Made by a program: the position numbers and the translations under genes. Below the pieces are notes generated by a model. The model saw nothing but the letters and a program-made list of their open reading frames with translations, searched no databases and was not told where the DNA came from. This document shows, piece after piece, positions 1 to 64,000 of a DNA stretch of 64,000 nt. The DNA comes from Botryllus schlosseri (Eukaryota). Position 1 is the first letter of the stretch. Every line of letters begins with the position of its first letter. The stretch lies in the NCBI GenBank assembly GCA_051294905.1, contig CM119372.1, forward strand, positions 9,054,001 through 9,118,000, read 5' to 3'.

Positions 1-123
1 GTGGGTGTCTGATTCCATAGACTATTCCAAGTCGCTTCGACATCTTCCTGTCTTGTCATTGTATCGCATTTTTGTGGTGTATTGAACTGATAAAATTGCT
101 AATAAACCAATGATGATGATGAT
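1..123 (+). mobile_element. 3' tail of a non-LTR retrotransposon (LINE/SINE) ending in AATAAA + (ATG)n
   Basis: Near-identical to 7381-7510; reverse-complement copy at 21377-21489 and short copy at 34314-34362; all end ...ctaataaacca(atg)n. Confidence 0.7.
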
Positions 124-2815
124 CAATGATACTTAAACGAAAATCCAATCCACATATTCGGCCAACATGCGTCTATATTGTTGCGTCATGGTTATTTCGC
201 AGCCGATATTTTTGACGCGGAGTCACATGTTGGCAGAAACTTTCTATGTCGTTACGTGCGCTTCAAGGTGGAAATGCTCGGCGCCGAACTTCCGGTTCCC
301 ATCGTCCCGCACTAGTATGTTGTATACCAATAGACTGAAGTATCCCAACTGTGTCAAGTGTATATTTTTAACCGTTTCGCACCGGCGTGTCTATTTTTCG
401 ACATGCCGGTACGAGAGAAGAGTGCCGTAATTGAAACCACGATATATTACATATTAATCGTGCTAAGTCGTTGCTGTTCATTTCTGTGAATAGATATTGT
501 TCGTACAAGTTCATTGATACCTTGTTATTTGATATTTATTATATCGAAGACGTCAAAATCGTATATCAAACACCGTAGATAAATATGTTGTAAAATACAC
601 TGTGTCGGCAATTCGCGCGTCATTGACCACTCTCAGATAACGTTCTGTGTGTTTCGCTCTAGCCGTCTTCGGGCATAGTTGTTTCATTATATCAATAGCT
701 AGTGTCCATACAAGTCCACACATATCTTCATATCTGATATTAGTTACATCTAAGCTGATCAAAAGCTATGTGATAGGCCGCGTGACAAAAATATCCGCCG
801 AGGCATCATTTCGCAGACACGCGCGTTCCTCATGCCCACCATATACACTGTCGTTTAGTTGGTTTTATTCGTCAAAACCAGCTTTAGTTTGTTGCTATGA
901 ATAGCGATTGTCAGTTTCTGTTTATATTGTGCTAAAGCAACTATACTAGTTAGTTCTATACCGCTCAAGGTTTCATTTGAAAACCGGGAAGCGAATTCTG
1001 TCAGACTACCGTACCAGCCTCAAGCACATGGCTGAATACCCGTCACATAACGTGAAATATATCGTGTTCTAATAGGCATACACCTTCCTAGATTGTGTCT
1101 GTGAATTGTTGTTGTCTATATGATTCTAAATAACGGCTAATGGTAAAGTATAATTCGGAATACATACAATATTACCCAGCGATTATACCTACGCAAAAAC
1201 GTGCGTCTGGGTATACAAAGAGCTGTCGTACATCGATATATATCTTACGTTGTAGTAATGATAAGCATTTGCAGTAAATCATTATGGTAAGGACTGTAAA
1301 TATCCGTCTACGAATACTAAAATGACTAATATAGGGTCACAATAGTTTGAGTTATAAGCCTTAGAAGTTACCATACGCGCGCGCATGACTATAGCCATGA
1401 CTCACTCTCTCGGCGGCCTGCCGCGAGCTGACTAAAACGGTCGGTATTGTTTCGATTAGAGATTAGCGCCTGCTAGACGTAGACCGTCGACTCAGGGCTC
1501 TCTAGCTAGAACGATGAATTCTGAGCCTGTACAATACACCAGACTGTATGGTCGTCGAATACCTATACTTAGGTTCATAAGGTCCGCAATTTAGCATTTC
1601 TGCTTCCAAGCAACGTTTTCTCGGCTTGCTCTGGATATAAGTGGCCAGACACAGAGCTCGAAATGATTCGAGTGGCGCAATCGGATCCGCGTTGAAATTC
1701 TGAATCGAACGCTACCTTGTTCACCGTGCTCCAATCCCATTAAGGCACAGTTTTTCGATTTTGAAAATTGAAGTAAAATTTTTCGAAAATTGCAGCCGTT
1801 GCCATTCGGTTAAATGCCTGCAGTCGGATCTCGCCAGTTCGCCCCATATTTTTGTTGTTAGACGGCCCCCACCATCACCAAGTATTGTGTTGTTTTGGTG
1901 GGGGTCTTTTTTCCATGTTTCATGTTCTTCTGGAGAACTGGCCCCGTCCTCTCCTTTCCTTATTCCTTATAATATCGCATTTAATGTATGTGATTTCGCT
2001 CATTTATTTATGTGTAATATTTAATCTTGACCCCGCCATCGTAGATGGCGGGTATTGTTCCAAATATATACACTGTATATTTTTGAGGTGACCGACGTCG
2101 CGACTATATTTATTCTATTCGCATGTTTTTTTTATGATGCATTCGAGAATAAAATATTCCAAACAAAAATAGGAATACACCGTTCTCTCATGACTGCTAA
2201 TACTGCTACACTCATTTCTGGAAATTATTTTTAATTTTTTAATTTTAATATTAATTATATGGGTAGGATAAGGGTTGGTGGGTACCGATAACAAAATAAA
2301 AAAGTATATTGTCGATAAGCGCCACTGTGTTGTGTTCATTAAAAATAATTATTAAGATAAAAATAATCAAGGTCAGTCCCATCGGATAATCTGCTATTGC
2401 ATTCACTCCTTGCAGCTGTTGACTAACAGCATCTTGCATCAGTGGTTAAGGAATGTCCCAAATAGCAATCGGTCACGCGAAACATTTACAACATTTCTTT
2501 CCGGTATTATTTAGAATTCTTCGTTATCAGCAACCGATATGCCTTTAGTAAGTGCACTGTCTAGCGCATACAGTTGGTGGTATAAGCATATGCTCGACAC
2601 GTTCGTTTTCGTGGTGACTATAACTTCGCGGGGCTTTAGTCCACGATATTAGGGACTTGCCATAAAACCAATCTTGCTGCGACATGAAAGTATCTTCGTT
2701 GTACAAAATGTGCATCTAACACGCATATTTATATACAAAGAGCTATAAAATAATCCTAGCATAGATCTGTTGAAGTTGATTGATATGTTCTGATTGTGAC
2801 TATATACGTGTACGA

Positions 2816-5800
2816 ATGGATTGCGGAGCTCAATTCAATGCGAAGTATTTTGGATTCTCATGTGACCATGTGGAGCGTGAACTGTTTTTCAGAACCCAGG
2901 CAAGTATATTATACAGCTGTAATATGCGCAGAGGAAGTCTCGCAAGTTTACCAAATGATATAAGCTTGTTCTTGTATGGATTATGACAATGAGAATCGCG
3001 GAAATGTTTCGCGTTTAGCGTAACAATATAGGTTCTAATTTAACTTCACCCTCCCGTAAGTTAGAGAAGTCGGAGCATTATAGTTAGGGGTTGCATTTAA
3101 AACAAACGGTGTTTTAAAACACTTTGTTTAAAACAATTGAATTTTTAAAAAAGACATAATTATGTTTTTTTCAAACGTTGTATAATTATGCCATAATTAT
3201 GCAATTACTTTCGAAAAACATGTAGTATGAGCCTATGTGAACGATTTGGACAGAATATAGTCGACTTATACGATATGGAGTGGCTGGAAATCGTCGTCGG
3301 TTCGACAAATCGACAGTTAGGCTATAGCCAGTAGACGTAGATTACTGTTACGGAATGGGTGTTCTGATGACGACGACCCCCGACCGTAAAAATGCTGCAC
3401 AACAGTGTAGTCCTGGTTAACGATATTTTGTGTCTGTTTATGACAGCGGTCGGAGGCGCTTTTCGTCGAAGGAGTCATATTTACCATATGTTTTTAATTG
3501 TCAATGCCAATCCACTGTGACGTCACAATCCAAGATTCGTGACGCCATGGCTGAAAAAACAATAAAAAGCATGTTTTAAACAAGGGCCCTGTCTTAAACA
3601 TGGTTGTTTTAAATGTATTTTTGTTTTAAATGCAACCCCAATTAAAATATTATTGGTATCGCGTATCTATTACATGGAGCTGATGAGTTGAGCATAGAAA
3701 TATTTCTATTACAGTGGTGTCAAAGTCGCACAATATTTGTGCTATACCGGCTTTTCATCTGGTGTTATCAAATTGCATGGCTCATTGCCTACTACATCGA
3801 CGTTGCACAGACGAGCCCCGAACGGCTGTCGGTAGGATATCGCTACCTAACAAGATGGGGGTACATTATCAACGTCGTATATTTCACGTTGGCCTTCGTG
3901 CAATCCTTGATCGGGTTCATCAAAAGAAACAAGAAGATGGTGTTTAAGGGTAAGATATTTTCTTTGAAGTGAATTTACGTATAGGCAATACAAAGCTGAT
4001 TTCGGTGTGATGGGGATGGATATGTGTGTGACGCTAATAGGAATACTGCGTTAAAAGTGCATAGTCATTGCGTGTTTGTGAAACCTTCACCCGTGACCAC
4101 ATGAATGACGCAATGATATGCATGGTTTCTGCTGCTTCCCATGGACAGTAAATTTCCGTTGATATAATATCAGTCAAGTTGAAAAAAGACGAGCAACCTC
4201 AATCGCAGTTATATCGTATACTGGAATGTCTACATAATCGTGTTAGTCTAGCGATAGCTCCACGCAGAGAGATAGACGGTTCATGTAATAGTAGTACTAC
4301 CATCATGTGGGCTATCGATTTTTTTTGTTATTGCTAAAAATCTGGTTTCCGGATCTAGCGGTTGCGGTCCCAATGAGTCATATTTTCTCATTAAATAGGA
4401 CATATATACAAATTAATTTACTACTGGATTAGTTACATATCCTCGGATGATAATAATGAGTTTGTTGGATCTAATTCAAGTTATATACAATAACGATATA
4501 GCCTAACATCTACGACTCACGGGTCATGGTATTCGAGAGTCACTTTGGAATTCGAATGCAAAAGTAAATATTGAATCCCGAAATATTTTCGAGGTAATCG
4601 TAGTATTTTTTAGAATTCATCTGCTTAAAAAACATCATTTACATTTTACTATGATATGTAGTGAACATATAGGAGGATCTCGAAACGATTCCGATGTCTT
4701 AATCTGACACCCACCTCTGTCTAGTCCCGATGTAACAGTATTCGATCTTGATGCTTTCACTGTCAATTCTTTTCTTTGGTGCTTTCCTCGCACTCTGTCA
4801 TTCTCTTCCCATCTGCTTCCGTCATCGGTTTTTTCGCAGGATGTTTATGTAGACACGTCACAAGGGAGGTGCCTAGATAAACCTCCTACGCTTCGAAACG
4901 TGTTACTGTTGAGCCTCCAACCATGTTTTCTCGCGTCCCTGGCGGTGGATTAACCCACTACATGCCCAACCCGCATAGGCCGTAGAAGAAATCAAGAGTT
5001 TAAATATATCTATAAAATACAGATTACGTCCAATCTTGTCAGTAATCATCGGCAATAGACTAACTCTTTTTATATAGGCTAATGAACGAAGATGTATGTT
5101 CAATTGTGGATTGTTCAATGTTCATATAATCCGATTTATGCTGATTCTTACGCGAAACATATCGTGAAAAATAGTGATTGTTCATTCTGAGTGATGCCTA
5201 TCTATATATTCCATTACGAGTGCAGATGTTTTAGATACCAAAATACAAAAGTGGAAATATACCATAGATATAATATCGATGTCATCGGAAAATACTAACA
5301 CTTACACAGTTCTATATCCCTGAATTTTTATAAGATTTTTCATGCTACTTAATTATCGTGGAGATTTATTGCTGTGTTTCAGAATCTCGTCTGATGCTCA
5401 TCCTACGTTCCGTTGTTTGGATGTTACACTCCGTTGGTCAATCAGTATCGCTCCTGATAGTGGTGCTCTTTTGGGTTTTCCTTTCACCCGCTAGCAGGTC
5501 CCCTCCCACACCTGTGACCGCATTCACAATCGACACTCACGGCATAAATTTTCTTCTCTATCTGGTTGAGATTATCACCGTGGCTTTCCCCATGCGATTG
5601 CTCCACGCGATCTACCCAATTATATTTGGATTGCTGTACGTTTTAGCGTCAGTTCTCATGCACGTAACCGGAGATATTTCGGCGATATATCCCCTGCTGA
5701 ATTGGGCCAACGCACCCGGCCAATCAGCTGGTGTTGGCATAGCGGCCGCCGTCGGTGGAGGTGTAGTAGGACATTCCATGATGTTTGGATTGTATCGCCT

Positions 5801-5894
5801 TAGAGTTTTTATTTCAAATCGTTGTTGGCCCAATTCCACTGCAACCGTTGGCCTGCGTGCGTCAGCGAATGCAGCCTACGAAGTCGATGTTTAG
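2816..5894 (+). CDS. rost: Protein rolling stone-like multi-pass membrane protein, paralogue 1 (276 aa, 3 exons)
   Basis: Exons 2816-2899 (MDCGAQF...FFRTQ, GC donor gcaagt), 3715-3949 (WCQS...YRYLTRWG), 5383-5894 (HGIN...P.RLLHAIYP...IYPLLNW); phases 0/1 are consistent; FxxxQW, YLTxW, HxxN, PxRLLH and IYxxLxW motifs as recalled for the rolling stone family. Confidence 0.8.
3085..3640. mobile_element. hAT-type MITE in intron 1 of paralogue 1
   Basis: TIRs tagggg-ttgcatttaaaacaaa / tttgttttaaatgcaacccca; degenerate 8-bp TSD attatagt/attaaaat; homologous to 11627-12040. Confidence 0.7.
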
Positions 5895-6568
5895 TAATAA
5901 TCAGGCTCTTCTATTTGAAAATGCTGTCACACTTTATAATGAAGGAATTTGGTAACTGCTAAATTGATAACAATGTTCGTGGTTTGTCGAAAGATGTCAT
6001 ATACATTCACTCGAAGTGAAACTGTGGATCCGAACGCGCAAAAGTTGCCCAGCCCCCGTATTGGTAAATAAGAACCACCCTAATGGGTATTATGACACAT
6101 ATGGATATGTGACAGGTGCATCATTGCGCAAAAACATTAAAAATGAACGCTCAACAATGGACATATATATATATATTACTATAGCATCGTCCTCTACACC
6201 CTAACTTAGCCTCCTGTGAATATGCGGGCCAGCGAAGATGATGATACGGGCAATCGGACATATGAAAATCGAGACAGACAGATGGTGAAAGAGAATGAGC
6301 GTGAAAGTTGCGTGGCAATCGACGCTACCCTGGTTTATCGCATCTCGAACAAGCCTGACTCCGCTGGCTTGAACGGTGAACAATCGCATCTGCAATAGGC
6401 CCAGTTCACACTATGACTATATCATTGCTTGCATGCACAGCACAATCGCATCTGCCTTGGTGGCTTCGGCCTGGTGTGCACGATACCATCGCTGGCCTAC
6501 ACGATAGCATCTTTAATAGGCCTGGTGCGAAAAAATATCATTGCGTGTCGGCCTGTCGGGCCTAGCAG

Positions 6569-7186
6569 TAGGGCTGTTCAAAAATAACTTTTTTTTCCGG
6601 ATTCCAGCCATTCAGTGATTAAATTGTCAGTTTACCTTAAAAAACGCTGCACACCAAATTTGGTTCAATTCTAACAAGTATAGGGCTCCGCGGATCCAAT
6701 TAAAATTTTTAATTTATACAGGAAAATTGAAAAAAAAAATTTTTCAAATTTTTCTGTCAACCCCATGAAATTGTTGAGCTGTCTTCAGAGACGATGCAAA
6801 AAAAATTGGACTCAATTCGGACTAGTAGAAGTGGAGTTATTGGAGTTTTTCGTTGATAATTCTCCAATTATCCTTGATTGGTGGATAATCCGAGAATTAT
6901 CAACGAAAAACTCAAATAACTCCGTTTCTACTGGTTGGAATTGACTCAAATTTCATTTGCATGGTCTTTGAAGACATCTCAACATTTTCATGGGGTTGAG
7001 AGAAAAATTTGAAATTTTTTTTTTTTAATTTTACGTAGTAAATTAAAAATTTTAATTGGCTCTGCGGCCGCTTAGACATGTTCGAATTGAACCAAATTTG
7101 GTGTGCAGGCTTTGTTGTGGCAACCTGACAATTTAATCAGTGAATGGCTGGAATCAGGGAAAAAAAGTTATTTTTGAACAGCCCTA
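6569..7186. mobile_element. hAT-type foldback MITE
   Basis: TIR TAGGGCTGTTCAAAAATAACTTTTTTT; imperfectly palindromic over the whole 618 bp; perfect 8-bp TSD CCTAGCAG (6561-6568, 7187-7194). Confidence 0.9.
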
Positions 7187-7194
7187 CCTAGCAG

Positions 7195-7510
7195 GCTTTG
7201 GCTCCTATCCCTCGCTGGTTTGGAGACAATTCGGTCGAGTTTACGCTGATTAGTGATTGTTTTATGTCATATTCATTAAACATGACATGCCGCCCTATTT
7301 ATTGTCGCTTTCTTTTTCTATACTATCTTCTTTATTTTCATTCAGTGTGCATGCCTCCTCTTTACATCGCCTAGGCCAAGGTGGGTGTCAGATTCCATAG
7401 ACTGCTCCTTGTCGCTTCGACACCTTCCTGTCTTTTCATTGTATCGCATTTTTTGTGGTGTATTGAACTGATAAAATTGCTAATAAACCAATGATGATGA
7501 TGATGATGAT
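7195..7510 (+). mobile_element. 5'-truncated non-LTR retrotransposon 3' UTR with (ATG)n tail
   Basis: Last ~130 bp match 1-123; AATAAA then ATG repeats; 5' boundary uncertain. Confidence 0.6.
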
Positions 7511-9608
7511 TAAAGAACGACATCACGAAACTGAATATCATCGAATCGCTGCAAAAACAGACTTTAAGGTGCGTAATTGATTCCCGCTAATACTTGTACG
7601 TAACGTTCAGAAGATGTGTATCATGGCTTGAGTTCTAAAAGACGACAAAGGTCTGAACCAACTGAAATCGGTGCCATCAAGTTAGGACATTTTGATTTGC
7701 GAAACTGTCGCTGAGGCTGCGCATTACGCGCGCGTATTGTTCACCAGAGATCAGTGACTCGCTAATTGACAGCACTTTCGGACTCTTTGGCAAGCTTATC
7801 ATACGCTTAATATCGTCAATAAGAAGAAATTATATGATCGTCATTTACACACGTTTAAATCCGAATTGAATAGATGCGATATTGGTAAATTTGAAAAAAA
7901 AATCCGTATACCTCAAATTTTCCGATTGTCTACGCGCCTAGTACAGTACATAGTATACAGAGAAGTCCCATCATCATAGATCTCCTCTCCCGATCACGCG
8001 CCCAAATAGACGTTCTGCTTTTCTAAAATCTAAATTGTTTTCGCCCATGTTCGTTTACAAGACCATTCTTGAGCTAGCGAGCTTCGTGATGGTCTTGGTA
8101 ATCGCAGCGCGAGGGTGTGTTGGGTTGGTGTGTGCCTGCAAATTAGAGTTCATTTCTGCGCATATTCGTTTCTCTAACAAGGCTTTGTCAGTGACATTAA
8201 TTGGGAAATGAAGCAATACAGCTTAAACACCGACGTAATGAGAAAACAATTGTCGTGACGAAAGCTACTCAATTAGGTGTCAGACTCAAATCCCATTCGT
8301 GGCGATGCTGATTAGAATACACGCTTTCTCGTTTGTTATCACCCCTGTTCTAGCCCTTAGTCGTTACATTAAATAGGAATAGGCCGTTAAATATAGTTCC
8401 TAGACCTATTTGCGGCATATACAACGAACCAATGTACTCCAAAAATGCTTCGCGAACGAAAATCGGGAAATGCACCAATGCCGCCAATATCGCTGTTTTA
8501 ATCTGCAAACAATTGCCGCAACGCGAGCTACTCAAAGCGAAGCCAGAAACCGCAATAAACAATTGCTGATTGGCTGCGCTGTTTCGCGTTTGTAATCATC
8601 ATTATTCTCTGCTTGAAACCTCATTCGAGAGTTGCGGTGTGTTACTTGCGAACTTGCCAGGCCAGTGCGTATAGTGTATATGGCTACTCACACGGCGCAT
8701 CGCGCGTTAATAACATTGATGCAACTCCAAATTCTCAGTGACGTAAATTCTGATTTTTGTCGGACGAATGATCGTACCATTTTAAGATTCCATTCAATAA
8801 CTCGACTGCATGGTTTGATATTAATGAGTGCTGGGCCGGTATTAAAACGTCACACTGATGATTTAACGCTGCACGTACACCAGCGGCACATAGTAAAGTG
8901 CGTTTTAGTGCGACGATGATGTCATCGACATGGAACAATTATGACGTCACGAGACTTCGCCACCTCGTTAAAAAATAATAGTCGGCGCCTATGGCTGGGA
9001 CAATGCAGTTTCCCTACGGGACGAGCCGCCACTGAGACGTGATTAATTGCGAGAAACAGATATTACTGGAAAATAAATGATTTGAAATTCATAAGAATAT
9101 TCACTGAAGACACAATGCCATAATCCTCAACTTAAAACATAATCCCGATTTTGTGCATGTTAGTGAGCCTATAACCACGCGGTCACACTACAACTGAGTT
9201 CGGTAAACATTGCTTTGTCTGCCTTGTTATTTGTTGCTCATCGTGGCACAAAGCGCTTATACATTCGATATCTCATCAACTTCACACAATGGTCGGACCG
9301 TCTTTATTTCGCCATTGTCATAAATAATTTCATATCCTTTCGTTTGTCAAAGATTCTTTGAGGTTTTGACCAGATATCGTGCAGACATACATTTCTGTGG
9401 TGTAATATTGACGAATCGGTGAAGCCAATAACAATTGTCGCGTTGGCGAAATCAAGACCAAATCCACTATAGTCTTGAATGCGCTTTTGCACGAAAGGAA
9501 GGCAGCATTAGTCAATATAGTTCTGTAGCATAGATATTATAGACAACGGCGATTGGACAACGAAGCAGCTGATGTATAGGAAGGGCTTGTGAATACTCTG
9601 ATACGAAG

Positions 9609-12600
9609 ATGGGGTGCCGTGGAGAATTCAGAGTAAAGAATCTTCTATTTTCATGCAACGATGAGGAACGCGACCTATTTTTTAGGACGCAGGTTCGTAT
9701 TCGTTGTACAAAAACCCAGATTGGAGTCGTGCGATATCGAACGGAAGCACCTGCAGATACGTTAGCAATCCTTTTCAAATTGAAATAAAGACTAGATTGC
9801 AAAATAAAACACAGAAGGCATTACGATTGAAGTTTAGAAACGAAGGTCAAAAACATGTAGGCCTATATTACACTGGTCAATACATATTTTTAGGCAGACA
9901 AAATAAGAATGATTTTGGGGGCTCTGAAGGGCACTGATTCCGAATGTGACCTTAGTTTTTTCAAATTGGCTCTATTTTTGGAAATAATCCTTGGCGTTAT
10001 TTTGACTAAAATCTCATATTTTCGCTGTATGGGCTGGATAACAAATCGGCTCAGTCGTACTATAAAGTTCAGAAATTCAATCTACTTGTTATTTTGACAC
10101 GCTGAAGACTGTTTTGAATCAAAATTCATCAACAGAATTATATTTCGGGGCATTAGATTTATCATAATTGGAGACTTTCATGGATATCATGTACATAAAT
10201 AAACTTCAATCATGTATATGAGTATTTAACTAAATACTCAAATAACGTTGCATTAATTGAATCAGTTTTATGTCAACCACCTATTTTAAATTCAAAATAT
10301 TCAGTTGGGATATTATATTAATAACTTATCTTAAAGCAAAATTGGTTCTTGTACTATTTTCGGTTGTAGGCAATTTGGTGCAGTTTTTCGAAAGGTTCCA
10401 GCAATAGTCTGTCATAATATGTTCGTCGCATCTGCACTGATATCTTTCTTTTTGGGTTTTGGTGTATTGGTGGAACCTTTCCCCTATCTAATCAACAATA
10501 TTATCAGAAAATATATCAAGATGACTGAACACGAAGTGAGATGCTCATGTTTGCTCCAAGGTTTCCATATGCAGATGTCAATTCTCGGACCAACTGTTTG
10601 TAGTTGAGTGCTTTGTGATCTTCCAAAAAGTTTTATTTACTACATCCTAGAAGTGATTCCATGCAGTGAGCACCTTTCTTAATATGAAATTGTAATCCTT
10701 GGTCCGTATTCGAATCTGAGGTCCATCAAATATTCAAGATTTAATCTTCTAGTTTGATATGGATACCATAGGTATACCCACTTTGTTGGCTTTACGGAAA
10801 AATTATCCATTTACAAGTGAAAAGAGATGAGATGCATATGCGTATTTTAGTTAAGCTTTCCAGGGACAAACTTGATAGCTTTATATTCATCTTCATCTTA
10901 GCAGACTGACCAATTGGTACAGGAGATAATATATTTCCATTGTGCAAAAGTACAATTTTTAGGCTTGACAAACTGCTTTTTTAACAAAGTTCTCGCATTA
11001 GGTCATGCTAATATTGATGGAATAACTGAGAACGACATGAGTGTTCATCAAGGTAAATTATTTATTTATGCGTAGTATAAAAGTAGAAAAGTCTAAGATT
11101 TACTTCCTACCAAGTGAAATATTCAAGGGAGAATGCAGTGATTTTAAGATTTTTTAGGGGTATAAATATCTTCTTTTTTAGCGCCAATCTGGCAAAACTA
11201 ATGTGATATTCGTAATCAGCAACCTTGAAAACCCCAGAATCGGCCCCTAGATGTTCTGCCATTTTTTTTCTTCATTTGTTGACCACTGTCATTTATCATC
11301 CTTTATCTTTATCGTTTATTGAGTTAACTTTGATTGTTAATTGTTATATTATTGCGCTCTGCAGCACTCCAAAAGCCGTACAATCTACTTGGTGTATCGC
11401 ATTTGTGTCTGGATGTACCACTTTGGATGGTTTCTCGCCGGGTACATTCATCATTCCATTTTTGTTCCTGTGAATGTTGTTGTTGGATATCGATACTTGA
11501 CGAGATGGGGACACTTCATCAACATGGTCTATTTCACAATTGCACTCATCTATTCTATCATTGGATTCGTGCGGAGGAATAAAGCAAGTACTGAGCCAGG
11601 TATATTTCAATAGCTATACCTGCAGCTAGGGTTGCATATAAAACAAATGGTTGTTTGAAACACTTTGTTTAAAACATGTTTTAAACAAAGGCCTTTAAAA
11701 AAATAATTGTGTTTTTTTAGTTGTAAAATTATGCCATAATTCTGTAACTAATTTCCCAAAAAACATGTTGTATGAGCCTACGGACAATTATCACCCGATA
11801 TAGCCGACGTATATGGATATGGGAGGGTTGAAACTCTCAAAATAGTCGGTCCCACAGCTATAGTACAAAGGAGCTATATTTACCCTATATTTACAATTGG
11901 CAATATCCATCCACTATGACATCACAATTGAATATTCGTGACGTCATGGCTTGAAAAAAAAACACAAGACATGTTTTGAACAAGGGCCTTGTTTTAAAAA
12001 TGTGTGCTAGAGATTAATTTTTGCTTTAAATGCAACCCTACATGCAGCCTTGGTGCTGCATGGTTCTAATTTGAGGGGTTTCGAGAACCACGGTCAATTG
12101 GTCAGTTTCCACAATTCCATACGCTCGTTACTGCGGACTTAGAGCAAGACCCACCAGGCATTCGTAAGATTATCGAATGTTTACATTCGATAGTAAGATA
12201 CTACCTGCATATCTTGCGCGGTGACGGATGCCTTTGACACCAGAACTGAGATTAAACAGTCCACCAGGGTCACAACCCTAGTCGCTAGTGAAGTCGCTCC
12301 CGCCCCGATGCGTTTCTTTCGCAACTTCGCACTACATATTGTGAAATATGGATCAGTTTATCGGAGACCTCCAGAGTGAAGGTAATACATTGTAGCATAT
12401 AGAACTATATGGCATTCGTAATAACAGAGACGAATCTTATGATATTCGTATTGGTGCAAATCTTGACTCTAGCAACCACATGAATTCAAATGCTTCGATT
12501 AGAACACAAGGTATGTAAAACGATAACGACACGGGCCGTGCAATGATGGACGAGGAGATTACAAAATCTGATGAAAAACTATCACTGATACTCAACCCAT

Positions 12601-14036
12601 GCCTGATATGAAGGCATCATGGTGACTGGATATTTAATTGCGCCGTTTTTCCGGCTTGATCATCGTTGGTGACTTCATCCATCAAGCAGATGTTGTGTTC
12701 CGCAAAGCTCTTCGCAACTGACCAACACCTAGCCAATCGCAGATTAATTAATCACTACGATACCGAATTTGACTACTGGAATATGTGTTCAGTAATTTAA
12801 TACCTCTGCCTCTACAAATAGCTGTCAGCGATGCCTTGGACTGTGTGTGCACCTGCACGCACATATCATTTTATTCTTCTTTTCAACTATTACCATCTCA
12901 TCCGGTCAGCTATCATATCTTGTACGGCAGAATATCTTGGCGGATTATTTCAAAAATAAATCAAATGTGGTAGCCCAATGTTGAAGCTTTGTATAGGCTA
13001 AGTAGCCCACTATGCACGTGCACCGTGCAGTTTCTCGCTCGAGAAATACCATAAATAACTAACCTACGGAGGTTAGTTATTTACAGAAATATGCACTCAG
13101 TTAACTCATTATTTCCACCCCATGATGACGTAGAACTCGTCTTAGTGAAAAAGCGAGATAGCCGCGAGTGGCGTTGCGAGTGAATATTGTACGTGTTGAC
13201 AAAATTTCTGCAGATTTCAAAACAATGTATGTATGATTGAACGAATGTATGAACGAATGAATCTGGATGAATGAGAGAACCGAAACCCTGAGTGCGAATG
13301 ACCGTGAATCACCGTGAGAATTCGTCTTATTTATAGTAGTTACCTGCTTATTAGCTCGCTCGTCCATCCTTTCATAAATGTAGTCTCGATGAAAAATATC
13401 GTTTATCGGTGACATCCAAAGGTGATAGCGTGGCCGTCGAAATCAATTAGTATTTCTCAAAGACGATTGCCTCGATTTATTGTTTCCAGAACATAAATGT
13501 AATGATCGTATCTGTTGTTTTTAGAATCACGTCCGATGCTGATATTACGATCCATGAAATGGATGCTCCACTCCATCGGTCAGAGCACATCTTTGATTAT
13601 TACAATACTTTACTGGGCGTTCGTATTCAACCAAGCATCTTCGGGCAATGCGCCCAGCGCTTTCAACGTAGATACGCATGCCGTGCAATTAATTTTGTAC
13701 CTCATTGAGATTTTCGTTGTGGGTTTCCCCATGAGACTTTTGCACGCGATATACCCAGCTTTGTTTGGACTGGTCTATGTCATTGCAACAGTCATCATCC
13801 ACGCTGCCGGGGATGACTCGGCGATCTATACCTTCGTGGACTGGGAGAACCAACCAGGCAGAGCCGCTGGGATCGGAATCGCAATTTCTATTTGTGGAAG
13901 TGTGTTGTGTCATGCCCTTATGTTCGGGCTGTATCGCTTGAGGGTATTTCTTGCTGGGAGATGTTGCCCCTCTTCTTCCGGAGTTAAATCGAATCTGTCG
14001 TCAGTTAATCCCGCATTCGAAGCGGATGGGCCATAG
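9609..14036 (+). CDS. rost: Protein rolling stone-like membrane protein, paralogue 2 (276 aa, 3 exons)
   Basis: Exons 9609-9692 (MGCRGEF...LFFRTQ), 11365-11599, 13525-14036; lengths 84/235/512 identical to paralogue 1; YRYLTRWG and PMRLLHAIYP conserved. Confidence 0.8.
9910..11250 (-). mobile_element. Decayed DNA transposon with transposase pseudogene (Tc1/mariner-like by recalled motifs)
   Basis: Imperfect inverted repeats at ~9910-9975 and ~11180-11250; minus-strand fragments at 10390-10900: IFDGPQIR, NFLEDHKALNYKQLV...LGANMS, SHLDIF, GERFHQ, RYQ...MTDYCWNL, with stops and frameshifts. Confidence 0.7.
11627..12040. mobile_element. hAT-type MITE in intron 2 of paralogue 2
   Basis: TIR TAGGGTTGCA/TGCAACCCTA; TSD cctgcagc/catgcagc (7/8); same family as 3085-3640. 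Confidence 0.8.
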
Positions 14037-16383
14037 TGATTTAACACGTTTTCATTTTCGTCTCAATTGTGCACACTCATATATACAACTGTTAGCTTCT
14101 GGATAAACTCCATAGCATATCAGTGGGCCATTTTATTGAGAAGATCTCTACGGCCATAATTAAGTTCACTGTGTAGAGGGGTGATTGAAAATGTACCAAT
14201 TCATAAATGCCACGGATCTATGACGTGACAAGATAATCTGGGACGAATCGTAAATTCAACATCGATTAATATTTTATCTGTTCACAACATCATAGGATTA
14301 CTATACAATGAACAAAACGTCTTGTTGGACTTCATTAAGTCTATCAACGGACCAAACCAATGCTTCCAACCTCTCTGACCTTATGGAACCCTTGTGGAAT
14401 CGAATTGAAAATGGAAGACTACTGCTCAAATATAGGGTACACAGTATGTGCGGCACCATCGCAAAGTTTAACAAAACGATGGACAGTATAATATTGCAAA
14501 ATCTAGGTAGGCCTATCTCGCAATATCCACACCGGCCACCACGTATTGCGCTGTGCATCCTGATGGTAATCCCTCGTTTAAATTACCAATCTTAAACTGC
14601 ATTCAATTTAACTATATTCTCGGACTCTGTGTTCCCCTGAACATACTGTTAGTACTCGTTTTTGCAAGATCAGGATATTTATTTTTGCTATTATTATATT
14701 ATTTATTCAGGGAAACTGGTAAATACACATGCGATCGGGGAACAAATTGCCCCATAAGGAAAATGGCGATATTGAAGTCAATTTTTAAAATGTCGGTAGT
14801 AGAGTCAAATTGTTATTTCTATGCAACTCACGAAGTTGTCAGATTGCAGAGTCGTGGAAAATGTAGAATCGAAATTAGATATAGGTTGGTTCTGCTATGA
14901 TTTTAAGTGAAAATATGAACAGTGCTGTGTTCAAGGTCTTACGCAGAATGTACACATTGCACAGTTACCAATAAAGTGACATCTCGGATTATGCCTATCA
15001 AACGTTTGCCAGTATATTTATTGGGTATTATTTACGACCCCTGTATCAAGCACAATTTGAATTTTGTATCGTCCCATTTTTCGCATTCTATTTCGATAAT
15101 TACTATACATTCCTGAATCCATATATTTTATTTATTGCCGATATTGCTTTACCTGACTCATTATATTATGCGGGTCATGCGTTTATTGTTTTCAGACTGG
15201 TAAATAAATTTCAGGCTCGTTAACGAATTTTATTATTTGGAATATTGCTTTCTTGAAAATGAAAATTCACTGTATACAAACGATAATATCACGGAAAGAT
15301 TGCATGGTAGTCTACAATGACATCTATTTAGAATGCGAAGATATCACACATGGCACTGAACGTATTTACTGCCATTGGCATGCACACAATTGCACAATGC
15401 ACAGATACCCGCTAACCGTATAACCGTTGAATTTTATAACATAGGCCTATTTCGTTATTAGTACATTCATATGACCGTGTACAAATGTTTCTGGTGACGG
15501 TCACGTGACCATTTTTCACATTTATTGCATAAATTGACATCTTTCCTCGTAGTGACAGATATAATTATCCAGCCATTCCACTACGCTCGGTTGAGAAGAG
15601 ACAGCAAGACAGATAATAGTGACAAGTCTTCCACCAGGTGGGCGCTTGCATGGCACTGTTGCTGAAGTTAAATCAATACCCGAAACCGTGATCAGGGATT
15701 GGGTATATATCAGAAGTGTAAGACCGCTGGTCCGAAACCTCGTTGCTGAACGCGTACCGTATAATTTCAGCTCTTCCTGCAAATCGGTTTAGCGTCCGTA
15801 TAGCTAGTGTAGGTCTTGGAAAATAACTTTAATTTTAATAGGGGTGACTTTTTGTATAGCCATTATAGAATACCGGAAAAGTCGGATATATACCTGCTAG
15901 TATAGTATTATATTATGCGAGTAAACAAACGGACGAATTGAGAGGAAAGTGCAGTACACGAGAGTGCACTGTGCGTGCAACCACTGTCTGGTATCTTTTG
16001 TCAATATATATACGACCATTTAGTTACTTTTGAAGCGAAGACTAACCACTATAACAATGAAGAAATGGTGGACCACTGAAGACCAACTATCTGGCTAGCC
16101 ACAGAACCGTTACTCTTATTCGCTCCCTTCGTTGAACCAGTTGACCTTGTAACGATAGTGGACAGAGCCCCTGGCAGCGCCACTATCGGGGGTCATGAGT
16201 TCATGTATTTGTTTACCTTTGTCTTTAGTTCACACCGAGTGTGCTGTTGATAGATTGTTGTCATGTTGCAGAACACTACTCAAATATTGAACTGATTTAT
16301 TAGCACAAAATTAAAACAAGAATTTCTATGTAAGTAGCAGTATTGCACCGAGATAAACGAGGTAAATAAACGGCGAGTCTAGG

Positions 16384-19300
16384 TCAAACGTATTTCGGAT
16401 GATCATATCGCACCATAGTTCGATATACCGATGGGTCTGCTGCGCTCATGACGGTTGTGTAGGTAGTGTCGGAATTGAACACTGGCGGGATGGTCAACAC
16501 CTGAGAAAGAGAACAAACGCACATAAGACTTGCATTGTATATGGATCAATTTTATTTGCATCATGGATACAGAATATAGCTAGATTTCGAGCGATATACA
16601 TACGCAACATAAAATGAATGCAATATGCCAATACGTCATAATGGTGACATGGCAAAGTATCAGTCTTCAACGGCTATTATTATCATCATATCCCTACAAC
16701 GTGACGTGAATTCAAGTCATATCTTGCATCCAAAACGAACAAGGACCGCATAGCCAGCACACATAAATTACGAGCAAAGTCACATGACCTGACCAATATA
16801 CGAAGGATTTGGGGTTGAAGTCCATTCAAGTCTCTGTTCGAATATATATCACCTCGGAGGCTGCACGTCGCAGGGAAGGATTAAGAGTTTATTGCAGGCC
16901 TTAAACCGAATTTGTCTGCAGGAAAAGTACTTCAAAATATTCAAATGTTATGGTATGGGCAATCGAATTAATGTGAAAGTTTCGAAACGCATGCACATTG
17001 GACAATTGCGTATTGCCCAATTTACGCATTGCGCATAAGTCATATTCGCATGCCATACAAAAGAAATATTAATAACTGACCATGACCAGCATAATGCAGC
17101 CAAAAAATAATCGAAGCTCAATTGCGGATTGCTGGTGCTGATATATCGCGTTCAAACTGCAGATATCATATGTCGTTAATATAAAGCCACAGAAGTAGTG
17201 GGCCACGGGCATCAGTAGAAGGTTAAGAACCACTGAATTAGAGTCAGCAAGACTTACTCCATACAGATTTTCTACAGTCATTCGACCGTGCCCGAAAACT
17301 TCCATTGCGTAGACACCGGTTTCACGCCTGTCGTCATCAGATGGCGGTTTGTCCCACGGATCGTAATTTGTCTCCAGAACGAACCAGCTGAAAATTGACC
17401 GCCATGAGATTTTCGGGATATTCCTACGTACATCGAATATTTGAAGTGTATCCTAAAACTAATACTCATATAACCTCTCCCCTTCTAATTCCGATTATAG
17501 CGTAACGGTTACTTACTTGTGAGTGGTATCTTCCATTCTTGTTATATTAACGGCACCGGACCTGTCCCTTACAATCAAAGCCCCTTCATAAGGCTTCGTC
17601 CCGCCAACTATGAAATACATGGGTGAGATAGTGTCTGCCTTCGCGATCATGCTAACCGCTGATTCAAAATCATGTGCCTTCATCATCACCTGTCAATGTA
17701 TCATTGATAAGTCATACGAACTAAACCCTATTTCAATGCGGTTTGCACACTATACATTGGTTAAGATTAGACAACTTCAATAATACCTCTCTGGACATGA
17801 GCATCGTCGGCCAATGCTTTTTCAACGCCGCTAGAATGTTCTCCAGTAACAATCCTTTGTTACGCTCGTCGCCAGATATCGTAAACGCGTTTGGTTTCTG
17901 TGCAGTCAGGATTCCCACGTACCCCACGTAAGTGGTTGTGACGAAAGCCGTCTGTATGGGCAAACATCGGCGGCTTTACCGATGGGTTGTATCACTACAG
18001 AAAGTGTGGAGCGCGTACCTTCCCGCTGTTGTGGAATTCGACCTCGACTGTAATGTCCCTTAGGTCGTCCGCGGCGCCATAGTCGAGATTCCTCCCATGG
18101 ATTATGCTTCCTTTATTATCAATTGCTACTATGCTCGTGCATCCGAACAGCGGTCTAAGGGTTACGGATTATTTAATATAATATGCACGCTGCTACAATG
18201 CGCTATACCGCGGACGTTATACGCTTGTTATACCCTTTGAGGTTTCATAATAATTTCTCGCACCCCTGTCCATTGTGAGGCAGCCACGAATCCCTGGTCT
18301 TGTGCCCAAATATGGGGTCAACACAGCTTGTGATACGGGCCATTTCATCACTACCCTCTAGTTTAGGCACACGACTCACAACAATCACACTTTTCCGTAT
18401 CGAATAAATCCCGGGATTACGCAATTTAGGGACGCAAGACTAATGCATTTCGTACCCCTTGTTTTGGTGCTTCGTAGGTTCGTACCCCCAAGGGGTTCAC
18501 GTAAGAACGACTCAATCATTACACAGTTGCACTTTGCAACCGTGGGATCTCAACTCACCATGACCTTTTTTCAAATTTAGACCGGGCAATCACCATCTTT
18601 TTGGATTGATGGATCTGTTTTAGTCCGTAAAGGCATGTTTGTGGTGGCACTATTAGCCTACACCAAGGGTCGGCAACCTACGGCCCGCGGGCCGGATCCG
18701 GCCCGCCAAGCGAAATCGTCCGGCCCGCGGCGAAATAATTAGTTACCATAAGAATACGGCCCGCCGTTTCGTAATGAGTTCCAATCTGCAGTGCAGCACT
18801 GCTTCGAAAAATGTCAAAATTTATAATGTTTTCTTCCACTTGCGGATGATGATTCCGGAACATGTAATTCACGCACCTACGGGGCTCGTTCACTTTCGGA
18901 CCAAACTCAGTACAGCGTTACGGAGAAAAAGGGTTTTTGGTCCGAAAGTGAACGAGCCCCGTACTGGTCCGGGTTCGTCATATTCCGATTTTAAAATCAG
19001 GCTGCTGCGTGAGTCGCAGAATACCACTTTTTAAATGTTAATCACCTTAATGGCTCTCAGAGAAACGCAGAGATACCTCAAATGTTACTGGCTGTACTGA
19101 ACTTGAATATTGCTCTCAGAACCACATTCACCACAGCAGAATCCATCACCTCAAAGATCCCCCGTGTGCCCCCATCAAAGAGTTAACGGCACAATAACAA
19201 GCACAAAGAGTAGGCCTATTTATGCAATCCTAAAATATTAAATAAAATACCGCTAATTGTCTGTGTTTTGTAGATTTGATTTTCTCTTGTCACTTTGTTA

Positions 19301-21752
19301 TGACTACCGGAGTACCGGTACAGCTGTTAGCGATCCTTTTTATTATTGAATTGTTACGTCATATTTTGCCAATTTGGTTTTCGTATGTCCATATTTCAGT
19401 AAGCTCTTCTTGCGTCGCTAACTCCTGACAAGGCGCACACGAAAAGCCTTTGAGTCAATATGTTCCACTGTAATGAATGCAGACCCAAAAGCAATAGTAA
19501 AGATAGGACCACCCCAATAAGCATTGCTTTGTCACGTATATTTCAAACACAAGAACAACGAAACATAGAGCACTTCAACTACAAGACGCTGTTCGGCATT
19601 CCAAGCAATATGCGTTCTTCTGAAGTTTTCTGTGTCTTGGGCAAACCCGTCGGTTGCAAGTGTCACTGGCAAAACGGCTACATGCTTTGTTACGTCGAGA
19701 TGCTTGCACGAGTGTATGAACAGAGAAATGAAATAGCAACTTTCCTTGAAAATACAAACATCGCCGACTCATAATCTTGTCATCGAAAATGGGTATCTAA
19801 TCTTGCTTTCGTAGAATATTTAACGTCAAATCTAAACAAATTGAATTTGCAACTCCAGGGGGAAACAACTAAATAACCTCACTTTCCTATACTGGAGGAG
19901 AGTAAACCTAGTACCAGCACTATATATTTGTAACTGTGATATACCAAATATAATTAATGAATTTCCATCCGCTTTTCCGACATTCGTTCTGTACAAAATA
20001 AATTCTTACTACCCAGTACTCCGGTTAATGTGGGCGCCAATACCATTGCCAGAAAATTTCAAATTGGCCCATTTGAATTGCCATGCAGATGAATTGAATG
20101 ACAAATTTCATACAAAGAGCATATCGCTGATTGACTTTGACAAAGAGTAAGTTCTTGAAATGGGTCTTCATCCCAGCTTGACCAACAATGCAAAAGAAAT
20201 AGCATCGACTTTTGGTAGCACGTGCGCATGTCAACAATAGTTTTCAACAATGAAATTCACGAAGAGCAAGCTAAGATCACGTATCCCAACGCACATTCAG
20301 AATATGGCCTGATTCTAGCTTCATCTGACTTGTTACCAGAAGTTGAAAACCTTTCACAAAGCAAGCTGCGCCCTGTGTCACATTTATCCTGCGTTTTTGA
20401 AGTGTACGGTAAATACATGTGTTTTGCTCTTTTTGTGATTTGTATGATTGAGATTGCAGCATTTGAGGGTAATATACCGACGTGAACGGTAAATATGGTA
20501 TTAAGAAAAATTCCGGTCCGGCCCGCCAACATGTTGTGCACCTGAAATTTGGCCCGCGACTAGCAAAAGGTTGCCGACCCCTGGCCTACACATTACACAT
20601 ATTATTACACAGTTTGGCGTTTTCGACGATGTAATTTCATGCTGTATGTTGGACCGCAAGGTATCAGAAATGCGAAATCCCTGTGGTGATCTGCGCACGA
20701 CGGCACGTGTGCACGACTACGGTGAGCCTGATGCTGCCAATTTACCCCACCCCGGGGTCCAACCTAATGACGGTAATGTTCGGAAATACGTCAGGCGGCT
20801 ACTTAACCCATTTTAGTCGCAAAATTCCGTGTATGTTGATAAATGATTTTGGTACACACAGTCGCACACGCACACGAATCTCGCACTACTCACTGCAGTC
20901 GGTCTGTGTTCCAAGCTGAAATGTCGTACGCGAGATTGGCGATCACAATCTCACCGACGCTGACGTTGTAGAATTGCGCGATCCCCCGCATCTCGTCGGC
21001 ATACGGCTGAGGGATGTACTTCTCGACGTATTTCCCAACATCTTCAGCCAGAGCGAATATGACTTCGCTTTTAAGATATTGTCTGCGGACACAGTAATAA
21101 CAATAGTGATTCTGCCATCATTAGTGACGCAAATTGAATTTCACTTCACGAGAGTGTCAATCACCGCCAACAACTTGGATTTGTCGAAGTTTTGCAACAC
21201 CGGTTGCCACCTGCAAGTAGACGGACAAACTGGATATAGCATTACTTACAGGTGGTGGATTAATTAGGCTATTCACCACAATAATTACATTCCCTCGCAT
21301 CACACTATGCGATATAAATTATGAAGCTGTAGTTTATAATAATAATATAATAATATTGTTGGGCTAAATTTTAGTTCATCATCATCATCATTGGTTTATT
21401 AGCAATTTTATCAGTTCAATACACCACAAAAAAATGCGATACAATGAAAAGACAGGAAGGTGTCGAAGCGACAAGGAGCAGTCTATGGACAAAAGATCGA
21501 TCGATCGACAAAAGATCGATTGCCCTTCAAATTTCACGCCAAATCTCGCCTAACTCCAACATACATAGAACCATATATTTCTACATCGATTAAATGCAGT
21601 TCTTCGATAAACAATGGAACGTAGACCTACCTTCTTGTAGCTGGAACATCTAAATCTACTTTGTATCTCTTCGCGGGAATAGCAGCTTTTCCATGAATGG
21701 TATCAATAAATAGAATTGCACACAGAGCTAACGTAAGTAAAGAGCATTTCAT
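16384..21752 (-). CDS. NAAA: N-acylethanolamine-hydrolysing acid amidase / acid ceramidase family Ntn hydrolase (365 aa, 8 exons)
   Basis: Exons 21752-21631, 21210-21145, 21082-20894, 18154-18019, 17951-17787, 17689-17517, 17387-17258, 16500-16384; all GT-AG and phase-consistent; signal peptide, PYADEMRGIA, catalytic CTSIVA...HGRNLDY, FTISGDER, VLETNYD, TYTTVMSA. Confidence 0.88.
18664..20583 (+). mobile_element. hAT (Charlie/SPIN-like) transposon, decayed, in NAAA intron 3
   Basis: TIRs caagggtcggcaacc / ggttgccgacccctg with GGCCCG subterminal repeats; perfect 8-bp TSD GCCTACAC; remnants MLARVYEQRNEIATFLE and LNKLNLQLQG. Confidence 0.88.
18878..18963. mobile_element. Tiny TA-flanked hairpin element nested in the hAT element
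   Basis: Perfect 28-bp inverted repeat tacggggctcgttcactttcggaccaaa / tttggtccgaaagtgaacgagccccgta with a 30-bp spacer. Confidence 0.6.
21377..21489 (-). mobile_element. LINE/SINE 3' tail copy in NAAA intron 1
   Basis: Reverse complement of the 7395-7510 sequence, including (cat)n. Confidence 0.75.
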
Positions 21753-22900
21753 CTTGATATAGCTGAAATGTAAAACGAAGTCTTTAGCTATACTGGAGTG
21801 ATGATTCATAATGACGTAGATGCTGATCGTTAGCGTTTAGAAATAGCGTTTGGATTGAACAACGCACCAAGAAAGCAACGGTATTCCCAACCGAGACACG
21901 AAATGAAATTGATAAACGGTCGATTGGAGAAAGGCGTACCATTCTTGGAGGTGTGTCGTTATGTAAATATTTCTCTATAGTCATGGTCGACTGAAGATTG
22001 CTCTGTCATGTGAGATCTTTTCGCAGGTTAAATTCCACCGTTGCAAAGTTTTATTTCGGCAAACGAGAAATAATCAATCGATGACACATCGCCCACGCAA
22101 TATTTTCCAACCTGTAGAATTCAGCTACTATTATTCAACCATGAGAAATAGGCTTGGATCCTTGCACGTACGACGTACGTACGTGCACTCGTGCAGTCCT
22201 GCATAGACAACAAAATTGAATTGACTCGAGTCACAATTTTCTCGTCACTCGAGTCATGTTCTCGATTATGACTCGACTTGTAGCCTACCCGAGTAATTGC
22301 ACATGATTTGATAATCATATGACGCGAGACATTCTGCTTCCTCTGGTGTTTCTTAAAATTTTCTGACACTGATTTGGCAATGCAATGATTCAGCAATCGT
22401 TTAACGACATTTGAAGTTTTTGGGATGATACCGGCAACGCACAGCATGAGCACTGAGCAGTGAGCACTCTTGGAATGTTCCGCACGATTTTCGTCTAGCC
22501 TACAAATGACCAGTGTCCAATGTGCATTCAGTAATTACGACGCAATGTAATGCATCAATTCGATCAATTTGAACCCCTCAACGTGATGTGGTTAGTAACA
22601 ACTCACTTGTCAATTTGTAATAATAAATGATCACCGTGTTCTACAGAACGCGCAGAAAACATGATAAAATGGCCTCGTAAACTAATCCGAAGTGTGATGT
22701 GATATTCGAATCCCCGTCGCCGAAATGCTAAGCGGCGGGTCGCTGAGTGTACCGTTACCGGTTAGCGTTCGGCTTGGCTACTACTTAAATTCAGAGTTGA
22801 CCAGTAACGAAGTACTTATGTTTTCGGAGTACCAAAGTCTTTCCTACTTTTACAACTTACTCAAGTGGTTTTGAAGAGATTCTTGGAGGTACAGAACTTC

Positions 22901-23232
22901 AATATACAATTGAATAGTATATTCATATTGAAATAAACCCGAATCTTTTCGGCTGATACTCGTCAGGGGTAATCGTCAGCAACTAGTAGAGAATTAGAAA
23001 GAACATTGTATATTAACAATCGTATCACAAAATATGACGTCACCAGCAAATAGTACATTGAACGCTCTGTCGTTTGAAATTTCATGCTGGTGACGTCATA
23101 TTTTGTGATACGATTGTTGATATACAATGTTCGTTCCAATCCTCTGCTAGTTGCTGACGATTACCCCTGACGAGTGTCAGCCGAATATATTCGGGTTTAT
23201 TTCAATATGAATATACTATTCAATTGTATATT
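22901..23232. mobile_element. Inverted pair of Penelope-like pseudo-LTRs
   Basis: Arms ~22901-23048 and ~23085-23232; homologous to the sequence downstream of the GIY-YIG-type fragment at 28625-28755. Confidence 0.75.
22937..22970 (-). ncRNA. Minimal hammerhead ribozyme-like motif in Penelope pLTR
   Basis: Minus strand ACCC-CTGACGA-GTATCAGCC-GAAA-AGAT-TC-GGGT: stem I ACCC/GGGT, CUGAnGA and GAAA core, UH site; variant copies at 23163-23196 (+) and 28645-28678 (-). Confidence 0.55.
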
Positions 23233-23949
23233 CAAGTGATTTTCAAATTATACAATATACATCCATTCCACTTAAAACACATAACTACTTTAACTTGACT
23301 CCAACTCCAACTACTTTCAATCGAACCTGCTGTTCTAAAATTTACGAAAATGTACCGCGGCATTTACAGAACTTATCAAGTCACCGAAGTAAAATTTATT
23401 CTTCGGGCTCAATTTGACCATAATAATAACTAAAAAATGTAAAAAAACGAATAATTTTATGAGTAAATTTGCAGGAATGTTGGAATTGTGGTTGTAGTAT
23501 TGGGAAGAAAATATTAGGTATCGGGTTCGACATGTTTAATTTTCAGGGTTCGGAGTCTGTGGTGAATCGATTTCACAGCCGTATAGTTGCAAATGCTTAA
23601 CACTTCATCATTCTCGTTGCAGAGTCGTTTGAATGCATGTTCTGTTCACTGTTCTGGACTTGGGCTTTGTCAAAGCAATAGTGAGCGCACATCCGCTCAA
23701 TAAACCTCGCTGGCTAATCTGTTCATTCATTTGTAGGTTGGTTATAAAACTTATAGCTGCATTACAATGAACATTTACACTTCCACAATAGATGGTGACA
23801 ATTTCCGATTCCTATGGGAATGTGACTTGTACGACTGCGAACAACATGACTATACAGTAAAAATATAGGTTTCATATTCCTGATTTTCGTGCTCATCGGG
23901 CTGTTCTTAGCGCCATACTTTATACTCTGTTGTTGTTGTTGTTGTTGTT

Positions 23950-25260
23950 GTGACCGACGAAGTTGAATGGGATGCAGTTGTTTCAGGACAAGTGAAGACT
24001 ATGGCCGAAGAGATTATGGCCAAGGTGCCGAGACAAGATCCAGTCAGTGGGAGTTGGCGAATGTCTCCGGGTGGTCAGGTGGAAGTGTGATGTGGCGCGA
24101 GCAATCTGGCGGTAGGATGCTGCGTGAGAGTAAATGGTGCCGCTGTAGAAGACGCGGCGTGGATGCGGAAGCAGGATGATTTTATGCATATCAATGTTGC
24201 GGAGTTGGAAGCTGTAGTGAAAGGTCTAAGCATGGTGCTGAAGTGGAACATGAAGAACATTGAAGTGGTTACGGACTCGGCTAGTGCGTACAATTGGGTA
24301 GAGTCGATACTGGAAAACAGCCACAGACTAAAAGTGGGTGGGCTAAGCGAGATGGTCACAAAACGTCCGTTGGGAATAATCTCGCAGTTCATTGAAGAGA
24401 ATAGTCTCAAAGTGACAATCCGTTTGGTTCCATCAGCCAAAAACATTGCTGACTGCTTGACAAGGGTCCCGAAGACCTGGCTGCAGCAGGTGGCAGCATG
24501 TAAAGAGAGGATTTCTCTGAAATCGGGCAATGCGAGGCGTTTCACCCCATGGAGAGAGGGAACCGTGACAGAAATAGTTGCAGACGCTGCGGTAGAAGTG
24601 GATGGAAGAAACGAGCATGTTGCTAATGTCAAGCACATGGTGGGGAAGCGACGGAAGGTTGTCGGTAGTAGTAATGTTCCTTCAAGAACTGTGGAACTGG
24701 TGTTCGATGAGGAAAATTTGGAGGATGTGTGGAAGTATGACGAATTTGAACTGCCGGATGAACCTGAACCGCCTGATGACATCAGTCAAAGAGAAATGGT
24801 CTTCAACGAGGGGGGCAGGGAGTATTACAACCCTGAACCTCCTGATGACAGTAATAAAACATCGGATGCCGATCAAGAAGCCGAATGCTCTATTCGAGAT
24901 AGGGCCCCGCCTAGATGGTTGGCCAACTACTGTGTTGATTTATGATTGTCTGTTTTACCTTAGCGGGGGGGGGGGGGTGTTCTATGTTTGCTTGCTTGGT
25001 TATGTTGCTGTCGTCGGGTCACCATTGTAACTGTACGCTTATTATGATCTTAAGATCAGGGGGGAATGTGGTATTGTGATGTGCTTCACGTGTACCATTG
25101 CACAAAGTAGTGTATGGCGGCGGCCTTTGGTCGTGGACGGGGAGAAGCGGGAGAGCTGTGGGGGAGTGTGCACGTGCTGTGTCAGTTGTCGTCGTTGTTT
25201 TCTACTTTTGAATGAATACATCTTCAATTACAGTATTCATGGTGGTTTTCGAATACAATA
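23950..25260 (+). mobile_element. Ty3/Gypsy LTR retrotransposon 3' fragment (RNase H, deleted integrase, PPT, 3' LTR)
   Basis: ORF 24124-24945 with EDAAW..., HINVAELEAVVKGL, VVTDS, NIADCLTR (RNase H) and terminal RDRAPPRWLANY; G-run PPT 24962-24977; LTR-like TG... 24978-~25260. Confidence 0.8.
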
Positions 25261-25299
25261 GTCTTGTACACCAAACTGATATTCTTTATTGTGATTCCA

Positions 25300-27226
25300 T
25301 TGCTAACGACTTAATAGCACGGCCCACTTTTTAAGACACTGCTGACAAGGATCAGATGCGGCGGGAGGAGCCTAGATAAACCTCCGGCACTTGAGAAGCA
25401 CTGGCGTAGCCAAAGAGGGGCGAAAGGGGCGATCGCTCCCCCAAAATTTTTCAAAACTTTTCGTAAAATCAATAAATATAACAGTATTTTGGGGCAGATG
25501 AATGCAACCTAAAATATTTCTTCGCGCATCGCGCGATTTCGTGTCCATACACGTCTTGATTTTATTATCGTTATCCCGTAAAAAATTCTTCCTCAAATAC
25601 CCATAATTGAATTTAGCTGCATTCGCATGAGAATACAACAGTACCAGCAGATACACGAGAGTCGAGAGTAGCCCGAGGTCGTTGGGTTGATTGAGTCAAG
25701 GGGTGTCAGTTCAGTAAGGGGGGTTTGGGGACTGTTAGTTCCGACAATTTCCGTACCGGGATACACGAAGACATTTAAAGTACGCTACATGAGACTCCGC
25801 AAAGTCCGCTCTCAAAATGATTGACAACTATAAAACCGACGCATGTATTCCGAAGCCTTCGATATAGATTTTCGGGGGCTTAAATGGCTGGCGCCTAATG
25901 ATCCTGCCCCTTCAATCAGACCCCTCCGACATAAATCCGACTGGCACACCTTCCATTAAAAGTGCTAACTTGGAATCGCACGAGTCTGATCAAAGGAGTT
26001 TTTTAATTTGTTCTGGTATGTATCAGCAATTCCAATCTTTAAAGTATAGCGTTAATATTTACCAGAGGCTGCTAAATAACCGTGCTTCAACAAAGTAATT
26101 AATAAGACCGGAATCCTCTTGCTCACGCACCAATTTATTCATCAAATTCTTTCATTTATCCAAAAACATTTTACGCTCTAGATCCGAAATTCACACCGAT
26201 TGTTCATCACTTAATGTCAGCGATTTGATATGAACGAGTGCCGAAAATACATTTCCACAAAGATAGGTTGTGGCGAATGTAACGCTTCCGACGACACCTT
26301 TGCGCGGCTATGGTGGCAACATACATGGACCAATATAACTTTCAGCCTAGTCATTTCTATCTAACAGGTCATCGTGAAGTTATTCTGGAATAGCGGTCCT
26401 GTATATCATAGGAGAAAATGGATCTCTGCAGACAATTTTTCCAAAACCCGAACAAAACATCCCTAAACAGCAATATGTTAGTATGAGTAGGCTATTGGCA
26501 ATTAAAATGACTTGCATAGTGGAATATTTCATCTGAGACGGCCATTCTCTGTTTATGTGAGTCCTGAAGTTTTAGCAGTTATGAAGCGAAAGAGCTTTCG
26601 TGATTTCTCTAATTTAAAACAAACCAAAAATTAGGTTATGAACCAATTTGCACATTTGGATCGAGGTTTCGCGGACCCCTTGAAAATGCTTTGCGGACCC
26701 CCGGTTGAGAACCACTGCTCTAAATAGTATTGCCGTATGGTATGAATATAGTTCAAGTGTGCCCCCTGAATGTTCGATGACACCACTTCTATCAGCCCTA
26801 CCGGTAAATCTGATAATGAAAACGTATTTGCAATATGCAGGTAACAATATAATGAACCAATTTCATGCGTTACCTATGAAAAATTTTCGCGCTTTGCGCG
26901 AAAATCTTCACGCCCGAGGTTCCAACAATCATTATATTATCACATCACTTTATGTATGAATGGAATATTTGCCCCAGATGTTGTGTTAATCATCCAATAA
27001 GGGCCCAAGACCATCGTTTTTAACCTATTTTTTCCTCATCTTCAAGGGGGATGGGCTCATTTACGTCATCGAATTTTTCGCCCCCCCCCCCAATATTATT
27101 TCTGGCTACGCCCTTGTTGGGAAGGGATTCCGTAGTCGATCCTGGTCAAAATCGAACCCGCAACCGGTGACCGGTGAATGGTGTTGAAACTGTAGAAAAT
27201 TCCACTATACGCTATCTCACCACTGC
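25300..27226 (-). mobile_element. tRNA-derived SINE split by a hAT insertion
   Basis: Minus-strand 5' part 27226-27125 has A-box-like GGTGAGATAGCGTATAGTGG and B-box GGTTCGATT; it resumes at 25398 with ggaggtttatctaggc, a motif also found at ~4865-4886. Confidence 0.55.
25399..27116. mobile_element. Non-autonomous hAT element
   Basis: Ends cactggcgtagcca / tggctacgcccttg; TSD ttgagaag/ttgggaag; carries a fragment (~26250-26718) of the 32590-33369 MITE family. Confidence 0.7.
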
Positions 27227-28160
27227 ATATTTTACTACCAACGACCCAAATCGTCAAATTTGTATCTTAAGGTCCCCAGGGGGCGCTGGCGTCCACGTTC
27301 CAAGCCATTGTGCTATACATCGGGAATTTGAAGGTGAAAAGCCCATCGCCGACGGCAAGTAAATATCCGTGTGCAATGTGCATTGTGAAATTCTGCAGGG
27401 AAAACATCTTTATCTATGGGAGTTTTTGATGAACTTCACCCGGAATGTTTCATGGCGGAAATACCCTCTGCGTGACATGCATACTATAACAGATTTACAG
27501 GTAAGATCAAAATGTGAAAGTATTGTTTAACTGGGGTAAATTCATGACGCATTTCATGTATGTAATTATTTTAATATATGCTTACATTTACGAGGCGATG
27601 GGCATGTCTCTTAGCCAATCTGTCATCATAAGGACAGGCAAATTACATGCTCTATTTGTCTCGCTGGCTCATATTCATACACATGAATCAATACACACCA
27701 TTCGGAAGAATATGAAAATGAAGAATGGCATTTCTCGAACACTTTTACTAGACATTGCAAGGAGACGATTCGATTAGCATTTCCATGTTTGTGAAAATCT
27801 CACCTGATATTAATCTACATTCTACAATCATGCAAATTGTAGTCTGTATATTTTAATTCACTAACCACAAGAACAATGCATGAAACTATAAAGTGGATAT
27901 AATCTCTCGATTTTCAAGATAATTATCTGCGGTGGTGAAGTACCATATGACCAAACTAGCCAAAATGTCAGTACGCTACAATCACAATAACATGATTCCG
28001 ATGCAGTGGAAAATTTAGAATTTTTGAGATGTTCCTGTGCCCCGAAGGCGGGGAATTATTTACATCTCTGCATAAATATATATAGGATAGGAGGGTTACT
28101 TATTCGAATCATATTTACATGGAATTGATCTTCGTGTCCTGAGATACGAGGGGAAAGGCA

Positions 28161-31100
28161 ATGAAGAATACAAGCAACAATATTACTCTAATCTTGGTGA
28201 CGATTGTTCTCAGTGCTATAGTGGCATGCGAAGGTACTATACATATGCCTATTCTATGAATTATTATTCATATTGATATTTTTAATATGAAGTTATTGTT
28301 TCGCGTTATTCTGAAGTTCTGTACCCAAATGGTTTATTCTATGAATTCTAGTTTGAATTGGCTGTCTTTTAAGAATTACGAAAGAGTTAAATTAAGGTAA
28401 TGACATTGGTTACTATGAGTATATAATATTTTTAGACTGATGCCTTCGTTCTCTTTGACATGAACTAAGCGCGCAGTCGTACTTGTCCAGTCCATGCAAC
28501 TACGTTTTCTTTATTGAGCTAGCTATATACATATACGATTGCGTCTCTGTAGGCTATGGTGACGCATATGCGTGCATTTACAATATTGTCGTGCAGTGTC
28601 CCTACACTTGCCACTATAAATTCTTGAATAGTATATTAAAATGAACCCGAATATTTTCGGCTGACACTCGTAAGGGGTAATCGTCAACAACTAGTAGAGA
28701 ATTGGAATCAACGTTGTATATCAACAATCGTATCTCGAAATATGACGTCACCAGCGTGAAATGACATATCAAATAAGAGAGCGTCCAATATACTATTTTA
28801 AGATGGTACACGAACTCCTTTTGTTGACAAAGCTTGGGCTGATGTATTTTGATAAAGGTCGACTCCAAGGCACACAGATGAAAGTGTGAGCGGCCCCTCC
28901 CGATGACGCGAAATATGTCGTCTCGATAATTATTCGCACAGGCGGGACTATCTAACAGATGTTCTTGATTCGTCAAATTAGCTCCATGTGTGCGGTATGC
29001 GAAGTCTGAAGAACTATTAAGTGTTAATGCACTGTCATTTGCACTTATCTCCCCTACAGATCCGACACTGGGGGCTTGAGGAACAAAGAACATATCGGCA
29101 ATGCGTTGTACGTTACGTAGCCAGTAAAGTTGCTGTCTCATGAATGCGCCTTCCCGCCTACACCAATTTCATCACTCTTGACCCAAATTGATGTGATGAT
29201 TTATTGAATCTCCAATTTCAATAAATCATCAGTCTGAAACCGAAAATTCATAAAGGTGTTGTGTTATGCGTACACGATAGCCATATATTATTCATCCCAT
29301 TTCTTGGCATAGATTGATCCATATCTTGATATTACTAGATTGCGGTAACGCCTACACAGGCTGTGCTTGTCTGTCGCACATTGTAATGGTAATCGGACAC
29401 GGAGTAGGGCTTTGTCGGTGTATCGTCTGTTTCGTCAGCCCTTAAAATACAATTCCTTTCAATCAACAGCTTGCCACGGAAAGCCTGCACCTGCGAGGGG
29501 CGATGGTGAAAACAAAGACGTAAGAAAAAAGAGAAGCGTGGTGTCACCCAAAGATGCCCGCAAAGACATGAGCGACTTCTTCACAGAGTGCATGTTGCGT
29601 AAAAGCGGCCCTAATATCATCCCTCAAATGCAAGCTCTGGTCGAATCTGTGTTAAGAGACTCGAACTGGTATCAAATAGTGGACAACTATATTTGCGGGT
29701 ATGTTATCATTCTTCACGGAGCTTCAAGAACTATCTTCCGGACGTGTAGGTTGAAGGTGGATCGGCAAAAATGATAAGAGCTAACTGAAAACCAACGAGG
29801 CCGATATTTAGTCAGACCTATCGTTACATCCGTTAAACCGGGCCGCAGTGTAATATAATCTGTCTTTGACAGAATTTAACAATTTTCCAGAGAAAATAAA
29901 GACACGCGTAACTGCTGGAATAGTGAAGTTGACGGACTGTTTGATTGGACATCCCCGCTACTCGGGACTCTTCGCGAATGCCTACTAGAGTATGAAGCCG
30001 GAAGAAAAACAGGTAGCATATATTGCTCGTTTGTCGAGACGAAATATTCAGTAGATAAATCTTGAAAGTTCGAGCTAGCCCTAATAAATTGTCTTGAGCT
30101 ATTGTGTTCGCATTTGCAGGCGGCTTCCGACAAAAGCGTGGAGCGAATAATTGGCCCAATTTTCAGCAACAGACCATACGACTCAACCCAGACCCACCAT
30201 GTCCCCAAGTGACGGATCAAATATACGGCTCGTGCATGGAGGAGGAGGTCAACAAGACCGCCGAATATCCATCCCTCGAAAATTTCCATTGGGAATCTAT
30301 TGCAATATTCCTGCGTGAACACTATTCAAGATGCAGGTATAGGCATTGTTGGGGCAATATGTGTGCAAGTACAGATTTACAAATATGTGACACACGACAG
30401 AACGAACTCTGCAACATGAGATAACATTTCGGGGAAGATCAATAAATTTTCGAGTGTTGCGGCGGTTCGAATCGATTATTTAGTAGGCTACTAATATTTG
30501 ACTTCAGGGTGATTTCGGGCCTTCTTAAGCCTCTACTTCTGCTCTGTGATCCATTGCTTGAGTAACATCTCTTCACTTATAATACTATATACAATAGGTT
30601 TATCTGTATTTATTTTAGACCTTCGCAACACTACCGTTCAATATAACCCAATGCGCTATTGCATCACAGATATGAACAAGTGGATGCGCCCTGGACGCCA
30701 GAAGGATTTTACTATCGCAAAAAGTGTCCTCCGTACCGCTACAAGACGACTAGCGGCGAGATGGCACAATCTGCATCACAGCAATGCGTCCCGTTTCTCC
30801 TTCAAGAGTTTATAAGGGAGGAATCCCCATTACAAACACCCTCCGACGATTGCAATGAATTGTAAATATTGCTAGTTCAGCATGCTATACAAAACCTGTA
30901 TATCGTGGCAGTACCATGCAACCATTCTGTAGTTTCAGAAATGTCTCATTCATTCTGGAGGGAGATAATCCTGTTGAGGAGGAGCGAACTTCATCCTGGG
31001 AAGCTGAAGTCCGGCGTTATGGACCCCGCGGAAAACATGACGGAGCTGGTACGTAAATCCTACTATACGCTATCAAATCAAAATCTGTACTATATTTATC

Positions 31101-32572
31101 GCAATTTTATCGCCAATAAGACATTGTGACTTCGTAAGATAGCATGCAATAAGAATATATCAGGAGGTGAATAACCAATATTTTATTAGAGTTACAATGT
31201 GACTATATACGTAATGAATAAAATGATGTCTTCACCTCCGTCAGATATACTTGGATACTGTGATCCGAAGGCGTACTTCACGGCATGGTTCAACAACATC
31301 ACGGAGGACGGAACCGGGGACTTCGAGCTACTGTCCGAAATCCGCAGGCGAAATGCGACGATATGCAGGCAACCAACTGGAATTCAGATACGAGTCGCGC
31401 AAAATGACGAACCATGGTATACGTCTGGGAACAATTTCAAAACAATGTCACCTAACGAGGGACTGCGATGTTTGAACTCAATGCAGCATCACAAGCCTTG
31501 CGCCGATTTCAAAGTCCGGTTTTGTTGCTTCGGTGAGTCATCGAAAGTTGTAGCCATAAACTGTAAGCAGACCAAATAACCATCGCCTTGTGACCACTAA
31601 CTCTGTTCTCATCGCACACAGCTAAAATAGACTTATTTATCAACTTATATCCACTTCATTGTTGCTATCATCAATGTATATTATGCCGCTATATCTCCAG
31701 TGTAATGAAAATTAATTATAACCCTAACACAATATTCTATGACATTTGCACATTAAAATTATGTACTACAATATGCAATAGCATGAACACAGATTCCGTA
31801 TATGTAATGTTGGGAATTTTCCTTCTCCCCAACAGCGATACGCATACACAAATACTTTTTTTTAAATTCGATAGTCCGGTAACCTTAATCGGTGACTCAT
31901 TTGTAAAATAATACTACGATTTTCTGAGTTACACTGTATCAGTACCATCAGCTCTCACAAGCCCGTGAGCTTAGGATCGTGATTTAGACAGGGATTGTAT
32001 GACAATGTCTACTTCTACTTTTGTTTTTTACACGAAATAGTTTCCGAAACAGGCAGCACATCGACTAACAAATATCCTAGGACGCCGACAACAGTTGGAA
32101 CATGCGGGCAAAACGACAGATGGGGATATTGGCGCAACATCGATTCTTCATCTGGTAAAGCACCCTAATTGTCATTTTTCATTATTTGTATACAACGATA
32201 CAAAGTACACCTATTCATTCGTTAGGACAACAATCATAAAGTTATTTATTGAATTCGTGATATTCATCAGGTAACGGTGGCGACCTTGAGTACTTCCGCA
32301 GCTACGGAATGCCAGATTGCGAGCCAGTAGCAGTTCAAGGTCGCATCAGGGGCAGCAACAGGCCTTACACCCAAGCTCACAACAATTTACAAACGGAAGA
32401 CCCGAAGCTAGGTATCGTATGCAAGGACGACATGCAACCCAAGGAAAGACCCTGCCGCGATTTTGAAGTGAGATTCTGCTGCAAAAACGGACGTGGAATA
32501 CTTTCAACTACAGCACGCCCTGTGACAAAACGCCCAACCCCGACTGCAAGTACAATGGTGGTCATTAGATGA
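28161..32572 (+). CDS. Secreted protein with two WxxW/CysD (Mucin2_WxxW, CILP/mucin-like) domains, ~550 aa, 9 exons
   Basis: Phase-consistent GT-AG exons 28161-28233 (signal peptide, least certain), 29470-29698, 29891-30012, 30120-30336, 30670-30861, 30933-31048, 31245-31532, 32041-32154, 32271-32572; domains FTAWFN..GDFE...GLRCLN..Q...CADFKVRFCC and WGYWRN..GGDLE...CRDFEVRFCC. Confidence 0.75.
28625..28965 (-). mobile_element. Penelope-like element 3' fragment (GIY-YIG endonuclease C-terminus + pLTR)
   Basis: EHLLDSPACANNY..DIFRVIGRGRSHFHLCALESTFIKIHQPKLCQQKEFVYHL, followed by sequence homologous to 22901-23232. Confidence 0.75.
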
Positions 32573-32589
32573 GCTTTGTGCTACTAGAA

Positions 32590-33369
32590 CAGTGGTTCTC
32601 AACCTTTTTGTCTTCGCGGACCTCTTTTGGACCGTCGCGGACCCCCGCGGACCCCAAAGTTTTAGTTCAAATTTAGGTCTTTTATCGTGCAACCGTCATC
32701 TGTCCTGTGCAAATGTTAACTGTGGGCTTGTGATAAACAACTACAAAATGACCATTCTATCATGTATAACTTGGGAATACTTTTGGTATTGCAAAGCGAA
32801 ATCTGTGCTTGAAATACGCGGTCGTCTCTTGAAATTCCGCGCCGTCTATTTGATATGAACAAGTGCCGAAAATCGATTTCCACAAAGATAGGTTGTGGCG
32901 AATGTAATGATAACGCGCAACTCTTCCGACAACAGTTTTGGGCGTGATCACAATATATATGACATCAAAATTGAGAAAATTTTTTTTAGTGTGAACATAT
33001 AACGTCCAGCATAGGGATTTCCATCTAACAGCTATAATCTTGATATTATCATTATATCACAATAGAAAATGGATTTTTGCGAACAATTTTTTCCAAAACC
33101 TTAACAAAACATATCTAAACAGCAATACTTTAACATATCATAGGCTATTGTCAATTTGGAAATTAAAATGAGTTTGCACAGTAGAAGCTCATCTCAGACG
33201 GCCGTTTTGTTTATGTGAGTTAAGAAGTTTCAGGAGTTATGAAACGAAACTGTCTCGTCATTTCTCTAATTAAAAAAATACAAGTTAGGTTATCAACCAT
33301 TTTGCAAATTCGGAGGTTTCGCGGACCCCCCTGAAAATGCTTCGCGGACCCCCGGGTTGAGAACCACTG
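32590..33369. mobile_element. hAT Charlie-type MITE just 3' of the WxxW gene stop
   Basis: TIR CAGTGGTTCTCAACC / GGTTGAGAACCACTG; perfect TSD TACTAGAA; GCGGACCC subterminal repeats. Confidence 0.9.
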
Positions 33370-33690
33370 TACTAGAATGAACAATATGGACTGTAACGGT
33401 TGTTATTGTATAACACATTGTTCGTTACAAACTTCCACGCCAAAGCTATATACGCCGGACCCGAAACCCCCGGAAAAGCCTTAAGGATCCATAACACATC
33501 CCTGCAACGTAGTCTTGTTTTCATCTACGATTCCGCGTATATATTGAAGCTATGAATATTATTACTTGTAATGTGTAAACATTTCATTATTAATTATTAT
33601 TAAATATGGGCAATACCCCACATGCACATTGCACAATTGTACAATGTACAATATACACATGGGCGCTGGAACTTCATTTTGTGTGTTCGG

Positions 33691-34029
33691 TAGGGTTACC
33701 ATATTTTGGAATCGGGAAGGTAGGACACTTTTGCCAAATCGTAAAAGTTATACTTGATCGAGACTGAAAACGGCCGATTTTGCGATATTTTCTCAAAAAA
33801 AGGTCGTCACTTCCGTTCGAGCCACGAATTTCCCTCTAGAACTGCTATGTTAGCTATTTCCCGTCATTTCTGCTGATTTTCAGTCGAACCTGTAATTATC
33901 CTAGCTGTAAAAGCTGTAAAGGAAGACGAATTGCCAAAAAAGAGGACATTTAGGCGTCCTCGGATGACATTTTGAAAAACCGGAAAAAGGAGGACTAATC
34001 CTCCTAAAGGAGGACGTATGGTAACCCTA
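33691..34029. mobile_element. hAT (Blackjack-type) MITE
   Basis: TIR TAGGGTTACCATA / TATGGTAACCCTA; TSD gtgttcgg/ttgttcgg; AGGAC repeats. Confidence 0.8.
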
Positions 34030-35162
34030 TTGTTCGGATCAATTAAGTCACTACCGTCGAGACACAATTCCTTTCAAATTTCGGCTCAAGTCACGTCAAG
34101 TCACTCGATTTTTATAGGTCATTCGAGTCTAGATAAGCCAAGTAGAGTCAAGTCAAGTCACAAAGTCATGTGGAATATTCGAAGTACGAGGCATGATTCA
34201 AGTCATTGCATTTTGCAAAATGATTGAAGTACAGATTGGGTCGTTATTATTTCTGAGTTGAGTAACGAATATCGATTTAATTATACCTTCAAGGGGGCGT
34301 TGTATGGGCTCACATTGAACTGATAAAATTGCTAATAAACCAATGATGATGATGATGATGATAGCATGATGCGCGAAGCGTGTAGAAAATATTTACTTTT
34401 GAAAAAGCTATCGCAAATTATTCTGTTTATTGTAGTGTATGAAGATCTACCAATATGTGACTGGCTCATGGATCGGCCAATGCTTCGGAACTGATATTTT
34501 AGTCATCACATTCTTTGTTTATTTATTATAGTTGTGCTCACCGTAAATACTATTTTATTCAAATCCAAATTTTTCGACGGCAATAACTCCGCTTCCACGG
34601 GTTGAAATTGAATCAAATTTGGTGAGAGAACGGTGATTTGAGAAAAACAGTCATTTTTGAAGAGCCCTAGTGAGGATAGCCATACCATCTTAGTTTCACT
34701 GCCAGCCACGCGCAGTTTCACTGCAGCCTAGTTCCAACAAACCGAAATAATAACCTCAGCGGCGGGGATATTTGTTAACAGGTATAATTTTATTAAGTTT
34801 ACTTCTGAATTCTCAAATTCGTGTCCGATATTAAACGTTGCGCTCCACGCCTACATTTTAACGACAGTGCTGAGAGCCTGATACGTTACCTAACAATCGC
34901 AATGTGGTTCAGTGGATGCCTATGTTTGTAGTTCGAATTTGTAGACGTGAACATCACTTTCAAGGGAGTTCATTTGTCGCTAGGCATTAGGAAAACAAGG
35001 ATTTTAAAATCGTATTCTCACGCAGGCGCCGCCATGTCTGCGTTCCTCTCCTCAAGGCACGCGATATCGGGTAAAGCGGATTCGCGAGTGTGTGATTATC
35101 TCTTACTACTATCTCTCTCTCTAGTAGTTTCCCTAAACGCATGAGTGATCTCGTCTTCTTGT

Positions 35163-36889
35163 TGTTGTGATTGTGCAACGTGCGTGCATGTATGTATCAG
35201 CACCCACGTCTTGTGAGTTGTTGGAACAATAGGGATTAGGCTAGTCGATGCGACTGTTCTTTTGTATTTCAGTTTGATCATTTATTACGGTATTTAACCT
35301 ATGAATAAATGCAAAGTTGCACATGATCAAACTTAATACAACCAAATACGAAGTTCTTCACCCTCGGATGTGACGATCTTATCATCTGCACTGACCATAA
35401 ACCTTTGGTAAAAATCTTTGGGGACCGCTCCCTTGATGAAATTACTAACACAAGGATTTTTCGTCTGAAGCAGCGCACATTGTCATGGCGCTTCCGTGTC
35501 GTCCATGTTCCTGGCAAACTCATTCCTGCATCTGATGCGTTCTCCAGGCACCCTGCTTCCTCATCTCCCGTGGATGACATGCCATTGGATCACTGCGACA
35601 GTATCGTGGCTTCTCATGAGGACACCAATCTGATTGAAATCAGCATCGTGGCCGCCTCCCGAGCATCATTGAATGCCATTGAAGTTGTCTCCTGGGACGA
35701 TGTAAAGCGCAGTACGGCATACGATCCTGTTCTCAGTGAGTTAAAAAATCACATCATATCAGGATTCCCAGACAAATCGGACAAACTGCCTTTTCAACTA
35801 CAATCATATTGGCGGTACCGCGACGACCTTTCGATCGTAGACGATGTTGTCATGTATAATGACCGGATTGTCGTTCCCCCGCCGCTGCGAGGGGTTATCT
35901 GTGAAATCTTACACTCGGCACACCAAGGGACTGCTGCCATGTCACAGAGGGCGCAGGCCACAGTATTTTGGCCTGGGATGACTGAGTGTATAGCACGTAC
36001 ACGAGCACGTTGTGACAACTGCAGTAAAATGGCACCGAGTCAAGCATACATGCCTCCGGCCGAGCCATTCATACCGACCTACCCTTTCCAAGCTGTTGCC
36101 GCTGATTATTGCACCGCCGCAGGCCACCACTATTTAGTCGTTGTTGACCGCTTCAGCAACTGGCCAGAGATATTCCATGTGAAGCACGGTGGGCAAACGT
36201 CTGGAGCCCTCGGACTCCAAGATGCATTACGAAGTTACTTCGGCACGTTTGGTGTGGCCGAAGAACTTAGCAGTGACGGGGGACCCGAGTTTGCTGCGCA
36301 CAGCACTCGGGAAATTTTTCGAAAATGGGGGGTGCGCCACAGGCTGTCGTCAGCCTACCACTCCAGGTCAAATGGCCGCGCCGAGGCTGCGGTGAAATCG
36401 ATGAAACGACTCCTTCTCGGCAACATTTCGCAGGATGGCAGCATCCGGACTGATGCAATTACTCGGGCATTGCTACAGTTTCGCAATTGCCCCGACCCTG
36501 CGAATGGACTCTCCCCTGCAGAAATAGTATTTGGCAGGACTTTGAAAGATGCGTTGCCGATCAAAGCATGGGTTCCAGTTTTCACACAGCGCAACATCAG
36601 GCCATTATGGAGGAATCTCTGGCAGAGTCGCGAGCAAACGTTACGTACCAGATTTGCGAAGCAGCTGGAATCTCTGTCGTTGAACACTAAGCCATTATCA
36701 CCACTTCTTGAAGGTGATGTCTGTCGCATTCAAAACCAAAACGGTCGTTATCCCCTTCGCTGGGACAGAACCGGCACTGTGGTTCAGTGCCGAGACCATG
36801 ACCAGTACCTCGTGAAAGTGGACGGTTCCGGCAGATTGACGCTACGTAACAGGAAATTTCTACGCAAGATTGAGCCGGGGGGGTATTGA
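35163..36889 (+). mobile_element. Gypsy LTR retrotransposon fragment: RNase H C-terminus + HHCC zinc finger + DDE integrase (ORF 35405-36889)
   Basis: TDHKPL just upstream; HVPGK..ASDAFSR; LHSAHQG...CDNC; ADY, SSDGGPEF, SNGRAEAAVK, LSPAEIVFGR, RNRKFLR; LTR-like TG...AATAAA segment at 35163-35344. Confidence 0.88.
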
Positions 36890-37071
36890 TTGCGGGCATG
36901 TGAGCAATCTTGACTAGTCAAACGTAAAAACTTCAGATCGAGCCCGATTTAGAGTATTGATCATTTGCTATGGAATAGAATTATTTCGCGTATAATTTCA
37001 AAATTGCGAAGAAATCTCTCGCGGCACCCTTGCCAGACGTAAACGGCACGCCGGTTGAGAACCACTGGACT

Positions 37072-37731
37072 CAGGGCCGTAACAGCACTTCGTCAGGCCC
37101 CCCCAAAAAAAACTTTGGTCTTGGGCCCCCATAGAGTTATAGACCGAACTTCTGGGGGGCGAAGCCCTCCGACGATACCCTGTTTACCGCTATTTATCAT
37201 ATTCGTTGGGAGTTTATTTGGATTAATCAGCTTCTGTCGCCTAAGCGCGCGAAATTTCTAGAATTCATGACTGAATTGGTCAGTATGATGGGGAATTGCA
37301 TATATATTGTCATCAATTTTTATCTTCTCTATGCTCACGTAATCAGATTTGCCGGTAGAGCTGAGTGAGGTGTGTTTAAAAAGGTAGGACCACTCAATAA
37401 TAATTAAACATCTTCGGGCGTATACCCGTTGGCAGGAACGAAACAGCACCTCGTCAGGCCCCCACAAACGTGGGTCTTGGGCTCCCATAGGGTGATGAAA
37501 CGACCCCTCCATCACGTTGTTCGCGTTTGTCACGAAATCATCTGTAGGCTACTGTATTGTGAGCCAGCGCGAAGCGCGAAAATTATCTATATGATAAAAT
37601 CGGTCAATCAGATCGGCGATTGCATATATATTATGCTATCAATTTATTATCCTCTCTACTCACGTAATTAGATTTACCGGTAGAGCTGAGTGAAGTGTCT
37701 TGAAAACGGGAGGGCCCGTAGATAATAATTA
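37072..37731 (+). mobile_element. hAT-like terminus with internal tandem duplication, truncated by the CACTA-type insertion
   Basis: cagggccgtaac...cgtcaggcccc units at 37072 and 37433 with homologous bodies; the second stops at taataatta, where the first continues. Confidence 0.55.
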
Positions 37732-38563
37732 CCCAGCAAACACAGAATATATTGCATATATATTGTGTATATGTCTCAACTACTTGAAAATATATCTAGT
37801 CATATGTATTGTTTATATAAATCTGTCGACACATTTGCACATATATAGGATATCTTCAATGATACCTGTATGACATTGTCATCATATCTTGCTTGACCCT
37901 AGATGACCCCTGACCCTAGTTAGGTACCTGGACCTGCCACATCCTGCAATGCCCTTATCAAGGAAGACTGACTGATAATTTTACAAATCATGCATGGCTT
38001 TGTTCGTGTATTAAATCAGCACAGAACTGCGCAATCACTTCAGCAAATATTGCTGCCTAAGCATAAGTTCGAAATCGTTGTCGGAATTGTCAGACTCTGT
38101 GATGACAGCCTTGTTCCTGTTATCTTCTTTATCGCCACCCTATAACATAAACGAGTAGATTAGTACAATTGATTATTATCACTGTAGAATAAAAGTTGTT
38201 CTGTGTTTGGTTGTGAGTAAAGTGGGATGGTGGTCTAAGTCACATTCACCAAAAGACTTGAAGTCCTCTTTCAAAAGCAACATGACCTTTACTTTCACAC
38301 TGAAGATATAATCAACGCAGTTACGCTGTCAAGATGAGACACCAGAACCTGTTCAATAATGCCTGTCATTATAGAGATGATTTTCATGCTATTGGCGTCA
38401 TGAAGTGGCTGCTGCTGGAAACAGATTTCAAAACCTATAGTTTGGGCACGGGGTGAAGATTGTTCTCCACATTATTATTTTATTGTTAATATGGTAATCG
38501 TTGCCTGTGAGAGGCTGATGTGATATTGATCGCTCCTTCCATGCACGACACAGCAAATATATG

Positions 38564-38846
38564 CAGTGGTTCCCAAACTGTGGTCTGCGAGACAATTTTT
38601 ATGACTGCGTAGTACCTTCCAGAAATTCACACGATCCAGAAATTTAAATTCCTTGAGTATAAAAATCTTTAGACAGGGTATTGTCTAAACTAAAATCGAA
38701 GTTGCTTAAAATTATTTTGTAAATCAACACAAAGTAGAGTTATTCAAATTAAATTTTAATCTCCCCATGCGAGACAAATGCGACCCGCGGAGGGAAATTG
38801 TAAAGGTCTGTCTCGTAAATTTTCTTGTAAAGTTGGGGGACCACTG
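38564..38846. mobile_element. hAT Charlie-type MITE
   Basis: TIR cagtggttcccaaact / agttgggggaccactg; TSD not clean. Confidence 0.6.
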
Positions 38847-38955
38847 ATATACAATGTTCTGAAGAAGAGCGGTAACAACAATTCACTTAGAGTTCAATAA
38901 TATCATCAAAGACACAACTGTCACACCACACAGGCTTAACTTAACAACAAAATTA

Positions 38956-41900
38956 CCTTGCAAGATCCAGCAACAGTTAGAGATCTTGCAACCTGATCTT
39001 TAGTTCTTTTATCTGGGATCTCGAGGTCAGGATGAGCCGATCTGCATGCTCCTAAAAAGAGATATAACTAGATGAAGATGTCCACTGTCCAGTCATGGTA
39101 TATTATACATCAGACAACGAACAAGTTTCATTGATATAAGAGACTCTTGGAGGTAAAGAATTCCAATATACTATTGAATAATATATTCATATTGCAATAA
39201 TATATTCAATTGCAGCTGAATATTTTCTGCTAAAACTCATTAACAACTAGAGTAGGGGGGGGTGGGGGAATTTGAGTATATTTTCAAGTTCGAGCAGCTG
39301 TCATATTCATAAACTGCCCAATAAAAAGGTTGTTGGTTGATATTTGTTACATTGTATGGTTGAATTTTTGATTGCAAATAGTTTGAGGATTCAATCAGCT
39401 AAGAGTAGAAAAATATCGCAATTTTTTTTTTCGAAATTAGTATACTCAATTTACCCCAATTTTGTGGGAAAATTGAGTATACTGTCCAAATAGCACTAGA
39501 AGTAAGCCTTATCCCCATGCTATACCCAAATGAGTCATTGTATGGGAAAATTGAGTATATTAACAAGTTTGTAAAAAAGAAACTGGAACAAAATCTGCTA
39601 CGGTTGGTTCAAGAGAAGCTTTTTCAGAACGAACCGCAGAACGAAATAATTCAATGGTGATGTTTTACCAACTGTTTGCATTTAAATCAAATATGAGAAC
39701 CCCTCTTCTTCCTGGAATTGGTGCTCTGACTTTTCCAATTACTTCATTGAATGAAATATTCTCCATATCAATGTTGCAGGGATAGAAAAATATACATCCT
39801 GTTGGTTGCCGGCTCTGTTCGTACCGAACAAAATTAATCTCCAGTGTTTCTCCTCCACCCATCACATTTTCTACTTGACCCAGAAACTTTCTCTGTCCAT
39901 ATTGAATAACAAGCCAGTCTAACTCTTTGATCTCCTCTTTCCTAACCTTCTCTACTCCCACCAAGTCCTCTACTCCTCTCAAGTCTGTCTCGGAACTGCT
40001 TGTAGATTGTGTGGCTTCTTCCTCCTCGTCAACATGACTGGCCACAACTTTATTGGTTTTTCCACCTCTGCGCTTAAGCTTTCTTACTGTCTCCTCCTCT
40101 TGAAGTCTGGCCATGCTCTCTTCCGATGTCAGCACCTCACCAGTTTTGGCCTGAACACGTCTCCGTTTCGCATTGTGATTATCTAAAGCAGTTCTGGTTT
40201 CTTTTGAAATTGCTGGTGACACTACTCTCGTAATAGCCTGTGTCAAATTTCTCACCACATCGCTTTCTTCGACAATTTCATGCTGAACACGATCAACTGC
40301 CTTGTTTTTTACTATGTCAGCATTGACTGGGTAAAGTCCACTTCCTTTATAACAGCTTTTTCCTACCTTAATTTCCTTTACTGCCTGTTGCAATTGCTGT
40401 GTTGTGTATTTAGGAGTTCGCTTTTTCTTATAATTCCTGGGCATATCTTTTGACTGTTTTAACAATTGTATTCTATAATATTTAACAAAACCTGCATAAC
40501 AAGATTCAATTGAGTATTTGCAACCCCTCTGATAATCGTGGGACAGAGAAATTCCGCATTCAATGGTATACTCAATTTACCCGCCACTTATGGCATACTA
40601 TAACCAAAATACCCCAAAAAATTATTTTTCAAATTAAAACTTACTCACACCACCATTGACAATATCCATAGCTATACCCTGTAGTATGATCAACTATCAC
40701 TACTTGAGTGGTATATCGTTTTGCAACAACCATTTTTATGTCACCTGTTAAGAAGTTGAAAAACAGTGTTAAAAATGAAAAAATGCGTCACAAATTTTCA
40801 ATTGCATGTGTAAGCTATAATTTTCCTGCAAGGAAATTGGTTATTAGTCTTATCTATAGCTTGCATAGTGAGCTACTGAATGAAGGCAGAACTGACAAAT
40901 TTGAAGCAGAAATGTTGGACCAGCGGAAGTTTTAGTCAAATGTACTCAAATTTCCCCACCTACTCAAGTTCCCCCACCCCCCCCCCCCTACTAAAGTAGG
41001 TAACTTAGCAAATCACGACATCAGTATTCGTATTACCAAATATGACGTCAAACGATTAAAATGTTGAAAAATCGAGGCTAGGGCTCAACTTTTTTTTACG
41101 TTGATTACGTTTAATTCCCGTCAATAACCGTTGATAACTTACGTCTAATAGTCTTTTCAAGTGTCACTCTTGTTGTTTTGACCCTTAAGACTGGTTTTTC
41201 CTACTTTCTTTACAGCTATGCGGGTCATCATATTTCCGACAGTTTCCGGCAATTGTACACCCCGGATTCCCATTAAAGCGGCTACCTGTAAAACATTATA
41301 TTAGTGGTACACAATACAGATGGTACTGCCTTGCATGAATGGTTTGCACCAGAATTAACAATAACATTTATGGGCATTCTAGATAAAACCATCCACACCA
41401 TAAATTTCATGGTCACGCTAATCAAAGGCTTGGTTGACTTTGCGATTTCGCAATAAATTACATTGGCAATTCAATTTTTGATAATAGAACTAATTTCGAA
41501 AAGGACCCCTGCTGTGTCTGAAAATGATTCCTTGGTGTCGGCGGACACCCCTGATTTAGACTGTCAATCGCTTTGTTCGAATGAGAAACAAAAACATACC
41601 AGTTCAGACTTTGCCGTTGTTCAAAGGTGTTCCAGCTGTGACAAGGTTTCACAGGGATCTTCAATTATATCTTCCAGTAAAATTGGGGCACTCGATTGAG
41701 GTCTTTTGGAGTCATTGTCGATATGATGTCTGAGGAAATCCATCATCTGGTTTTTCTGCAACTTTATGTCTTTGATGCTCAAGCTAAAAAGGATTCGATT
41801 ACAAGAAAGTTGGATTGACCATCATATGTGATAAACTTACCATTACTTTATGACAGGCCACATTGTTGATGGTCAAAATTTTGTAGTTCAACGATGATTT

Positions 41901-42830
41901 TAAATGAAGGAGCATCTGGAAAACAGAGAGACTTTATTCTCAAATTCCAGAACGCATCAAAGTGCTAGGAACTTACTGCAGGACTTAGATCTCTGGCCGT
42001 TACATTCAATGTTGGGATCATGCCATTCTTGAACACTCTTTTCGCTTAATGATGGCAAACTTGCATTGCGAGCATCATTGATATCACTCCTGCTTGCCAC
42101 ACTTTTATTGCTAGAATCATAAGATGACCGCGTTCTTGAAATTGGCATGTCTTGTATCTGAATACTTGGATTATGTTTCTTCCTTGCAGTGCAGGAAAAA
42201 CATAATCTACAAATTATAAACGTTTTACATATATGTACCATATTTCACGGAATAAAAGGGTATACCTTGACCATCAGTTGACGCCGAATTATTCAAAAAT
42301 TGTTTGTTCAGCTGACGTTTTCGTTTTGGCCGCTGCGCTTCATTTTCAGTCCAGACAATGACAAAGACGTGAGCAAGCCACTATACTCTCCGCAGCGTTT
42401 ATTATATCACTAAAAGCTACCTTCAATACATCTAAAACATATGGATAATGTAGATGGCAAAGGTAGGCCCACTTGGAAAACAATATACTAATTCTGAGTT
42501 TAAAACTGATTACTGGATTAGCATTTCATATGTATCTTTTATACAGAGACCGATTGCGATCATCATATTATGGTTGCTTTCTATTCTTAGCCTTACCGTG
42601 CTATTTGCATTCTTACGCAACCACCAGCCATGCAATACTATTATAGATACAAACAATTTCACACAATTCACAATTCATAAGATATAAGCTAGTCTGAATC
42701 AATGAGATCACTTCTACATCGGTATTCCAGCTTTTATGTATTACAGCAACAGCAACCGATTGTTCTTGTTCAACAAAAAGCACAACAGCAAATGATTGCT
42801 CGATTTATTGATCGACTAATACCCACCTGA
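38956..42830 (-). pseudogene. Decayed spliced DUF4806/BEN-like transposon accessory gene
   Basis: Exon-like minus-strand pieces: FAVVLFVEQEQSVAVAVIHKSW (~42750), RPKRKRQL (~42330), DPCETLSQLEHL* (~41640), VAALMGIRGVQLPETVGNMMTRIA...KGQNNK (~41230), ACRSAHPD...DQVARSL (~39000); in-frame stops. Confidence 0.5.
39253..40990 (-). mobile_element. pogo/Tigger/Fot1-like DNA transposon with internal deletion of the DDE domain
   Basis: TIRs taggggggggtgggggaatttgagta / tactcaagttcccccacc...cccta; flanks ctagag/ctaaag; repeated tactcaatttaccc motifs; ORF 40444-39665 joins a pipsqueak-like N-terminus (MPRNYKKKR..YTTQQLQQAVKEI) to post-DDE GSGLYPVN. Confidence 0.8.
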
Positions 42831-43544
42831 AGACCTATATTCATTTACAGCAAATCCTTAAAGTAAGGTTGGAGTAAGTTGATATCCAGGAAATGTGCTC
42901 ATGATTAGCCGCACAAGTTCTATAGTTTATTAGTTGGTTTGATATGAATCAAAGAATTATATTCAGATATAGCCGCCAAGTTATGATATGGACACCATAT
43001 TACCAGAAAGACTAGACTAGTTCTATGAAGTTATATCGTATTACCTCAAGACAAGTCCTTAACTATGATTATATAAGAAGCATAGCCTATATATAAATTA
43101 CCTTGCACAGAGCAGTTTTCGGTATTCTTCTATGCTTGGATTAGCCTCAATTAACTGCGATTTCCCTGAACGCAACTAAAACCAAAACGACAACGATATC
43201 TGCACTACAAGCCGCCATTATCAGAGCGCTTCTGTCTTTTGTCTGACGATTTGAAACCTGCGCGCCGAAAACCAGAGTGAAGTTATCACACAAAATTCCA
43301 ACTGCTGTCATCTGGGCCGAATACTTGTATGAAATTTCCAAAGCGGAAAAAAGATATGACCTACCATTACTATATTTAACGAACTACCTCCAGGAGGATG
43401 AGTTATTACCCTTTCTGGACTCAATAGTGGTATAAATTACATACTAATATGAGATAGCTTATTTCCAGATGCATAAGTACCAGTAAATGACCACCAAAAT
43501 TTCTGTGATGTGATCGCATTCGCAACAATACACCATTGCTTCGA

Positions 43545-44440
43545 TCAATTTGACCCTGTCAATATATTTTATCGGTAGGGTAACTTATACTTTGTTCCGG
43601 AAGATAAGTTATACCTTTTCTGAATCTAATAGTCATCTATTTTACACCCACACTAGAGACAACTCATTTCGAGGTACACAAGTTACTCTAAAATACACCT
43701 AAATATGTCGTATTATCGCTACAGAGGCCAATTCACATTCGTTTCACGCATTTTGTCCATGCCAATATATGTTATCGGTAGGGTAACTTAAACTTTGTTC
43801 CGGGAGATGAATTATACCTTTTCTGAATCTAATAGTCATCTATTTTACACCCACACTAGAGACAACTCATTTCGAGGTACACAAGTTACTCTAAAATCCA
43901 CCTAAATATGTCGTATTATCGCCACAAAGGCCAATTAACATTCGTTTCACGCAACTCGACCATGCCAATATATGTTATCGGTAGGGTAACTTAAACTTTG
44001 TTCCGGGAGATGACTTATACCTTTTCTGAATCTGATAGTCATCTATTTTACACCCAAACTAGATCGAACTTATTTGAAGGTACACAGGTAACCATAAAAT
44101 CCAACTGAATACGTCGGATCTGATCGCTACAAAGGGCAATGCACAATCGCTTCACGCAATTTGACTATGTGAATATATCCTATCGGTAGGGTGACTTATA
44201 CTTTATTCCGAAAGATAAGTTATACCTATTCTGAATCTAGTACCCATATATTTTACGCCCAGACTGCGGACAAGTCATTTCGAGGTACACAACTCTTTGC
44301 AAAATTCAACTAAATAAGTGTGATATGATCGCATATTGAGACAAACCACAATTGCTTCACACGATTTGACCATGTCAATATATTTTATCGGTAGAGTAAC
44401 TTATACCTTGTTCCGGAAGATAAGTTATACCTTTACTGAA
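43545..44440 (+). repeat. ~204-bp tandem repeat (about 4.5 units), with inverted copies at ~45979-46260
   Basis: Anchor atcggtag at 43571, 43774, 43977, 44182, 44387; each unit has the dyad taacttat...ataagtta or a variant. Confidence 0.9.
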
Positions 44441-45010
44441 CTTTCATCGAGGCGAGTCCCGAAAGGCTGGCTTTCGAAAAGTATAGTCGATTCATATTTG
44501 AATGCCATGGTCAACCGCACAAATTTGTGCGCTGGACGAAAAAAAAATTGCGCAGTACCGTGTGATGTCACCAGGAGTATTATTGACGGAAGAGATTTTT
44601 AAAAATTTCATCGTCGACTCGAAAATAATGACGGCGAAGTGTGCCACCTGTTGCTGTTTCCACTGATATGGGAAGATCACTTTATACTCATTTCATTTTC
44701 AAAGGCAAATAGCTAAATTGCGATTATAAACTCCCTGGCTGATCACAAATTATCAAGTTGTTTGGTATCGAAGTTGAAAAGCAATTTCAAGGGTTTTTTT
44801 CTCCGGAAATTCAAAATTGACGGACTCCAATTCGAAATGAAATGTTTGGTAAAGCAGACCGACGGAATGAGCTGCGGCGTTTGCGTTTGCTTGGCTGCCA
44901 ACGCTCTGTGCAAGGGGATATTGCCACCGAGATTACCAGATATGATGCGTAGTAGGATCGAAATCATCTTTTTCGTCTTTGCTAATTCAACACAGTCTCC
45001 ACTCCTTTAA
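44440..45010 (+). pseudogene. Ulp1/SENP (peptidase C48) SUMO-protease-like domain, 5'-truncated, two in-frame stops
   Basis: Single frame: GWLSKSIVDSYL...*...LLLFPLIWEDHFILI...*IAIINSL...KQTDGMSCGVCVC (His and Q-x5-C motifs). Confidence 0.75.
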
Positions 45011-45861
45011 TGAAGGCTGATAAGCATGGAGTCCTCACTAAAGCATATCCGGCATTGAAAAACACCCGAAATACATGCCGGTTTGATGCTGTGACAAAGT
45101 CACTATGTCACATTTTGAAGGAGACGAATTCGTTGATGTCGTTCAAACCAGGCAATAAATATGCCGAATTATCGAAGCTGGTAATGACAAGACAGGAGAT
45201 TGCTGATGATTTTTATGACTTATCGGTTAAAGAAGCATGCGATTTCTGCGATTTCGTGTATGGCGATCAGTTGGATTCTGAAGAGTTTCTATCATCTCCT
45301 TACGTATCAACTGCCTTGGAATGTTTCAACTGCGTACCATTCGTGAGCGTCGAACGTGAATCTCAATGCTGCAGCTGTGGTAATTCAATTTATAAGCAGA
45401 ATAATCGAAGAATAGATCTGATGCTCCCAGTACCCAGTTCTTGCACAAGCATACAAACTTGTTTGGACCATTTCAAAAACGAAATCGATTTCAGACATTG
45501 CAGCGTTTGCAACTCCGCCAATAACTTGGTCAGAATTAGTTTGACGTCGATCTCTAAAGTTCTAATCATTTCGTTGGCAAGACAATCAACTGGCACCTCA
45601 ACAGCCGCTACGCCAATTCAAATTGACGAAAAGATCAAAGTATTGCTTCAAGATGGTAGTACCCGTACATATACTTTGAAATCCGCAATAACTTATAAAA
45701 GTTGCAATGATGCTGGTGGTCACTGGATGTCGTACTCGTTCAATTGCCTTGGGGGGGCTATATGTTTCAACGACTATCAGGTACATTTCGTGGACGTCAA
45801 AGAAGCCTTCGATTTCATCAGAGCAAATGGGCAAATATTGTTCTACGAAGCTTTATTATAA
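45010..45861 (+). CDS. Intronless ubiquitin-specific protease (peptidase C19/USP) domain, 283 aa
   Basis: Cys box LKNTRNTC, QLDSEEFL, two CxxC pairs, VLIISLAR, His box YTLKSAITY...GGHWMSY, FND, GQILFYE; AATAAA ~40 bp after the stop. Confidence 0.8.
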   Translation: MKADKHGVLTKAYPALKNTRNTCRFDAVTKSLCHILKETNSLMSFKPGNKYAELSKLVMTRQEIADDFYDLSVKEACDFCDFVYGDQLDSEEFLSSPYVSTALECFNCVPFVSVERESQCCSCGNSIYKQNNRRIDLMLPVPSSCTSIQTCLDHFKNEIDFRHCSVCNSANNLVRISLTSISKVLIISLARQSTGTSTAATPIQIDEKIKVLLQDGSTRTYTLKSAITYKSCNDAGGHWMSYSFNCLGGAICFNDYQVHFVDVKEAFDFIRANGQILFYEALL

Positions 45862-46949
45862 AAAAATCTGTCGACCATTCTTTCATTTTCGTTGATAATA
45901 AAAATTATTGTTTTCACACCTGAACATCGGTCATCACTCATAACTATTGTTTTTATTGAAAGTATATGACGATTGCAATCAGAAAAGGTATAACTCATCT
46001 TCCGGAACAAAGTTAAACTTACCCTACCGATAAGATATGTTGATATGGTCAAATTGCATGAAACGCTGTTAATTGCCCTCTGAGGCGATCAGATCCGACA
46101 TATTTAGGTAGATTTTAGGGTTACTTGTGTACCTCGAAATAAGTTCTCTCCCGTTTGAGTGTAAAGTAGACGACTAAGAGATTCAGAAAAGGTATAACTT
46201 ATCTTCCGGAACAAAGTATAAGTTACCCTACCGATAAAATATATTGACAGGGTCAAATTGATCGAAGCAATGGTGTATTGTTGCGAATGCGATCACATCA
46301 CAGAAATTTTGGTGGACATTTACTGGTACTTATGCATCTGGAAATAAGCTATCTCATTTTGGTATGTAGTTTATACCACTATTGAATCCAGAAAAGGTAT
46401 TAACTCATCCTCCCGGAGGTAGTTCGGTAAAAATGGTAGTGGTAGGTCATATCTTTTATCCGCTTTGGAAATTTCATACAAGTATTCGGCCCAGATGACA
46501 GCAGTAAATTCCATCACACAAATCGAAGGGTATTTACTAAATGTGACATGTAACAACATGAACGGTTGTATCACCATACTGATGAAACAATGGCGTATCC
46601 GGATATGGTATCCGGATTTGGACACTGACACATGATAAAACGTATATAGAACTCTGTCCATACCAAATTTTATGCAGATCTGTCGCAGAAAACGTGTCCA
46701 AAACAGACAACTATGATTTATCGCAGGTATCATTTCAACCAAATACAATACGCAAGACGATGATACCATTTCAATTATCGCTACCGCATCAAAACGCAGA
46801 AACGGTCTGTAGTCGAAACTTGTCAAAATTATAATGGAACCGAATTTCAGCGAATTCTACCGTCAAGTTCGAGTCGAATTTCATCACTACTTTTAAGAGA
46901 CATTGCGCGAGTATCATCACCTAACCAATATTTGTCGAAAAATAGGGTC

Positions 46950-47590
46950 CGTGGACATATTAGCATGCGACACAATAGCAAGCGACACTTGAGCATGCGA
47001 CACTTGAGCATAGCGACTTTTGGTCATGGCGACTCGTGGGCATGTAGACATATCAGCATAGGGACATATTAACATGAGGACATATTAGCATGGCGACACA
47101 TAAGTATAGGGACACACGAGCATGGATACACGTGAGCATAGGGACACATCAACATGGTGACAATTTAATAAGTGCCACTTGAGCATGGTGACACATGAGC
47201 ATGCGATACATGAGCCTTGACGACACATGAGCATGGGTACACAAGAGCATGGGCACACATGCGCATATGGACACATGGGCATGGGGACATAAGAGCAAAG
47301 GTGCACATAAGCATGGGGTCATGTACGCATGCGACACTTGAGCATGCGACACGTCTACATGCAGACACTTGAGCATGCGACACGTGGATATGCAGACACT
47401 TGAGCCTGCGACACTTGAGCATGCGACCCTTGAGCATGGGACAGCTGAGCATGCGACAGTTGGGCATGCGACACTTGGGCATGCGACACTTGAGCATGGG
47501 ACACGTGGATATGCAGACAATTGAGCATGCGACACTTGAGCATGCGACACTTGAGCATGCGACACTTGAGCATGCGACACTTGGGCATGT
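46950..47590 (+). repeat. 15-bp minisatellite (gacacttgagcatgc)n, left arm
   Basis: Direct reading; reverse complement of the 50985-51840 array. Confidence 0.9.
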
Positions 47591-49401
47591 GACCATATAT
47601 TAGCGAGTAACCAATTTGATTGCCGCGCGAGGAAAGTGGCAAATTGATTGAGTGGGTGGGTGCATGGTCTGTGACTATATGGATTTGTCTGAAAAGCTCC
47701 AAAGATCGGGGTAAAGCGATAAAGGTTGTCATTGCTCCACATATATTGGAATCGTTTACACCAGACGAACTAAAAGGATATATCCTTTCGTGAGACGAAA
47801 GCAATTCCAAATTTGCAATTCGACACGGGACTTATTATTTTATTTTGTGGGTCTCAATTCATACGTGAGGTTCAAGCTGCGAGCGCTGGTCTTTTCGGCG
47901 CCTGGACAGTGGTCATATCAATGTTGAACATTTTGGTCAACATGTGGCGGTTATTTTATTTCAAGGTTTTATCGCCGTCAGTACCTACAGGGAGTCGCGT
48001 GTTGCCCGAAACGTGGGTCTCGTGGTGTGAAAATGCCAAACGCCGAAATGCCAGTCGATCTTGAAATATGGCGTTTGAGCAAGCGTTTTCCGAGTCCAAC
48101 CGTGGGCAGACTCAAGGCCTAACTCATTCCCTTTTTTACGGTTTGGCCCTGAATATATTGCGAAAATTGCGCTGTGAGCATGTTTGGTGCCTGCACTCAC
48201 AATTTCAACTGTAATATATAGCACCGTTATAAGAAGGAAATCTTGTTCTAGCGCGTAGGCTGCGTAGGCTATTCCCAAATCGGCGGACATTTTTCACCAG
48301 AAAGGTTTCCGATGGATTCGCAAAATCGGTTAATTCCTCACAACGCTCTGTTTTATCACTTAATATAAAATGTAGCATCAAGATATGTAGAACGAATGGA
48401 CGATGACTGTTACTGAAAAACCACACACAAGCTGTTGTCTACAATAGCGATCATCCAATCCTAACAAGAACCGAATCTTCAGCGATGCGGACAAATGCAA
48501 TACACGATGATAGATGACCTGGCGCTTTATGAATGTACGCAATGTTAGATCATCGCAATTCAGTTGATAAAACCGTCCGTCCCTGTGTATGGCGGAAATA
48601 GCAACAACGCGGTACCAATACCCATCATCAGTAATCCAATAAATAGCTTGTGCTTATGCCTGAAAACTTCAGGATGAAGTCTGGTGTTTCATTATTTGAA
48701 AATATTTGCTTTGGCTACTACAGTATGTCAAATAGTCATGTTATTGAGCGGTGTTATTTCGTCTATACATCCAGCGTATAATTCTAATATAATGTGTTGA
48801 CGTAATTGAAGGCAATATTAGGCAACCAACATCACACCCACACCCGCGTATGGCCAGATCGCGAGAAATTAACAAAACCGCAGACGTCTGCAAGCAGTCA
48901 TCAAGCTGTCTAATCTATCGAGTAAAGACTCGAAACCGAACAGAACAACGCTCGAAATCCTACCAACTTGGTTGACACCTCTAATCACAACGAGGTGAAG
49001 AAGTTTGGTTTATCACCCTATGGGAAGCCCAAGACCAACCAATGCACAAAAGCGCTTTTTCATGCTAATCTAATTTTTCGATTGTCCTTATTTTTGGGTC
49101 CATGTCGATGGCAACCCTGCTTATAAAGAAAATTTAATGGTATAGCTATAGCCTACCTCTGGATCTCACCGTCCAGCTAATTCAAAGACATGTACGATGC
49201 ACATATAGACTTCTATAGATGCTATATCGGTTGTTTTAGCATTGCTAGATAAAGACTGGCGAGTGCTATACATTGAAATATACTAAAAATGCATATCATC
49301 ACTACAATATACTATATATAATGTTATGTAATAGCTCTTCATACATTCCAGCAGTTAATGCACAAGTTTGATTGGGATTATACGCTGAGTAATATTGGTA
49401 A

Positions 49402-50388
49402 TAGGGATGGTGTGAACGTGAGGTTCACGTTCGCGTTCTGTGTGTGAACCTCGAAAATTTAGAGGTTCGCGTTCACAACAGAACCTTGGTAGGTTCTGCA
49501 CTGTGAACCTTTCGGTAAATTGTAATTTTCACTCCATTATAAGATCTTTGGCTCAAATTTATTGCATTTCAACTGCGGACCACTCCATGCCTGGTGCTGG
49601 CAGCATAAAAAATCAACACTAAACGAGCATGCACCATGCACCTCGACAACCTTAAACGTTTCACTTGCTTTGTTGCAAAAATTTTCTCGAAATATCCAGC
49701 TTTCCGTTTGTGAATATTTAGTGACTCTCTGCTGTGAGCTTGACCCGCAATCGATATACGTAGTCAGCGAATGATGCTTATTCAACCAATCAATTACATT
49801 GATATCGTCTTCTGATGTAAAAAATCGAACGGTCGTGCTGGGTCAATCTTGACTTCATATCTTTACTGTATCATTAAAACCAAATCCGTGCGATTTAGGT
49901 GCTTGCTACTGCAGCATAACTTGTTGTTTGTGGTATCGGTAGCTAGTATAGAAACCCGTTGTACACCCTGCTCAATATCAATGTAGCAATACTCAGACTC
50001 CGAACACATTGTCCGGTCTGGCTAAGACCGTTAAGGCGTAAGCTTATATTCCTTGGTAAGTCCTCGTCGAAATTGTTGGCAAAGCGACGGAATGTATTGA
50101 TTTCATGCAATTATCATATCCTTTGATTACCGCGGTTGATACATTTAGCGACGTTTAAAACGCTGATATGTACTTCAGCATTGTGGCATTATGTGGACCG
50201 AATCTACGCTATAGGTATCGTGTACCTGTACAACATTAATATAGGGCATAGGCTATCACTTCATTGAAAGAAAGGGTTGGAATTAGCAATATGACGTCAC
50301 GAGGTTCACGTTCGTGTTCACACAGAACCTTTCAAAAAGGTTCACGTTCACACGAACCTGAACCTTTCAGAGGTTCACACCATCCCTA
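49402..50388. mobile_element. hAT (Ac-type) MITE nested in the MULE-type element
   Basis: TIR TAGGGATGGTGTGAAC / GTTCACACCATCCCTA; GGTTCAC/GAACC subterminal repeats; TSD approximately tggtaata/aggtaata. Confidence 0.75.
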
Positions 50389-50984
50389 AGGTAATATTGC
50401 AATTTATACTTGACTATCAGCCGATACTTTGATGCCAGTAAAATTGTGTCGAAAGTTACTCTTCACAGAGACAATCTGTAAAGGTCTATGACCATCAGAA
50501 CTCAGGATATATCATTTTCTGACGGGTATAATAAATCCATGGTTTCGACGCTATTCTGCAAAAATTCTCTTTCTCCGTTTTCAGAAGAGGCCTTTGGCAA
50601 ACATCAGCGACTGTTTATAATATTTTAGTGGCATATTCAGGGGTCTATCAGAGCCGCAAGAAGGTTAGCCGGGTTAGGAATCACTGGTTTAGAATCTAAT
50701 TTCAGAACAAACGCTATATCCAGTATCGTGGCGTCCCCGCATCGACAACAAACTTCATTCTACATGGGTATGCACATGCACACTGCACAGTGCACAGTCC
50801 TGTGATGTGCAAGATTAAAATATACAGACTGCAATTTCCACTGATGTCATGTTTCACTAACCGCAGTCGAAGCTAGCCGTGAAATCGAGTTATTTTATTT
50901 ATTAATAAAAGCATGTTGTGGTGCTTATCACAGCGTGGTTTTTTGCACCACGTGACAACAAATTCCATCACTAACACAAGCTAA

Positions 50985-51840
50985 CTTGCTCAAGTGACAC
51001 ATGCTCAAGTGACGCATGCTAAAATGTGACACATGCTAAAATGTGGCACGCTCAAGTGTCGCATATGCTCAAGTGTCGCATGCTCAATTGTGGCATGCTC
51101 AATTGTGGCATTTCCAAGTGACGCATGCTCAAGTGTCGCATGCTCAAGTGTCGCATGCCCAAGTGTCGCATGCCCAAGTGTGGCATGCCCAAGTGTCGCA
51201 TGCCCAAGTGTCGCATGCCCAAGTGTCGCATGCCCAAGTATCGCATGCCCAAGTGTCGCATGCCCAAGTGTCGCATGCTCAAGTGTCTGATGCTCAAGTG
51301 ACGCATGCCCATGCCCAAGTGTCGCATGCCCAAGTGTCGCATGCCCAAGTGTCGCATGCCCATGTGTCGCATGCCCAAGTGTCGCATGCCCAAGTGTCGC
51401 ATGCCCAAGTGTCGCATGCCCAAGTGTCGCATGCTCAAGTGTCTGATGCCCAAGTGTCGTATGCGCAAGTGTCCGCATGCTCATTTGTCACCATGCTAAT
51501 ATGTCACCATGCTAATATGTCACCATGCGCAAGTGTTAACATGCTGAAGTGTCCCAATCGTTATGTGCCCCCATGCTCACGTGTTACCATGCCCATATGT
51601 AACCATGCTCATTAGTCCCCACGCTAATGTGTAACCATGCTCAAGTGTCGCACGCTAAACTGTCCCCATGCCCATGTGTCCCCTTGCTCATATTTCAACA
51701 TGCTCATATGTCCCCATGCGCATGTGTCCCCATGCTCATGTGTCCCTATGCTCATGTGTTACCATGCTAATGTGTCCCCATGCTGTAGCGTCGCATGCTC
51801 AACTGTCGTTTTGCATTGTGTCGCATGCTCATATGTCGGG
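50985..51840 (-). repeat. 15-bp minisatellite (gcatgcycaagtgtc)n, right arm
   Basis: Direct reading; explains the AQVSH/HATLG repeat ORFs. Confidence 0.9.
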
Positions 51841-51845
51841 CAACC

Positions 51846-53280
51846 GAAAAATAGCACATGGCCGTCTGATTTAAGATGTCACCAATTCAATTCTCGATAC
51901 GGCATCAAAATGTAGACACGTTCACGAGTCGAAGCTTGTCCTGAAGCATGTTCGAACTAAGTTTCATCGAATTTTACCGTCTTGTTCCGGTTGAAATTTG
52001 AAAGTAGTTTCAAAAGAATCCGTGCAATTATCACCTGGCCAACGTCTTTCGCAAAATTACACGTATAGCTCTCGGATTAAAGACGCCGATATTTCAATCA
52101 TAGACAAGTGCTCCACTTCTAACCACGTTCAGGAGTCGAGTCTTGTCCCAAAGCATAATCGAACCGAGTTTTAGCCAATTCTATCGTCTAGTTCGAGTCG
52201 AATTTCATCTCTACTTTTCAGAGAAATTGCGCGAGTATCATCACTCCGCCAATGTTTGTCGAAAAATAGCACGTGGCCGTCTGATTTAAGATGTCACCAT
52301 TTCAATTCTCGATACGGCATCAAGATGTAGACACGTTCACGAGTCGAAGCTTGTCCTGAAGCATGTTCGAACTAAGTTTCATCGAATTTTACCGTCTTGT
52401 TCCGGTTAAAATTAGAGTGTAGTTTCAAAAGAATCCGTGCGATTATCACCTTGCCAGTTGCCAACGTCTTTCGCAAAATGACACGTATAGCTCTCGGATT
52501 AAAGACGCCGATATTTCAATCATAGACAAGTGCTCCACTTTTAACCACGTTCAGGAGTCGAGGCTTGTCCCAAAGCATAATCGAACCGAGTTTTAGCCAA
52601 TTCTATCGTCTAGTTCGAGTCGAATTTTATCTCTACTTTTTAGAGAAATTGCGCGAGTATCATCACCTGGCCAACGTCTTTCGCAAAATTACACGTATAG
52701 CTCTCGGATTAAAGACGCCGATATTTCTATCATAGACAAGTGCTCCACTTTTAACCACGTTCAGGAGTCGAGGCTTGTCCCAAAGCATAATCGAACCGAG
52801 TTTTAAACAATTCTACCGTCTAGTTCGAGTCGAATTTCATCTCTACTTTTCGGAGAAATTGCGCAAGTATCATCACTCCGCCAATGTTTGTCGAAAAATA
52901 GAACATGGCCGTCTGATTTAAGATGTCACCATTTCAATTATCGATACGGCATCAAAACGTAGACACGTTCACCAGTCGAAGCTTGCTCTGAATCATGTTC
53001 GAACTAAGTTTCATCGAATTTTACCGTCTTGTTCCGGTTGAAATTAAAGTGTAGTTTCAAAAGAATCCGTGCGATTATCACCTGGCCTACGTCTTTCGCA
53101 AAATTACATGTATAGCTCCAGGATAAAAGACGCCGATATTTCTATCATAGACAAGTGCTCCACTTTTAACGACGTTCAGGAGTCGAGGCTTGTCCCAAGG
53201 CATAATCGAACCGAGTTTTAGCCAATTCTACCGTCTAGTTCGAGTCGAATTTCATCTCTACTTTTCAGAAAAATTGCGGA
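51846..53280 (+). repeat. 210-bp satellite, forward orientation (~7 units mixing variants A and B); degenerate first unit at ~46765-46945
   Basis: Reverse complement of the 53800-62758 units; continues across the MULE TSD. Confidence 0.9.
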
Positions 53281-53799
53281 TCATGCACTAATTATCCTCT
53301 GGTCATCGCAGTAGAACAGATTCGAAGGGCTCTGGATGGATTGAATCTTTTTAAGATATATTACTGGCACCAAGAAGTATGCAGGCAATCCAGAGTCCAT
53401 AACAGATCTGATGAGTGAACGGTAGACACACAAAAGAGTCTTCTAGCTGGCTCCCCAACTCGCGCCATTTGTCTAGGATAGAAATATCAGCGTCTTTTAT
53501 CAGAGAGCTACACGCGTAATATTCCAAAAGACATTGTTTATCTATAAACAATTATGAACATTTGGGTCACTTGCGGCTCGCACAATAATCTTTGTAAGGT
53601 CTTTCCGCCTTTTTTACGTCCTTTTTTTTTGGTATTTGATAATGACATCGTTCTGGAGTTCGGCTCTCTCTTCCTCTGGGATTTTCAAGGCGATGTATTT
53701 ACAGCGGTATCGGCGACAAGGTGCCCAGAAAAACATCCGACACATAGAAACATGGCAGGGCCAAGACTCGAACCAGCAACAATTTCATATCCAAGTAGA

Positions 53800-56700
53800 C
53801 CCGAATTTTGACCTGAAAAAGACGGTAGAATTCGACTAAACTTAATTCTATTATGCTTCGGGACAAGCCTCGACTCCTGAATGTGATTAAAAGTGGAGCA
53901 CTTGTCTATGATAGAAATATCGGCGTCTTTAATCCGAGAGCTATACGTGTAACTTTGCGAAAGACGTTGGCCAGGTGATGATACTCGCGCAATTTCTCTG
54001 AAAAGTAGATATGAAATTCGACTCGAACTAGACGGTAGAATTGGCTAAAACTAGGTTCGATTATGCTTTGGGACAAGACTCGACTCCTGTACGTGGTTAA
54101 AAGTGGAGCACTTGTATATAATATAAATATCGGCGTCTTTAATCCGAGAGCTATACGTGTAATTTTGCGAAAGACGTTGGCCAGGTGATGATACTCGCGC
54201 AATTTCTCGGAAAAGTAGATATGAAATTCGACTCGAACTAGACGGTAGAATTGGCTAAAACTAGGTTCGATTATGCTTTGGGACCAGACTCGACTCCTGT
54301 ACGTGGTTAAAAGTGGAGCACTTGTATATAATAAAAATATCGGCGTCTTTAATCCGAGAGCTATACGTGTAATTTTGCGAAAGACGTTGGCCAGGTGATG
54401 ATACTCGCGCAATTTCTCTGAAAAGTAGAGATGAAATTCGACTCGAACTAGACGGTAGAATTGGCTAAAACTCGGTTCGATTATGCTTTGGGACAAGCCT
54501 CGACTCCTGTACGTGGTTAAAAGTGGAGCACTTGTCTATAATAGAAATATCGGCGTCTTTAATCCGAGAGCTATACGTGTAGTTTTGCGAAAGACGTTGG
54601 CCAGGTGATGATACTCGCGCAATTTCTCTGAAAAGTAGAGATGAAATTCGACTCGAACTAGACGGTAGAATTGGCTAAAACTCGGTTCGATTATGCTTTG
54701 GGACAAGCCTCGAATCCTGTACGTGGTTAAAAGTGGAGCACTTGTCTATAATAGAAATATCGCCGTCTTTAATCCGAGAGCTATACGTGTAATTTTGCGA
54801 AAGACGTTGGCCAGGTGATGATACTCGCGCTATTTCTCTGAAAAGTAGAGATGAAATTCGACTCGAACTAGACGGTAGAATTGGCGAAAACTCGGTTCGA
54901 TTATGCTTTGGGACAAGCCTCGACTCCTGCACGTGGTTAAAGGTGGAGCACTTGTCTATAATAGAAATATCGGCGTCTTTAATCCGAGAGCTATACGTGT
55001 AATTTTGCGAAAGACGTTGGCCAGGTGATGATACTCGCGCAATTTCTCTGAAAAGTAGAGATGAAATTCGACTCGAACTAGACGGTAGAATTGGCTAAAA
55101 CTCGGTTCGATTATGCTTTGGGACAAGCCTCGACTCCTGTACGTGGTTAAAAGTGGAGCACTTGTCTATAATAGAAATATCGGCGTCTTTAATCCGAGAG
55201 TTATACGTGTAATTTTGCGAAAGACGTTGGCCAGGTGATGATACTCGCGCAATTTCTCTGAAAAGTAGAGATGAAATTCGACTCGAACTAGACGGTAGAA
55301 TTGGCTAAAACTCGGTTCGATTATGCTTTGGGACAAGCCTCGAATCCTGTACGTGGTTAAAAGTGGAGCACTTGTCTATAATAGAAATATCGGCGTCTTT
55401 AATCCAAGAGCTATACGTGTAATTTTGCGAAAGACGTTGGCCAGGTGATGATACTCGCGCAATTTCTCTGAAAAGTAGAGATGAAATTCGACTCGAACTA
55501 GACTGTAGAATTGGCTAAAACTCGGTTCGATTATGCTTTGGGACAAGCCTCGACTCCTGAACGTGGTTAAAAGTGGAGCACTTGTCTATGATAGAAATAT
55601 CAGCGTCTTTAATCCGAGAGCTATACGTGTAATTTTGCGAAAGACGTTGGTCAGATGATGATACTCGCGCAATTTCTCTGAAAAGTAGAGATGAAATTCG
55701 ACTCGAACTAGACATTAGAATTGGCTAAAACTAGGTTCGATTATGCTTTGGGACAAGACTCGACTCCTGTACGTGGTTAAAAGTGGAGCACTTGTATGTA
55801 ATAGAAATATCGGCGTCTTTAATCCGAGAGCTATACGTGTAATTTTGCGAAAGACGTTGGCCAGGTGATGATACTCGCGCAATTTCTCTGAAAAGTAGAT
55901 ATGAAATTCGACACGAACTAGACGGTAGAATTGGCTAAAACTAGGTTCGATTATGCTTTGGGACAAGACTCGACTCCTGTACGTGGTTAAAAGTGGAGCA
56001 CTTGTATATAATAGAAATATCGGCGTCTTTAATCCGAGAGCTATACGTGTAATTTTGCGAAAGACGTTGGCCAGGTGATGATACTCGCGCAATTTCTCTG
56101 AAAAGTAGAGATGAAATTCGACTCGAACTAGACGGTAGAATGGGCTAAAACTCGGTTCGATTATGCTTTGGGACAAGCCTCGACTCCTGTACGTGGTTAA
56201 AAGTGGAGCACTTGTCTATAATAGAAATATCGGCGTCTTTAATCCGAGAGCTATACGTGTAGTTTTGCGAAAGACGTTGGCCAGGTGATGATACTCGCGC
56301 AATTTCTCTGAAAAGTAGAGATGAAATTCGACTCGAACTAGACGGTAGAATTGGCTAAAACTCGGTTCGATTATGCTTTGGGACAAGCCTCGAATCCTGT
56401 ACGTGGTTAAAAGTGGAGCACTTGTCTATAATAGAAATGTCGGCGTCTTTAATCCGAGAGCTATACGTGTAATTTTGCGAAAGACGTTGGCCAGGTGATG
56501 ATACTCGCGCAATTTCTCTGAAAAGTAGAGAGGAAATTCGACTCGAACTAGACGGTAGAATTGGCTAAAACTCGGTTCGATTATGCTTTGGGACAAGCCT
56601 CGAATCCTGTACGTGGTTAAAAGTGGAGCACTTGTCTATAATAGAAATATCGGCGTCTTTAATCCGAGAGTTATACGTGTAATTTTGCGAAAGACGTTGG

Positions 56701-59700
56701 CCAGGTGATGATACTCGCGCAATTTCTCTGAAAAGTAGAGATGAAATTCGACTCGAACTAGACGGTAGAATTGGCTAAAACTCGGTTCGATTATGCTTTG
56801 GGACAAGCCTCGACTCCTGAACGTGGTTAAAAGTGGAGCACTTGTCTATGATAGAAATATCAGCGTCTTTAATCCGAGAGCTATACGTGTAATTTTGCGA
56901 AAGACGTTGGTCAGATGATGATACTCGCGCAATTTCTCTGAAAAGTAGAGATGAAATTCGACTCGAACTAGACATTAGAATTGGCTAAAACTAGGTTCGA
57001 TTATGCTTTGGGACAAGACTCGACTCCTGTACGTGGTTAAAAGTGGAGCACTTGTATGTAATAGAAATATCGGCGTCTTTAATCCGAGAGCTATACGTGT
57101 AATTTTGCGAAAGACGTTGACCAGGTGATGATACTCGCGCAATTTCTCTGAAAAGTAGATATGAAATTCGACTCGAACTAGACGGTAGAATTGGCTAAAA
57201 CTAGGTTCGATTATGCTTTGGGACAAGACTCGACTCCTGTACGTGGTTAAAAGTGGAGCACTTGTATATAATAGAAATATCGGCGTCTTTAATCCGAGAG
57301 CTATACGTGTAATTTTGCGAAAGACGTTGGCCAGGTGATGATACTCGCGCAATTTCTCTGAAAAGTAGAGATGAAATTCGACTCGAACTAGACGGTAGAA
57401 TTGGCTAAAACTCAGTTCGATTATGCTTTGGGACAAGCCTCGACTCCTGTACGTGGTTAAAAGTGGAGCACTTGTATATAATAGAAATATCGGCGTCTTT
57501 AATCCGAGAGCTATACGTGTAATTTTGCGAAAGACGTTGGCCAGGTGATGATACTCGCGCAATTTCTCTGAAAAGTAGAGATGAAATTCGACTCGAACTA
57601 GACGGTAGAATTGGCTAAAACTCGGTTCGATTATGCTTTGGGACAAGCCTCGACTCCTGTACGTGGTTAAAAGTGGAGCACTTGTCTATAATAGAAATAT
57701 CGGCGTCTTTAATCCGAGAGCTATACGTGTAGTTTTGCGAAAGACGTTGGCCAGGTGATGATACTCGCGCAATTTCTCTGAAAAGTAGAGATGAAATTCG
57801 ACTCGAACTAGACGGTAGAATTGGCTAAAACTCGGTTCGATTATGCTTTGGGACAAGCCTCGAATCCTGTACGTGGTTAAAAGTGGAGCACTTGTCTATA
57901 ATAGAAATGTCGGCGTCTTTAATCCGAGAGCTATACGTGTAATTTTGCGAAAGACGTTGGCCAGGTGATGATACTCGCGCAATTTCTCTGAAAAGTAGAG
58001 AGGAAATTCGACTCGAACTAGACGGTAGAATTGGCTAAAACTCGGTTCGATTATGCTTTGGGACAAGCCTCGACTCCTGAACGTGGTTAAAAGTGGAGCA
58101 CTTGTCTATGATAGAAATATCAGCGTCTTTAATCCGAGAGCTATACGTGTAATTTTGCGAAAGACGTTGGTCAGGTGATGATACTCGCGCAATTTCTCTG
58201 AAAAGTAGAGATGAAATTCGACTCGAACTAGACGGTAGAATTGGCTAAAACTAGGTTCGATTATGCTTTGGGACAAGACTCGACTCCTGTACCTGGTTAA
58301 AAGTGGAGCACTTGTATATAATAGAAATATCGGCGTCTTTAATCCGAGAGCTATACGTGTAATTTTACGAAAGACGTTGGCCAGGTGATGATACTCGCGC
58401 TATTTCTCTGAAAAGTAGAGATGAAATTCGACTCGAACTAGACGGTAGAATTGGCGAAAACTCGGTTCGATTCTGCTTTTGGACAAGCCTCGACTCCTGC
58501 ACGTGGTTAAAGGTGGAGCACTTGTCTATAATAGAAATATCGGCGTCTTTAATCCGAGAGCTATACGTGAAATTTTGCAAAAGACGTTGGCCAGGTGATG
58601 ATACTCGCGCAATTTCTCTGAAAAGTAGAGATGAAATTCGACTCGAACTAGACGGTAGAATTGGCTAAAACTCGGTTCGATTATGCTTTGGGACAAGACT
58701 CGACTCCTGTACGTGGTTAAAATTGGAGCACTTGCCTATAATAGAAATATCGGCGTCTTTAATCCGAGAGCTATACGTGTAGTTTTGCGAAAGACGTTGG
58801 CCAGGTGATAATCGCACGGATTCTTTTGAAACTACACTCTAATTTCAACCGGAACAAGGCGGTAGAATTCGAAGAAACTTAGTTCGAACATGATTCACGA
58901 CAAGCTTCGACTCGTGTACGTGTCTACGTTTTGATGCCGTATCGATTATTTAAATGGTGACATCTTAAATCAGACGGCCATGTGCTAATTTTCGACAAGC
59001 ATTGGCGGAGTGATGATACTCGCGCAATTTCTCTGAAAAGTAGAGATGAAATTCGACTCGAACTAGACGGTAGAATTGGCTAAAACTCGGTTCGATTATG
59101 CTTTGGGACAAGACTCGACTCCTGTACGTGGTTAAAAGTGGAGCACTTGTCTATAATAGAAATATCGGCGTCTTTAATCCGAGAGCTATACGTGTAATTT
59201 TGCGAAAGACGTTGGCCAGGTGATGATACTCGCGCAATTTTTCTGAAAAGTAGAGATGAAATTCGACTCGAACTAGACGGTAGAATTGGCTAAATCTCGG
59301 TTCGATTATGCTTTGGGACAAGACTCGACTCCTGTACGTGGTTAAAAGTGGAGCACTTGTCTATAATAGAAATATCGGCGTCTTTAATCCGAGAGCTATA
59401 CGTGTAATTTTGCGAAAGACGTTGGCCATGGTGATGATACTCGCGCAATTTCTCTGAAAAGTAGAGATGAAATTCGACTCGAACTAGACGGTAGAATTGG
59501 CTAAAACTAGGTTCGATTATGCTTTGGGACAAGACTCGACTCCTGTACGTGGTTAAAAGTGGAGCACTTGTCTCTAATAGAAATATCGGCGTCTTTAATC
59601 CGAGAGCTATACGTGTAATTTTGCGAAAGACGTTAACCCGGTGATGATACTCGCGCAATTTCTCTGAAAAGTAGAGATGAAATTCGACTCGAACTAGACG

Positions 59701-62700
59701 GTAGAATTGGCTAAAACTCGGTTCGATTATGCTTTGGGACAAGACTCGACTCCTGTACGTGGTTAAAAGTGGAGCACTTGTCTATTATAGAAATATCGGC
59801 GTCTTTAATCCGAGAGCTATACGTGTAATTTTGCGAAAGACGTTAACCAGGTGATGATACTCGCGCAATTTCTCTGAAAAGTAGAGATGAAATTCGACTC
59901 GAACTAGACGGTAGAATTGGCTAAAACTCGGTTCGATTATGCTCTGGGACAAGCCTCGACTCCTGAACGTGGTTAAAAGTGGAGCACTTGTCTATGATAG
60001 AAATATCGGCGTGTTTAATCCGAGAGCTATACGTGTAACTTTGCGAAAGACGTTGGCCAGGTGATGATACTCGCGCAATTTCTCTGAAAAGTAGAGATGA
60101 AATTCGACTCGAACTAGACGGTAGAAGTGGCTAAAACTCGGTTCGGTTATGCTTTGGGACAAGCCTCGACTCCTGAACGTGGTTAAAAGTGGAGCACTTG
60201 TATATGATAGAAATATCGGCGTCTTTAATCCGAGAGCTATACGTGTAATTTTGCGAAAGACGTTGGCCAGGTGATGATACTCGCGCAATTTCTCTGAAAA
60301 GTAGAGATGAAATTCGACTCGAACTAGACGGTAGAATTGGCTAAAACTAGGTTCGATTATGCTTTGGGACAAGACTCGAATCCTGTACGTGCTTAAAAGT
60401 GGAGTACTTGTATATAATAGAAATATCGGCGTCTTTAATCCGAGAGCTATACGTGTAATTTTGCGAAAGACGTTGGCCAGGTGATGATACTCGCGCAATT
60501 TCTCTGAAAAGTAGAGATGAAATTCGACTCGAACTAGACGGTAGAATTGGCTAAAACTAGGTTCGATTATGCTTTGGGACAAGACTCGACTCCTGTACGT
60601 GGTTAAAAGTGGAGCACTTGTATATAATAGAAATATCGGCGTCTTTAATCCGAGAGCTATACGTGTAATTTTGCGAAAGACGTTGGCCAGGTGATGATAC
60701 TCGCGCAATTTCTCTGAAAAGTAGAGATGAAATTCGACTCGAACTAGACGGTAGAATTGGCTAAAACTAGGTTCGATTATGCTTTGGGACAAGACTCGAC
60801 TCCTGTACGTGGTTAAAAGTGGAGCACTTGTCTCTAATAGAAATATCGGCGTCTTTAATCCGAGAGCTATACGTGTAATTTTGCGAAAGACGTTAACCCG
60901 GTGATGATACTCGCGCAATTTCTCTGAAAAGTAGAGATGAAATTCGACTCGAACTAGACGGTAGAATTGGCTAAAACTCGGTTCGATTATGCTTTGGGAC
61001 AAGACTCGAATCCTGTACGTGGTTAAAAGTGGAGCACTTGTCTATTATAGAAATATCGGCGTCTTTAATCCGAGAGCTATACGTGTAATTTTGCGAAAGA
61101 CGTTAACCAGGTGATGATACTCGCGCAATTTCTCTGAAAAGTAGAGATGAAATTCGACTCGAACTAGACGGTAGAATTGGCTAAAACTCGGTTCGATTAT
61201 GCTCTGGGACAAGCCTCGACTCCTGAACGTGGTTAAAAGTGGAGCACTTGTCTATGATAGAAATATCGGCGTGTTTAATCCGAGAGCTATACGTGTAACT
61301 TTGCGAAAGACGTTGGCCAGGTGATGATACTCGCGCAATTTCTCTGAAAAGTAGAGATGAAATTCGACTCGAACTAGACGGTAGAAGTGGCTAAAACTCG
61401 GTTCGGTTATGCTTTGGGACAAGCCTCGACTCCTGAACGTGGTTAAAAGTGGAGCACTTGTATATGATAGAAATATCGGCGTCTTTAATCCGAGAGCTAT
61501 ACGTGTAATTTTGCGAAAGACGTTGGCCAGGTGATGATACTCGCGCAATTTCTCTGAAAAGTAGAGATGAAATTCGACTCGAACTAGACGGTAGAATTGG
61601 CTAAAACTAGGTTCGATTATGCTTTGGGACAAGACTCGAATCCTGTACGTGCTTAAAAGTGGAGTACTTGTATATAATAGAAATATCGGCGTCTTTAATC
61701 CGAGAGCTATACGTGTAATTTTGCGAAAGACGTTGGCCAGGTGATGATACTCGCGCAATTTCTCTGAAAAGTAGAGATGAAATTCGACTCGAACTAGACG
61801 GTAGAATTGGCTAAAACTAGGTTCGATTATGCTTTGGGACAAGACTCGACTCCTGTACGTGGTTAAAAGTGGAGCACTTGTATATAATAGAAATATCGGC
61901 GTCTTTAATCCGAGAGCTATACGTGTAATTTTGCGAAAGACGTTGGCCAGGTGATGATACTCGCGCAATTTCTCTGAAAAGTAGAGATGAAATTCGACTC
62001 GAACTAGACGGTAGAATTGGCTAAAACTAGGTTCGATTATGCTTTGGGACAAGCCTCGACTCCTGTACGTGGTTAAAAGTGGAGCACTTGTCTATAATAG
62101 AAATATCGGCGTCTTTAATCCGAGAGCTATACGTGTAATTTTGCGAAAGACATTGGCCAGGTGATGATACTCGCGCAATTTCTCTGAAAAGTAGAGATGA
62201 AATTCGACTCGAACTAGACGGTAGAATTGGCTAAAACTCGGTTCGATTATGCTTTGGGACAAGCCTCGAATCCTGTACGTGGTTAAAAGTGGAGCACTTG
62301 TCTATAATAGAAATATCGGCGTCTTTAATCCAAGAGCTATACGTGTAATTTTGCGAAAGACGTTGGCCATGTGATAATCGCTCGGATTCTTTTGAAACTA
62401 CACTCTAATTTCAACCGGAACAAGACGGTAGAATTCGATGAAACTTAGTTCGAACATGATTCACGACAAGCTTCGACTCGTGTACGTGTCTACGTTTTGA
62501 TGCCGTATCGATAATTTAAATGGTGACATCTTAAATCAGACGGCCATGTGCTAATTTTCGACAAACATTGGCGGAGTGATGATACTCGCGCAATTTCTCT
62601 GAAAAGTAGAGATGAAATTCGACTCGAACTAGACGGTAGAATTGGCTAAAACTCGGTTCGATTATGCTTTGGGACAAGACTCGACTCCTGTACGTGGTTA

Positions 62701-62758
62701 AAAGTGGAGCACTTGTCTATAATAGAAATATCGGCGTCTTTAATCCGAGAGCTATACG
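53800..62758 (-). repeat. 210-bp satellite array, ~42 units, opposite orientation, with a 1260-bp higher-order repeat
   Basis: Period 210 visible throughout; variant-B units at ~58805-59010 and ~62370-62580; diagnostic SNPs recur every 1260 bp. Confidence 0.95.
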
Positions 62759-64000
62759 CAGGCCGTGTTATTTTTGGCATATGCCAAAACTGCCAAAAAT
62801 AACTTATTTTTGGCATTTTTCGATTTTTATTTTCGGCAGTTTTGGCATCGTCATCTAAATAGATAGTTTCAGCCTCGAATTAGTCACAAAAACGCTTTAT
62901 TTGGGCTAGTTTGTCAAAAGACACCACAAAATGTGCAGCATCCACGTATAATCAGTGCCAACAAACAATAATAAGAAAAAACCGAACGATTTCATAGGTT
63001 AATAATATCAAACGAAACCACAAAATGTGCAGTATCCATCGGAATCGGTGCCAATAAGCCAAAAAAAAAAAAAAACCTAACAAACACGCTCAACAGCTGA
63101 TTGTTACAGCTGTCGAATAGACTTAAATCGTTTGCACTGTAACAGTGCTTCCAAGCTCAGGTCAGCTTAGTTTCTCATAAATTCATTTCTCGCCCAGCGA
63201 GTCTGAGAAATATCGGCTTCAACAGTAGCCGTTGATGGAAAGAATGTTGCCAGTCATCCACAAAAGGTTTTCAGACCTTCAAAATCTTTGGAGGGCCGAA
63301 CCGGCTTCCATACATCATGAAAAGAGATCACTTCGCCAGTGCCATCGATCTCATCGCGGAAAGAATTTTCTTCCAGATCCTTTCCCAGGAGTTTCCTGTG
63401 TTGTCTCTCAACACATTCTATTTAGTAGCCCGACTATCATTTCTCCTTCAGTCTACCGATATATTTTCGGAGGACTTTTGTCACTTCAGGTGGCTTTAAT
63501 ATTACCAACTCGCATGGAAGAGTCCTGGGAAGGTTAGCTTGTTTAAGAACATTGACGCAACAAGACTGTCTGGCAAAACGAGACTATGCAGCTCAGAAAT
63601 AGCCAGACAGTTTGTTGCGTCACAATGTTCAACTCGATCACAATGCAAAAATCGTGGTTGATTTTGGAGGTTCCAGTTCCATGAGCAGAATATAATTTAT
63701 ATTTTAATAATCAGTTCTGCGGCAGCTTCTCATTGATACCCGTTTTATCAAATTTAGCGCTCGACAAGCCGGTCAAAAATGGTCGTAAAATTGCCTTTTG
63801 ACAAATGGAAAGTATGACGTAAACCAAATGCAGTCAGCCGTTCAATCTCGCTGTGCCCACACCATTTAGGACACCATGCTTTCACCCCTAATGGGTGGGC
63901 TGGACCCAGATTAAGAAACCTGCCTTTCACAAACGCTATTCTCGCTTGTAACGCGGTCCTGTTAACAGAACACCATGAACGAAATACACTATTTGGCAGG
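62759..64000 (-). mobile_element. Decayed hAT-like transposon inserted into the satellite; runs off the window
   Basis: Terminus CAGGCCGTG with ttttggca repeats; minus-strand remnants LPRTLPCELVIL...IECVERQHRKL...SFHDVW...FCG*LATFFPSTATVEADIS...DLSLEALLQCK. Confidence 0.7.

Follow-up and report, generated by a model that had tools for sequence, protein, structure and literature searches.

A decayed foldback element of Botryllus schlosseri as the probable remnant of a four-domain transposase family with Ulp1 and USP proteases

Zisupton elements encode a KDZ transposase and a Ulp1 protease, with CxC, SWIM or SAP domains, and generate 8-bp target duplications; the DDE core of Mutator-like elements (MULEs) carries a C/D-x-x-H motif. 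Target duplications of MULEs span 8-11 bp (PMC6446971), a range that includes the 8 bp of family A, described below. Rehavkus elements combine a PHD finger with subterminal repeats (PMC6446971, 10.1101/2024.12.02.626372); they are described mainly in Repbase, the account of them in PMC6446971 names no USP, and a table of six Rehavkus elements gives a 9-bp duplication for five (for the sixth it is not given). Transposons have gained SUMO and ubiquitin proteases repeatedly, and the reason, as far as the available portions of two accounts go, is at the stage of proposals (PMC2836005, PMC9741609). The VTD domains of Helitrons are reported to be active deubiquitinases (DUBs; PMC9741609), and UCH and C48 are named among the domains captured by Helitrons and Helentrons (PMC11417382).

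The window (the whole stretch of B. schlosseri DNA that was analysed, 64,000 nt) holds a 3.2-kb element (Table 1) that the initial annotation read as a discrete insertion with a perfect 8-bp target duplication and inverted arms built from repeats. Both parts of that reading hold. The empty site (L090, at G000:C4) has the 8 bases once and no element, which disposes of a 9-bp reading of the duplication, and the exact gap in contigs and reads is 3,213 bases: the element plus one duplication. The two arms show 93% complementarity in their outermost 413 nt and 90% when 548 nt are counted; they are also asymmetric, 1,140 nt on the left vs ~547 nt on the right. The target was itself a foldback element, entered 30 bp inside its left end.

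Table 1. Features of the element and its surroundings (window positions; residue numbers are those of the intact frame)
Feature	Position	Strand	Remarks
Second foldback element, target of the insertion	43271..64000 in window; 43271 to 78944 in full, past window	.	210-bp repeats; perfect 9-bp duplication
Left 8-bp target site duplication	43293..43300	+	Same 8 bases at right end; present once at the empty site (L090)
Non-autonomous foldback element, 3,205 bp	43301..46505	+	Derived by deletion from the 13,013-bp element at G000:C13:12313107-12326119
Left inverted arm	43301..44440	+	~225-245 bp of terminal sequence, then tandem units
Tandem units of left arm	43546-44440	+	4.4 units of 203-205 bp each
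Ulp1/C48 remnant, aa 1030-1218	44439..45002	+	Abuts the repeat array directly
Ulp1 residues	His1110 at 44678; Asn1127 at 44729; Gln1169 at 44855; Cys1175 at 44873	+	
Ulp1 stops	44600 and 44714	+	
USP/C19 remnant, aa 1218-1503	45003..45861	+	Frame differs from Ulp1 part
Internal Met1221	45010	+	Start of 283-aa ORF
USP residues	Cys1243 at 45076; His1458 at 45721; Asn-Asp at 45769-45774	+	
AATAAA	45897..45902	+	36 nt past stop; also in intact copy; weak by itself
Right inverted arm, ~547 bp	45959..46505	-	90% complementary to left arm
Right 8-bp target site duplication	46506..46513	+	Matches 43293-43300

The proposal that the element arose by deletion from a transposon family with a Ulp1 and USP module is borne out by longer copies: two of 13,013 bp, 99.992% alike (about 1 base in 13 kb), retain an uninterrupted 1,503-aa frame. 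The proteases are residues 1030-1503 of this frame; the deletion took residues 1-1029 from the window copy, which is without the DDE core region. What remains, the interior at 44439-45951, matches L053:8109-9622 at 96.6% identity. Two earlier claims fall at this point: the proteases are domains of a transposase protein rather than independent cargo, and the 283-aa USP frame is the tail of the long frame, opened by an internal methionine, rather than a gene. The poly(A) signal that went with the supposed gene is present, but AATAAA arises in 9.6% of 5,000 shuffles of the same tail and does not mark a separate gene. Long terminal inverted repeats, a MULE feature, are found in the window copy and in the intact copy, whose arms (2,403 nt, 95%) carry 22.6 and 10.6 copies of a 205-bp unit; the subterminal units of families B, C and D are 193-205 bp long. 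Among 17 paired family A copies the duplication is a perfect 8 bp in 15, 8 bp with one mismatch in one and 9 bp in one; 8 bp is also seen in one copy each of families B, C and C2, and no duplication was found at three further loci of the clade.

The window copy is a dead marker of its transposon family, and its protease module decays at the neutral rate. The Ulp1/C48-like domain of the initial annotation can be recognised by the family profile, but not by Pfam C48, and two stops interrupt it; a 1-bp loss at 45002/45003, relative to the intact frame, then separates it from the USP part. In the same Pfam comparison the USP frame does match UCH (E 1.5e-6; 28.4 bits, the cut-off being 23.9) and, as had been noted, it retains the catalytic Cys1243, His1458, Asn1474 and Asp1475 (numbered as in the intact copy). 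Its Cys box has nevertheless changed at W1244, N1246 and Q1250, each invariant in all eight aligned relatives.

What, then, was the parent protein? From its sequence, it reads as a PHD finger, a putative Mutator-type DDE core, a Ulp1/C48 protease and a USP/C19 protease, in that order. In P0001, from an intact copy, the two protease domains lie at about aa 1036-1212 and 1230-1501, and the first Met (aa 183) comes only downstream of the PHD finger. The fused layout occurs in four deep families of the B. schlosseri genome and, as a lower bound on its taxonomic range, the same order is found in P0002, P0003 and L118, in Styela clava XP_077972705.1 (annotated "uncharacterized" in RefSeq), in the ENA proteins P0019 and P0025, and in three metagenome loci, all broken. 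None of 126 candidate viral contigs has it. P0001 alone, as a query of the protein database, found no match among 3,988 candidates, a Ulp1-USP profile brought up three unrelated host USPs, and the similarity of P0004 is confined to its USP domain. Identity between families is 22-27% in the protease domains; H1110, Q1169, C1175, C1243, H1458 and D1475 are nonetheless invariant in 8/8 rows; where Ulp1 has its third catalytic residue, an Asp, family A has Asn. The best solved-structure match of the Ulp1 family profile is SENP1 (E 7e-11); PF02902 is matched by two of four family members, and Foldseek also lists Ulp1/SENP rows. The USP has a Cys box and a His box, exceeds the Pfam UCH cut-off and has USP36 as its best profile match (E 2e-27). 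The family C PHD resembles the fingers of EBS, Spp1, DIDO and PHF2.

The core is less plainly legible: neither a Pfam MULE/DDE match nor a PDB sequence match was obtained, and its AlphaFold model (pLDDT 44) is unusable. D522, D596, C642-x-x-H645 and E856 are invariant in 7/7 rows covering these positions, a pattern that we take to be of the Mutator type; the DDE label is based on this motif pattern and on the Atlas, where the neighbours of the core are MULE clusters (0.91-0.93). The AlphaFold model of the protease part is confident only in Ulp1, so the Foldseek rows do not fix the USP subtype.

Might the USP be a recent retrocopy of a host gene? In a search of the organism's own genome (96 candidates, all scored) family copies matched at 61-100% and two short fragments at 38%; in the distant tier, at 21-25% identity, nine of nine loci fetched are transposon-type frames, and three distant matches translated in full, with others fetched, are transposon frames with repeat arrays on their flanks. 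No close host parent appeared, and the retrocopy reading is rejected, with the proviso that a spliced host gene could escape such a search. The USP tree has long branches and does not resolve, and consequently settles neither the donor of the USP nor its co-inheritance with the core.

Comparison of copies gives a divided answer on constraint. For fixed differences between two sublineages dN/dS is 0.18 in the core, 0.26 in Ulp1 (p 0.06) and 0.22 in USP (p 0.015), the protease values being based on 8 Ulp1 and 11 USP changes; for copy-private changes it is 1.83, 1.17 and 1.06, respectively. Purifying selection between active lineages is thus significant for USP and borderline for Ulp1, and does not extend to the module of the window copy. 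Family C vs C2 gives 0.45-0.62 for Ulp1, 0.60 for USP and 0.15 for the core; shared USP variants come to 0.65 in a cruder pooled count, and USP comes to 0.98 in two copies of family D. No value above 1, the mark of positive selection, was found between active lineages.

(A note on RNA: no run among the listed holders of the sequence is on record as RNA. In four RNA runs, with 3-13% of each read, depth over L053:4998-8421 of the intact copy is zero, and ~1x or less at its USP end; two more RNA runs show zero over 44056-46035 of the window, a segment covered by contigs of one run of unlabelled kind. These results, without a control gene or tissue labels, mean "not detected" and are no evidence of silence.)

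It is practically certain that this is a story of deletion and decay, of a frame conserved across lineages and hosts, and of selection on USP (borderline for Ulp1). The best explanation as a whole, which we consider probable, is a decayed remnant of a four-domain transposase family whose proteases likely strip SUMO and ubiquitin. 1) The DDE core would, very probably, bind the repeat-built arms, excise the element and insert it with an 8-bp stagger. 2) The PHD finger may well read H3K4-methylated chromatin. 3) Both proteases are likely to act on SUMO- or ubiquitin-like tags, and would remove them from the transposase and from the chromatin to which it is bound. Since they are tethered to the transposase, their action is most likely in cis: among the mechanisms considered, one with not quite an even chance is that they undo a SUMO-then-ubiquitin cascade, one that clears proteins off DNA and brings in heterochromatin enzymes, of the sort reported for trapped PARP1, which acquires SUMO, receives ubiquitin from RNF4 and is removed by p97 (10.1101/2021.07.16.452473). 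Further precedents are the need for SUMO in piRNA-guided silencing (10.1101/533091) and the activity of Helitron DUBs (PMC9741609). The intact protein could plausibly counter silencing. The proteases are accessory, since some sister lineages are without them (within the stretches fetched, both are absent from lineages E and F, and USP from G and H). More tentatively still, one can picture an old, undescribed, Mutator-related foldback clade with 8-bp duplications, still mobile here, steered by a PHD finger of the H3K4me3 type while a tandem of de-SUMOylase and deubiquitinase undoes each step of that cascade and so shields the element from eviction and silencing.

Action of the proteases in trans, on host silencing factors (SUMOylated piRNA or heterochromatin proteins, ubiquitylated histones), would make them a general anti-silencing module in an arms race instead of guards of the transpososome itself. 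It fits domains that evolve faster than the core, keep their catalytic residues and are lost in some lineages, and it would draw on the reported need for SUMO in piRNA-guided silencing (10.1101/533091) and on the reduction of Sleeping Beauty transposition when a host cofactor is SUMOylated (10.1101/2020.06.15.145656); it appears rather doubtful, given that the proteases share the transposase frame in all intact copies seen and that positive selection between active lineages was not found. The proteases might instead tune host repair of the excision gap or cut the long protein, or be weakly useful passengers. Partly relaxed constraint and repeated losses agree with these readings, as does a DNA-repair role proposed for transposon Ulp1 and OTU domains (PMC2836005); catalytic residues kept at such low identity rule out pure passengers, though not repair, and the group as a whole seems unlikely.

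Is the family already catalogued, as a Rehavkus/MuDR entry of Repbase or Dfam with its domains noted? The PHD finger and subterminal repeats of Rehavkus, and its mainly Repbase description, lend this some credit; the 9-bp duplications and the lack of a named USP, like the bare RefSeq annotation of the Styela relative, count against it, and we regard it as improbable. No description of the PHD-DDE-Ulp1-USP combination was found in the literature searched, a scope outside which Repbase and Dfam lie.

One observation invites a last alternative. At 14 of 27 mapped family loci the 3' protease end is present and the 5' part absent, the reverse pattern occurs at none, and L035, a protease-end-only locus, has an open frame of 687 aa in which both proteases remain intact. 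That transposase-less Ulp1 and USP copies form a maintained helper cassette, supplying protease in trans, is nevertheless very improbable and a selected protease-only cassette is rejected: 13 of the 14 have stops or frameshifts, five wholly lack the Ulp1 Gln and Cys, private changes are neutral, 6/27 loci have no coding match, and the window copy has a flank in common with the two copies closest to it, so that the three are one insertion, passively copied.

The clade lends itself to a clean test of why transposons take up such proteases, with both protease types on the transposase and natural lineages that have both, one or neither; the two uninterrupted, near-identical copies would help. If true, an animal transposase that carries its own eraser for both tags would directly counter the host's surveillance by SUMO and ubiquitin.

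How does the clade compare with the described systems? Zisupton shares the 8-bp duplication and Ulp1; no KDZ, CxC, SWIM or SAP match appeared in the long frames scanned (Pfam, E up to 0.05 or 0.1), the Atlas leads toward MULE, and Zisupton is rejected as the parent, which appears to be Mutator-like. Ulp1-bearing Mutator elements (plants, hydra, lancelet) and Ginger1, with its C-terminal Ulp1, PHD or OTU, likewise place a SUMO/ubiquitin-type protease behind a DDE transposase, but have one protease each, and no USP, in the table of PMC2836005. Trichomonas XP_001314237.1 joins a C19 peptidase (USP-type) to transposase_11, another transposase class, with Ulp1 or PHD unmentioned in the available part of the same source (PMC2836005). 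Helitrons and Helentrons, with their DUB cargo (VTD, OTU, UCH, C48), resemble the clade in having more than one deubiquitinase per transposon, but are rolling-circle elements with other protease classes, and the available accounts describe no C48 and USP tandem on a cut-and-paste enzyme. Closest are the FB-NOF/Rehavkus-type elements, foldback elements in or beside the MULE superfamily, to which the clade is apparently sister: they share a single long ORF, a PHD finger, long arms with subterminal tandem repeats and a size of ~10-13 kb, and a NOF-FB-named Atlas cluster (C48 in 45% and PHD in 34% of its members) heads the structural rows for the Styela relative, with a TM of 0.40, below the tool's bar. 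DDE-Ulp1-PHD elements with a 9-bp duplication also reside in this genome, as a separate clade (100/100). What sets the present clade apart from FB-NOF/Rehavkus is the combination of a USP behind the Ulp1, an 8-bp (families A, B, C and C2) rather than a 9-bp duplication, and a PHD finger at the N-terminus.

The foldback element picked out by the initial annotation is real, and that first reading was partly correct. The copy in the window is dead, an ordinary derivative of a transposon family, family A. Its boundaries are independently fixed by a paralogous site (L090, contig C4 of the same genome), where the left and right flanks are joined across a single copy of the 8 bases found on both sides of the element, and by sequencing data from which exactly 3,213 bases are missing at the element site; the proposed discrete insertion with an 8-bp target duplication thus stands. 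The arms, taken at first for ~530-bp terminal repeats, are indeed complementary (93% over the outer 413 nt, 90% over 548 nt) and built of 203-205 bp units, but they are unequal, the left and longer one running to 1,140 nt (4.4 units). The insertion hit a second foldback element at its left end; this target has its own 9-bp duplication. That 35.7-kb element has no match to the domains of the PHD-core-Ulp1-USP clade discussed below; its termini resemble those of the DDE-Ulp1-PHD clade described further on, its empty site is apparently present in one contig of run X1, and it may show how satellite DNA arises by growth of a transposon arm.

Coordinates of features in the window and of the intact family A copies
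Feature	Position	Remarks
Foldback element, family A	window 43301-46505	3,205 bp; identical 8 bases on both sides
Target foldback element	43271-78944 (window + L115, L116)	35.7 kb; perfect 9-bp duplication
210-bp array in the target element	53820 to about 78618	
Third nested element	window about 46946-51844	inverted arrays of 15-16 bp units; apparent 9-bp duplication
Two frames with Pfam Rolling stone match	window 5334-5891, 13506-14033	E 1e-15; probably exonic, from host genes in tandem
LTR-retroelement fragment, RNase H	window 24091-24942	
LTR-retroelement fragment, integrase	window 35327-36886	
Open frame, 303 aa	window 39668-40576 (-)	no convincing Pfam match
Intact copies	G000:C13:12181349-12194361 and 12313107-12326119	L051-L054, L066, L071
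Segment behind stop codon of an intact copy	L053:9612-9650	only partial matches from RNA reads (three runs); probable fragment of a different transcribed repeat

What did the undeleted element encode? Searching the genome with the outer 220 bp recovers at least 40 copies (all 40 scored, from 58 candidates, are 90-100% identical); among 17 copies with both ends, the target duplication is a perfect 8 bp in 15, carries a single mismatch in one and is 9 bp in one. Longer copies, which such a search was meant to uncover, do exist: a protein search leads to two copies in which an open frame of 1,503 aa ends with the USP. Both are 13,013 bp long, their identity is 99.992%, and their arms hold 22.6 and 10.6 repeats. 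(The two lie inverted, about 119 kb apart. They share out an 8-bp duplication, found at the inner end of one copy and at the outer end of its partner, and their other flanks differ. Aberrant transposition would seem to have rearranged this region, unless the assembly is in error.)

The intact frame consists of a PHD finger (aa 38-86), a Cys/His-rich region, a core, Ulp1 and USP, in that order. The PHD of family C matches fingers of EBS, Spp1, DIDO, PHF2 and BPTF, which are H3K4me3 readers; at one position families B and C have Met, presumably part of the methyl-lysine cage, and family A has Ile. Core residues D522, D596, C642-x-x-H645 and E856 are invariant in the family alignment, a pattern that we take to be Mutator-type. 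That label finds no direct backing in Pfam, PDB or AlphaFold; the core's feature neighbours in the Atlas are MULE clusters (0.91-0.93), and the top structural row for the Styela relative is the NOF-FB cluster (TM 0.40). From the motif and these Atlas results we infer a Mutator-type transposase. The Ulp1 domain has H1110, Q1169 and C1175, with Asn1127 where seven other rows carry Asp, and a four-family profile matches SENP1 (E 7e-11) and SENP8 (4e-4); a seven-sequence USP profile best matches USP36, USP46 and USP12. An unnamed conserved domain of about 180 aa follows the USP in three relatives from the same genome (P0002, P0003, L118) and one ENA protein (P0019); family A and the Styela protein lack it, and its dN/dS between families C and C2 is 0.19.

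The interior of the window copy is 96.6% identical to the intact copy from aa 1030 onward. A deletion has thus taken out the PHD and the transposase core and brought the beginning of the Ulp1 domain up against the left repeat array: a deletion derivative, as had been surmised. Codon changes relative to the intact copy comprise 17 synonymous and 25 others, two of these being stops in the Ulp1 part, and 1 bp is lost ahead of the USP. Of the paired protease domains originally proposed, the USP frame scores above the Pfam UCH cut-off, but C48 has no match in the three upstream frames tested. The 283-aa open frame does retain the catalytic Cys, His and Asn-Asp; it begins, however, at internal Met1221, and W1244, N1246 and Q1250, invariant in 8/8 aligned relatives, are altered. 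Two near-identical copies, L088 (contig C7) and L049/L091 (C15), carry the same right flank and the same changes, and the three therefore represent one insertion; the two diverge by 0.1% and 0.4% in the USP part and were duplicated together with the DNA around them.

Are protease-only copies maintained in their own right? Besides the reference, 27 family loci were mapped: the full frame is present in 4 (unbroken in one), 14 retain just a 3' part, 1 is internally deleted, 6 lack any coding match and 2 are old remnants. Stops or frameshifts break 13 of the 14 3'-only loci, so a protease-only cassette kept by selection is unsupported, and we reject it. The losses have a polarity: in 14 loci, which fall into about seven breakpoint classes, 3' sequence is kept and 5' sequence gone, and none shows the opposite (some spans were partly retrieved). 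No expression of the element or family was detected in the RNA sampled (no control genes).

The dN/dS comparison suggested at the outset bears on the proteases with mixed results. Two sublineages, represented by 8 and 2 copies (all other copies left out), were compared for fixed differences: dN/dS is 0.18 in the core (synonymous 16, nonsynonymous 11; p 1e-5), 0.26 in Ulp1 (4 and 4; p 0.06) and 0.22 in USP (6 and 5; p 0.015), or 0.22, 0.32 and 0.28 with a transition bias of 2.27 (p 1e-4, 0.11, 0.035). Copy-private changes, by contrast, give 1.83, 1.17 and 1.06. Weaker constraint is indicated by the values between families C and C2, 0.15 (core), 0.45-0.62 (Ulp1) and 0.60 (USP; p 0.01), and, for USP, by 0.65 for pooled shared variants over 18 copies and 0.98 between two family D copies. 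The proteases thus appear to be under constraint in lineages that transpose, if less so than the core, and to change freely in dead copies.

Many families are found by core search of the genome (100 scored of 194 candidates), and about 25 distant loci were retrieved. A tree of 18 cores splits 12/6 (support 100/100). Where complete, members of the 6-row clade are ordered DDE-Ulp1-PHD, and the single copy examined for a duplication has one of 9 bp; loci L105-L111 of this clade have arm repeats of 154-237 bp. In the 12-row clade, with protease content assigned for A-H, PHD-core-Ulp1-USP is the layout of families A, B, C and D; the stretches retrieved of G and H have Ulp1 only, and those of F and of E, the sister of A (9.9 kb each), contain neither protease. 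Of six loci tested for duplications, three have 8 bp and three none detected. Outside the genome, the core profile finds 5 proteins among 6,379 candidates, their clusters including Styela clava XP_077972705.1 (2,007 aa, annotated "uncharacterized") and ENA proteins of 2,083 and 1,915 aa, with all four domains. The same order recurs, broken, in 3 of 28 metagenome candidates, probably one locus. A quick 12-row tree, rooted only at its midpoint, has USP-bearing rows to either side of its deepest split, which suggests an ancestral module repeatedly lost.

Anatomy, parentage, decay and conservation are observed; the mechanism can be pictured as follows. The core would cut and paste the element via its repeat-built arms, the PHD would read chromatin, and the tethered Ulp1 and USP would remove SUMO and ubiquitin. 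Most likely the proteases would protect the transposase complex and its chromatin in cis. Their two activities mirror what befalls DNA-bound proteins, described as SUMOylated, then ubiquitylated by RNF4, then evicted by p97 (10.1101/2021.07.16.452473); SUMO is also described as recruiting the silencing methyltransferase in piRNA silencing (10.1101/533091). The proteases may instead act against silencing in trans, or tune repair. The family behind the window copy offers a testable counter-defence hypothesis.

Transposase fusions with Ulp1, OTU and one C19 have been described (PMC2836005); Helitron VTD and OTU are reported active (PMC9741609), and Helitrons also carry UCH and C48 (PMC11417382). 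No Mutator-type transposase that carries Ulp1 together with USP is described in the accessible text of the literature searched (most subscription journals and Repbase Reports lay outside its scope). The nearest system is Rehavkus, known mostly from Repbase, with a PHD, a minisatellite and a 9-bp duplication (PMC6446971) and foldback arms with tandem repeats (10.1101/2024.12.02.626372); it serves as an outgroup in PMC13359780 and is grouped with MULE in 10.1101/2021.09.26.461848. Family A is likewise built, but the 9-bp duplication was looked for and 8 bp found, so we do not file it under the Rehavkus name; the family appears to be a sister of the Rehavkus-type group.
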